A DNA stretch of 64,000 bases. Source: Bdellovibrionales bacterium (GTDB lineage: Bacteria; Bdellovibrionota; Bdellovibrionia; Bdellovibrionales; UBA1609). Each line of letters begins with the position of its first letter. Within the stretch, counting starts at the first letter, position 1. The stretch spans positions 1,385,458 to 1,449,457 of the forward strand of contig OZ220488.1 of assembly GCA_965116155.1 (NCBI GenBank), given 5' to 3'. The position numbers and the translations under genes were made by a program. The notes under the pieces are model-generated. The model made no database searches. It was not told where the DNA came from and worked only from the letters and a program-made list of their open reading frames with translations. Below are positions 1 to 64,000 of the stretch, piece by piece.

Positions 1-9162: not shown

Positions 9163-9341
9163 TTGACACATGTCAATTTTCTAACACACACCCCCTACAC
9201 ACCTAAGTGGGGCGGGAGGATGCGGTATATGCTTAAGGGCTAATGTGGGCCCTTGTGGCCAGCACTTGGTCTGTGTGGCACAGCTTTTGCACCAGCAAAC
9301 CCCTAGGGCATTGCGTATTTGCCCTAAGGGGGGCACAGGGG

Positions 9342-10124
9342 ATGGCGTATAAGGAGTTTCAAGAGAGCAAACTTTTATCGGCGTATAAAAAAAACGCAAA
9401 CTCCCTAACAGAAGCTCAAAAAAATCAGCTCATCCTCGACTACACGCCTTTAATTAAATTTGTAGCCCAGCGCATATCAGCACGTCTGCCCGGGCACATA
9501 GAAACCAACGATCTTATCTCAAGCGGTGTTATAGGCTTAATGGATGCCTTAGAAAAATACGACCCCTCGCGAGACAATAAATTTAAAACCTACGCCGAGT
9601 TTCGTATAAGAGGCAGCATACTAGATGAGCTGCGTTCTCAAGATTGGGTTCCGCGTTCTATTAGAGACAAAGCCAAAAGCTTAGAAAAAGCCCGCACTAG
9701 TCTTGAGGCCAAACTCAACCGCACTCCCACTGCAGAAGAGCTGTCCCAATTCCTAGGCATTAGTATGGACGAATACCACACCCTGGTAAACAAAGTGCAT
9801 CCTGCAAGTGTGTTTTCAATAGACAACGAGCCACATTTTGGAGACGTAGATAAAAGATCACTGCTGAACCTTTTAGAAGATTGTAAAATCAATAACCCGT
9901 TTCACTTTTTAGAAACCCAAAACATTAAAAAAATCATGGTCGACGCTATAAGCGCTTTGCCAGAGCGCCAAAAAATGGTGCTCTCTTTGTACTACTACGA
10001 AGACATCAATTTAAGAAAAATTGGCCAACTGCTAAAAGTCACCGAAAGCCGTGTGTCGCAACTGCATGCACAGGCCATAAAAAACCTAAAATCCCTTATC
10101 AAGTCCGGCATGAATAAAAGCTAA
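9342..10124 (+). CDS. fliA: RNA polymerase sigma-28 factor FliA/WhiG
   Basis: Region 2 is LISSGVIGLMDALEKYDPSRDNKFKTYAEFRIRGSILDELR. Region 4.2 is LKVTESRVSQLHAQAIKNLK. Start taken at the ATG at 9342 (MAYKEFQ). Confidence 0.9.
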   Translation: MAYKEFQESKLLSAYKKNANSLTEAQKNQLILDYTPLIKFVAQRISARLPGHIETNDLISSGVIGLMDALEKYDPSRDNKFKTYAEFRIRGSILDELRSQDWVPRSIRDKAKSLEKARTSLEAKLNRTPTAEELSQFLGISMDEYHTLVNKVHPASVFSIDNEPHFGDVDKRSLLNLLEDCKINNPFHFLETQNIKKIMVDAISALPERQKMVLSLYYYEDINLRKIGQLLKVTESRVSQLHAQAIKNLKSLIKSGMNKS

Positions 10125-10335
10125 TCAAAGAGCTAGCAAGGCAACTGGCATGCGGCGTAGTCCCTTTGGCAGCGCCTTTAGGCGCGTCAGCCAAGGGGGC
10201 CAGCAAGCCTCCAGTGGTCTTGCGGCCTATAAGGCTTTTACGGCCCTGTAGCCTTGGGCGATCTTTAGGCACAAGGCGACCAGACCTTCGTCAAAGATAC
10301 GGCAACTTTGACCTCAAAGTGCAGTCCCCACAAAC
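10125..10335. repeat. Degenerate copy of the linker module of the repeat family, in inverted orientation
   Basis: GCGGCCTATAAGGC...CCTGTAGCCTTGGGCGATCTTTAGGCACAAGGCGACCAGACCTTCGTCAAAG matches the reverse complement of the module at 18603-18682 and 887-984. Confidence 0.55.
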
Positions 10336-10338
10336 CTA

Positions 10339-10346
10339 GCCGATAA
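10339..10346 (+). promoter_or_regulatory. Candidate sigma-28 -10 element (GCCGATAA) upstream of ORF 10367
   Basis: Exact 8-mer match to the FliA -10 consensus, about 20-30 nt upstream of the ORF start and just downstream of fliA. The only TAAA-like -35 (TCAAAGTG, 10313-10320) is spaced too far away. Confidence 0.3.
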
Positions 10347-10366
10347 GCCTGTAAGAGAGCTTATGA

Positions 10367-11071
10367 GTGAGGGGTTCTATGCGCCAAAAGAGCAACAATG
10401 TTCTAAAATTTCCAACTAAGCTTGAGTCTCCAACGAGAGACTCCAATAAACGTGCGCAAGTGCAACAAAAAAGACGCCTGCAAATTGTGGGCTTTGTCTT
10501 GGTGTTTTTAGTGCTTTTGTTAGGTAGTTTTTGGTTCAACTATTATATGATAAAAAAAGCCCAAAGCCGCGTGCAGCTGGTGCCCGAGACTGATGCCGCA
10601 CAAGGCACAAAGGGGCGCAAATTGGCAAGTGCTGCAAAGGTGCCACATATAAAGCGCGCGCAAAAAAACGACCTCATATCGCGCAAGCTGAGTGCACTTA
10701 AAACTCCTGGCATTTTAGCAGAAGCACCCAGCTTGTCTGACCAATTGCAGTACGGCGCTTTGCTCGGTTACTACCATGTGAGCTTTATGCACGATACCAA
10801 GTCGAGTCAAAAATTTATTTCTGCATTGCGTTTTAACGATACCATAGGGGTGCACCCCGCACGTGTTGAAAATTTAAAACAATTCGCATTTAAGTACCAA
10901 AAAATTTGGCCCGTGGCTTTTGATGGGCTTAGGCTTAAAGCTAAAACTTTAAAAGACCACCGCATTAAACATACCTACATTATGCAAAAAGGCAATCAAG
11001 ATGTAGGGGAGATGCTTTTTACTACCGACAAACTCCAGCACCTTTTGCAGCTCAAGATTACAAAGTTATAG
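10367..11071 (+). CDS. Hypothetical membrane-anchored protein (234 aa; alternative start at 10379)
   Basis: Single hydrophobic helix IVGFVLVFLVLLLGSFWF after a basic N-terminus. I recognise no family. Confidence 0.55.
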   Translation: MRGSMRQKSNNVLKFPTKLESPTRDSNKRAQVQQKRRLQIVGFVLVFLVLLLGSFWFNYYMIKKAQSRVQLVPETDAAQGTKGRKLASAAKVPHIKRAQKNDLISRKLSALKTPGILAEAPSLSDQLQYGALLGYYHVSFMHDTKSSQKFISALRFNDTIGVHPARVENLKQFAFKYQKIWPVAFDGLRLKAKTLKDHRIKHTYIMQKGNQDVGEMLFTTDKLQHLLQLKITKL

Positions 11072-12365
11072 ATTTCATTATTTTCTGTGTTTGTTCTAGA
11101 CCTCTGGTCATTTTGTTGATGTCCTGCACCTTCGTGCCAGAGCCCTTGGCAATACGAAGGCGCCTGGAGCCGTTCAGCTTTACGCTGCCCGATCTTTCAC
11201 CCAAGGTCATAGAGTTTACTATAGCCTCCATGCGGCGCATCTCCTGCTGCAAAGACTTAGGTGAAGGCAATTGCCCCATCAGTTTGTGCCCGCCAGGCAG
11301 CATTTTAAGCATACTAGCCATGCCGCCCATTTTTTTAAGCATACGCATTTGCTTTATAAGGTCATCAAAGCTAAAGCTGCCTTTTTGTAGTTTGCGCATT
11401 TGGGCCTTGGCTTCTTTTGCGTCCATGGCCTCTTTGGCCCGCTCGGCTAAGCCTACGACATCGCCCATGCCCAAAATGCGGCCCGCTAAGCGCTTGGGGT
11501 AAAACACCTCTAGGTCTTGGGGTTTTTCGCCCGTGCCTAAAAATTTTATCGGCACCTGCGGCAACTGAGCTCTTACACTTAAAGCCGCGCCTGCTCTTGC
11601 GTCTCCATCCACCTTGCTAAGCACCAAGGCACTAAGGGGCACAGCTTCGTTAAAGCTTTTAGCCACTTCGACACTCTGTTGCCCCAGCATGGCATCCAAA
11701 ACCAAAACACTTTCTTGAGGGTTAAATAGTTTATGCACATGCTTAAGTTCGTGCATAAGTTCTTCGTCCACCGCTAGCCTACCCGCGGTGTCTAGCACCA
11801 AAATATCCAAACGCGTATCTTTTGCCCAAGCACAAACCTGCAATTGCAGCTCCTGCCAGTCCATTGAAGAGTCTGTGTTAAAGGTGGGGGTTTGAGTTTG
11901 TTGGCCCAATACTTTAAGCTGCTTAATCGCAGCAGGGCGCTTTAGGTCCAAAGGCACAAGGCCTACTTTTTTGTTTTGTTTTTTAAACCACACTCCTAAC
12001 TTGGCGGCAGTTGTGGTTTTGCCTACACCCTGCAAACCGGCCAGTAGCAAAGCCCCAGGGCGCGCGTTTTTAAAACTAAGCCCTGCCCCATGATCCGCTC
12101 CACCACCTAAAAGCTGCACCATTTCGTCGTGCACAATTTTGGTAAACTGCACACCTGCGTCCATGTTTTTTAAAATGTTTTGCCCTAGAGATTTTTGCTT
12201 TACACGCTCAACAAAGTCTCTGGCCACTTTAAAGTTGGTGTCTGCTTCTAAAAGGCTTTGGCGGATCTTGCGTACGGTGGCGTCGATGTTGCTTTGGGTT
12301 AAGCGCCCTTGGCCACGCAGGCTGTCTAAACTATCGGCTACTTTTTGTGTGAGTTTATCAAACAT
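11058..12365 (-). CDS. ffh: Signal recognition particle protein Ffh
   Basis: GLQGVGKTTTAAKLG, DTAGRL and SKVDGDARAGAALS. The Met-rich M domain reads MRMLKKMGGMASMLKMLPG. Confidence 0.97.
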   Translation of the reverse strand: MFDKLTQKVADSLDSLRGQGRLTQSNIDATVRKIRQSLLEADTNFKVARDFVERVKQKSLGQNILKNMDAGVQFTKIVHDEMVQLLGGGADHGAGLSFKNARPGALLLAGLQGVGKTTTAAKLGVWFKKQNKKVGLVPLDLKRPAAIKQLKVLGQQTQTPTFNTDSSMDWQELQLQVCAWAKDTRLDILVLDTAGRLAVDEELMHELKHVHKLFNPQESVLVLDAMLGQQSVEVAKSFNEAVPLSALVLSKVDGDARAGAALSVRAQLPQVPIKFLGTGEKPQDLEVFYPKRLAGRILGMGDVVGLAERAKEAMDAKEAKAQMRKLQKGSFSFDDLIKQMRMLKKMGGMASMLKMLPGGHKLMGQLPSPKSLQQEMRRMEAIVNSMTLGERSGSVKLNGSRRLRIAKGSGTKVQDINKMTRGLEQTQKIMKSITL

Positions 12366-12381
12366 TTTTATTTACCTGATG

Positions 12382-13422
12382 TTATTTGAGCTTTGGGTGC
12401 TCTTTGGGTTCTGGCAAAAAATGCTTAGCAAATTTTTGCGGGTCAAAGTCCACTAGATCCGTTAAAGACTCGCCCACCCCCAAGGCCCAAATGGGCACCT
12501 GCAGCTCGTGCCACAAGCTTAATACTGCGCCCCCTTTAGAGCAGCCGTCCATTTTATTTAGCACTATGCCGTTTAAAGATAAATCCTGGTGAAACCTCCG
12601 CGCTTGCGTTAGGGCATTTTGCCCCGTTGTGGCGTCTAGCACCATAACCACCTTTACTGTAGGCGAAAGTTTTTGGGCGATGTGTTTAATTTTTACCAGC
12701 TCTTGCATAAGAGGCTCTTGGGTGTGCAAGCGCCCTGCAGTATCCACAAGGGCCAAGCGGCTCTGCTTGGCGCAAAGGCTTAGAGCATCAAAAACCACAG
12801 CACTCGCGCGCGCGCCATGTTGGGTGTAGCAGTCTAAACCCGCTCGCTCGCTCCAGATCTGTAGCTGCTCTTCTGCTCCTGCACGAAAGCAATCTCCTCC
12901 CACAAGATACGGAGAGAGGTTTTTTAATTTATAACCCACGCGCCCTATGGTGGTGGTTTTGCCAGAGCCGTTAATACCCACAAACAGCACAGCTGCATGG
13001 CACGAGGCTGAATGCTCTTTCATATGGCCTGTTAAGTATTCGTATAAGCTTTTTTGCGGGTGAGAGCCTAAAACCCCCTCCACAAGTGTAGAGAGTTTTT
13101 TATGGGCCTGAGGTTCTGTGCTGGCGGGTTGTAACTGCTCTAAAAAATCTTCGCACAAAGCAGGGCTCAGATCGCTTAAATATAAACTCTCCTCAATGCC
13201 GCTGAGTAAATCTTTATCGCGCCCCAGGCTCCATCTTAATTGCGAGTACCAAGGTTTGTGGGGCGTGGCGCGGTGAGCGGAGTCTGCAAGAGCTTCAGGA
13301 GGTTGCTTGGTGGATGGGGGTGCGGCTTTTGGAGGAGCTTTTTTGGCTCGTAGCCAAACAAATACCCCCACACCCAAGGCCACAAGGGTCACTAACAATA
13401 GGCCAAAGCCCCACTCGTTCAT
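12382..13422 (-). CDS. ftsY: SRP receptor FtsY with an N-terminal transmembrane anchor
   Basis: GINGSGKTTTIGRVG, GDCFRAGAEEQLQIW, VDTAGRLHTQ, LNKMDGCSKGG and LGVGESLTDLVDF. The TKLDET-type FlhF signature is absent. Confidence 0.9.
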   Translation of the reverse strand: MNEWGFGLLLVTLVALGVGVFVWLRAKKAPPKAAPPSTKQPPEALADSAHRATPHKPWYSQLRWSLGRDKDLLSGIEESLYLSDLSPALCEDFLEQLQPASTEPQAHKKLSTLVEGVLGSHPQKSLYEYLTGHMKEHSASCHAAVLFVGINGSGKTTTIGRVGYKLKNLSPYLVGGDCFRAGAEEQLQIWSERAGLDCYTQHGARASAVVFDALSLCAKQSRLALVDTAGRLHTQEPLMQELVKIKHIAQKLSPTVKVVMVLDATTGQNALTQARRFHQDLSLNGIVLNKMDGCSKGGAVLSLWHELQVPIWALGVGESLTDLVDFDPQKFAKHFLPEPKEHPKLK

Positions 13423-14303
13423 GGCGAAGCAGGCTCCGTTGCAGGCGTGCCACTGGCTTGGGTGCTGTTAGCGGGCTTGTGCTCGGGCTGTTTTGCAGTC
13501 TTTTGCGGCGTTTGGGGCATGGTTTTTTGTAAACTCTTAGCTAGCTGCAAAAAGCTTTTACTAATTGCGTGATCGGGTTCGGCCTCTATTAGGGGCACAC
13601 CGGCTTCGCAGCTTTGCCCTACAGCAGGGTCAAAAGGCAGCTGAGCCAGTAGCGGCACCTGGAGCTGTGCTAAAAATTGCTTAAGCTCTCCTTTTGGGAA
13701 CAAATGCACGGGCTCTTGTCCAGGCACTTTAAGGGGGCCCATATTTTCCACGGCGCCTAAAACTTTAATGCTCACTTGGCTAAACATATCGCAGGCCTTT
13801 TTAGCATCGGCGAGTGCGATATTTTGGGGCGTGCACACCAGCACCGCGCCTAGGGATGGCACCTTTTGGGCCAGGGTCAGCGCTACGTCTCCTGTGCCCG
13901 GAGGCAGGTCTACTAACAATAGGTCGAGCTCTCCCCAGAGCACATCACGCAAAAACTGCCCTATGGCCTTAAAAAGCATAGGCCCTCGCCATACCACAGC
14001 GCGCGCTTCTTCTACCAACAGCCCCAGGCTCATAAGTTTAATGCCAAAATACTGAAGCGGGTGGATTTTGTTGCCCTCTACAGCGCAGCTTTGGTTTAAG
14101 GCCCCCATCATGCGGGGTATGGACGGACCGTAAATGTCGCCATCTAAAATCCCCACGCGCAGCCCTGTGCGCTTAAAGGCGCAGGCCAGGTTAAGGCTAA
14201 CAGTGCTTTTACCTACACCGCCCTTGCCGCTGCCTACCAGCAGCACATGCTTTACGCCTGCTATAGGAGCTTGGCCAGACCATGGGTTGGGGGGAGTTTT
14301 CAT
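13419..14303 (-). CDS. mrp: Mrp/ApbC (NBP35) family P-loop ATPase with a Pro/Thr-rich C-terminal tail
   Basis: Deviant Walker A VGSGKGGVGKSTVSLNLA and DLPPGTGD. The stop overlaps the ftsY start. Confidence 0.85.
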   Translation of the reverse strand: MKTPPNPWSGQAPIAGVKHVLLVGSGKGGVGKSTVSLNLACAFKRTGLRVGILDGDIYGPSIPRMMGALNQSCAVEGNKIHPLQYFGIKLMSLGLLVEEARAVVWRGPMLFKAIGQFLRDVLWGELDLLLVDLPPGTGDVALTLAQKVPSLGAVLVCTPQNIALADAKKACDMFSQVSIKVLGAVENMGPLKVPGQEPVHLFPKGELKQFLAQLQVPLLAQLPFDPAVGQSCEAGVPLIEAEPDHAISKSFLQLAKSLQKTMPQTPQKTAKQPEHKPANSTQASGTPATEPASP

Positions 14304-14468
14304 AAGGGGTGCTCCTTTGTAACTAGGCTAAGGTGGATGTGGCAAGGCAAGACCTTTGGCCTTAGGTATTAAGGCTCTGGCTTTGCCTTTGTTGGGGCTT
14401 GGGTTTTAAGCTTTTAAAGGGGACTCTGGGCACCAACTAATGCGCCCCGGGCCCTTTTTGTTAAAGGG

Positions 14469-17400
14469 GTGAAGGGGGATATGATAAAAAAACTACCACT
14501 TCTTCTGCTGTTAGTCCTGGGTCTGGGCCTGGCCTTGGGCCGCTGTGCTACTGAAAAAAAAGCTCCCGTCGTGTATTCTAGCAGGCTTCCTTCTGCCGAG
14601 GTGAGCAGTGTGGTGTTTAAGCGGCAACTTAGCGTGCCCGGGCCTGTGAATGTGCAGATACCCTTGCAAGAGGTGCAGATCCCATGCTCGCAGGCTGACC
14701 AGGGCGGCAACGAAGACGTGTGCACACTGGTTTTCGATTTGGCAGAAAGTCGCAGCTTTGGGTGGCGCCAGGACGATGTAAATATTGATAATAAATTGTT
14801 CCCCCAATCGGTGTGCATGTTTAAGGACTCGGGCTTTGATGAGGCCGATAGGCCTTTTTTGCCCATAAGCCTTATGACGCGCGACCATATAGACACGCGT
14901 GTGGCGCTGTCGCGTGGGTTTTATGCGCCCCGAAACATCTGCTACAACGCCGAAAACTACCCCATAGAAGAGGTGCACCTGTTTTACAGAGTGACAGAAA
15001 ACTCCGTAGGCGATGCCACGGCTGCAGGTTTTAGATACACCAGCGTTGAGGGTGTTGTGGGTAGTAGCGCACTTTGTGGGGATAATGAGCGTGGTCAAGT
15101 AGAGGTTAAGTGCAATGAGGAAGCAGGCAAATGGTGCGCATGCGAGAATGAAGCAGACCCTGAGCAATGTGTGTTTAATAAACTTTTTGGCATTGGTAGA
15201 GGCGATGGTTTTAGCAACGAAGGCTTTGAACAAGCCGGTGACGACGAAGCCACATACCCCATTAACAGCGCGTGTGCCAAGAGGCAAAACCCAAGCGACA
15301 CAACTCAGTTAGAACCCGCGTTTAATACTTTGCATGCCAAAAATAACAGCTGTTGGGATAACGACCTTACAGATAACAAGCCGGGCGGAGCGTGCCCACC
15401 GCACATTCGTTACCAGCAGCCCAAGCGGAGCTCTTTTACCCAAGCCGAAGTGGAAGAGTTTTTTACTATGCATACAGAGCTAAGGGGCAAAATGGGGCAG
15501 GTGATTATAGATGTGTTTTCTGAGAACCATCAGGTTCTAGAAGCCACTTACGAGCATTTGCCGCGTGAAATCAGCAACAAAGCGCAGCCGCGTTTGCATG
15601 TGCATGCGCGCGCTGTGGGCATGGCGCATATAGCTTTGCGGGCGACGCTGCCGGGCGTGGACCAAGATGTTTATGAGGTGCGTGTTCCTATGGGAGTGGT
15701 GCCGTATAAGCAGGCCCATGTGCGCATAGACCCAGGGGCAAATGCTGCTAGAGGCAATGAGCCTAATGTGGGCACAGAGTACACGTGGGAAGCCTTGGTG
15801 GAGGGCCCGAGCAAAACCGTGCAAGGTTTGTTAACGCACTACAATGTATTGGCTCACGAGCCTGTACCAGGAGAGCATACAAAAAATTTCGAAGAAGAGC
15901 GCGAGAGCAGCGTGTTTTTTCAAGAGCTTTTAACTTTTTGTCCATCGGCTGATGGTACAGAGTGCCCAGCGCCTGCGGAAAAAGAAGGCGGTGATGATGA
16001 CGATGAAGAAGAGGGCGAAAGCAAGTCAAAAGAAGATGAAAACGCGCACTGTGTGCTGCCGTATTGTCCAGGATTTACGCCCTTGTATGGGTTTTGGGAG
16101 GACGCGCGCCATCGCAACCACCCCAACAATCACCGCTACAGGTACAGGCGCTGCGTGGGGCCAGCGGGTACGCCCTGTGATAGCACCAACTTTGAGCGCC
16201 GTGTGTATTCGGGCGTGATAGAGCGCAGCACTCAGGGGTATGTGGGGTTTTGGTTTCCTACGCGTTTGAGGCTGGGCTTTGCTATGCTTGGCCAGGGTAG
16301 TTCTATTTGCGCAAAAGGAGTCCACTGTGTGCGTGGCGAAGATCAGTTGATACAAAACGGCTGTGGCGAGGGCGCGGATGTGTGTGCGAGTTTTGCGGAC
16401 TTTAACTTGGTGCAATCGATAAAGCATGGCGCTGCGCCAGAGCTAGGTGTGGCAGAGACCTTGGTGTATGGCCGTCACCCCAGCAGCGAGGATGCGGTGT
16501 CTTTTGTGCAGGCGGCGAGTTTTAAAAGGCAAGGTGGAATTGCGTCTTATGATAGGGTAAGCTTTTTGCTAAGGCCTGACTTCGAACCCAGTTATCAGTT
16601 TCCAGATAGCTTAACCCCTGCGCAAAAAACGGCTCGCAAAAAAGAGTGGCAAAAACAAGGTTTAGCGGCAGAGTTTTATGTGGGCTTTGAGCCTCAGTCT
16701 ATAAGTGTGTCAGGGGGCAACCCTATGACCATGCGTGACCAGCGAACCGGGCCTAAGGCTAACGGCTGGAGCCCCGAGCGCAACCAGTCGTATTTTAGGG
16801 TGCAGGTTTTTGAGAGTTTTAAAAAACTTTTTAGAAGCATGCACTTGGAGGACGAAGATGCCCTGGTTACAGTGGGCGGCATTAAAGTCGCAACTAATGA
16901 AAGCCTAAAAAACAAAGAGGGCGCCTATTTGGTTTCGGGCAAGGTGGATGGCAGAAACAACACGCGCGCAGGTTGGAGGCGGGATTACTTGATTCCACCC
17001 AGTAGCATTAAACTTGAGCGACTAAATAGCAAGACCCTATTCCCCGCACATAAGAGCGCTGCAAAAGTGGTTTGGTGCTTGCCAGAGGCCTACGACCCGC
17101 AGTCAGAGCATGCGCCTAGTTACGAAACCAATAGCGACTCAGAAAACAAAAACTCCCTAGCAACCCTGAAGCTGTGGTACAGCTTTTACGGCCACTTGCC
17201 TATGGGGGTGTTGTTCAAGCAACCCAAGCCTGCAGCGCGTGGTTCTTTGTTAGAGTCGGCTGAGCACTGGCCTGTTGCCAATACAGGCATTAAGCCACGT
17301 GGCACCAATACAGCCAACTTGGATCAAGAGATCTGGTGCAGCGAGCATTGCAGTGCTAACACTTTGGGTGGAACGCTCCAAAAGCCCTGCGTGGTGTTTA

Positions 17401-17567
17401 GTAGAAAAATGTGCAGAGGCTCTAATACGAGCGACAAATACTGCACACTGGATGGAGTGGGAGACTTGCTGAGGGAGAAAAAATTCACCCTCGTGGCTGT
17501 AGACCGCTACGCCAACGAGGCTTCGCTGGAGGGGTTATTTTTATCTATGGAAGAAGAAGGAGACTAA
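14469..17567 (+). CDS. Orphan Cys-rich secreted protein or lipoprotein (1032 aa)
   Basis: N-terminal signal KKLPLLLLLVLGLGLALGRCAT. Many Cys residues, an acidic patch GGDDDDEEEGESKSKEDEN and an RGD triplet. I recognise no family. Confidence 0.6.
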   Translation: MKGDMIKKLPLLLLLVLGLGLALGRCATEKKAPVVYSSRLPSAEVSSVVFKRQLSVPGPVNVQIPLQEVQIPCSQADQGGNEDVCTLVFDLAESRSFGWRQDDVNIDNKLFPQSVCMFKDSGFDEADRPFLPISLMTRDHIDTRVALSRGFYAPRNICYNAENYPIEEVHLFYRVTENSVGDATAAGFRYTSVEGVVGSSALCGDNERGQVEVKCNEEAGKWCACENEADPEQCVFNKLFGIGRGDGFSNEGFEQAGDDEATYPINSACAKRQNPSDTTQLEPAFNTLHAKNNSCWDNDLTDNKPGGACPPHIRYQQPKRSSFTQAEVEEFFTMHTELRGKMGQVIIDVFSENHQVLEATYEHLPREISNKAQPRLHVHARAVGMAHIALRATLPGVDQDVYEVRVPMGVVPYKQAHVRIDPGANAARGNEPNVGTEYTWEALVEGPSKTVQGLLTHYNVLAHEPVPGEHTKNFEEERESSVFFQELLTFCPSADGTECPAPAEKEGGDDDDEEEGESKSKEDENAHCVLPYCPGFTPLYGFWEDARHRNHPNNHRYRYRRCVGPAGTPCDSTNFERRVYSGVIERSTQGYVGFWFPTRLRLGFAMLGQGSSICAKGVHCVRGEDQLIQNGCGEGADVCASFADFNLVQSIKHGAAPELGVAETLVYGRHPSSEDAVSFVQAASFKRQGGIASYDRVSFLLRPDFEPSYQFPDSLTPAQKTARKKEWQKQGLAAEFYVGFEPQSISVSGGNPMTMRDQRTGPKANGWSPERNQSYFRVQVFESFKKLFRSMHLEDEDALVTVGGIKVATNESLKNKEGAYLVSGKVDGRNNTRAGWRRDYLIPPSSIKLERLNSKTLFPAHKSAAKVVWCLPEAYDPQSEHAPSYETNSDSENKNSLATLKLWYSFYGHLPMGVLFKQPKPAARGSLLESAEHWPVANTGIKPRGTNTANLDQEIWCSEHCSANTLGGTLQKPCVVFSRKMCRGSNTSDKYCTLDGVGDLLREKKFTLVAVDRYANEASLEGLFLSMEEEGD

Positions 17568-18602
17568 GTGTTGCGCTGGGTGCTAGCTTTGGTGTGTGTG
17601 AGCCTGCTTTGTCTTTCGGCTTTAAGGTGCGACGAGGCTCCTGAGGTTAGGTCTGCTATTAGGGCTTCTGTGCAGGTGCCGCGTTATTTGCCGCCTTTAA
17701 AGGTGGTAGTGTCTGCCCACTATAAGGGGCCAATTAATATGCAAAGCATGGCTCTAGCGCACTGGTTTTCACCCAGTTTAAAGGATAGAGAAATTTACAT
17801 TAACACCAAACGCCATGCAGAGCTTTATAGTCCTCGGGTGCTTTTGCACGAGGAGTGCGGCGCTCAGGCGGGCGGCGCGGAGCTAAGGAGCGCTCGCTCT
17901 AGCACGCCGCATGCTTCGGGCTTTAAACTTATGCACTGTTTAAGAGCGCAGGCCGAGGGGCAAAGTTCGGTGCTGCTAGGGGTGTCGTCTAAGCCTATTG
18001 TCGCAGGCGAGGTGTTTGAGCCTGAGCAGTCTCGTTTGGTGCAGTTTGTTGTAACACCGCATGCTGCAAAAATCCGCCTTGGTCCTCTTAATAGGGGGTA
18101 TTTTTTTACGGGCCCCACAAAGGCCTTGGATAATGCTTTTGCTGTTTATACTTTGGGTGATGCGCGGGATCCGGCTTTTAATAGTACTGCCCCGGCTACT
18201 GACAGTGTGTGGCCGTTTTTTGAGGGGCGTGTGGGCTTGGGCACTGTGGGCACGGATACCGTGGGGCGCGGCAGCAGCTGCTGTGCCACAGGTGGTGCGT
18301 ATTGCGATTTGCGTAGGGTAGAGGTGCCGGACCCGCGCCATACATCGGACCAAATTGTAGACGCCTGTGTGTTTGTATCGGGCCACAGCTATGCCGACAC
18401 CAAAGTCTCTGGCTATGAGCAGGTGCTATACCCCAGGGCGGCTGTGCTGCCATTGCCGCACCATATGCTGGTGGGTGTTTTAAAGGGAGCGCGGTTTAAA
18501 GCCGTGGCCCGTGTGGATGCCGAAAACCTAGCCCATGAGCTGAGTGCTGCCATTAAGGTCCAAAGCTTGCCCTCTTTTGATGCGCATCAGGGTGCACAGT
18601 AA
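17568..18602 (+). CDS. Orphan secreted protein (344 aa), apparently translationally coupled to the preceding ORF
   Basis: GTG start directly after the upstream TAA. Signal-like LRWVLALVCVSLLCLSALRC. No recognised family. Confidence 0.55.
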   Translation: MLRWVLALVCVSLLCLSALRCDEAPEVRSAIRASVQVPRYLPPLKVVVSAHYKGPINMQSMALAHWFSPSLKDREIYINTKRHAELYSPRVLLHEECGAQAGGAELRSARSSTPHASGFKLMHCLRAQAEGQSSVLLGVSSKPIVAGEVFEPEQSRLVQFVVTPHAAKIRLGPLNRGYFFTGPTKALDNAFAVYTLGDARDPAFNSTAPATDSVWPFFEGRVGLGTVGTDTVGRGSSCCATGGAYCDLRRVEVPDPRHTSDQIVDACVFVSGHSYADTKVSGYEQVLYPRAAVLPLPHHMLVGVLKGARFKAVARVDAENLAHELSAAIKVQSLPSFDAHQGAQ

Positions 18603-18783
18603 GGCTTTGACGGGAGTCTGGTCGCCTTGTGCTTAGAGATCGCACAATGCTGCTACAGGCTCATAGTAGCCTTATAGGCCGCAAAATTCTCTGTAGGACG
18701 CTTGGCACCCTGATGGCCGCCCCTTTGCAAGGGGCTATCAGGATGCCGCCGCTCTACCTCAGAGAATTTTACTAGCGCTCTAA
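18603..18783. repeat. Mosaic unit: linker module + AAAATTCTCTG hairpin (18683-18770) + boundary box
   Basis: GGCTTTGACGGG...GCTACAGGCTCATAGTAGCCTTATAGGCCGC, then a hairpin near identical to 985-1068, then ACTAGCGCTCTAA (18771-18783). Confidence 0.9.
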
Positions 18784-19153
18784 TGCTTACGCATATAGGC
18801 CGCAAAATTCTCTGTAGGACGCTTGGTCCGTAAGGATTAGAGTGTTAGCCACATACTCTGGGCAAAGCGCAGTCTCCAGTGTAGCCCTTTCAGAAAGGGG
18901 CGTGCACACTGGAGACAAGTGCCCCACAGAGTATGTGGCGGCCTATAAGGCTACCATCGCAGACGCCTCTAGCTGTCTAGTGCACAAAAATGCTTCAGGC
19001 AAGACCACTTGTCCATCTGATGGCCCGCGCCTAGAGGCGCTATCAGCTGGACTGCGTAGGACTGAAGACATTTTTGCTGGCACTTTTATGCTTACGCACG
19101 GAGGCTGCTCTTGCGCCGCCGCTCTGCCTCAGAGAATTTTACTAGCACTCTAA
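18784..19153. repeat. A second hairpin module of the same type (18804-19140), interrupted by nested palindromic insertions and ending in a boundary box
   Basis: The arms AAAATTCTCTGTAGGACGCTTGG (18804-) and GCCGCCGCTCTGCCTCAGAGAATTTT (-19140) are split by inner inverted repeats. These are GCCACATACTCTGGG/CCCACAGAGTATGTGGC and a block also present at 47280-47410. Confidence 0.85.
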
Positions 19154-19174
19154 TATGTTATATATCAAATTTCT

Positions 19175-20575
19175 ATGGCATCTTGTTCTGCGGTATCATC
19201 TGTTGCGCCTTCTGCTAAGGCGTCTGCTTTAGGCACAAAGCCTGGCGACAAAGTTTTGCTTAGAGGTGTTTATATAAGCACTTATGGCTGTCAGATGAAC
19301 GTCAACGACACCGAGCGCATGTTAAGCCTTTTAGAGATGTCCAACTACACGCAGGTAGATAGCCCTGACAAAGCCATGCTTATTGTAATCAACACCTGCT
19401 CGGTGCGCGAAAAGCCCGTACACAAGTTAAGGTCTGAGGTAGGGCGCTATGCGAGGCTAAAAAAACATGACCCCAATATTTTAATTGGCGTAGGGGGCTG
19501 TGTGGCGCAGCAAAAAAAGCAAGAGCTCTTGCAAGAGGTGCCGTTAGTGGATTTTGTATTTGGCACCGATGCTATCGACCAGTTGCCTAGTATTGTGCAA
19601 AATTTAGAGGCAAAAAGGCGCACCCAAGCTAAGGCCAAGTTAGTAGTTGCCCAATTTGAGCACAAAAAGCCCTACCAGGTAGAAACCTTGGTGCGCTGCC
19701 CGGGGGTGTCGAGTTTTGTTAACATTACCAAAGGCTGCGATAACTTTTGCACCTTTTGCATTGTGCCTTTTACAAGAGGCCGCGAGCGCAGTAGGGCTCT
19801 TAAAGAGCTGGTGTGGGATGTAGAGCGCTTATGCCGGCGCGGTGTAAAAGAGATCGTACTGTTGGGGCAAAATGTAAATTCTTATCGCTCGGCTTGTGGG
19901 GCGGGTTTTGCAGAGCTTTTGGTGAGCCTTTGCGAAAAAACGCAGCTTTCACGTTTGCGCTACACCACCAGCCACCCGAAGGACTTTAACGAAGAGCTTA
20001 TAGATGTTTTGGCGCAGTTTAGAGACAAAATTGTAGAGCACGTGCACCTGCCTGTGCAAAGTGGCAATAGCGATGTTTTAAAAGCCATGAACCGCGGCTA
20101 TACGCGCGCCGAGTACATAAAAAAGGCACATAAGATTTTAAAAAAAATCCCCGGCGTGGCCTTGAGTACGGATATTATTGTGGGTTTTCCAGGTGAAACG
20201 GGGGAGCAGTTTGAGGATACTTTGTCTTTGCTGGAGCAAGTGCCTTATGAGAGTTTGTTTGCATTTAAATATTCACCGCGCCCTAAAACCAAGGCGGCGC
20301 GTTTTACGGACCAAGTGCCCGAGCCAGAAAAATCCGCTCGCCTGCAAAGGTTGTTTGCAAAACACCGCGCGCTGGCGCAGCCTTTGCTGGCACGGCATTT
20401 GGGAACCCGGCAAAGGGTGCTAGTAGAGGAGCAGCGCTCCGACGGCACTTGGTACGGTCGTAGTCCGCACAATAGGCCGACTTACTTTAAGGGTGCATGC
20501 AGTGGGGTGGGGAGCTTTGTGGAGGTGCATATAGAAAAAATCCACCACCAAAGCCTTTGGGGCCGCTGTATATGA
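19175..20575 (+). CDS. miaB: tRNA-2-methylthio-N6-dimethylallyladenosine synthase MiaB
   Basis: YISTYGCQMNVNDTERM, a radical-SAM CDNFCTFCIVP motif, and a TRAM-like C-terminus. The true start could be downstream of 19175. Confidence 0.9.
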   Translation: MASCSAVSSVAPSAKASALGTKPGDKVLLRGVYISTYGCQMNVNDTERMLSLLEMSNYTQVDSPDKAMLIVINTCSVREKPVHKLRSEVGRYARLKKHDPNILIGVGGCVAQQKKQELLQEVPLVDFVFGTDAIDQLPSIVQNLEAKRRTQAKAKLVVAQFEHKKPYQVETLVRCPGVSSFVNITKGCDNFCTFCIVPFTRGRERSRALKELVWDVERLCRRGVKEIVLLGQNVNSYRSACGAGFAELLVSLCEKTQLSRLRYTTSHPKDFNEELIDVLAQFRDKIVEHVHLPVQSGNSDVLKAMNRGYTRAEYIKKAHKILKKIPGVALSTDIIVGFPGETGEQFEDTLSLLEQVPYESLFAFKYSPRPKTKAARFTDQVPEPEKSARLQRLFAKHRALAQPLLARHLGTRQRVLVEEQRSDGTWYGRSPHNRPTYFKGACSGVGSFVEVHIEKIHHQSLWGRCI

Positions 20576-22031
20576 AAGAGCCAGCGGTGCCTTTTGCAGA
20601 CGTGTACGCTTTTGATGATTTGCTTATGGTGCCGCAGGACTCAGACGTGTTGCCGCGCGATGCGGACCTAAGTGTCGATCTGGGTAGAGGGGTGCGCTTA
20701 TCGGTGCCGGTTTTTTCGGCGGCTATGGATACCGTAACCTTGGGTCCTATGGCAGCGGGTATGGCTCGTTATGGAGGCTGTGGGGTGGTGCACCGTAATA
20801 TGTCGGCAGAGGCGCAGGTGAGGGAGGTTCAAAAAGTAAAGCTCACGCATTTGGGTGCTATTGTGGATCCGGTTTGTATAGGGGCGTCTGCTGAGGCTAG
20901 TGTGGCTTTAGAGTTATTAAAAAAGCACAGCATCGGAGGGCTGCCTGTTGTAACAAGTGCGGGGGAGCTTGAGGGAGTACTGACGCGTAAGGATTTGCAA
21001 TTTTGTGTGGATAAAAAACAAAAAGTGCGTGAGCTGATGACAAAAGAGAACCTCGTGACAGCGCCTTTTGGTGTCAGCATAAAAGAGGCGCGCGCTTTGC
21101 TGCGCAAGCACCGTGTCGAAAAATTGCCTCTTTTGGATGCAAGCAATCGCATAAAGGGTTTAATTACGCTAAGCGATTTGGAGCAGCTAGAAAAATTCCC
21201 CCGTGCCACTCGTGACCAGCAGGGGCGTTTGTTTGTGGGGGCGGCTGTGGGAGTGGGCAATACCGAGCGCGAGCGGGCGGAGCAGTTGGTAGGGGCGGGT
21301 GTGGATATGCTCAATGTTGACACCGCCCATGGGCATGCTGTGGCGGTTTGTGAGCAATTAAAGCAGTTAAAGCAGGCGTACCCTAAGGTGTTTATCATGG
21401 GGGGCAATGTTGTCACACAAAAAGCCGCGGAGGCTTTGTTTGAGGCGGGGGCGGATGCGGTAAAAGTGGGTGTGGGTCCGGGCAGTATTTGTACAACGCG
21501 CATTATGAGTGGGGTGGGTGTGCCGCAGGCTTCGGCTATTATGTGGTGTTATAAGGCGGGGTTAAAGCATAAAAAGCCCATCGTGGCAGATGGGGGCTTA
21601 AGGTTTCGGGCGATGTGGCTAAGGCTTTAGCTTTGGGGGCCAGTGCTGTGATGATGGGTAATTATTTGGCCGGCACCGATGCGAGTCCGGGGCGTGTTGT
21701 TACAATAAATGGCCGCAACTACAAGCAGTACCGGGGCATGGGTTCGCGCGCTGCCATGAGGCGCGGCCCTGGTGGCAAAGACCGCTACAAGCAATCGCAT
21801 ATTGGTGAGGATGAGGGCGAGAGCAGCAAGTTTGTACCAGAGGGAGTCGAGGGGCATGTGCCTTATAAGGGGCCTTTGGAGGATGCTTTGTATCAGTTAG
21901 AAGGCGGCTTGCGGGCGGCTATGGGTTATGTGGGAGCCAGTAGCATTCAGCAGCTCCGTGCCCGTGCCACCTTTGTCAAACAAAGCACAAGTGCCCTTCA
22001 AGAGTCTAAGGTACATAGTTTAATAGTTTAA
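20572..22031 (+). pseudogene. guaB: IMP dehydrogenase GuaB, split over two frames by a 1-nt frameshift near 21604-21607
   Basis: The ORFs 20497..21630 and 21615..22031 are colinear with IMPDH (CBS pair, VGVGPGSICTTR, ADGGLRF then VAKALALGASAVMMG). Adding one T to the TTT run restores RFSGDVAKALA. The start ATG at 20572 overlaps the miaB stop (ATGA). Confidence 0.9.
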
Positions 22032-22410
22032 AGGACTAATAAAATTCTCTGGGACAAAGCGGCGGCATCCTGATAGCCTCTGCAAGAGGCGGCCATCAGG
22101 TTGCCAAGCGTCCCGCAGAGAATTTTATGGGCTATACGGCATCTATGAGCCTGTAGCGAAGGGCCGTAGGTCCGTAGCGACCGTACTTTCGTCAAAGCCA
22201 CGTGCTGGACAAAGCGGCGGCGCAAGAGCAGCCTCCGTGCGTAAGCATAAAAGTGTTAGTGAGGGTGCCCTGGCCGGAGAGCGCAGCCGAGTGAGCACTT
22301 TCATGTGCGCAAGGCAAGCGGTCCATGCCAGGGCGCCCTCACGTGCTGGATAGCTTCTGCTCTCAGCCCTACGCAGTCCAGCTGATAGCGCCTAAAGGCG
22401 CGGGCGCCGG
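22029..22410. repeat. Mosaic repeat cluster in inverted orientation (hairpin 22041-22126, linker module, further nested palindromes)
   Basis: TTTAAAGGACTAATAAAATTCTCTGGGAC...CGCAGAGAATTTT, then ATGGGCTATACGGC...CTTTCGTCAAAG, then GTGCGTAAGCATAAAAGTG with the inverted repeat GTGAGGGTGCCCTGG/CCAGGGCGCCCTCAC. The guaB stop (22029-22031) is inside the first motif. Confidence 0.85.
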
Positions 22411-22673
22411 TTAAAGACATCTATGACATTATTCACCTTACGGAACAAGGTCTTAATTATGATCGGCTTTCATCTTTTATTGATATAATTTTTGACCTAC
22501 GCGACACCGCTGTGCCTCGCAGCCTTTATGCTTTTAGTAAAGGTCTTAATCTGACAAGCCTTCAAAAGGCTTGGGGCGGGCTGAGAAAAGAGTCAAAAAA
22601 ATATTCTAGCTTTGAGAAGTTGTGGGGTGACTTTTTAAAATCGATGCTCATCCTCGATCAGGAAATTCTCTAA
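22389..22673 (+). pseudogene. Orphan 3' gene fragment (open frame of about 94 codons with no start codon). It is AT-rich and its 5' end has been replaced by repeat sequence.
   Basis: My translation reads ...VKDIYDIIHLTEQGLNYDRLSSFIDIIFDLRDTAVPRSLYAFSKGLNLTSLQKAWGGLRKESKKYSSFEKLWGDFLKSMLILDQEIL*. The frame is closed upstream by TGA TAG at 22383-22388, and there is no ATG/GTG/TTG until the last 9 codons. Confidence 0.45.
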
Positions 22674-24593
22674 TTACGCATAATTGCGGGTAGAGGGCTT
22701 AATATATTCAAACTCCAAGGGTTCTTTGTGGAACTGCCAGCGGGGTTTGGATGCCTCACTGGTGCTCCACTCCCAAGCGCTCACATGGGTGAAGTTTTTG
22801 TCATCGCGCAGGGCCTCGCCGGTGGGAGTTTGGTGCTCCTCGCGAAAATGCCCGCCACAAGACTCCTCACGCTTTAAAGCGTCTTCAGCTTGCAGCTCGG
22901 CAAGCTCTAAAAAGTCCGCCACCCGGCCGGCTTTTTCGAGCTCCAGGTTTTTCCCCCCATCACCAGGCACTGTTACATTTTGCCAAAACTCCTCGCGCAA
23001 CTTTGCGATCTTACCCACAGCCTCCTTAAGCCCTTTTTGATTGCGGCTCATGCCCACCTGCTCCCACATAATGCTACCCAAGGCTTTATGAAAACTATCC
23101 ACACTGCGTGCACCCCGCACAGACCGTAGGTGTTTTATTTTACTTTGTACTTCCTCTTCTACAGCGCCAAAGGCCTCATGCTCCGCGCTTACCATTTGCA
23201 GATCTTCTGAAGCCAAGTAGTTTCCCACAGTATAGGGCGCCACAAAATACCCATCGCACAAGCCCTGCATTAAGGCCGAAGCCCCCAATCGGTTTGCTCC
23301 GTGGTCTGAAAAATTCGCCTCCCCCAACACAAACAAACCCTTCAGCGTGCTTTGCAGGTTGTAATCCACCCACAAGCCACCCATAACGTAGTGCACAGCC
23401 GGGTAAATGCGCATAGGAGTTTTGTAAGGGTTTTCGCCCGTGATTTTTTCGTACATCTGAAACAAGTTGCCGTATTTTTCTCTAATGCTCTTTTCCCCCA
23501 CGCGCTGAATGGCGCTTTCAAAATCCAAATACACACTCACGCCCGTTCGGCCCACACCGCGCCCCTCGTCTACGCGAAACTTGGCCTGGCGTGATGCGAC
23601 ATCTCTTGGCACAAGGTTCCCAAAGCTTGGGTATATGCGCTCTAAATAATAGTCACGCTCTGCTGGAGGAATCTGATGCGGCGCACGTGTGTCGCCCGCT
23701 TTTTTTGGCACCCAAACCCGGCCGTCGTTTCTTAAACTCTCCGACATCAAAGTGAGCTTCGACTGGTAGTCGCCTGATACCGGAATACAAGTGGGGTGTA
23801 TTTGAGTAAAGCATGGATTCGCAAAAAACGCCCCCCTCTTATGGCAACGCCAAGCCGCCGTGGCATTAGAGTGCATAGCATTGGTCGAAAGATAATACAC
23901 ATTCCCATAGCCCCCCGTGCACAGCACCACTCCATGGGCAGCGTAGCGCTCTAGCGCACCGGTTAACAGGTTGCGGCACACGATCCCTCGCGCGTGCCCA
24001 TCTACCACAACCAGGTCGAGCATCTCACGGCGTGGGTACATCGCCACCTGACCCGCATCCACTTGCCGCATCAGCGCTGCATAGGCTCCTATAAGTAGCT
24101 GTTGACCCGTTTGCCCGCGCGCATAAAACGTACGCGACACCTGCGCCCCACCAAAGGAGCGGTTATCCAAGCCTCCGCCGTATTCGCGCGCAAAAGGCAC
24201 ACCCTGGGCCACGCACTGGTCGATAATATTGTTCGACAGCTCCGCCAACCGGTACACATTGCTCTCTCTGGCCCTAAAATCTCCCCCCTTAACTGTGTCG
24301 TAAAACAACCTCCAAACACTGTCGCCATCGTTGGGGTAATTTTTTGCCGCATTAATTCCTCCCTGGGCTGCAATGGAGTGCGCACGCCTGGGTGAGTCTT
24401 GGACACAAAAGCACTTTACCTTGTAGCCGAGCTCTGCCAAGCTCGCAGCAGCCGAAGCTCCCGCCAGCCCTGTGCCTACCACAATGAGCTCAAATTTGCG
24501 TTTATTAGCTGGGTTTACAAGCTTGATATCAAATTTGTGTCTTTGCCAGCGCGTTTGGATATCGCCTTGCGGAGCATGGGATACTAGCGGCAT
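22674..24593 (-). CDS. sdhA: Succinate dehydrogenase/fumarate reductase flavoprotein subunit (type B enzyme)
   Basis: FAD-binding [19 protein letters not shown], the covalent-FAD region [17 protein letters not shown], and C-terminal GGHFREE. Start taken at 24593 (MPLVSHAP), which overlaps the sdhC stop by 1 nt. Confidence 0.93.
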
Positions 24594-25300
24594 TAATACC
24601 CTCCCTTGAGGAAAAAAAACACATACACCGGCTGCAGCATAAATCCTCCTACAATAAGGGCCGCGACTCCCCAGCTTAAGCGGGCGCATGTGCTGCTGCC
24701 ATTAGCCGTAACGCCATTAGCCATAACGCCAGAAACACCAAGGCTCTCAAAAGACGACCTCACTCCATGCCCTAAATGCACTCCCAAAATCCCCAAGGCC
24801 ACTAAATAACCCACCACATAAAGGGGCTGGCTAAAAACCTCCACCACTAGCAGGTGCAGGTCGCGTACAGTTTGGGTGTCATATACGGCTTCGTAATAGG
24901 GGCCAAACTTAAAAGTTACCAGGTGGTACACAACAAATACCAGCACCACCACTCCTTGCCACCAAAGGCTGCGCTGCCAAAGGTGGGTAGATTTAGCACC
25001 AGAGGCTTTTTGTGCATACGCACGGCCTTTGGCTTTTTTGTTTTTAAAATGCAGAGCCGTTGCAATGCAGATATGCAAAACAAATATCCCCAAAAGCCCT
25101 GCCTCGGCACCATAAATGAGCGGGTTGCTTATTAACGCATGGCTATACAGGTTATAGGCCTTGGGGCCGAAAAAAATCAGCACATTGCCTAGCATATGTA
25201 CCAGTAAAAATCCCACCAGCCCCAGGCCTGCTACGCCTACGAGCTGCTTTTGCCCCACGCTAGAGCACAGCCAACTGCAAAATCTGCCACAAGCTACCAT
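24593..25300 (-). CDS. sdhC: Succinate dehydrogenase/fumarate reductase dihaem cytochrome b membrane subunit (5-TM type)
   Basis: About five hydrophobic helices with conserved His residues ([33 protein letters not shown]). It sits directly upstream of sdhA. Confidence 0.8.
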
Positions 25301-25359
25301 TGCTCGCCAAGCCTAAACGAAACCCCGCTACCCGCTCAACAGATGACGCAAAGCCCAAA

Positions 25360-25500
25360 TTAGAGCGCTAGACAGCTAAAGCATCTATGGCCCTATAGCG
25401 CAGGGCCCCAAAGAGGCCCAAGGCGACCACACTGCCGTCAAAGCTCCGTGCGATAGACAAAAACCAATTAAAGGACTAATAAAATTCTATGAGGTAGCGC
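25360..25500. repeat. Repeat-family fragment between sdhC and sdhB (boundary box, inverted linker module, truncated hairpin arm)
   Basis: TTAGAGCGCTAG (25360-25371), ...CCCAAGGCGACCACACTGCCGTCAAAGCTCCG..., and AAAGGACTAATAAAATTCTATGAGGTAGCGC ending 2 nt before the sdhB ATG. Confidence 0.8.
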
Positions 25501-25502
25501 AT

Positions 25503-26255
25503 ATGGATTTAAAGCTAAAAGTTTGGCGTCAAGATTCTCCCAAATCCAAAGGGACCCTAAAAAGCTACAGCCTGAGCCAAGTGTCGCCGGATATGTCATT
25601 TTTAGAGATGCTGGATGTGCTTAACGAAAAACTCGTGCACGAGAACAAAGAGCCCCCCATAGAGTTTGACCACGATTGCCGCGAGGGCATTTGCGGCATG
25701 TGCTCGCTGGTGATTAACGGCGAGCCCCATGGGCCTGATAAGGGCATTACCACCTGCCAGCTGCATATGCGCCGGTTTAAAAGCGGCGACACCATTGTGG
25801 TAGAGCCCTTTAGGGCGCGGGCTTTCCCTGTGGTGCGGGACCTAGTGGTAGACCGCAGCGCTTTTGACCGCATTGTGGCGCATGGCAAGGGTTATGTTTC
25901 GGTCAACACGGGGTCGGCGGTGGAGGCCAACACCCATCCGGTGCCTAAAAGTGCGGCCGATACGGCCTTTTTAGCTGCGGCCTGTATTGGTTGTGGGGCA
26001 TGTGTTGCGGCTTGTAAAAATGCTTCGGCCAGTTTGTTTGTTGCAGCCAAGGTTGCGCATTTGTACCATTTGCCTCAGGGCAAAACCGAGCACCTGCCGC
26101 GGGCTGCGGCTATGGTGGCGCAGATGGACAAAGAGCAATTTGGCAGTTGCACCAACACCCACGCCTGCCAAGCGGCCTGCCCCAAAGACATCAGCGTGCG
26201 TCACATTGCCGAGCTCAACCGGCACCGCGCCCACGCCGCCCTCAAAGGACCTTGA
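25503..26255 (+). CDS. sdhB: Succinate dehydrogenase/fumarate reductase iron-sulfur subunit
   Basis: 2Fe-2S motif CREGICGMC, 4Fe-4S motif CIGCGACVAAC and 3Fe-4S motif CTNTHACQAACP. Confidence 0.93.
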   Translation: MDLKLKVWRQDSPKSKGTLKSYSLSQVSPDMSFLEMLDVLNEKLVHENKEPPIEFDHDCREGICGMCSLVINGEPHGPDKGITTCQLHMRRFKSGDTIVVEPFRARAFPVVRDLVVDRSAFDRIVAHGKGYVSVNTGSAVEANTHPVPKSAADTAFLAAACIGCGACVAACKNASASLFVAAKVAHLYHLPQGKTEHLPRAAAMVAQMDKEQFGSCTNTHACQAACPKDISVRHIAELNRHRAHAALKGP

Positions 26256-26341
26256 TTTTATTTTCTGCGCTCTCTAATCTGTTGGAAAAGGAGGGTCCTC
26301 TCCTGTATTTGTTGGCCTTCCTGTTTCACTGGATCCTTGTT

Positions 26342-27652
<1,311 letters not shown>

Positions 27653-27798
27653 GGTCTAATCGGCATGCAAAGCATAAAAGTCCATGTGGACCGCCCCCCA
27701 GATTTTTAAGAGGGGAGGTCAACTGCGCTTTGCCCAGCATATTGGACTAGCGCTCCCAGGCTGCGCTACAAGCTCAAGGTGTTTTGGCTAGTCTGTAA

Positions 27799-28017
27799 CT
27801 ACTTATGTCTATACACAATCAGTCCGTGGGTGGGGTCGTAAGGGGAAACGCCCACAGTGACGCGGTCACCCACTACAACGCGGATGTTGTATTTGCGCAT
27901 CTTGCCGCACAGCTTGGCGCTGATTTCCATATCGTTCGACAGGGCAATCCTGTACACCCCGCCTGCTAAAGAGTCGGTCACACGGCCTTCAATTTGACTC
28001 AGATCATCACGTGCCAC
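27799..28017 (-). CDS. infA: Translation initiation factor IF-1
   Basis: 72 aa with an S1-like fold sequence: ...GKMRKYNIRVVVGDRVTVGVSPYDPTHGLIVYRHK. Confidence 0.95.
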   Translation of the reverse strand: MARDDLSQIEGRVTDSLAGGVYRIALSNDMEISAKLCGKMRKYNIRVVVGDRVTVGVSPYDPTHGLIVYRHK

Positions 28018-28162
28018 TTTAAGTTAAGGTACAGCCAAATGCCAATCCTTGCAAGTGCGTCCCCAATAGCCCACTATACCGTACTATACCGTCCCTTTGG
28101 CTTGTGCCCCTTTGGTGGCTGTTGCTATAATTTTTATTTGTAATCTGTTTTAAAGTACTCCT

Positions 28163-29170
28163 ATGGAAGCCATTCAAACCACGCCCCACACCCCCGCTCC
28201 CAATGCCTTTGCGCCTGACCTGGCTCAAGGTCCTATGGGCCATGTGCTGCAGCAGGTGCAGCGTATTTTGGTGGGCCAAAAGCCCATGCTAGAGGGTCTG
28301 CTGATGGGTCTTTTGACTCCCCATGGGCATATTTTAATCGAAGGTCCTCCGGGGCTGGCTAAAACCTTGGCGGTTTCGAGTTTGTCGCAGGTGGTGGGTT
28401 TAGATTTTAAACGCATACAGTTTACATCAGACCTTATGCCTATGGACCTTGTGGGGGGCATGGTTTTTAACCCCAAAAATTCAGAGTTTGTAGCGCGCCC
28501 TGGGCCGGTGTTTACGAACATGCTTTTGGCGGACGAGATCAACCGCGCCCCTGCCAAGGTGCAATCGGCCTTGCTAGAGGCCATGGCAGAAGAGCAGGTC
28601 ACTCTGGGTTCGGATTCGCACAAGCTGCCCCAGCCGTTTTTGGTTTTAGCCACCCAAAACCCCATTGAGCAAGAGGGAACCTACAATCTGCCTGAGGCCC
28701 AGTTAGATAGATTTTTTCTAAAGCTTCTTGTGACCCACCCTAACAAACAAGAGGAGCTTGGGATTTTAAACTTACAATCTGCTCCTTTGCCGTGCCTTGA
28801 GCCTAAAATTACAAAAGCCGAGCTTAGCACTATGCGCCAGCAGGTGAGCAAGGTGCATTTGGATGAGAGCCTTAAAAATTACATAGTCAATATCGTACTC
28901 GCAACGCGTGACCTTAAGGCCTTTGGTTTGCTGAGCCTTAGCAGCATGGTGCAGTTTGGGGCTTCGCCGCGTGCAACAGTGGCGCTTATGCGTGCTGCGC
29001 GAGCGAGCGCGTTTTTGCGGGGGCGTGATTTTGTAACAGCAGATGACATCAAAAACTGCGCCCACAATGTTTTGCGGCATCGTATTATTTTAAGCTTTGC
29101 GGCCCAAGCAGAGCAGATTACAACGGACCACATTGTGCAGGAAATCCTCAAGCACCTTGAGCTAAGCTAA
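28163..29170 (+). CDS. moxR: MoxR-family AAA+ ATPase
   Basis: ILIEGPPGLAKT (Walker A), LLADEINRAPAKVQSALLEAM (Walker B) and LATQNPIEQEGTYNLPEAQLDRF. Confidence 0.93.
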   Translation: MEAIQTTPHTPAPNAFAPDLAQGPMGHVLQQVQRILVGQKPMLEGLLMGLLTPHGHILIEGPPGLAKTLAVSSLSQVVGLDFKRIQFTSDLMPMDLVGGMVFNPKNSEFVARPGPVFTNMLLADEINRAPAKVQSALLEAMAEEQVTLGSDSHKLPQPFLVLATQNPIEQEGTYNLPEAQLDRFFLKLLVTHPNKQEELGILNLQSAPLPCLEPKITKAELSTMRQQVSKVHLDESLKNYIVNIVLATRDLKAFGLLSLSSMVQFGASPRATVALMRAARASAFLRGRDFVTADDIKNCAHNVLRHRIILSFAAQAEQITTDHIVQEILKHLELS

Positions 29171-29174
29171 ACCT

Positions 29175-30068
29175 ATGTCGCCTGAAGAGCTGGTTAAAAA
29201 AGTAAAGCGCCTCAAGCTGTACGCGCACGAGCCCGTTAAAAATCTTTTTGCTGGCCTTTACCGTGCCCGCACCCTGGGGCAAGGGGTGGCCTTTAGCGAA
29301 TTTAGAGAATACGTACCAGGGGATGATGTGCGGCATTTGTCGTGGCCGCTATTTGCTAAAACCGCCAAAGCCTACGTAAAGCGCTACGAGGAGGAGCGGG
29401 AGTCGCCCTTAGTGCTAGCGGTAGATACCAGCGCCTCTATGTACTTTGGACAAAACGAAAACCTTAAGCCCGATGTACAGGCTATGCTTGCAGCGGTGTT
29501 GGCTTTTAGCGCCTTAGAAAACGCAAACCCCGTGGCACTATTGCTATTTGCGGGGGATATTATTAGCTTTACCCCCGCAAAACATGGCGAGCAGCATGTG
29601 TATCTGGTGCTAAGCCAAATCTGCAAAGCCTTGGGCGAGGGCTCCGCTGCCCATGCTCCTAAGAGTACGGATATTGCAGCAGCATGTTGGTATTTAACGG
29701 GCGTTTTAAAAAAACACTCTCAAGTGTTTTTGTTGAGCGATTTTTTGTCGCACAATTTTGCGCCAGCGCTTTCGCAACTAAAGCGCAAGCACCAGGTTTT
29801 GGGCTTGAGGCTAACGAGCCCTTATGAGCATAACATGCCCCCTATGGGGCTTGTGCCCTTTAAAAGTAGCGAAGGCGCTTTAGGGCACGTAGTGTGCGAT
29901 ACAAGTTCTGCAGTATTTGTGCGGCATTACAAGGCGCAAATGCAAAAGAAAAATTTCGATATAAAGCAAACATTTAATCGCGCAGGGACAAGGCTACTAG
30001 AGATCAACATTACCCAAGACCCCACTCAAGCCTTAGCGTCGCATTTTAAGCAGCATAAAAGCCTATGA
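29175..30068 (+). CDS. DUF58 (vWA-like) protein, the usual MoxR partner
   Basis: FREYVPGDDVRHLSWPLFAKTAKAYVKRYEEERE is the typical DUF58 core. It lies immediately downstream of moxR. Confidence 0.85.
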   Translation: MSPEELVKKVKRLKLYAHEPVKNLFAGLYRARTLGQGVAFSEFREYVPGDDVRHLSWPLFAKTAKAYVKRYEEERESPLVLAVDTSASMYFGQNENLKPDVQAMLAAVLAFSALENANPVALLLFAGDIISFTPAKHGEQHVYLVLSQICKALGEGSAAHAPKSTDIAAACWYLTGVLKKHSQVFLLSDFLSHNFAPALSQLKRKHQVLGLRLTSPYEHNMPPMGLVPFKSSEGALGHVVCDTSSAVFVRHYKAQMQKKNFDIKQTFNRAGTRLLEINITQDPTQALASHFKQHKSL

Positions 30069-31027
30069 CACCTGTTATTGCATGGAATTGTGAGCTGAGC
30101 CTTTTGCTCCCCAAAGAGCCTGTTTTTAGTGTGGGCAGCGTTAACAAAATGCACTGCCAGGGCGCGAGTGCTTTAGAGCCCGGGGGGTTTAGTAGCACGC
30201 CCAGTTTGGTGAGTGTCGACCCTGCTTCACCTGCAGCTGTACTGCCGTATAGTTTTGTTATGCTTAAGCACATAAAGAGCGACTGCTGCTCGGCTACGTT
30301 CCACATAACCTCCTATGTGCCAGGGGAGCATGTGCTTACTAATATGCAACTAACAGATGGCTTTAAAGGCTTTAGGATAAAGGAGCTAAAATACGAAGTT
30401 GTTTCGGTTATCGATCCGCAAAAAGAGCCTGTTTATTATGGCCCTGTAGGTCCTATGGTAGGGGCGTATCCCATGTGGCTGCTCTGGTGGGGGATGGTTT
30501 TTTTAGGCACAGGGCTGCTAGTGGGCTTGAGGCTTTTGTGGCAAAAACATAAACACAATGTGCTGCTGGGTAAAAGCCTCACCCAGTACCCAAGGGGCAG
30601 TAAAAAACCTGTTGAAAGTTTTTTGCGCCGAGCGCGGCACAACTTGCTGGTCAACCAAAAATTAAGCAATAAAGAGTTAATAACAAATCTAGACACCGAC
30701 TTTAGGGTTTATTTGCTGCATGCGTTTTTGGTGCCGAGTTTTAATTGGCCGAGCCGTAAGATAGGCCGCGCACTAAAAAAACCCATAGGGCGCAAGCTTA
30801 GCATGCAGGTGGTGGATGTATTAGATGAGCTGCAGTCCCAAAAACAAGGCCAGCAACAAAGCCAGCAGCACAGCGGCGCCCCCTCGAGCAGCATGAGCCG
30901 CAAAGAGTGCGAGCGCTTGGGGGCTAAAATACAAGAGCTCGTGTGCCTTGTGGCACAAAAACTCCCAAAACAAATATCAGAGCAAACATCAGAGCAAACA
31001 AAAGGCAAACAGGAGCGCAAGCTATGA
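30065..31027 (+). CDS. Bat-operon membrane protein (DUF4381-like by position; 320 aa)
   Basis: One central TM helix (MWLLWWGMVFLGTGLLVGLRLLW) and a Gln-rich tail. It overlaps both neighbours. The family assignment is by context only. Confidence 0.5.
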   Translation: MTPVIAWNCELSLLLPKEPVFSVGSVNKMHCQGASALEPGGFSSTPSLVSVDPASPAAVLPYSFVMLKHIKSDCCSATFHITSYVPGEHVLTNMQLTDGFKGFRIKELKYEVVSVIDPQKEPVYYGPVGPMVGAYPMWLLWWGMVFLGTGLLVGLRLLWQKHKHNVLLGKSLTQYPRGSKKPVESFLRRARHNLLVNQKLSNKELITNLDTDFRVYLLHAFLVPSFNWPSRKIGRALKKPIGRKLSMQVVDVLDELQSQKQGQQQSQQHSGAPSSSMSRKECERLGAKIQELVCLVAQKLPKQISEQTSEQTKGKQERKL

Positions 31028-32022
31028 GCTGGCAAAACCTTTGGGTGTTTTTGTTGTTTTTTGTACTCGCTGGGGCGCTTTGGTGGATTAATAAGCAAAA
31101 GTACAAACGGGGTCTATACTGGGTGTGGCCGGGTTGGGATTTTAACTTGCCGCGTGGCATAAGGGGGAGGTTGGCGTTTTTGCCGCGGCTTTTGCAGGTG
31201 CTGGCGATGGTGTTTATGTTAATAGCTTTGGCGCGGCCGCAGAGCTTTAGCCAAAAGCAAATGCGGCATGCTGAGGGGATAGATATGGTAGTGGTTTTAG
31301 ACACCAGCCTTAGCATGCTAATAGAAGACATGGAGCCACACAATAGGCTAGAGGCTTCTAAAAAAATCATCAGCGAGTTTATTAGAGCGCGCCACTCTGA
31401 TCGCATAGGGCTGGTGGTGTTTTCTGGCGAGGCTTATACCCGCGTGCCGCCCACACTAGATTACCCTGTTTTGCTGCAAAGCTTAGCGCAGGTAGAATCG
31501 AGCAACAGTCTTAAATCGGGCACAAGCTTGGGGGTGTCTTTGGCGGCGGGAGTAGCGAGGCTTAAAGATTCTAAGGCCAAAACACGGGCGGTGATTTTTT
31601 TGACCGATGGCGAAAACAACACCGGGTCTATATCGCCTGAAACTGCGTTGCAGATTGCCAAAATTTACGGCATTAAAATCTACTCCATAGGTATGGGTGT
31701 AGATGGGGTGGCAAAATTGCCTATTGTGAGGAAAAACTTTTTAGGCAAAGAGGTAAAGTTTTACAAGCCCATGCACAGCAAAGTTAACGAAAAACTGTTA
31801 TCCACTTTGGCTACAGAAACAGGTGGCAAATTTTGGCGTGCAACTAATACAAAAGATTTAAAAGAGGTTTTTGACACCATTAACAAGCTTGAAAAAAGCA
31901 AGGTCGAGGTACAGCAATATAATCTTAAGCACGAGCATTTTCAGCCGTGGCTTATTTGGGCGTTTGTGTTTTATTGGGCGTTTGTGTTTTTGGGTAACGG
32001 TTTTTTAAGGCAGAGTGTATAA
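31024..32022 (+). CDS. batA: vWA-domain protein BatA
   Basis: N-terminal TM helix plus LIALARPQ, and MIDAS MVVVLDTSLSM. The ATGA overlap with the upstream ORF fixes the start at 31024. Confidence 0.85.
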   Translation: MSWQNLWVFLLFFVLAGALWWINKQKYKRGLYWVWPGWDFNLPRGIRGRLAFLPRLLQVLAMVFMLIALARPQSFSQKQMRHAEGIDMVVVLDTSLSMLIEDMEPHNRLEASKKIISEFIRARHSDRIGLVVFSGEAYTRVPPTLDYPVLLQSLAQVESSNSLKSGTSLGVSLAAGVARLKDSKAKTRAVIFLTDGENNTGSISPETALQIAKIYGIKIYSIGMGVDGVAKLPIVRKNFLGKEVKFYKPMHSKVNEKLLSTLATETGGKFWRATNTKDLKEVFDTINKLEKSKVEVQQYNLKHEHFQPWLIWAFVFYWAFVFLGNGFLRQSV

Positions 32023-33097
32023 AAATATGTGGCAATGGGGAGCTCCAGAGCATTTGCAGCTGCTACTTTTGGTGCTAGGGACTTTTGTTGTAGCACTGTG
32101 GTACGCGCGCCGCATACGGCGTAGGCTTTACAAACTATGGGGGCCTAAGGCGCTTAGCCTGGTCATGCCAGGCAAGAGCCAAAAGACCACCAAGCTATTT
32201 TTGCAAAGCTGTGTTTTGGTGTTAATGGTTTTGGCTTTAGCTCGGCCGCAGCGCGCGGCACAAGAAAAAAGCGACACCTCTAAAAAAGGCATACAAATGC
32301 TTTTTGTGGTGGATGTGTCAAAAAGCATGCTCGTACAAGACGTATGGCCTAGTCGCTTAAGGGCGGCAAAGAGTTTTTTAGAAAAACTCGTACAAGCCCG
32401 CGCCCAAGGCGGCACTCAGGATAGCATAGGAGTGGTGGCTTTTGCTGGTGATGCGCAGTTAGTGTCGCCTCTTACAACAGATGTGTCGTCTACACTGATG
32501 CAGCTAAATGCTTTAGATACCAATACTATAAGCTCACAAGGCACTAGCATAGGCCGAGCGCTTAGTGTGGCCGCTAAGGCTTTAGAGCGTGGGGGCCTTG
32601 ATGAGGGCACAGCCTCCGCGCCTGCTAAGGCGGTTGTTATTGTATCTGACGGTGAGGAGCATAAAGCCTTTAACGAAAAGCAAGCTCGGGCCTTAAGCCA
32701 AAAAGGGGTGCGTATTTTCAGTGTGGCTGTGGGTACGGCAGCAGGTGGGCCCATAAAGCAAAGTGCTCTAAATGCAGTAGCGGCCATTGGTGATGGGAGC
32801 CAGGAGTTTTTGCGCGATGCCAATAATAAGGTTGTTATTAGTCGCGTGCAGCTTAAGGGGCTAAAAAAACTAGCACGCCTTGGTAGGGGCAATATGTATA
32901 ATATAAAAAAGTTGGGGCAAGATGTTCAGAGGCGTTTAAGTGCTCAGCTTGCCCGGCTTGAGCAAGGGGTTTTGCCTGGCACAAGGTATACGAACTTTAG
33001 CGAATATTTTGGGTGGTTTTTATGTGTAGCATGGATTTTAGCTTTGTTAGAGCTTTTGTGGGCAGAGAAAAAACCCAGCACGCCGCATCGGGCTTAA
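32015..33097 (+). CDS. batB: vWA-domain protein BatB
   Basis: VLALARPQ, MIDAS LFVVDVSKSM and a C-terminal TM helix (FLCVAWILALLELLW). Confidence 0.85.
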   Translation: MYKNMWQWGAPEHLQLLLLVLGTFVVALWYARRIRRRLYKLWGPKALSLVMPGKSQKTTKLFLQSCVLVLMVLALARPQRAAQEKSDTSKKGIQMLFVVDVSKSMLVQDVWPSRLRAAKSFLEKLVQARAQGGTQDSIGVVAFAGDAQLVSPLTTDVSSTLMQLNALDTNTISSQGTSIGRALSVAAKALERGGLDEGTASAPAKAVVIVSDGEEHKAFNEKQARALSQKGVRIFSVAVGTAAGGPIKQSALNAVAAIGDGSQEFLRDANNKVVISRVQLKGLKKLARLGRGNMYNIKKLGQDVQRRLSAQLARLEQGVLPGTRYTNFSEYFGWFLCVAWILALLELLWAEKKPSTPHRA

Positions 33098-33831
33098 TGG
33101 TGGCAGTGGTCGTGCTGGCTGTGGCCTGTGTATGCGTGCGCGCGCAAGGCGCAGCTCTTGCGGCGCTTGATCAAAAATCTGTCTCTGCACGCGCACCTAA
33201 AGCTTCAAGGTGGGAGTCTACTAAAAATTGGTTTTTAAACCAAAAGGCCATAAGGCTTTATGAGAGTGGCAATGTATTAGAAGCGAAGAAGATTTTTTTA
33301 GATATTTTAGTAACGGATCCATATAACTTTAGCGCGCGTCTTAATTTGGCTCTGTGTTTTGAAAAGCTTGACCAGCAAGCGGAGTCTTTAAAAGAGTACC
33401 TGTGGATGATAGCAGCGCTTTCTAGCACTAGCGCTATAGATAAAAAAACCTTATTTGGGGTGTATTTTAATGCGGCCCGCAATTTTGTCGCTATGGGCGA
33501 TCTACATGGGGGGCTAAAGCTTTACCAAAAGGCACTGGGTGTTTTGCCTTTGTCGGTTGAGACTAAAAATAATATAGAGCTCTTGCTAACGAAAAAAGTA
33601 TCCCCCCAGTGTACGAACCCCAATGCGCAAGAGGACTCTGATCAAAAAGAGGGTGAAGGAGTGGAGGGACAGCAGCCACAAGGGCAAGAGCCAAGTGCTG
33701 CAGAAAAACTCAGCCCAGAAGAAATCAAAGCCCTACTAGAAGAGCTGCAGCGTCAAGAGCAGCAAGCGCGCAAAAAAGAGCATAAGCGCCGCCTTAAAGC
33801 TCCATCCACACCGGGAGGCAAAGGATGGTAG
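33097..33831 (+). CDS. batC: TPR-repeat protein BatC
   Basis: Signal/TM helix MVAVVVLAVACVCV, TPR-like NVLEAKKIFLDILVTDPYNFSARLNLALCFEKLDQ, and a charged tail. Start chosen at the TAATG overlap with batB. Confidence 0.75.
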   Translation: MVAVVVLAVACVCVRAQGAALAALDQKSVSARAPKASRWESTKNWFLNQKAIRLYESGNVLEAKKIFLDILVTDPYNFSARLNLALCFEKLDQQAESLKEYLWMIAALSSTSAIDKKTLFGVYFNAARNFVAMGDLHGGLKLYQKALGVLPLSVETKNNIELLLTKKVSPQCTNPNAQEDSDQKEGEGVEGQQPQGQEPSAAEKLSPEEIKALLEELQRQEQQARKKEHKRRLKAPSTPGGKGW

Positions 33832-36038
33832 TGCGTAAGCATAAAAGTGGACCCATTACAGCTTGGGTTGGCAGTGCAGCCACCTGCCCCCTTTTAGGGG
33901 ATGCTAAGCAGGTGGCAAGCAAAAACCCTCAAGGTGTAATGGGGGAACTAGACAGCTCTTTGCGGCCCTGCAAATTGAGTCAAAGCGGCGTACCTGTGAA
34001 TGCTGGTAATGTGGAGCAAGGTAAGTTATCACGCCTGCGGCCGGATGATCTTGAGTTAGATAAGTTGAGCGGACTCGATTTGCCACACTTGCGTAGCAAG
34101 AGTCTGTTTGTGCTACTATTATGGGCCTTTAGCTTTGTGGCGGAGGCCAAGCTTAGTGCGCGTGCCATTTTGCCAGAAACCCTTGTGGGCTTGGGGCAGG
34201 AGTTTGAGCTGTCATTAGAGGTGCGCGCGCCTGAGAAGCAAAATATTACCTGGCCTAATATGGCTGCACTAAAGCCGGACTTCAGTGAGGAGCGTAGGTT
34301 TCACTCGTCGCGTTTTCAGTCCTCGTGGTCTTTTGGTAAAGCGAATAAAGAGTACATTTATGTGCTTAGGCTCATACTAAAGGCACACAAGTTGGGGTGG
34401 CATGACCTGCCGGAGTTTGAAATCAGTGCTGCAGGGGTGAAGCTTAAAACTCAAAAACTGGCTCTCGAGGTGGTTGAGCCTAAAAAGGCTCCCCCTCGTG
34501 TGAGGACTTTGCCCAATTGGCCAGGCGGTGGGTTAGGCTCTGGGCATTTGCTGGATTCGTTTAAAGATTTTTTTAACGATACTGATCCTTTTGATCGTGT
34601 GCAAAATGCCAAAAGTTTTGTGCGTTTAAAGGTAGACAAAACCAAGGCCTATATTGGTGAGCCCATTATGGCGGAGTGGTTTTTTTATACCCAGCATCCT
34701 TCGGTGGATTTAGAGCCAGTTAACCCGCCGGATTTGGGTGGATTTTGGAAAGAAGAAATCATCCGCAGTGACACTTTGCATTTTGAGCAAGAGGTTGTAG
34801 GGGGGGAGATGTATAAAAAAAGTCTCCTGTCTTCGTATGTGGTGTTTCCATTAAGCCATGGTGAGCTAGATATCGGAGCTTATGAGGTGCGGCTAAGGGC
34901 TTTTGGTAACAGTAAGGCTGAGCTAAAAAAAAGCACCCCCCTTAAAATTGAGGCGCTCCCTTTGCCGCCTAAGGCTCCCAAAAGCTTCACTCAAGGCGTG
35001 GGAGAGTTTAACGTAAAGTTGTTGTTTGATAAGGCCACTATGCGGCAGCGCGAGCCTTGGACTTTAAGGCTAAGCATTAGTAGCGTGAGCCCTTATGCTA
35101 ATGCCAGGCGCGTGGCATTGCCTGCAAGTTTAAAGTGGCCAGAGGGTTTAGAGCTATACGATACCAAAGTGCACACAGAGTATAAAGCCAGTGGTAAATC
35201 GCTTAAGATTTTTGAGTTTGTTTTTTTGCCCCAAAACTTAGGCACAGTGGTTATGCCTCCGCTAACTTTGGGGTTTTTTAACCCCCAAACCCAGCAGTAT
35301 TATGAAAAACTCACAACGCAACTTAGTCTTAATGTGCAGCCAGGTTTACAAACACCAAACAGTACAGCAAGTGACGCGGCGACAGATAATGTCCAAGACC
35401 TAGCGCGGGGCTCAGGTGGTTTGGGTAGTGCAACAGCGCCACGCAGCTTAGCCCTACTTAAAAGTCTTGGCCCTGTGGGATGGTACGATGCTTACCCTTT
35501 GTGGGTTTGGAGGCTCTTTGTAATTTTGGCTTTGGTGATAGCTGTGGGGGTATGGAGTTTAAAAAGGCAGTTGCGGTTTTTAAAAGTACAGGGGTTAGAC
35601 AAAAAAGTTCTTTTAAAAATTAAACATCTTAAGCGCTTGCAGCAAAAGCTACAAAAGGTCACAAATGCCAGCGATGGTGCTAATAGTGGCTTTAATGAAG
35701 AGCAGAGGCGTTTGTTAGCAAGGGAAATTTTAGACGTGCTTAATTTTTTAGCTTGGACAGCTGTATCTCAGTTGCAAGCCCAGCAAAATACTTTGCAGCA
35801 TGAGACTCGCGACATAAGTTATGTGGTGTCTTTGTGGCCAGCAGATTTGCGCAGTAGTTTGGGCGGTGTGTTTTTAGAGTTAAGCCATGTGTTTTCCGGC
35901 TATGCCTTTGCTCCTCAAGCAGCACCAGACGCAGGTGCAGTAACAAAAGCGGCCTTCTCTAAGCAGTTAGAGCTTTTGATCCATGCTGCACTTAAGTTAG
36001 AAGAGTGGCACAAGCAGCGCTCTCGGGTTAAGCTGTAG
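33825..36038 (+). CDS. batD: BatD-like (oxygen-tolerance family) membrane protein. The first ~85 codons of the ORF-track model are repeat-derived, so the true start may be TTG at 34080 or 34089.
   Basis: Size and position follow batC. A signal-like SLFVLLLWAFSFVAEA comes after codon 90, and a late TM helix (LWVWRLFVILALVIAVGVW) is typical of BatD. Confidence 0.7.
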   Translation: MVVRKHKSGPITAWVGSAATCPLLGDAKQVASKNPQGVMGELDSSLRPCKLSQSGVPVNAGNVEQGKLSRLRPDDLELDKLSGLDLPHLRSKSLFVLLLWAFSFVAEAKLSARAILPETLVGLGQEFELSLEVRAPEKQNITWPNMAALKPDFSEERRFHSSRFQSSWSFGKANKEYIYVLRLILKAHKLGWHDLPEFEISAAGVKLKTQKLALEVVEPKKAPPRVRTLPNWPGGGLGSGHLLDSFKDFFNDTDPFDRVQNAKSFVRLKVDKTKAYIGEPIMAEWFFYTQHPSVDLEPVNPPDLGGFWKEEIIRSDTLHFEQEVVGGEMYKKSLLSSYVVFPLSHGELDIGAYEVRLRAFGNSKAELKKSTPLKIEALPLPPKAPKSFTQGVGEFNVKLLFDKATMRQREPWTLRLSISSVSPYANARRVALPASLKWPEGLELYDTKVHTEYKASGKSLKIFEFVFLPQNLGTVVMPPLTLGFFNPQTQQYYEKLTTQLSLNVQPGLQTPNSTASDAATDNVQDLARGSGGLGSATAPRSLALLKSLGPVGWYDAYPLWVWRLFVILALVIAVGVWSLKRQLRFLKVQGLDKKVLLKIKHLKRLQQKLQKVTNASDGANSGFNEEQRRLLAREILDVLNFLAWTAVSQLQAQQNTLQHETRDISYVVSLWPADLRSSLGGVFLELSHVFSGYAFAPQAAPDAGAVTKAAFSKQLELLIHAALKLEEWHKQRSRVKL
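33832..33990. repeat. Repeat-family member inserted between batC and the batD body, open in the batD frame
   Basis: GTGCGTAAGCATAAAAGTG...GTGCAGCCACCTGCCCCCTTTTAGGGGATGCTAAGCAGGTGGCAAGC...CTAGACAGCTCTTTGCGGCCCTGCAAATTGAGTCAAAGCGGCG is colinear with 38612-38780. Confidence 0.75.
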
Positions 36039-36039
36039 G

Positions 36040-36852
36040 TTGATATTCCTAAGGGGAAAAAAGGTGTTTAGACTTGGGTCGGTGCTGCTGTGCTGTTTGT
36101 TTCCGTATGTGGTGTTAGGGGATGTGCAAAGCGCCAGGACTTTGTTTGATGATTTTAATTGGGGAGCTTTTTATTGGCACGAGTTTGTAGAGCTGCGCAA
36201 TAAAATTCAACACACTAGCATTGAAACACTAACGCCTGGCATGGCCGTGTTTGCGAAAGAAATTAAAGCTCAAAACTGCACCAAGGCCTATGCGGCAGTG
36301 CAGCCCTCCATAAAAGACCCAATAAAAGATCCAGCAAAAGAGCCTCTGCTGCTGTGGGTAAAGGCGCTGTTTTTAAAGTGTTTATTTGATAGCTCAAGTA
36401 AAGTGCCAGAAGCTTTGCATATGTGGAAGCCTATGCTGTTTAGTGCGCCTTCATTTGGTATGGGTAAAATTAAAAAAGAGCACCCCATGCACTTAAAAGC
36501 TAAGTGGCTATCTGCTGTGGCGGTAAAATTTGTAAAAACTCAGTACAAAGACCAGCCACAAGAGGCAAAAGGCATTTTACAGGCCTTAGTAAAAAAAAGC
36601 CTATGGGTTAATAACGTGCAGGCTTCGCGCGTTTATGTGGCTTGGTCGGATTGGTACTTGTTAAATAACGACCCCCCTCAGGCGATAGAGAGCTTAAAAC
36701 ATGCTTACGATCTTAATCCCACATATGCTATTGAGCAAAAAAAGCAAAGCCTATTAACGGCGAAGGGCCCTTATGCAGAGCTAAAGTCTGATATAAGCGA
36801 GTGGTCTTTGCTGTATAAAAACTTTAAAACGGGAATGGCGCAAAAAAAATAA
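36040..36852 (+). CDS. Secreted helical-repeat protein (270 aa). It may be the N-terminal part of the downstream slt-like gene.
   Basis: Signal peptide FRLGSVLLCCLFPYVVLG. The ORF ends in an A8 run (36842-36849), and removing one A fuses it in frame to ORF 36866..37225. Confidence 0.5.
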   Translation: MIFLRGKKVFRLGSVLLCCLFPYVVLGDVQSARTLFDDFNWGAFYWHEFVELRNKIQHTSIETLTPGMAVFAKEIKAQNCTKAYAAVQPSIKDPIKDPAKEPLLLWVKALFLKCLFDSSSKVPEALHMWKPMLFSAPSFGMGKIKKEHPMHLKAKWLSAVAVKFVKTQYKDQPQEAKGILQALVKKSLWVNNVQASRVYVAWSDWYLLNNDPPQAIESLKHAYDLNPTYAIEQKKQSLLTAKGPYAELKSDISEWSLLYKNFKTGMAQKK

Positions 36853-36865
36853 AAGATCTTTTAGT

Positions 36866-38214
36866 TTGTGTGCGAAGTTGCAAGAGCGTCCGCAGCACCT
36901 TTATGCAAGAAAATGCAAGTCGTCTGTTAGGAGGCATTTTTTTATATCTGCACGGCGGGGTGTTTTAAAGCCTGAAACACTAGACAAGGCATGGGTTGTG
37001 GATTTGGCCGAGGCTTTATTTGCGGCAGAAAACTACGCCGGTGTTTTAAGGTTGTTAGATGGCGCGGAGTTTAAGGGCAGTAAAAACAGCAGCACGGCTT
37101 CAGGGCTTTGGTTTATAAAAGGGCAGTCGCTTTTATATTTAGGGCATTACGAAAAAGCGGAGCAAGCTTTTTTAAAAAGCCAAAACCCGGGATGCGTGGT
37201 TTTTTGCTATGCTAGCAGGTTTTAGACTTAAAAACTATAAGCTAGCAGCAGACTATGCTCAGCGGTATTTAATGACCGATTCTAAGCTGCGCTTGCAGGC
37301 CATGCACTGGTTGTGGCGTGCGCATCAGCAAATGGGGAACAAAGCACGTGCGCGCGCGCGGGCTCAAGACATTTTACAAAAATACCCCCTAAGCTTTTAT
37401 GGTTTAAAGGCGCGTAAGTTTTTAAACGGCACAGTAGAGTGTGCACAAAAAAACACCTGGAGCACTTATAGGGTAGAGCTTGATCCTGAGCAAACACGGG
37501 CTTTAAGGGCGTTTTTGGTTTTGTCGCGCGTGGGTTTGGCGAAAGAGGCGCTCATGCCACTAGAGCTTCTAGGACAATTAGTGTCGGGGTTTAATTTGTT
37601 ATTTTTGTCGCGTGTGTATGCAGAGGTGGATACTTTGCAAAGTATGTCTTTTGGGCGCGGCGGCAATTGAAAATAATCCGCAATTTTTTTCGCGCGAGGT
37701 TTTGGAGGTTATTTTTCCGCGTAAATATATGCCGCACATAGAGCCTGAGAGCAAAAAGTGGGGTCTAGATGCAAACTTAGTGCTGGGACTTATTCGCCAA
37801 GAGAGTGCTTTTAATCCGCGAGCTAGAAGTGCTGCAGGTGCTAGAGGACTGATGCAAGTGTTGCCTAGCACAGCGCGCGAGATGCGTCGGTATTTGCGTG
37901 CTTATCGCAAGTTGCCTTTGCCTAGCGGGCTCTACCGTCCAAGGGCGAACATTGCAATTGGCACCTACTATTTAAAAAGGTGGCTTAAGGTGTTTAACGG
38001 ACATGTGCCTATTACGTTGGCGTCTTATAATGTGGGGCCTGGCAACTTAAGAAAATGGCTCAAAAAGCGTCAAGATACCGATCAGCTTTGGGTGAGAAAG
38101 AGCGCAAATTATTTGGACGATCTTTGGGTGGATGAGCTTCCTTGGGCTGAAACCCGCTACTATGTCCAAGCCGTCTTGCGCAACTTTATGGTCTATAAAT
38201 GTCTAGCAATTTAA
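36866..38214 (+). pseudogene. slt: Soluble lytic murein transglycosylase (Slt70-like), fragmented over three reading frames
   Basis: The C-terminal SLT domain is LVLGLIRQESAFNPRARSAAGARGLMQVLPSTA...YNVGPGN. The upstream ORFs are helical-repeat, like the Slt U-domain. Frame changes occur at the T6 run 37200-37205 and at TTTTGGG 37649-37655. Confidence 0.8.
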
Positions 38215-38816
38215 AGGACTAATAAAATTCTCTGGGACTAAGCGGCGGCGCAAGAGCAGCCTCCCAGTGCCTTTGAAGTGAGTTTGGGCGCTTCGTTCCC
38301 CTGCGGGGCCCTTCGCTATCAGCGCGTTGATAGCTGTCTAGCGCGCAAAAACACTTTGAATGGGAGCCTTGCTTGCCACCTTGGCTGGCGCCCCTTGCAG
38401 GGGCTGCCAATGTGTCTGCGTCTCTGATCAAAGTGTTTTTGCTGGCGCTTTTATCCTTACGGGCCAAGCGTCCCACAGAGAATTTTATGGGCTATACGGC
38501 TTTTACGGTCCTGTAGCCTTGGGTGTTCGATAGACCCAAGGCGACCAGATTGTCGTCAAAGTTCCGTGCGTTGAGCAAATACAATTTAAAGGACTAATAA
38601 AATTCTCTGGGACTAAGTGCGTAAGCATAAAAGCGCCAGCAATGTTACCCTTGAACCTTAGAGTGCAGCCATCTTGGTTGCCCAAAGGGCATTAGCCAAG
38701 ATGGCAAACGTAGGCTTCAAGTTAATATTGCGCGCTAGACAGCTATCTATGGCCTTGTAAATCGAGTTAAAGCGGCGCTCTTGGCGCTTTTATGCTTGCG
38801 CAGCTAGCGCTTTAAA
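38210..38816. repeat. Large mosaic repeat cluster: two TTTAAAGGACTAATAAAATTCTCTGGGAC heads, nested palindromes and an inverted linker module
   Basis: The head motif occurs at 38210-38238 and 38584-38612. The arm CCAAGCGTCCCACAGAGAATTTT is followed by ATGGGCTATACGGC...GTCGTCAAAG. The cluster ends in GCTTTTATGCTTGCGCAGCTAGCGCTTTAA. The slt stop (38212-38214) lies inside the first head. Confidence 0.85.
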
Positions 38817-38875
38817 GTGTTTGTGCATTTATGCCGATGGGAGGTTGTATTGTTTTGTTTTCTAAGGGGTAAAGA

Positions 38876-39616
38876 GTGGGGCTTTCTAGAATACAAAAAA
38901 CGCTGCTCGCCAAGGGGTTTAGCCTTATAGAGCTAATGGTGGCGGTTTCTATTATGGGGGTGCTGGTAGCAATAGCGGTGCCACAGTACCAGCGCTCTCA
39001 GGCCAGGGCCTTCCATGCAGGGGCGCAAAGCGCCCTTAGCACACTCTATATGCATGAGCAGAACTTTTACTACGAATGGGATGTATATGTAGGTGACTTT
39101 GGCCCTCTGGATTTTATACCCACTGGCACCTACTACTACGACCTGGGTTTTGCTCCTGATGACAGGGGTCTTTGCGGGACCGATATACTGGTGAGTGCCG
39201 ATATGACAATTGATGAGCTTTGTAATGGAGCTGCTACCGCGCCTGATTTCCCTAGTAGAAGATACACCGGCGCGCTTACATCAAGAAGGAGCAGGATGAA
39301 TCTTATAGGACTGTATTGCAGTAACAGGACGAATAACACATGCGACTATCTGGGTGAAGGTCATCGAAATGGAGTGTCTAAAGTGCAAAGTGATTTACTA
39401 ACTGGTGATCCTGATTTAGTAACTACCAATACATTTGTGATACCTGCTTTAGGTATGACACCCACTAATGGCGAAGAGGAGCGAGACTTTTGGGCCATTA
39501 ATCACTATAAAGTTGTTTGTCACAACACTCTTGCGGATGAAAGTAGTTTGACAGCTGCAAGGAGTTGGCTAGAGGACTTTGTTATGGGCAGTGAGGGTTG
39601 CCAAAATGATTTGTAA
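38876..39616 (+). CDS. Type IV pilin-like protein (prepilin N-terminal cleavage/methylation domain), 246 aa
   Basis: GTG start with the AAGGGG RBS. The leader is MGLSRIQKTLLAKG followed by FSLIELMVAVSIMGVLVAIAVPQY (Glu at +5). The globular part is Cys-containing. Confidence 0.85.
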   Translation: MGLSRIQKTLLAKGFSLIELMVAVSIMGVLVAIAVPQYQRSQARAFHAGAQSALSTLYMHEQNFYYEWDVYVGDFGPLDFIPTGTYYYDLGFAPDDRGLCGTDILVSADMTIDELCNGAATAPDFPSRRYTGALTSRRSRMNLIGLYCSNRTNNTCDYLGEGHRNGVSKVQSDLLTGDPDLVTTNTFVIPALGMTPTNGEEERDFWAINHYKVVCHNTLADESSLTAARSWLEDFVMGSEGCQNDL

Positions 39617-40427
39617 ACTAACAGCGCGCGCAAGGTCTTGGGCCAAGGCATTTACCTTGGTGGAGCTTATGGTGGTGGTGGTGATTATTGGTATCTTGGC
39701 TACCATTGCTGTGCCCAGTTACCACCGTATGCGCGTAAAGGCTAATATCGCCAAAGCCGAGTCCGAGCTAGTGGCGATACATGATATTATGCAGCTGTTC
39801 CATGCAGAGTGGCGGGCCTATGCAGGAGATTTGGGTGCGGCAGGCTATAAGCCCAGTGGGGATTATAATTTTGATATTGGTTTTAGGAACGGTCGCTTTT
39901 GTTCTTCTCAAGCCGGAATGTACAACGAAGAGACCGATTTTGTTTCACCTACACGGCATAGGGATATGGGAGGCAATGTACTTTTGGGTGACCAGCAGGG
40001 TATTGGTTGTGGGCCTTATGCTCAGAGAAAGTATGATGGACCTGCTAGTCCTTACCGCATTGCTTTGGTCCGTGTGGGTGGCTTGAATATGGGGGACGAA
40101 GACCCCGATGGTCATTTTTGCCGTGAGGATATGGCAGATGGTTTTGCATGCCGGTATGTGGGTGGCGGGCATGTGAAACCCTCGGCATTGGGTGCAGTCA
40201 TTTCGCCAGATCACTTTGTTAGTGTGGCTTTAGGTGTGCCAAGTGGCCACGCCCTTAGGACGATGGCGGCAGCGCTTAAGCGTAACTGCTATAATTTCCC
40301 TACGTTTGATAACATGATGGAGGGCACAGGTTGGGGCTGGGTAGGTTATGTGGATCAAAACAAAAACCTAAAAACTTACAAAATTAAGGCTATGGAGCAG
40401 ATTCCCCCCATTGGCTCCGGCTGCTAG
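39606..40427 (+). CDS. Second type IV pilin-like protein, 273 aa
   Basis: MICKLTARARSWAKA followed by FTLVELMVVVVIIGILATIAVPSY. It overlaps the upstream pilin gene by 11 nt. Confidence 0.8.
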   Translation: MICKLTARARSWAKAFTLVELMVVVVIIGILATIAVPSYHRMRVKANIAKAESELVAIHDIMQLFHAEWRAYAGDLGAAGYKPSGDYNFDIGFRNGRFCSSQAGMYNEETDFVSPTRHRDMGGNVLLGDQQGIGCGPYAQRKYDGPASPYRIALVRVGGLNMGDEDPDGHFCREDMADGFACRYVGGGHVKPSALGAVISPDHFVSVALGVPSGHALRTMAAALKRNCYNFPTFDNMMEGTGWGWVGYVDQNKNLKTYKIKAMEQIPPIGSGC

Positions 40428-40440
40428 CGCTCTAACTGCT

Positions 40441-41335
40441 CTAAAATTCTACCAACAGGCCGAGGTTGATGTGCGGGCCAGAGCGGATCTCGCTGGCTAA
40501 CTTGTTATTGTTAGCCCCTTGGGAGGCTGCAGGCTTAACCTTTAGCTTTAGCACATTTAAATACTGCCGCACCTCCACCAGTAGAAACACATTTTGCACT
40601 TTAGACTCCGTATAGAGATCCAAACTCGCACTGCGATCCAACCAATTTAACTGCAGCAAAGCTCCTACAACATAATACAAATCCAACGGAGCCTGGCCCT
40701 TTGCGCTAGAAGGCGCATCACCTGCTGCGGGGCGGCGCAGCAGGGGGAGGAGGGTCGCCATCTTGCATGGCGCCTGGGGGCATGGCACTTAGGGCTGCCG
40801 TATCGTCAGGCGTGGTTTTGTTTTTTTCTGTGTACCAAGTTTTATACACCCCCCCACCTACGAAAGGCGCCACCCAAGGCTCTTTTAAAAAAGCATCCAA
40901 AACCCACACCCCACCCACGGCAAGTTTAAACATGGTGAGGCGTGCCCTGTTATCGCCAGATGACTGTGTATTAAATAACACCCCGCCTCTGGCATCTAAT
41001 CCTAAAGACCCCAACGGAGAGTTCCACTTAGCTGCAAGTTGAGCCTCTATAAAGCGTGCGCTGTAGTTACCAAACACTCCCACAGGAGCCCCGGGCAATT
41101 GTAAGGAGGTATAATTTTTTGGAATATAAAAACTATACCGCCCCCCCGCATAAAACCCCCACCCCTTGCGACGCGCCTTATAAGGCACAGCGCGTGTGCG
41201 GCCCTCGGTGCCCACTTCTAAAGCCGGCCTTTGTAGCTCGACCAAGCCCTCTTTAGCCCATACATGTCCAGCGCCCCCATGCCAACAACCCAACACAACC
41301 AAGGCGAGTAAAGCTTTTGTCTTTTTCACTACCAT
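40441..41335 (-). pseudogene. Outer-membrane beta-barrel-like protein, split by a frameshift in a C/G-run region (40718-40790)
   Basis: The upstream ORF has the signal peptide KALLALVVLGCWHGGAGHVWA and alternating beta-strand-like sequence. The downstream ORF continues the pattern and ends in LLVEF (terminal Phe). Confidence 0.6.
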
Positions 41336-41342
41336 AGCTCCG

Positions 41343-42783
41343 CTATAACTCCGCCGCGTAATTGACAGGCGCTCTGCCCGGTCCTGGGCCTTTGTTAGTT
41401 GCTTGCAGCTCCTCTTGGTTTAAAACAAGTTCTGGCACTTCCTCAGCTCCTGACATAAGATTTTGAAACAAACCATACTCGGGCAACCACTTTAGCTTGG
41501 CGGTTCCCGTAGGGCCGTTGCGATTTTTGGCAATAATCACCTCGGCCAAGCCTTTAAGCTCAGGGTTGTCGCGGTTGTAGTACTCTGGCCTGTAAAGCAT
41601 CATAATAATATCTGCATCTTGCTCAATAGAGCCCGACTCCCTTAGGTCCGAAAGCAAAGGCCGGCGGTCCGATCGGCTCTCTACACCCCGATTCAGCTGA
41701 GCCAAAGCCACAACGGGCACCTGCAGCTCCTTAGCAACAGCCTTGAGGGTTTTAGAAATCTCCGACACTTCACGCTCGCGCGACTCCACGCGCACTTTTT
41801 AAATCCATTATTTGCAGATAATCCACAAAAATAATATCTAGCCCCTGCTTGCTGGCTTTAAGGCGCCGGGTTTTAGATAAAATCTCATACGGGCTGATAC
41901 CAGAGGTCTCGTCTATAAATAAAGCGGTGTCTGAAATTTTAGCTGCCGAACTTATAAGCTTTTCCCAATCGGGATCCATAAGTTTGCCGGTGTTAAGGCA
42001 CGATAAATTCAGGCGCGCATGGGCACCTAGCATGCGTAGCATAAGCTGCTCTTTCACCATCTCTACACTAAAGTAGGCGACGGTTTTTTTTAAGTTCACC
42101 GACATATGCAAAGCCAGGTTAAGGCTGAGGGCGGTTTTTCCCATAGAAGGCCTAGCCGCCAGCACACTAAGCTCGCCCGGCTGAAAACCGTGCGTTAGCT
42201 GGTCTAAGTCTTCAAAGCCAGAGCCTATGCCCGTTATGCTGTCTTGGTTCGTGTACAGGGCTTCAATTTTTTTAAGATTAGACTTAATAACATCACGCGC
42301 CTCTACCACATCGCCACGGTTTTGCGATGATGCCAAACCAAACACACCGGCCTCTACCTCATTTACAAAACTCTCTAAATCATCAAACTCCTGAGCGTAG
42401 GCCTTAGTGCTGTAGGAGTCCATTTTGCCTATCAGGCGCCGCAGTAGGGCTTTGTCTTTTACAATTTGAGCATAGTGGGCGGCATTAGTGGTGCTGGGAG
42501 TCTGATCCATAAGCTCTGCCAGGTACGCCGCGCCGCCTGTGCTTTCGAGCTGGTTTTTTTCCATCAGCCAATTGGTAACGGTTACCAAATCGGCCGCCTG
42601 GTTTTTATAATGCAGACTTCTTATGGCATTAAAAACTTGCTTGTGTGCTGGATGGTAAAAATCCTCTGCCGACACCATGGTGCCGAGCTCATCCCAAAGG
42701 GCTTGCTCCAACATCAAGGCTCCCAAAACAGACTGCTCTGCTATGAGATTTTGAGGCGGAATTTTCTCCTTTAAAGTGCCCAC
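41343..42783 (-). pseudogene. dnaB: Replicative DNA helicase DnaB, split by a 1-nt frameshift in a homopolymer (plus-strand T5 at 41796-41800)
   Basis: PPQNLIAEQSVLGALML, Walker A AARPSMGKTALSLNLA, IIFVDYLQIM then the break, followed by [29 protein letters not shown] and [18 protein letters not shown]. Confidence 0.92.
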
Positions 42784-42858
42784 GGTCCCCCAAAACCCTC
42801 CCTCAACAAGACCATTTGAACAAACTCCTCCCCAGGGAGTCTAGTCGTAGCGCTTTAA

Positions 42859-43212
42859 CCCATGGCATTTTCCTAGCGCTCTGATTTGTTATTTACTCAG
42901 TGTACGGAGCTTTGACGGCAATCTGGTCGCTTCGGGCCTTTGGCCCTTCTTTCTAGCCCGCCTGAGCATTTGAGTCTGTCGTTTGTCCTCCTGGGTTTTT
43001 CATCCTTGCAGGATGTTCCCAAGAGGACTGCACTCATTGCTCAAATGCTCAGACTAGGCTTTTATGCTTACGCACTTCGCTACAGGCTCATAGATGCTTC
43101 ATAGGTCGGAAAATGCCATGTGGGACGCTTATCTTCCTGATGGCCGCCCCTTCACAGGGGCTATCAGGAAGATGCGCTTAATCCCATGGCATTTTCCTAG
43201 CGCTCTGATTTG
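42859..43212. repeat. Mosaic repeat cluster flanked by a perfect 30-bp direct repeat. It contains the linker module, an 87-bp long hairpin (42964-43050) and hairpin AAAATGCCATG...CATGGCATTTT (43110-43195).
   Basis: CCCATGGCATTTTCCTAGCGCTCTGATTTG occurs at 42859-42888 and 43183-43212. The internal ~205-bp block is near identical to 50525-50728. Confidence 0.9.
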
Positions 43213-43571
43213 GGTTTTTTTTGCATAGTGATTTTGCAGAGGGTGATTTTTTTCTTAAGCGTACTGCGGTTGAGTCCCAAGAGCTTTGCAGCGCGCACCT
43301 GGGAGCCCTCGCACTCTATTAAGGATCTTTCAATAAGCGGCGCGCTAACCTCCTGGCATATGGCTTTGTATAGGCCTGTAATCCCCACCTGTGCGGGTTT
43401 TTCTTGATCAAAAAAAACGTCTAGTTTTTTTTGTACCAGCTCTTTAAGAGAAATTTTTCTTAAATCTGCAACCAGCAGGTGCCCCGATATGCCCGAGCCC
43501 GACTTGGCACCTCTGCCATTTGCAGCAGATGGTTTTAAAAACTTTTGGCCGTGGTGTTGATCGCTTCGCAC
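43197..43571 (-). CDS. Fis-family helix-turn-helix DNA-binding protein (start uncertain)
   Basis: The C-terminal HTH is GSQVRAAKLLGLNRSTLKKKI, preceded by LYKAICQEVSAPLIERSL. The stop and the last three codons lie in the boundary box. Confidence 0.7.
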   Translation of the reverse strand: MRSDQHHGQKFLKPSAANGRGAKSGSGISGHLLVADLRKISLKELVQKKLDVFFDQEKPAQVGITGLYKAICQEVSAPLIERSLIECEGSQVRAAKLLGLNRSTLKKKITLCKITMQKKPKSER

Positions 43572-43653
43572 TAAATAGAGTTTCTAAATGTGTCCCATAT
43601 TCTGTCAATGCCCATTTGCTTTGTAGGCAGCGCGGCAAGTACTATCAAATTAA

Positions 43654-45999
43654 ATGCTTAAGCCAGAAAAATCTTTCTCAAGAGACATACGCGCCAGTTT
43701 ATGGGGCGGGTGCACTTTACTTTTAGGATTTTCTTTGTGGGGCTACCACCCGCAGGACCCCTCGTTTAACTCCACAGGAGTTGGCCAAGGGGTGCTCAAT
43801 ATATGCGGGTTATTTGGCGCTTATGTTTCGGACCTGCTTTATCAATTTATGGGCCTTAGCGCTTGGGTGGTGGTTTTGGCTTGTGCTTATATTTGTGTGC
43901 AGCAGTTTTTTGTAGGCTTTCGCTCTAGTCCCAAACTTGTAAAGAGCGGGCTGCTTATATTGTTGGTGGTTACTTGTGCTAGCTTGGGCCAGCTGCATGG
44001 AGATGGGCATGGCTTTTTTGGCGGGCATATTAGCACGGGCGGTGTTTTGGGCGCCTGGGTGGTGCGGGCTTTGCTGCAGGCTTTTGGTTTTGTGGGGTCG
44101 GCCACTATTTTATGGACCTGCGCTCTAGTGCTGTTGGTATTTTACACCCAGGCCACTTTTCGAGAGTGGGCGCATTTGTTTATGCGTGGGGCTCGGTATT
44201 TAATGGTGCCGAGGCATTTGTTTTTGTGGCCTTTTCATATTGCAAAAGCTGTGGTGACAAAATGGCGCGCTCCTTTTGGCACGCAAGTGCCGCAACAAGA
44301 GGCTGACGAGCCTGCCCTTACGCCAAGGCCTTTGGTGGAGCAGGAGCCGGCTCCGGTTTTAGACCAAATGGGCCTCCGCGTAACGGCGGACCCTCGTTTT
44401 GAGGCGCCCAAGTTTGAACCCCAAAAGGAGGGGTTTTTTAGTATGGACTCCGGCCCTCAGTTGGCCAATTGGGAGCTGCCGCATTTAAAACTTTTAGACG
44501 ATCCTGTTTCAGCCGGCCCCTCAGTGGACCGGTACGAGCTTAAGAGCAGGAGCAAAATTCTGGCCGATAAGTTGGCGCAATTTAATGTAAGGGGTGAGGT
44601 CGTGGGGGTGCGTCCGGGCCCTGCTGTTACCTTGTTTGAGTTTCGGCCCAACGCTGATGTGAAGGTTTCTAAAATCACGGACCTAGCCGACGACTTGGCC
44701 CTGGCTTTAAGCAGCAAGTCCGTGCGCATTATCGCCCCCATACCGGGGCGTAATGTGGTGGGTGTTGAGGCGGCCAACCCTACGCAAAAGGTGGTTCACT
44801 TAAAAGAGGTATTTTTAAGCCAAGAGTTTTGGAGCAAAAACAAAAGCCTGCCCTTGGCTTTAGGGTGCGATGTAGGAGGGGTGCAGGCGGTGGTGGATTT
44901 GCGCAAAATGCCCCACCTATTGGTGGCGGGTTCTACGGGCTCTGGCAAGTCGGTTTTTATTACGTCCACCTTGCTGAGTTTGGTGTTTAGGCACTCGCCC
45001 AATACTTTAAAGTTGGTATTAATCGATCCCAAGCAAGTAGATTTGGCGGCTTTTAGCAAGTTGCCGCACCTGCTACTGCCGCCGATATACGACCCTAAAA
45101 AAGCGGTGGGAGCTTTAAAATGGGCTGTGCGTGAGATGGAAAAGCGCTACCGCTCGATGTCGCGCTTTGGCTCTCGGCATTTAGAGGCATTCAACCAAAA
45201 GGTAAGCGCGCTAACGCCTCAAGAGCGCGACCAGCACCAGGACCAAAACGCATCTGCTCCCAATGCGTCCTCGGCAGGAGAGGGGTACTATTTTACACCG
45301 CAGCCTTATGTGGTGGTGGTGGTGGAGGAGTTTGGTGATCTTATGGCGGTGGACAAAGCTGCGGTGGAGCACCAGGTGGTGCGATTGGCTCAAATGGCGC
45401 GCGCCTGCGGTATGCATCTGGTGCTCGCAACCCAAAGCCCCAGAAAAGACGTAGTAACGGGCCTTATTAAAACCAACATACCGGGGCGTATAAGCTTTAA
45501 AGTCGCCAGCAAGTTGGACTCGCGCATTATTTTAGATGAAGGCGGAGCAGAGCGCCTGCTAGCCAAAGGGGATATGCTCTTTTTGGCGCCTGGAGTCTCG
45601 GCCCCTACGCGTTATCACGGGCCTTGGGTGTCGGACTTAGACATCCAAAGCGTGTGCGACTTTTGGATCAACCAAGCGCCTGAGACTGCGGATGAGGCAG
45701 GCGCAAAAGTTTCTTGCCGGGCTGAGGATGTGAGTAGTTTTTTAGAAACCAAAACCAGCACAGACAGCAGCGCAGGTGGTGTGGATGCTATGGATGAGCC
45801 CATGTATGAGCAGATCGAGTCTTATATAAAGACGCTTAACTTTGTGAGCGTGTCTCTTTTGCAGCGGCGTTTTCGTTTGGGTTACCCTCGGGCCGCAAGG
45901 TTAATGGAACTTTTGGAGTCTAAAAGTGTTGTCGGCCCTGCTGAGGGCTCTAAGCCCAGAAAGGTCTTGGGCAAGTCTCCCGCTCCCCCCTTGCCTTAG
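43654..45999 (+). CDS. ftsK: DNA translocase FtsK
   Basis: Four N-terminal TM helices, Walker A VAGSTGSGKSVFI, GMHLVLATQSPRKDV, and the gamma domain VSLLQRRFRLGYPRAARLMELLE. Confidence 0.95.
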   Translation: MLKPEKSFSRDIRASLWGGCTLLLGFSLWGYHPQDPSFNSTGVGQGVLNICGLFGAYVSDLLYQFMGLSAWVVVLACAYICVQQFFVGFRSSPKLVKSGLLILLVVTCASLGQLHGDGHGFFGGHISTGGVLGAWVVRALLQAFGFVGSATILWTCALVLLVFYTQATFREWAHLFMRGARYLMVPRHLFLWPFHIAKAVVTKWRAPFGTQVPQQEADEPALTPRPLVEQEPAPVLDQMGLRVTADPRFEAPKFEPQKEGFFSMDSGPQLANWELPHLKLLDDPVSAGPSVDRYELKSRSKILADKLAQFNVRGEVVGVRPGPAVTLFEFRPNADVKVSKITDLADDLALALSSKSVRIIAPIPGRNVVGVEAANPTQKVVHLKEVFLSQEFWSKNKSLPLALGCDVGGVQAVVDLRKMPHLLVAGSTGSGKSVFITSTLLSLVFRHSPNTLKLVLIDPKQVDLAAFSKLPHLLLPPIYDPKKAVGALKWAVREMEKRYRSMSRFGSRHLEAFNQKVSALTPQERDQHQDQNASAPNASSAGEGYYFTPQPYVVVVVEEFGDLMAVDKAAVEHQVVRLAQMARACGMHLVLATQSPRKDVVTGLIKTNIPGRISFKVASKLDSRIILDEGGAERLLAKGDMLFLAPGVSAPTRYHGPWVSDLDIQSVCDFWINQAPETADEAGAKVSCRAEDVSSFLETKTSTDSSAGGVDAMDEPMYEQIESYIKTLNFVSVSLLQRRFRLGYPRAARLMELLESKSVVGPAEGSKPRKVLGKSPAPPLP

Positions 46000-46095
46000 T
46001 AGTGAGATTTAATGCGGTGGGATATGTGCTGTGGGCAGTTTAGTACTAAGCTGCTATTTGGGGCTGTGTTTGATTATTTTTTTGGGGGAGATGTT

Positions 46096-47106
46096 ATGAG
46101 GTTATCTATGGTCCTGGTTGTACGGATGGGGTTTTTGAGTTTGCTCTTGGGCTTGCTGTTGCCGGGTGTGTGCTCCGTAGCGGCGCTGCCTCCGTTTGAG
46201 GCTTTTTCTGGCGCAATTCCGGATGATGGATCTTCGGCTGATGAGTCTTGGGGGGATGTGTTTTTGTCAGGCGGGGATTGGGAGCCTGGGGAGGTCCCAG
46301 AGACGCCACAAGAGACGCCGGGTTTTCCGAGTGTTGAGGGCATGGTGAGGGTGAGTAGGTTTTTTTCTGGCTGTTCGGGTAGCTTGGTGGCTTTTGACAC
46401 TTACAGGGAGTCTGATGAGGCTTTGGTTTTAACTAATGGCCATTGTACGGGTAAGGGTTCTTATAAGGGGCGTTATCCTGGAGCGGGCGAGATTTTTATA
46501 AACCAGCCGCCTGGTCGCGTTAAGTTGAGATTTTACAACACCCAGGGCAAGAGCATGCGTTTTGCAGCAAGCGCGTTGCGGTATGCCACTATGTTAAAGT
46601 TTGACATTGCTTTTTATGCTTTGGGCAAAACCTATGGCGAGCTGCAGGCTTTGGGCTTTGAGCCTTTAATCATAAGCCGGCGCGAGGCTGTGGATGAGGG
46701 GCAGAGCCTGTTATTAGCGTCGAGCTATTGGAGGGTTGAGGGCCGGTTGGATATGTGGTCTTGGGTGGGCCAGCACTATGCGCCGGCTACTCAGGCCAAG
46801 CTGCTTGAGGGGCCGTGGAGCTGGTGGCCTATGCTGAGGCTGCGGCCTACGTCGGTAAGGCTGGTGGGCGGGATGTCGGGGTCGCCCTTGTTGGACTCTG
46901 CGGGTCAGGTGGTTGGCTTGTTGAACACAGGCTATACGGGGGGCGAGCCTTGCTCGGTGCACAACCCCTGCGAGGTGGCAGGTGACGAGCGTCTGGTGTA
47001 CGCAGGTGCAGGTTATGCTATGCCGCTAGCCACTTTGTACGGGTGTGTAGATGAAGAGTCTGGCACACTAGATATTTACCTACCCGAGTGTCCGCTGCCC
47101 AATTAA
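46096..47106 (+). CDS. Secreted trypsin-like serine protease
   Basis: RBS GGGGGAG precedes the ATG at 46096. The signal peptide is MGFLSLLLGLLLPGVCSVAA. The catalytic His context is VLTNGHC and the Ser context is GGMSGSPLLD. Confidence 0.75.
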   Translation: MRLSMVLVVRMGFLSLLLGLLLPGVCSVAALPPFEAFSGAIPDDGSSADESWGDVFLSGGDWEPGEVPETPQETPGFPSVEGMVRVSRFFSGCSGSLVAFDTYRESDEALVLTNGHCTGKGSYKGRYPGAGEIFINQPPGRVKLRFYNTQGKSMRFAASALRYATMLKFDIAFYALGKTYGELQALGFEPLIISRREAVDEGQSLLLASSYWRVEGRLDMWSWVGQHYAPATQAKLLEGPWSWWPMLRLRPTSVRLVGGMSGSPLLDSAGQVVGLLNTGYTGGEPCSVHNPCEVAGDERLVYAGAGYAMPLATLYGCVDEESGTLDIYLPECPLPN

Positions 47107-47466
47107 AGCGCTAGTAAAAACTCTTTAAGCAGTAAGTGAAGCCCCCTTGGCCCCCGTAGTGGGTGTCATGTAAGGGGGCGAAACGAAAGCCTTAAAGAGT
47201 TTTTACGACCTATACAGCTTACGCACTTATAGGTCGCAAAATAAAATTGGGTAATGCGCCATCTCCCTAGCAGACGCCTCTTGCTGTCTAGTGCACAAAA
47301 ATGCTTCAGGCAGGATCACTTGTCCCCCTGATGGCCCGCGCCTTTAGGCGCTATCAGGGAGACTGCGTAAGGCTGAAGACATTTTTGTTGGCACTTTTAT
47401 GCTTACGCACAGAGGCTGCTCTGGATCTGGCTTTTATTGCCCAATTTTATTTTTCTAGCACTCTAA
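47103..47466. repeat. Mosaic repeat cluster bridging two convergent genes
   Basis: Boundary variant TTAAAGCGCTAG (47103-47114). Hairpin AAAAACTCTTTAAGC...GCCTTAAAGAGTTTTT (47116-47204). Inverted TATAGGTCG pair. Hairpin AAAATAAAATTGGG...CCCAATTTTATTTT (47238-47454), which carries a nested insert. CTAGCACTCTAA (47455-47466). Confidence 0.9.
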
Positions 47467-55756: not shown

Positions 55757-58700
55757 ATGAGCGTCGGACCTGTAGCGGCTTCTAACTTGCGCTTGCGCAG
55801 CAGTTATTCGCGCATACCTTCTACGGTGGAGGTGCCTAATTTAATCGAGATCCAGCGCAGCTCGTACGACAAATTTTTGCAAAAAGACGTACCTCCCAAT
55901 GAGCGTACAGACAATGGGCTGCAGGCTGTGTTTAAGTCGGTGTTTCCGGTTTTCGACTTCAACAAGGCGTCTAGCTTGGAGTTTGTAAGCTACTCGTTTG
56001 ACGAGCCCAAGTGCGATGTTTCAGAGTGCCTGCAGCGTGGCATGAGCTATGCGGCTTCTATTAAGGGTGTGTTTCGGCTGGTTATTTTGGATGTCGATAA
56101 ACAAACAGAAGCGCGCAGCATTAGGGATGTAAAAGAGCAAGAGGTGTACTTGGGGGAGATTCCCCTTATGACTCAGAGGGGGTCTTTTATAATCAACGGC
56201 ACGGAGCGTGTGGTGGTGAGCCAGTTGCACCGTAGCCCGGGTGTGTTTTTTGACCATGACCGTGGGCGCAACACTTCGACCACGGGCAAGCTGCTTTATT
56301 CGGCACGGGTGATCCCTTATAGGGGGTCTTGGTTGGATTTTGAGTTTGACCAAAAAGACCTGCTCCATGTGCGTATTGATCGCAAGCGTAAGTTTCCCGC
56401 TACGATATTGCTTAAGGCTTTGGGTTACAGTGCACAGGATATTTTAAGCTACTACTACAATGTTGAGACGATTCGTTTTGATGAAAAAGCCAAAGGTTTC
56501 AAAAGGCAGTTGGATTTAGAAAAAATGTCTCGCCAGCAGGTGAGCACGGATATTGTGGATCCGCGTACGGGTGAGGTGATCGTAAAGGCGGGGCAGCGGT
56601 TAACGCGCGCGCGGGTGCGTAAAATTGAAGAAGCCAAAATCGAGTGGGTGCTTCTACCTGAAGAGGGCATTGTAGGCAAGGTGTTAGGCGAGCCTGTGGT
56701 AGACATGAAAACGGGCGAAATTTTAGCCGACACCAACGATGAGCTATCGGTTGAAATTATCACCAAAGCTTTAGAGCTTGGGGTTAAGGAGTTTAAGCTG
56801 ATCTTTTTTGACGGGCTTTCGGTGGGTCCGTATTTGCGCAATACCCTTCTGGTGGACAAGGTGTTTTCACAAGAAGAAGCCTTGCTCGATATTTACCGGC
56901 GCTTGCGCCCTGGGGAGCCTTCTACCAAAGAGGCAGCCGAGCTGCATTTTCATCGGTTATTTTTTGCTCCTGAAACCTACGACCTTAGCACAGTGGGTAG
57001 GCTTAAAATTAACCACCGGTTTGGCATTACTGAGGATGAGTGTCCGTTAAGCCACTGTGTGTTGACAAAAAAGGACATCCTCGAGGTTGTGCGCACTTTG
57101 GTGGGCTTGAGAAATGGCCTTGGCAAAACGGACGACATCGACCATTTGGGTAATCGTAGGGTGCGGTCTGTTGGGGAGCTTTTAGAAAACCAATACCGCA
57201 TTGGTTTGGTGCGCATGGAGCGAGTGATCCGCGAGCGTATGAGCTTGCAAGACTCGGCTACTATGATGCCTCACGACCTGGTGAACATTAAGCCGGTAAA
57301 TTCTGTGGTGAAGGAGTTTTTTGGCAGCTCGCAGTTGTCGCAGTTTATGGACCAGACAAATCCTTTGTCAGAAATCACGCACAAGCGTAGGCTTTCGGCC
57401 TTGGGTCCGGGGGGGTTAACGCGGGATCGTGCGGGCTTTGAGGTGCGCGATGTGCACCCCACGCATTATGGGCGCATTTGTCCTATTGAGACTCCCGAGG
57501 GGCCCAACATTGGTTTGATTTCTAGCTTGGCGACTTTTGCTCGGGTTAATAAATACGGCTTTATTGAAACCCCGTACCGTAAGGTAGAAAACGGCAAGGT
57601 CGAAGACGAGCATAAGTATATGTCAGCCTTGCAAGAGCAGGGGCACTGCATTGCGCAGGTGGACCGCGAGAGCTTTGATGGCGTAAAGGCCGATAACCTG
57701 ACGGTGCGTGTGGATGGTGAGTGTGAGCTTGTGGATAAAGAAAAAGTCTCACTCATGGATGTGTCACCTGCGCAGTTGGTTTCGGTTGCAGCGTCGCTGA
57801 TACCTTTTTTGGAGCATGACGACGCCAACCGTGCGCTTATGGGCTCTAATATGCAGCGCCAGGCGGTGCCTTTGTTGAGGGCTAAAGCTCCTTTGGTGGG
57901 TACGGGTGTAGAAGAGCTGGTGGTGCGGGACTCGGGGACTAATATTTTGTGCCAGCACGATGGTGTGGTGGACGAGGTCGATGCGGAGCGCATTGTGGTG
58001 CGCCGGTTGCGGGGAGACGTAGTGGGAGCGCGGGCGGATATTTACAAGCTCACCAAATACCAGCGCACCAACCAAAATACTTGTTTTAACCAAAGGCCCA
58101 TTGTGCAAAAGGGCGACCGGGTTCAAAAGGGCACGGTTTTGGCGGATGGGCCTTCGAGCGAGTTGGGCGAAGTGGCTTTGGGGCAGAATGTGCTGGTGGC
58201 CTTCGCACCTTGGATGGGCTACAACTTTGAGGATTCGATTCTGATTTCAGATAGGCTCATTCGGGATGATGTGTACACCTCTGTGCATATTGAGGAGTTC
58301 GAGTGCGTGGCCCGTGACACTAAGCTGGGTCGGGAGGAGATCACCCGTGACATTGCCAATGTGGGTGAAGAGGCTTTGGGCTCTTTGGACACTAGTGGGA
58401 TCGTGCGCATTGGTGCAGAGGTAAGGCCTGGAGATATTTTGGTGGGCAAGGTGACTCCCAAGACGGAGACACAGCTGTCGCCAGAGGAGAAGCTGCTGCG
58501 GGCGATTTTTGGTGAAAAAGCCAGCGACGTGCGGGACACCTCTTTAAGGGTGCCGTCGGGAGTTTCGGGCACTGTGATAGACGCGCAGGTTTATTCGCGC
58601 GAAGGCCCGGAGGGCGATGCGCGCTTGCAAGAGATTGTGGCAGAAAAGCGCGAACGCTTAAAAAAAGACTTAGACATTGAGCAACATGTTTTGCGCTCGG

Positions 58701-60109
58701 CTGTTTTAGAGGAGCTGCGTACGCTCATAGTGGGGCAAGAGGTACAAGGGGAGCTGTTGGATGAAGACGGCGATGCGTGCTTGCTTAAAAAGGGGCACCT
58801 GTTAACCGATGCCGACATAGAGCGCATACCTTTCGCGCTGTTGGGGTATATTCCGCTTAAGCCGGAGCTAGAGACCCAGTGTCAGGGTATTGTAGAAAAC
58901 GCGCGGGCGCGTTTAGACAAAATTGCTGCATCTTTTCAAGAGCGTTCAGAGCGCTTATCTAAGGGCGACGATCTGCTGCCTGGGGTTATTAAAATGGTTA
59001 AAATCCATGTTGCCATTAAGCGCAAGTTGCAGGTGGGGGATAAATTTGCAGGGCGTCACGGTAATAAGGGGGTGATTTCTAAGGTGGTGGCGCAGGAGGA
59101 TATGCCGTATTTGGCGGATGGTACGCCTGTGGATATGGTGCTTAACCCCTTGGGTGTGCCATCGCGTATGAACATAGGCCAGGTGTTGGAGATACACCTG
59201 GGCTGGGCGGCGTGGCAGCTGGGCCAGGACATAAAGCCGTACTTAGAAAAATGGCAGTCTCAGGAGGTTAGGGAGGCTTTTAAAAAGGCTTATAACGACC
59301 CACAGGTGAGCCGCAAAATCGACACAGCGGATGATGAGTCGCTGAAAAAAATGCTCGGCTATGTGGATAGGGGGGTGCATTTTTCTACCCCGGTATTTGA
59401 TGGGGCTTTAGAGAAGGATGTTAAACATGCTCTGCATAGGGCGGGCTTGCCTTCTACGGGGCAGACTTTGTTGTTCGATGGGCGTACGGGTGAGGCTTTT
59501 CATACTCCCGTTACGGTGGGCATTATGTACATGTTAAAGCTGCATCATTTGGTGGAAGAAAAAATCCACGCCCGTTCTATAGGCCCGTACTCTTTGGTGT
59601 CGCAGCAGCCTTTGGGTGGTAAGGCTCAGTTTGGTGGTCAGCGTTTGGGCGAGATGGAGGTTTGGGCCATTGAGGCTTATGGGGCGTCTTATGCGCTTCA
59701 GGAGTTTTTGACGGTTAAGTCGGATGATGTTGCGGGCCGTACGCGCATGTACGAGAGCATTGTTAAGGGCGAAAACATACTAGAGCCTGGCTTGCCAGAG
59801 AGTTTTAATGTTTTGGTAAAAGAGCTGCAGGCCTTAGCGCTCAATGTGGAGCTAGTGGAGTCAGGGGAGCTAACCGAAAAAGCGCCTGACACCAAGGTCG
59901 AGGTAGGAGCGGGTAGGGATCTTGCAGCTAGTACTGCATCTGCTACAAGCCCGACCGTTCAAGAGGGTGTGGTGGATTTAGAGGCGGAGTCGATGGCGCA
60001 GGCGGGGGCCGGTATGGGCTTGGAGGATGACGATGCAGAGTCTACCTCAGATACGGATACGGAAAAGGGAGCGGACGTAGATACAGATAAAGACGTTAGT
60101 GAGAGCTAG
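55757..60109 (+). CDS. rpoB: DNA-directed RNA polymerase beta subunit (1450 aa, with an acidic C-terminal extension)
   Basis: Conserved blocks run throughout ([91 protein letters not shown]). Confidence 0.98.
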
Positions 60110-60147
60110 CGGAGTTAAAGAGAAGTTTTTTTAAAAAAGGGCATGCG

Positions 60148-63100
60148 ATGCGGGATTTATTAAATTTTTTTGACAAACCCAAAGACCCTTTGGCGTTTAG
60201 TGCTGTGCGTTTGTCTTTGGCGTCGCCAGAGATGATCCGCCAGTGGTCTCGTGGCGAGGTAAAAAAGCCCGAGACCATTAATTATCGTACTTTTAAACCA
60301 GAGCGTGATGGTTTGTTTTGCGCCAAAATTTTTGGCCCCATAAAGGACTACGAGTGTTTGTGCGGTAAGTACAAACGCATGAAGCACCGTGGTGTGATTT
60401 GCGAAAAGTGTGGCGTTGAGGTCACGCAATCGCGTGTGCGTAGGGAGCGTTTGGGGCATATAGAGCTGGCATCGCCCGTGGCGCATATTTGGTTTTTAAG
60501 ATCTTTGCCAAGCCGTATTGGCAATCTGTTGGGCTTGTCTTTAAAAGACTTAGAGCGTGTGCTTTATTGCGAGGCCTATGCGGTTTCGGATCCTATGGAA
60601 ACCTCTTTGCACGAGGGGCAGGTTTTAAGTGAAGAAGAATACCAAAAAGCCCTAGAGGAGTACGGGCCCAACTTTAATGTGGGCATAGGGGGCGAGGTTA
60701 TTTTAGAGCTTTTAAAAAAGGTAGACGTAGAGTACTTGGCCAAAAAATTGCGCACGGATCTCAGGGCGGCTTCTTCGGACGCGGCAACCAAAAAGTTACT
60801 TAAAAGGCTTAAGGTGGTGGAGTCTTTTAGGGGCTCCACCAACAAGCCAGAGTGGATGATTTTGCAGGCCTTGCCTGTTATTGCTCCCGATTTGCGTCCT
60901 TTGGTTCCGCTTGAGGGGGGCAGGTTTGCGACTTCCGACTTAAACGACCTGTACCGTAGGGTGGTAAACCGTAACAATAGGCTTAAAAGGCTTTCGGATC
61001 TTAATGCGCCGGGAATTATTATCCGCAACGAGAAGCGCATGCTGCAAGAGGCGGTGGATGCTTTGCTCGATAATGGCCGTCGTGGCAAGGTGTTCACTGG
61101 GCCAAACAAGAGGCCGCTTAGATCTTTGAGTGATACTTTAAAAGGCAAGCAAGGTCGGTTTAGGCAGAACCTTTTGGGCAAACGTGTCGACTACTCGGGG
61201 CGTTCGGTTATTGTGGTGGGGCCTAATTTAAAACTGCATCAGTGTGGTTTGCCTAAAAAAATGGCCCTAGAGCTGTTTAAGCCTTTTGTTTTTAGCAAGT
61301 TAGAGGAGCGGGGTTTTTCTACCACCATCAAGCAGGCCAAGCGTTTGGTAGAAAAAGAAAGCACCGAGGTATGGGACATACTGTCTGAGGTGGTTCGGGA
61401 GCACCCTGTACTTTTGAACCGGGCTCCTACTTTGCATAGATTGGGTTTTCAGGCTTTTGAGCCTGTGCTGCATGAGGGCAAAGCGATACAGCTGCACCCC
61501 TTAGTGTGTACGGCTTTTAATGCAGACTTTGACGGAGACCAAATGGCGGTGCATGTGCCGCTTTCGATCGAGGCACAGGTAGAGGCGCGTGTGCTGATGA
61601 TGTCTACGAACAACATTTTGTCGCCGGCAAATGGTTTGCCTGTGATTAACCCTACGCAGGACATTGTGTTGGGAGTGTATTGGATGACGCGCATTCGGCC
61701 TGGGGCTCGTGGTTCGGGCAAGGTTTTTGGGAGTGTCGATGAGGCATTGTATGCCTACGAGATGGGGAACATCGACCTGCAGGCAGCGTGTAAGGTGCGC
61801 GTGAACGGCAAGCTGGAGGAAACCTGCGTAGGGCGTGTGATTTTGCGCAACCAGGTGCCTGATGCCGTGCCTTTTAAAGAAATCAACAAAGTTATGAGCA
61901 AAAAAGCTATGGCCAAGTTGGTGGATGTGACCTTTAGGTTAGCAGGGGCTAAGGCTACGGCTTTGTTGGCAGATAAGCTCATGCAAAAAGGTTTTGAGTA
62001 TGCGACTAAGGCGGGCATTTCGATTTCTGTGGATGACCTTGTGGTGCCGCAGAACAAGGCGGACCTGATTGCTAAGGCCGAGGACAGAGTGAAGGAAATC
62101 CGCAGTCAGTATGACGAGGGCTTAATCACCAACGGCGAGCGTTACAACAAGGTAGTGGATGTGTGGGCGCAGACGGCGGACCATGTAGCGGGCGAGATGA
62201 TGTCGCATTTGGAGACCCAAGAGTTTGAGGTGGGTGACAAAAAGCAAGAGTCAGCAAGTTTTAACCCGATTTTTGTTATGGCGGATTCTGGCGCAAGGGG
62301 TTCTGCGGCGCAGATTAGGCAGCTAGCAGGTATGAGGGGGCTTATGGCCAAGCCGTCGGGCGAGATCATAGAGACTCCGATTACGGCGAACTTTAAAGAA
62401 GGCCTGTCGGTGTTGCAGTATTTTATTTCGACCCATGGTGCGCGTAAAGGTTTGGCCGACACGGCTTTGAAAACAGCGAACTCGGGCTATTTGACCCGGC
62501 GTCTGGTGGATGTGGCGCAGGATGTGGTGGTGACGGAGCATGATTGTGGCAGCACGGAGGGCACTTTTGTGACTCCACTATATGAAGGTGGGGAGATTAT
62601 AGAGACCTTGGGTGAGCGTATACTGGGTCGTACGGCGGTGCATGACATTATAGATCCTTACACCAAAGAGGTTATTGTGCGCTCTAACCAGGAGCTTACG
62701 GAGTTGGTGGTGCGCAAGATAGAGGCCGCGGGTGTGGAGAAGGTAGAGATACGCTCAGCCCTGACCTGCCGCACCAAGCGCGGAGTTTGTGCTAAGTGTT
62801 ATGGGCGGGACTTAGCGAGAGGCTCCTTGGTGAACCTGGGTGAGGCTGTGGGTATTATTGCGGCTCAGAGTATTGGTGAGCCGGGCACGCAGTTGACGAT
62901 GCGGACTTTCCACTTAGGGGGCACAGCGGCCCGTGAGGTGGAGCAGTCGGTGCATGTGGCGCGCCATGGGGGCAAGGTGCAGATTAGCGATGTGCATCTG
63001 GTGGAGAATTCGCAAAAAAAGCTAACCGTTTTGTCGCGCAACGGTGTGGTTTCGCTTTTAGACAGTAGCGGCAGAGAGCGCGAGAGTTATCCGCTGATGT

Positions 63101-64000
63101 ACGGCTCGGTATTAAATGTGCGCGAGGGGGATGAGGTTGCCAAAGACACCGTACTGGCCGAGTGGGATCCGTATACCAATCCGATTATTGCGGATGTATC
63201 GGGTAAGGTGGAGTTTCAGTATATTGAGCCGGGCGTGAGTTATACAGAAAAAGTGGACGCAGTGACGGGTTTTTCTACCCGGGTGGTTATGGAGTCTAAA
63301 ATGGCGCACAAGCCGGCGCTAGTGATCAAGGATCAGGATGGGCGCGTGGCGCATATAGAGGAGCGGAACATACCGGCGCGTTACACCTTGCCTGTGGGGG
63401 CACAGCTTTTGGCTATGGATGGTCAAGAGGTGCATGCGGGAGATGTGCTGGCTAAGATCCACCGTGAAACCACTAAAACGCGCGACATTACAGGGGGCTT
63501 GCCGCGTGTAGCGGATTTGTTTGAGGCGCGCAAGCCTAAAGAGCAGGCAATTTTGGCGCATGCAGATGGTGTGGTGAGTTTTGGTCAGGATGTAAAGGGC
63601 CGCCAAAAGGTTTTGGTGACGGGCAAAACGGGCGAGCCGGTGGAGTACTTGATTCCCAAAGGCAAGCATGTGGTGGTGCGTGAGGGTGAGCAGATACAGG
63701 CAGGTGAGCCTTTGATGGATGGTCCTATTAGCCCGCATGATATTTTAAAAATCCGTGGCAAAAAGGCCTTGGCGGCTTATTTGGTGAACGAGATACAAGA
63801 GGTTTACCGGCTGCAAGGGGTGGGCATTAACGACAAGCACATCGAGCTGATTGTGCGTCAGATGCTTTGCAAGGTGGAGGTGAACGACCCTGGAGATACG
63901 GACTTTATTGTGGGTGAGAATGTCGAAAAAACCCGTGTCCTGGAGGTGAACGAGGCGGTGGAGGCTGAGGGTGGTCAGCCGGCGACGTTTACGCCTTTGT
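60148..64000 (+). CDS. rpoC: DNA-directed RNA polymerase beta' subunit, N-terminal ~1284 codons (3' end beyond the window)
   Basis: My translation from the ATG at 60148 reads [92 protein letters not shown] (zinc-binding Cys cluster). It is not in the ORF track because it is open at the window edge. Confidence 0.97.

Follow-up and report, generated by a model that had tools for sequence, protein, structure and literature searches.

The window, by which we mean the whole 64-kb stretch of DNA that was analysed, has the gene content of a housekeeping region: clpXP, ffh, sdhAB, dnaB, ftsK, the nusG-rplKAJ-rpoB cluster, and four tRNAs. It is a compact genome, in which the spacers of the window sum to about 10 kb. 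Cumulative GC skew climbs across the entire window. An unannotated ORF (17568-18602, plus strand) and miaB (19175-20575, plus strand; TIGR01574, E = 6.6e-141) are separated by a 572-bp spacer (18603-19174), and it is in this spacer, ahead of miaB, that the nested composite sits. The spacer holds three hairpin-forming units of about 120 bases each, two of which are placed within the third. Outside relatives of the MiaB encoded in the window are at best 63-68 per cent identical, and those that are named come from Bdellovibrio, Bdellovibrionales, or Bdellovibrionota MAGs. Because the best outside matches reach no more than this identity, the source organism appears to be a deep-branching, uncultured, Bdellovibrionota-like bacterium with a small genome of 1.6 Mb.

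The spacer opens with a linker module, Lk (GGCTTTGACG...CATAGTAGCCT; 18603-18672, plus strand), which begins right after the stop codon of the upstream ORF and was aligned with eight other copies in the window. It is followed by an intact unit of type 1, U1 (18673-18793, plus strand), which folds at -28.7 kcal/mol (z = -4.6) and is the best match to the covariance model described below (114.5 bits). The left part of U1 consists of a flank (TATAGGCCGC), an outer arm, and an inner motif (GGACGCTTGG), then the inner hairpin; the right part consists of an inner motif (CCGCCGCTCTACC), an outer arm, a right flank (ACTAGCGCTCTAAT, called S), and a tail (GCTTACGCA, called K). The canonical hairpin module, which the original prediction put at about 86 bp, has the arms AAAATTCTCTG (18683-18693) and CAGAGAATTTT (18760-18770) and spans 88 bp.

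Directly downstream the same frame is found again in two pieces. Its left half (18794-18827, plus strand) comprises the left flank, outer arm, and inner motif, and its right half (19115-19154, plus strand) comprises the inner motif, outer arm, and right flank S. The halves lie 288 nt apart, versus the usual distance of about 40 nt, in good agreement with the predicted separation of about 290 bp. Positions 18794-18826 are identical to 18673-18705 (33/33), and 19115-19154 agree with 18745-18784 at 38/40 positions. When the 64-kb window is searched against itself, the two matches have E values of 3.7e-08 and 1.9e-09, respectively. Given matches this close, U1 and the split host would be either the products of a recent tandem duplication or two units whose arms have been homogenised.

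The first element between the halves is a reversed unit, U6 (18828-18947, minus strand; 100.6 bits), with the arms CACATACTCTG and CAGAGTATGTG. The inner palindrome that had been noticed here, GCCACATACTCTG (18848-18860) with CAGAGTATGTGGC (18927-18939), is complementary at 13/13 positions. The tail of U6 is the variant CCTTACGG, and an 11-nt remnant of the 3' end of a linker is attached (18948-18958, minus strand). Next comes the host centre, which is the left arm and loop of a small hairpin, H2 (GCAGACGCCTCT-AGC; 18959-18973, plus strand), alignable to the continuous H2 at 1211-1236 and to 47270-47284. Unit U7, of type E5 (18974-19099, plus strand; 93.6 bits), lies in the H2 loop, runs from TGTCTAGTGCAC to TTATGCTTACGCAC, and is exactly 126 nt long where a block of about 125 bp was expected. 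It is followed by the right arm of H2 (GGAGGCTGCTC) and TTGC (19100-19114, plus strand); the two H2 halves (18959-18973 and 19100-19110) are the pieces of a type-2 (AAAATAAAATTGGG-type) interior that the original prediction had listed. The stretch formed by the right H2 arm, TTGC, and GCCGCCGC is found again at 22205-22250 and 38205-38268, both on the minus strand. All of the elements named in that prediction were thus recovered, either in place or a few bases away.

The 288-nt interior stands in place of the canonical inner hairpin and is not added to it; the split host is a sub-type centred on H2. Without its two inner units and the 11-nt linker remnant, 18794-19154 comes to 104 nt, near the size of an intact tail-less unit (108-114 nt), and the lengths balance (104 + 126 + 131 = 361 nt). 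In the proposed history, a 104-nt host with H2 at its centre would have taken a 126-nt unit into the H2 loop, and another unit, reversed and about 131 nt long, would have entered the same host between the left inner motif and H2. As a single strand, 18794-19154 folds at -84.8 kcal/mol (z = -6.7), a value equalled by none of 100 shuffles. The second composite of the window, described below, folds at -53.7 kcal/mol (47228-47466; z = -7.65), equalled by none of 200 shuffles. Both fold into concentric helices.

A superfamily of oriented hairpin units

A view of the modules as unrelated palindromes needs correction, as all of them belong to a single superfamily of oriented, non-coding, hairpin-forming units that share an eight-part plan. 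Units are 108-128 nt long; thirteen segment into the same seven or eight parts, and fifteen can be aligned. Parts one to four are a left flank (TATAGGYCGC, or TGTCTAGYGCRC in the TGTCTAGYGC type), an outer arm, an inner motif resembling GGACGCTTGG, and the inner hairpin. Parts five to eight are an inner motif resembling CTGCRCTYT, the second outer arm, the right flank nCTAGCRCTYTWAT (S), and often the tail GCTTACGCAC (K). Among the conserved unpaired motifs the right flank takes the form CTAGCRCTCTAAT. What precedes a unit of the TATAGG type is always the linker (about 70-90 nt), the final bases of the linker, or the K tail of the unit before. There is also a likeness between the K tail and the opening bases of the linker, and between the inner right motif CTGCRCTCT and S. 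Several units are truncated, and there are truncated or scrambled arrangements such as those at 9052-9127 and 22330-22405.

The unpaired motifs are conserved and frame two stacked helices. Helix sequences vary among the sub-types yet remain complementary. The consensus of the fifteen aligned units contains twenty-six pairs, twenty-five of which have changed on both sides. Cells are paired in 90.7 per cent of cases, versus 64.6 per cent after shuffling and 37-48 per cent with partners slid by one to three columns, and there are 108 double-change cells versus thirty-four expected. One-sided changes (of the G-U type) are rare. We also considered strand-specific folding, as of an RNA or of one active DNA strand, and found no signal: fold energies of the forward and reverse strands differ by about 0-12 kcal/mol, in either direction. 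As one-sided changes are few and the two strands fold about equally well, the palindromy is a property at the level of DNA, with no single active strand or transcript strand indicated.

A covariance model was built from the unit alignment, and units were accepted at E <= 5e-7. The model finds nineteen units in the window (eleven plus, eight minus), four of them outside the training set. Eighteen full-length units score 67-114 bits and the truncated one scores 37 bits, whereas no score on the opposite strand exceeds 26 bits; the units are therefore directional. Family DNA adds up to about 3.9 kb, or about 6 per cent of the 64-kb window.

Filled and empty insertion sites

Nesting by insertion, as originally predicted, is borne out by pairs of empty and filled sites. 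An uninterrupted type-2 unit, U13 (1170-1283, plus strand; 71.9 bits, outside the training set), has an empty H2 site (GCCTCTTGC|AGAGGC) and a continuous central hairpin (GCCTCT-TGC-AGAGGC). The second composite (47228-47467, plus strand) is a type-2 host in two pieces (47228-47284 and 47411-47467) with unit U8 (47285-47410, plus strand) in its H2 loop, between TTGC and AGAGG. Removing U8 restores a 114-nt unit that aligns to U13 without gaps at 92.1 per cent identity (105/114). U8 occupies the same H2 nucleotide as U7, which is the equivalent point of insertion that had been claimed, and the two units align without gaps at 90.5 per cent identity (114/126). The twelve differences between them include one compensated pair (A-T to C-G). 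Beyond the H2 arms of 11-15 nt, the sequence around 18974-19099 and 47285-47410 differs, so the hosts of U7 and U8 are different.

Other junctions repeat this pattern. Unit U11 (22237-22352, minus strand; type E6, 66.9 bits) is assigned to the H2 site: it shares with U7 an identical right junction (GCTTACGCAC|GGAGGCTGCTCTTGCGCCGCCGCT), in a match of 38 nt, twenty-four of which are host, and its left junction fits H2 given a 7-nt deletion. In frame alignments, a reversed type-1 host at 38201-38500 (minus strand) forms a composite parallel to 18794-19154. Within it, unit U9 (38335-38462, plus strand; covariance match 38337-38463, 103.1 bits) corresponds to U6 in its place within the host and in its orientation relative to the host, and belongs to an unrelated sub-type. 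A second empty/filled pair is provided by the linker, with seven uninterrupted copies versus two that are interrupted by units of about 124 nt, U17 (42952-43075, plus strand) and U16 (50573-50699), which are 94.4 per cent alike. Unit U14 (33831-33953, minus strand; TGTCTAG...GCTTACGCAC, 84.8 bits) stands alone between two genes of the bat operon, with no other repeat around it. The ongoing or recent mobility that the original prediction read from the nesting is no more than a hypothesis here: across the family, dispersed copies differ by 5.6-17 per cent, several units are truncated, and only tandem neighbours are as close as 0-3 per cent (97-100 per cent identical).

One could ask whether the nested structure is an artefact of assembly in a hairpin-rich region. 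IMPDH (guaB) and DnaB do contain apparent 1-nt frameshifts at homopolymers (TTT and AAAAA). These suggest uncorrected long-read errors that leave the architecture unaffected: the same architecture and junctions occur at independent loci with diverged sequence, and inserts of 126 nt are beyond what indel errors create. We find this explanation scarcely credible.

A second alternative is that the composites are mosaics, with S, K, and the inner motifs as the places at which recombination, gene conversion, or template switching would have joined the pieces. Conserved motifs do recur within units and at their ends, as in the likeness of CTGCRCTCT to S and of K to the start of the linker, and the truncated or scrambled arrangements listed above would fit such a process. 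The replacement of the usual inner hairpin in 18794-19154, where a mere interruption might have been expected, would also fit. However, the 126-nt insert at H2 has no homology to the loop or the arms and excises cleanly on paper, and the linker inserts and the solitary unit in unique DNA are equally clean. Recombination between motifs may lie behind some of the truncated arrangements, but it cannot account for the clean inserts. As a general explanation we regard it as decidedly unlikely.

The same junctions bear on a further alternative, in which the units would be MITEs belonging to a DDE transposon, of the classical cut-and-paste kind that carries terminal inverted repeats and target-site duplications. 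The search for target duplications that the original prediction had proposed was clear-cut at the H2 site, where there is none because empty and filled junctions overlap by at most 1 nt, but not at the linker site, where a CTT repeat of 2-3 nt is possible. At about 120 nt and palindromic overall, the units do look like MITEs, and complementarity between the flanks TAGGCCGC and GCGCTCTA is about 75 per cent. However, this complementarity is lowest at the outermost bases, and the ends are asymmetric (TATAGGYCGC or TGTCTAG on one side versus ...CTCTAAT(GCTTACGCAC) on the other), as is also seen in the covariance scores of 67-114 versus at most 26 bits. Together with the missing duplication at H2, this makes a MITE origin very improbable.

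The insertions have a target preference, which is well supported. The original prediction had suggested a preference for hairpin loops or for specific motifs. Reused sites were indeed found, but hairpin loops in general are not the target: only the H2 site is a loop, and the other sites are in unpaired motifs, at the base of small hairpins, or a few nucleotides beyond such hairpins on the 3' side. Four sites in family DNA have each been filled two or three times in the window. These are the H2 loop (two E5 units and one E6 unit), the site after GGACGCTTGG (E7 and E5b, each in reverse orientation), a point in the right inner motif ahead of TCTACC / TTAGTCC (E6 and E5c; coordinates 9052 and 38617), and the linker (two units, 94 per cent alike). 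At three of the four, different types of occupant entered at the same nucleotide, within 1 nt. GC stands directly 5' of the left end in 7/9 inserts, a short motif of two bases; this count is made up of 6/8 units of the TGTCTAG/TCTAG type and of U6, counted from its linker remnant. At the H2 insert, the GC before the left end consists of host bases. The evidence for insertion covers 64 kb of one genome, with small copy numbers per site, and some of the shared junctions could have been inherited from one ancestral composite and so would not be independent hits. Candidates for such inheritance are the linker units, 94 per cent alike, and the tail variant CCTTACGG, which the two occupants of the GGACGCTTGG site have in common.

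The pile-up could also reflect survival. Here the units would be mobile, and nesting would arise because insertions into inert repeat DNA or gene ends survive, with no targeting involved. The genome is compact, and family DNA already fills 10 of the window's 21 spacers to 40-100 per cent. In addition, the units cluster at the 3' ends of genes, where their stop-bearing ends limit damage. Survival in safe DNA surely contributes to the clustering. Selection alone, however, leaves unexplained why different occupants share a nucleotide, within 1 nt, in three classes of site, and why GC recurs just 5' of the left end. We therefore think it unlikely that survival is the whole explanation.

Gene ends and the S motif

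The S half-site CTAGCGCTCTAA makes up one half of a palindrome of 20 bp (TTAGAGYGCTAGCRCTCTAA), in which all six reading frames contain stop codons. One full 20-bp palindrome (TTAGAGTGCTAGCGCTCTAA), made of two S half-sites, lies just after tRNA-Ser (867-886). Allowing one mismatch or none, CTAGCGCTCTAA occurs nineteen times, versus 0.39 expected. Avoidance of CTAG was considered as a reason behind the S motif and rejected, as CTAG is not rare (182 observed versus 248 expected).

Units adjoin the 3' ends of genes at 10/12 loci. The S end supplies the stop codon for eight genes, in five of them as CTAGCGCTCTAA and in three as variant forms, and in all eight of these genes S is the end that faces the gene. 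IMPDH stops 9 residues short of its counterpart in the nearest relative, and a unit starts exactly there. Stop codons in the S end would probably let units settle at gene ends with little harm, since a clipped ORF stops at once and transcription may terminate in both directions as well. Here about one gene in six has had its 3' end remodelled by the repeat in this way. The units also have consequences for annotation, as they give rise to spurious reading frames: 18842-19153 is one example, and the N-terminal part of 33825-36038 is another. The former (103 aa) was considered as a gene and rejected: it matches no family and spans three units.

Most outer helices are bounded by A4-5 at the start and T4-5 at the end. 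Such helices resemble a bidirectional terminator, and a role in termination is putative. This raises the alternative that the units are functional cis-elements, i.e. bidirectional terminators, 3'-UTR hairpins, or chromosome-structuring hairpins, and that their nesting is incidental. Strong covariation in the helices would be expected of such elements, as would the A- and T-tracts and the position beside gene 3' ends at most loci. On the other hand, two loci (25341-25500 and 42850-43212) lie in divergent promoter regions, and a promoter and terminator scan of the spacer with the composite (18603-19174) found nothing above the shuffled expectation. The copy number, the tandem arrays, and the precise insertions would also be left unexplained. 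A function is compatible with mobility, and as a replacement for mobility we consider it improbable.

Known repeat systems and a putative mobilising enzyme

We think that the composite is probably a pile-up of members of one superfamily of small mobile hairpin units, which spread by insertion and nest in themselves. In this model, units with or without the linker of about 70-90 nt would have multiplied across the genome through insertions that leave no target duplication, or one of 1-3 nt at most. Insertion would favour a few positions in existing family DNA, including the H2 loop, and repeated hits would produce hairpins within hairpins. Units would persist chiefly at the 3' ends of genes, with their right end providing the stop codons. 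The units would be non-autonomous, and the enzyme that moves them would act in trans, be encoded in another part of the 1.6-Mb genome, and read folded single-stranded DNA.

The family is apparently undescribed, and it is REPIN/BIME-like in its behaviour. REPINs occur in tandem arrays, show compensatory changes, insert into or beside other REPINs, and are linked to RAYTs (PMC3116915, PMC3333891). The likeness is considerable, as in both cases extragenic, non-coding hairpin repeats of about 100 nt reach high copy number, carry compensatory changes, and form tandem arrays that include their flanks. Both also cluster through insertion into or beside existing copies and lack classical terminal repeats or duplications. 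We tested this likeness on the units, which do fold as a long hairpin with compensatory changes. However, REPINs conserve a pair of inverted REPs around a variable middle, whereas here the helices vary and the unpaired, asymmetric motifs are conserved. Two conserved inverted REP arms are absent from the units, whose arms differ by sub-type and covary at 25/26 pairs. Nesting here also reaches up to about five concentric helices, and no RAYT gene is present in the 64-kb window. A GTAG or CGTC tetranucleotide is conserved at one end of REPs (PMC3733652). GTAG and GACG are present in the type-1 arms (CTCTGTAGGACGC) and absent at the equivalent place in the other sub-types.

Enterobacterial BIMEs and the NIMEs of Neisseria are likewise mosaics of palindromic units and linkers, alternating or in tandem, at gene ends. 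Variable repeat segments bounded by short conserved motifs, which in NIMEs are dRS3, are a further likeness. The family differs from both in that there is no sequence relation, its units lie inside one another, and its boundary motif has stops in all frames.

Several insertion sequences (IS1397, ISKpn1, and the IS110-family ISPpu9 and IS621) target a specific position of a repeated palindrome (PMC1525189, PMC12288879). They share with the units the aimed insertion and, in the IS110 types, the lack of a classical duplication. Unlike the units, which are non-coding, 126 nt long in this case, and have their own family as target, these elements are autonomous, 1-1.5 kb in length, and encode their own enzyme. 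PATEs of the IS200/IS605 kind have asymmetric ends, no terminal inverted repeats, no duplication, and prominent hairpins, all of which are found here. They also have a short fixed sequence 5' of the left end, comparable with the GC of 7/9 inserts, although this is only two bases. A PATE has two subterminal hairpins, whereas one long hairpin spans the unit here, and no tnpA is present in the window. Strand bias is also absent, with orientations at 11:8 under a GC skew that rises throughout. This near balance makes the units a poor fit to the strong replication-strand bias of IS200/IS605-type transposition.

Neither a transposase nor an integrase nor a RAYT gene was found in the 64-kb window when about forty-five ORFs were scanned against Pfam or NCBIfam, all of which are housekeeping or of no assigned function. 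The combination of helices that are free to vary but complementary with fixed unpaired motifs suggests that the folded structure is what is recognised. An enzyme acting in trans would then presumably recognise the folded DNA and mobilise the units. Our tentative first guess for this enzyme, one that may well be wrong, is a Y1/HUH transposase of the RAYT or IS200-IS605 kind.

The attC sites of integrons are imperfect palindromes of 57-141 nt in which structure, unpaired bases, and end motifs are conserved and the helix sequence is free. The pattern of conservation in our units is the same. By contrast, attC sites are arrayed beside intI and flank cassettes, whereas the units are spread over twelve loci, carry no genes, and have no integrase in the window. 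A speculative and unlikely extension of the model is that the units are a self-targeting mobile element whose structure is recognised by a novel enzyme, and that they double as portable gene-end cassettes. The folded unit, with its unpaired motifs and helices, would be recognised much as IntI reads attC, and new units would enter older ones at defined positions to build fractal palindromes. The gene-end cassette would combine a six-frame stop with a bidirectional terminator. If true, this mechanism would be separate from the RAYT, IS200/IS605, and DDE systems. How small non-coding palindromic repeats such as REP, REPIN, BIME, NIME, and ERIC spread is largely unsettled. The family offers unusually clean material here, since its empty and filled sites are exact, target duplication is lacking, and different types of unit use the same sites.

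None of the collections searched yielded the family, and neither a second strain nor a close relative turned up for comparison. At the gathering score, only tRNAs in the window match Rfam; in 18550-19250 there are two sub-threshold matches to miRNA hairpins, at 20-21 bits versus cut-offs of 51-54. The 24-mer CAGAGAATTTTACTAGCRCTCTAA has no match in 185,579 species, each represented by one genome, and none in JGI metagenomes. Two diagnostic patterns have no match in viral contigs, and nothing in the plasmid and phage sequences matched the spacer by blastn. The 17-mer CTTTTATGCTTACGCAC occurs eight times in the window and, in two sets, has fifty-eight and forty single outside matches. We considered these outside matches as possible family members and rejected them as due to chance, since no other family motif lies within about 8 kb and many fall in one conserved coding gene. 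In a 65 per cent relative, there is no family motif and no blast or covariance-model match. This relative carries its own, unrelated long palindromes, one of which has a repeat inserted at its centre.

Stop codons and the inner hairpin of the repeat units

The right flank of the repeat units is half of a 20-bp palindrome, TTAGAGYGCTAGCRCTCTAA (867–886), which has stop codons in all six reading frames. Nineteen copies of the half-site CTAGCGCTCTAA are present in the window (e.g. at 1271, 9020, 40424, 47103, and 50960). Five genes have their actual stop codon inside this half-site, and three further genes draw theirs from the half-site variants TTTAAAGGACTAAT and TCAAAGAGCTAGC. The palindrome at 867–886 is longer, reaching 30 bp (862–891, CCAAGTTAGAGTGCTAGCGCTCTAACTTGG), with a left arm that runs into the CCA end of tRNA-Ser (772–864).

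Within the outer arms, the inner hairpin CTGATGGCC...GGCTATCAG (18706–18745 and its equivalents) keeps the same G-T mismatch, at alignment column pair 55/77, in seven of the fifteen aligned units. This retained mismatch may be a recognition feature and not drift.

Repeat units at gene starts

A truncated unit arm, AAAATTCTATGAGGTAG (25470–25502), ends 5 nt before the start codon of sdhB. Because the GAGG of this arm lies at Shine-Dalgarno distance from that start, the repeat fragment may supply the sdhB ribosome-binding site. The predicted N-terminus of a BatD-like ORF (33825–36038) crosses the repeat unit at 33831–33953, so the true start of this gene is probably downstream. The start of MiaB (19175–20575) may likewise be set too far upstream, since the predicted protein has about thirty-three more N-terminal residues than the MiaB of a relative.

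This relative, whose MiaB is 65 per cent identical (ENA ERZ25067936, a 2.5-Mb contig, here L001), carries repeats of its own that are unrelated to the units of the window (19636–20031, 7420–7570, and 9732–9877 in L001). They comprise an imperfect palindrome of about 400 bp, a second palindrome whose centre is interrupted by an inserted 92-nt repeat, and, upstream of miaB, CACCCAAAAA-type repeats in tandem. Ankyrin-repeat and Fic proteins are encoded in the same neighbourhood, which suggests a host-associated lifestyle for the relative.

Split genes and other features

Two essential genes each appear as a pair of overlapping ORFs, guaB at 20497–21630 and 21615–22031 and dnaB at 41770–42783 and 41343–41795. 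Both are split at a short homopolymer run, TTT (~21607–21609) in guaB and AAAAA (~41800) in dnaB, where a single nucleotide appears to have been gained or lost. These apparent indels are probably long-read assembly errors, and the genes not pseudogenes. A perfect (CT)14.5 microsatellite (26393–26421), a possible slippage-prone tract, lies in the 3′ part of an unannotated minus-strand ORF (26342–27652). RpoB (55757–60109) is 1450 aa long, and the 373 profile positions of its Pfam domain 6 are stretched over residues 732–1291, which implies a lineage-specific insertion of roughly 190 residues.

Follow-up and report, generated by a model that had tools for sequence, protein, structure and literature searches.

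The DNA analysed here is a single stretch of 64 kb, referred to below as the window, from a 1.61-Mb contig of a Bdellovibrio-like bacterium. Its genes are housekeeping genes, namely clpXP, pepA, a sigma factor, ffh/ftsY, guaB, sdhAB, a moxR/DUF58/VWA operon, genes for pilin-like proteins, dnaB, ftsK, a BCCT transporter and the nusG-rplKAJL-rpoB cluster. Between these genes lies a repeat system organised in 12 intergenic arrays, which amount to ~3.8 kb or about 6% of the window. The approximate spans of the arrays are as follows:

865-1282, array
9020-9162, array
10125-10310, array
18600-19153, array
22023-22420, array
25360-25500, array, the one between divergent genes
33829-33990, array
38207-38815, array
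40424-40435, array
42850-43208, array that includes the focal hairpin
47103-47466, array
50484-50971, array

Arrays are found in 5 of the 7 gaps between convergent genes and in 7 of the 44 other gaps (p = 0.005), and 11 of the 12 touch the 3′ end of a gene. At several genes the first hairpin lies 8-12 nt past the stop codon. The hairpins within arrays are spaced 20-210 nt apart, with no ORFs between them, and up to four or five can occupy one gap, some of them nested such that the outer hairpin is unable to fold simply. Many genes take their stop codons from the repeats, which also create spurious ORFs; for these reasons, and because they cover ~6% of the window, the repeats are relevant to the annotation and assembly of this genome.

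The hairpin at the centre of this study, termed A′, is compared here with a related copy, A. Scores are those of a covariance model, R1, which was built from six copies and run on the 64-kb window. The features concerned are:

985..1068, plus strand, hairpin A (comparison copy): outer stem TTCTCTG/CAGAGAA; R1 score 96.9 bits
42850..42872, plus strand, truncated 3′ half of a second A′ hairpin: 95% identity to 43174-43212
42885..43109, plus strand, long linker module upstream of the focal hairpin: GGAGCTTTGACG ... small hairpin ... CTACAGG ... CATAGGTCGG; contains a hairpin I unit
42964..43050, plus strand, hairpin I: without the A/T frame, in the linker just upstream of the focal hairpin; second copy at 50588-50674, 96% identical
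43110..43195, plus strand, hairpin A′ (focal): outer stem TGCCATG/CATGGCA, middle stem ATCTT/AAGAT, core CCTGATGG...GGGGCTATCAGG; R1 score 94.7 bits
43197..43208, plus strand, flank module X (CTAGCGCTCTGA), immediately 3′ of the focal hairpin: ~15 more copies in the window; its CTA is the stop codon of a minus-strand Fis-like gene

A first-pass annotation of this DNA had quoted the two hairpins and proposed that their arms differ by compensatory changes. Both quoted sequences are exact at 985-1068 and 43110-43195, and both hairpins have the same shape: a base of A-tract and T-tract, an outer stem, an asymmetric internal loop, a middle stem, a 3-nt bulge on the 5′ side, and a G+C-rich apical stem. 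The minimum free energy of the RNA is −41.2 kcal/mol for 985-1068 (z −6.3) and −49.2 kcal/mol for 43110-43195 (z −7.9), where z-scores are relative to dinucleotide shuffles, and 0 of 200 shuffles fold as well as either hairpin. The proposed compensation is borne out in full, with 8 differences on the 5′ arm and a complementary change on the 3′ arm for each. Three of these are in the outer stem (TTCTCTG/CAGAGAA in A, TGCCATG/CATGGCA in A′), one is in the second tier (AGG/CCT vs GGG/TCC), and four are in the middle stem (GGCAC/GTGCC vs ATCTT/AAGAT). The segments GGACGCTT, CCTGATGG, and GGGGCTATCAG, which had been described as fixed, are identical in both hairpins, and a G-T wobble within CTGATG/TATCAG is also the same. 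Further arms quoted from the window are present as well, namely AAAATAAAATTGGG (1180-1269 and 47238-47453), AAAACAAACTTGG (50729-50815 and 50849-50935), and AAAAACTCTTTAAGC (47116-47205). The core pattern GGACGCTTN5CCTGATGG occurs 4 times in the window against an expectation of 0.02, and the flank motif CTAGCRCTCTRA occurs 22 times against an expectation of 1.0.

The two hairpins belong to a larger family. R1 identifies 18 full-length hairpins of 81-92 nt (~86 nt) in the window, with about 13 types of arm. E-values range from 2.5e-26 to 1e-4, with hairpin H weaker at 0.12, and matches within genes are at chance level only. Common to the hairpins are three stem tiers, an unpaired CGYTT before the middle stem on the 5′ side, an unpaired CTGCRC after it on the 3′ side, the 3-nt 5′ bulge, and a TTGCA-like apex; these unpaired letters are conserved in 12 representatives of the arm types. 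Length and loop positions are the same in all arm types, and z-scores for RNA folding across the hairpins are −3.4 to −8. For every hairpin the R1 score is strongly one-stranded (for example, 54.7 vs 19.2 bits and 44.4 vs 16 bits), which indicates that the family has a common, asymmetric architecture beyond palindromy. In the canonical orientation the 5′ flank is TATAGGYCGC or AGCTGTCTAGYGC (also given as AGCTGTCTAGYGCRC), and the 3′ flank is CTAGCRCTCTAA plus TGCTTACGCAC; the immediate 3′ side reads CTAGCRCTCTRA or GCTGGCRCTTTTA, usually followed by TGCTTACGCAC. The remaining members of the family are:

1180..1269, plus strand, hairpin B, uninterrupted: arms TAAAATTGGG/CCCAATTTTA
10136..10223, minus strand, hairpin K: begins 12 nt past the stop codon of the sigma-factor gene; R1 score 36.6 bits
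18683..18770, plus strand, second full copy of hairpin A: R1 score 100.5 bits
18850..18937, minus strand, hairpin G: without the A/T frame; arms CACATACTCTG; R1 score 54.7 bits
18987..19075, plus strand, hairpin C: core CTGATGG...CTATCAG as in A, other arms ATGCTTCAG/CTGAAGACAT; nested in an interrupted A hairpin; 64.9 bits
22041..22126, minus strand, third full copy of hairpin A: second tier GGGAC/GTCCC, apex GCCTC/GAGGC; R1 score 100.7 bits
22262..22339, minus strand, hairpin H: without the A/T frame; arms GTGAGGGCGCCCTGGC; weak R1 match (E 0.12); −54.4 kcal/mol
33855..33940, minus strand, hairpin M: flank modules degenerate (33829-33990); between two genes of one operon
38348..38439, plus strand, hairpin D: arms ACACTTTGA/TCAAAGTGT; R1 score 51.7 bits
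38645..38725, minus strand, hairpin J: R1 score 31.8 bits
about 47116..47205 (R1 47117..47203), minus strand, hairpin E: arms AAAAACTCTTTAAGC
47298..47386, plus strand, second copy of hairpin C: nested in the apex of hairpin B (47238-47453); repeat match of 158 nt, 90%
50731-50813 and 50851-50933 (R1), plus strand, hairpin F, two tandem units: period 120 nt, 97% matches

Hairpins within an array are joined either by a short connector of flank motifs (X-Y-Z) or by the linker module of ~100 nt. The linker occurs in nine copies, in which CTTTGACG is invariant and the module's own small hairpins covary; the earlier suggestion that the arms of the linker's small hairpin vary between copies therefore stands. 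Two of the copies have hairpin I inside them. Tandem units have periods of 120 nt and 195 nt, and truncated copies are also present. In addition, several units interrupt others, and one perfect palindrome may represent an uninterrupted site:

867..886, no strand assigned, perfect 20-nt palindrome TTAGAGTGCTAGCGCTCTAA, just 3′ of tRNA-Ser
886-984, 1081-1179, 18600-18682 and 50506-50728, and on the minus strand 10224-10301, 22128-22200, 25371-25448 and 38489-38566, linker copies elsewhere in the window
9020..9162, minus strand, interrupted A hairpin: bounded by TTAGAGTGCTAG and CTAGCGCTCTAA (25-nt arms, 96% complementary), with other modules as its inner part
18803..19140, plus strand, interrupted A hairpin: contains ~290 nt of nested units (hairpins G and C)
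38222..38487, minus strand, interrupted A hairpin: contains hairpin D and other modules
47238..47453, plus strand, hairpin B with insert: a 126-nt unit (flank + hairpin C + flank) in the apical loop, between TTGC and AGAGG

When its insert is removed, 47238-47453 aligns end to end with 1180-1269. Similarly, the palindrome at 867-886 reads like the element at 9020-9162 minus the insert between two CTAG sequences. This comparison of paralogous sites is a hint that suggests insertion at CTAG with duplication; beyond it, no clear target-site duplication was found in the window.

The extent of covariation was assessed in two alignments. In a six-sequence A/C set, in which 34 pairs were tested against slid partners and 500 shuffles, 85.8% of cells pair, compared with 38-49% when partners are slid. 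Double changes are seen in 10 of the 34 pairs, compared with 5.3 in shuffles (a value reached by 1 of 500), and the G-U pair of CTGATG/TATCAG is invariant in all six sequences. The second alignment, of all 18 hairpins, was made with MAFFT from sequence only, without consulting structure. RNAalifold predicts 10 pairs from it, with compensatory change in 9. Under a fuller structure, 84.7% of cells pair (33-49% with slid partners), and double changes occur at 16 of 19 pairs and in 72 cells (23 in shuffles). The covariation score is 0.519 against 0.191 when shuffled, and 0 of 500 shuffles reach it, although the copies are related and come from one 64-kb window, so these shuffle statistics overstate independence. 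The covariation first noted between two hairpins thus extends to 18, with arms that covary far above the slide and shuffle controls. Many positions have three or four types of pair, and the stems of hairpins D, K, J, and M form a graded series that changes one pair at a time, which makes divergence from a common ancestor look likelier than block swapping.

Paired arms at the ends of genes could reflect host-level RNA elements, either bidirectional intrinsic terminators or stabilisers of 3′ ends, in which pairing is maintained by selection on the function of the RNA. The strong folding of the RNA, the invariant G-U pair of the A/C families, the location of first hairpins shortly after stop codons, and the enrichment of arrays at gene ends and in convergent gaps are all consistent with this. 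The first-pass annotation had likewise pointed to the architecture of a bidirectional terminator. Among the ~13 types of arm, that description fits seven, with an A4-5 ... T4-5 frame in A, A′, B, C, D, E, and F; as a general reading it is unsupported, because the frame is absent from the other six (G, H, I, J, K, and M) and orientation is mixed. The types without a T run include K and M, which are the first hairpins after two genes, and where T runs exist they consist of 4-5 bases only and adjoin the A/T-rich base of the stem. The stacking of four or five hairpins in a gap, with the outer fold of some disrupted by nesting, also argues against host RNA elements, as do the array between divergent genes and the tolerance of private pair-breaking mutations. 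Where both genes bordering a gap run in one direction, 5 arrays have the asymmetric unit antisense and 1 has it sense, and the transcribed strand has no enrichment of G-U pairs. Counted across hairpins, the canonical strand has 18 G-U pairs to the other strand's 9 and is the more stable in 8 of 11, a weak test given that copies are non-independent. A search of the window with Rfam 15 found only 4 tRNAs above gathering thresholds, and at E ≤ 1 nothing overlaps the hairpins. A consensus terminator scan does not register long interrupted hairpins of this kind and cannot score them. Furthermore, REPs have the same bias towards gene ends and convergent gaps and are not terminators by origin. We consider host RNA function an unlikely explanation for the family. 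A role in termination or stabilisation is possible for some copies, leaving the family as a whole unexplained; should the hairpins turn out to be terminators after all, a repeat element would be what has spread them.

Selection on structure and the copying of one arm onto the other are not told apart by shuffle and slide controls, and young copies were therefore compared, in six pairs that are 88-98% identical. Differences affect 22 of 133 unpaired bases and 15 of 394 paired bases (odds ratio 5.0, Fisher p = 4.5e-6), so that change is about four times rarer at paired bases; the small counts, the relatedness of the copies, and a possibly higher mutability of single-stranded loops call for caution. 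Events in the stems of these pairs were of three kinds: compensated doubles (three), changes to G-U (two), and single breaks (seven). Two of the compensated doubles recur in other copies, and for the third the state of one arm only is seen, in a truncated C copy; the seven single breaks appear, by direct reading, to be private to single copies.

These observations bear on the proposal that there is no selection on structure, with complementarity maintained during replication by quasi-palindrome template switching or by gene conversion from arm to arm. Mutation by template switching is an established process through which imperfect inverted repeats are corrected. Three compensated doubles among copies that are 5-12% diverged are far above the expectation from independent mutation, and it is also in favour of the proposal that both strands fold about equally well. 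However, arm copying or reversion would leave the mean number of changed stem bases unaltered, and the four-fold deficit at paired bases therefore indicates purifying selection on pairing. Asymmetric features also survive beside perfect stems, including TT on the 5′ side opposite CTGC on the 3′ side, the 3-nt 5′ bulge, and the G-T wobble in 6 of 6 sequences. The persistence of such motifs across arm types argues against wholesale homogenisation of arms, which would erase them, and the seven single mismatches in young copies have been left uncorrected. Mechanical copying by itself is improbable on these grounds, and the idea that homogenisation of palindromes alone could account for arm symmetry, which had been raised as a check, does not predict the deficit of change in stems. 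An artefact of modular nesting, in which short palindromes inserted in the centres of others would place a young core in unrelated old arms, is more improbable still: nesting is real at 47238-47453, 18803-19140, and 38222-38487, and the apex CGCCTCTTGCAGAGGCT is found in two arm contexts (hairpin B and the A copy at 22041), but the layers of A and A′ alternate (same frame, changed outer stem, same GGGACGCTT, changed middle stem, same core) and would require several independent events at identical positions, the middle stems of D, K, J, and M are graded by single pairs with up to 3-4 pair types per position, and length and loop positions are equal in all arm types.

Selection on pairing is supported, in a structure that may be formed by RNA or by single-stranded DNA; the claim of selection on structure made in the first-pass annotation is upheld by the protection of stems in young copies, about four-fold, and by the retention of asymmetric unpaired motifs and the G-T wobble. 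The combination of nesting, tandem units, truncations, constant flanks, and private decay points away from selection on a host RNA and towards selection among repeat-element copies.

The explanation that we favour, and regard as probable with some reserve, is that the hairpins are a lineage-specific family of non-autonomous units resembling REPs, BIMEs, and REPINs, propagated by an enzyme that reads a folded single strand. It builds on what the window itself contains: the family and its architecture, covariation, the lower rate of change at paired sites, nesting, tandem duplication, and position at gene ends. From this we infer mobility (from paralogous comparisons only), a single-stranded DNA intermediate, and the enzyme. 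Each unit comprises a 5′ flank (TATAGGYCGC or AGCTGTCTAGYGC), the three-tier hairpin of ~86 nt, and a 3′ flank (CTAGCRCTCTAA plus TGCTTACGCAC). Such units would multiply in intergenic DNA, insert into each other, and duplicate in tandem, giving rise to the mosaic arrays, which resemble the BIME, REP, and REPIN arrays known from proteobacteria. A trans-acting enzyme would recognise the folded single strand, making sequence-specific contacts with the conserved unpaired motifs, the bulge, and the flanks, while the stems would be needed as stems only. Copies still able to fold would be the only ones to be recopied; if folding copies alone propagate, changes in stems would last in successful lineages only when compensated, and inserted copies would decay by private mismatches. 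The enzyme would most plausibly be an HUH/Y1 transposase of the RAYT or IS200-IS605 type, or another hairpin-binding recombinase. The occurrence of ~13 unrelated outer-arm sequences on one architecture argues against transposases that read terminal inverted-repeat sequences and fits recognition of structure.

Scans of 39 ORFs with Pfam and NCBIfam found no transposase, RAYT, other HUH gene, or integrase in the 64-kb window, only housekeeping genes. IS200/IS605-type elements usually show a strand bias relative to replication. No such bias was seen for the units in the window, in which GC skew is mostly positive: about 14 units are on the plus strand and about 11 on the minus strand (by manual count).

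A more far-reaching form of the favoured explanation is that one enzyme recognises the three-tier hairpin of ~86 nt by reading the conserved nucleotides of its internal loop and bulge together with CTAG-containing flanks, tolerates any stem, and inserts into CTAG palindromes and the loops of earlier copies. This would be a structure-defined mobile-DNA system and a new non-autonomous class, and we put it forward tentatively, as a possibility that is less likely than not to be correct in this form.

Several searches were made beyond the window. No copy of the repeat was found in metagenome contigs with patterns of 31 and 20 specified bases, nor in a pattern scan of viral contigs. A 16-base pattern, which was too short, matched genome contigs at 114 chance loci in unrelated taxa, with the full motif or flank motif at 0 of the 114. 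The closest outside homologue of FtsK is 52% identical, with named matches in Bdellovibrionales, and the ftsK locus of the nearest relative has no homologous repeat. Searching the literature on repeats in Bdellovibrionota found nothing relevant. The family is without a match in Rfam or the collections searched; the kind of element, intergenic palindromic mosaic repeats with compensated hairpins, is already known.

If the favoured reading is correct, the sequence of the stems has turned over completely at least a dozen times while one hairpin architecture persisted, which is an unusually clear natural experiment. It would expose the unpaired nucleotides that are recognised and thereby help to define what hairpin-recognising transposases and recombinases read, and would add a poorly known lineage, probably a host-associated one, to those with REP/BIME-type repeats.

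Different known systems resemble the family to different extents. Bidirectional terminators have in common with it the A-tract, stem, and T-tract seen in 7 arm types and the location after stop codons and between convergent genes; they differ in that the hairpins here are far longer, have internal loops, an A/T-rich base, and a short T run, and are stacked or nested. Some other candidates were considered and rejected. The arrays are unlike CRISPR, TIGR, or retron-like arrays in lacking associated genes and in having hairpin ‘spacers’ that turn up again at several loci. The GTAAGC in the Y motif is no more than a resemblance to IS66-like ends, and the X motif is confined to the repeats, which sets it apart from a DNA uptake sequence.

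MITEs such as Correia/NEMIS, ERIC/IRU, RUP, and Nezha are similar in having units of 100-150 nt with inverted ends, in being intergenic and often overlapping gene ends, and in forming RNA hairpins if transcribed; the possible duplication of a CTAG target (867-886 vs 9020-9162) may be a further likeness. The members of a MITE family have terminal inverted repeats in common with a parent insertion sequence. Here, in contrast, the terminal arms are wholly different between the ~13 types, and no parent insertion sequence is present in the window.

The likeness to REPs and BIMEs is closer. The many copies of the family are confined to intergenic DNA, favouring gene 3′ ends and convergent gaps; they are imperfect palindromes with conserved bulges and mismatches, and they form mosaic arrays of palindromes in both orientations, with a few recurrent linker motifs and tandem units. 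A REP is a palindrome of 20-50 nt with a conserved GTAG in front of it; REPs often form BIMEs, and a bulge in the stem of a REP is required for cleavage by TnpA_REP (PMC8266576). The linker module of the present family has a GTAG-headed palindrome of 26-30 nt: read in reverse, 7 of 9 copies have CCTGTAG followed by an imperfect palindrome of this length, and the others have CTGC or TATAG. The exact sequence CCTGTAGC occurs 7 times in the window, 5 of them in linkers, and 84 times against 61 expected when one mismatch is allowed, the latter count being uninformative. On the reverse strand, most of the large hairpins have GCAG beside the inner palindrome. The gene for tnpA_REP (RAYT) is typically flanked by its own REPs. 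Differences from REPs lie in the main hairpin, which is ~86 nt long with three stem tiers, in the presence of about 13 arm types on one architecture rather than one to three tightly conserved sequences, in the inconsistent GTAG head of the large hairpins (found in some A copies only), and in the nesting of units in each other's loops.

REPINs, which are doublets of REPs that form a hairpin, are similar in that the presumed replicative unit is a hairpin of ~70-100 nt with two-sided compensation, found in tandem clusters and as singlet or truncated remnants; compensatory changes in their hairpins are reported to be common (Bertels and Rainey 2011, PMC3116915). A REPIN ends on each side in a highly conserved 16-mer, and its spacer is variable, whereas here the outer stems are the most variable part and the motifs of the internal loop and the flanks outside the hairpin are conserved. 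No inverted doublets of the REPIN type were found in the window, in which GTAG-headed linker palindromes are single or in direct repeats.

The integron attC site is the best-known precedent for a conserved structure at the level of DNA in which the sequence of the stem is free. The hairpins are not themselves attC sites, having no RYYYAAC/GTTRRRY cores at their ends, no cassettes, and no integrase in the scanned ORFs. The likeness lies in a substrate that would be defined by a folded single strand and extrahelical bases, with little conservation of sequence. If the structure-defined mobile system proposed above is correct, it would combine the attC-like recognition of structure with a REP-like spread through the genome, in a deep Bdellovibrionota-like lineage.

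Many gene ends in the window are defined by the repeats, since at least nine genes have their stop codon within the flank module, the short constant sequence beside the roughly 86-nt three-tier hairpins (CTAGCRCTCTRA or its reverse complement, TTAGAG/TTTAAAG...), and the stop codons of two further genes directly adjoin repeat modules.

Positions of stop codons relative to the repeats
1279, stop codon within the flank module
9023, stop codon within the flank module
22031, stop codon within the flank module
38214, stop codon within the flank module
40427, stop codon within the flank module
43197, stop codon within the flank module
47106, stop codon within the flank module
50497, stop codon within the flank module
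50960, stop codon within the flank module
10124, stop codon directly adjoining a repeat module
33831, stop codon directly adjoining a repeat module

Open reading frame calls are also disturbed by these elements. Hairpin M (an arm type at 33855-33940, minus strand) and its flanks form a degenerate repeat unit at 33825-33990, which separates two genes in the moxR/DUF58/VWA operon. The long ORF 33825-36038 runs through this unit, and therefore the true start of its gene is probably downstream, near 34000. A 103-aa ORF at 18842-19153, contained along its whole length in a repeat array, is almost certainly spurious, and the C-terminus of a BCCT transporter ORF (end 47447) extends into a hairpin.

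Several other short elements accompany or resemble the hairpins. The octamer CTTTGACG is invariant in seven aligned copies of the roughly 100-nt linker module (905-920 and eight other linker copies). It contains TTGACG, which is similar to a -35 box, and no convincing -10 box was seen 16-18 nt after it. A perfect 20-nt palindrome, TTAGAGTGCTAGCGCTCTAA, is located at 867-886, 3' of tRNA-Ser and 2 nt past the annotated tRNA end; it reads like an ‘empty’ form of the hairpin-bearing element 9020-9162. A weak, sub-threshold Rfam match to sX4 (762-944) overlaps both this palindrome and tRNA-Ser. Downstream of clpX is a solo 43-nt imperfect palindrome (4893-4935), which matched only the inner part of the covariance model built from six hairpin copies (model positions 22-63, E 0.005). 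It has a TTGC apex and a 5' bulge, and lacks the outer stem, the flank modules, and a T run on the clpX strand.

Within the coding complement, guaB/IMPDH (20497-22031) consists of two overlapping ORFs, 20497-21630 and 21615-22031, and dnaB (41343-42783) is likewise divided into two, 42783-41770 and 41795-41343. Each pair spans one Pfam/NCBIfam model end to end, and the split genes are either frameshifted pseudogenes or assembly indel errors. Separately, a perfect (CT)14.5 dinucleotide run at 26393-26421, a possible slippage-prone tract, lies near the 3' end of ORF 26342-27652, which has no Pfam match. The rpoB gene (55757-60109) encodes 1450 aa, about 100-200 residues beyond the profile-covered length, probably through lineage-specific insertions.

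The nearest relative found was a locus on a 2.5-Mb contig (ENA ERZ25067936 contig_1, 88318-110795), whose FtsK is 52% identical. The GC content of this locus is 43%, compared with about 50% in the window. Ankyrin and Sel1/TPR proteins are abundant there, rve and Transposase_31 genes are present, and this gene content is a hint that the lineage may live in association with a host.
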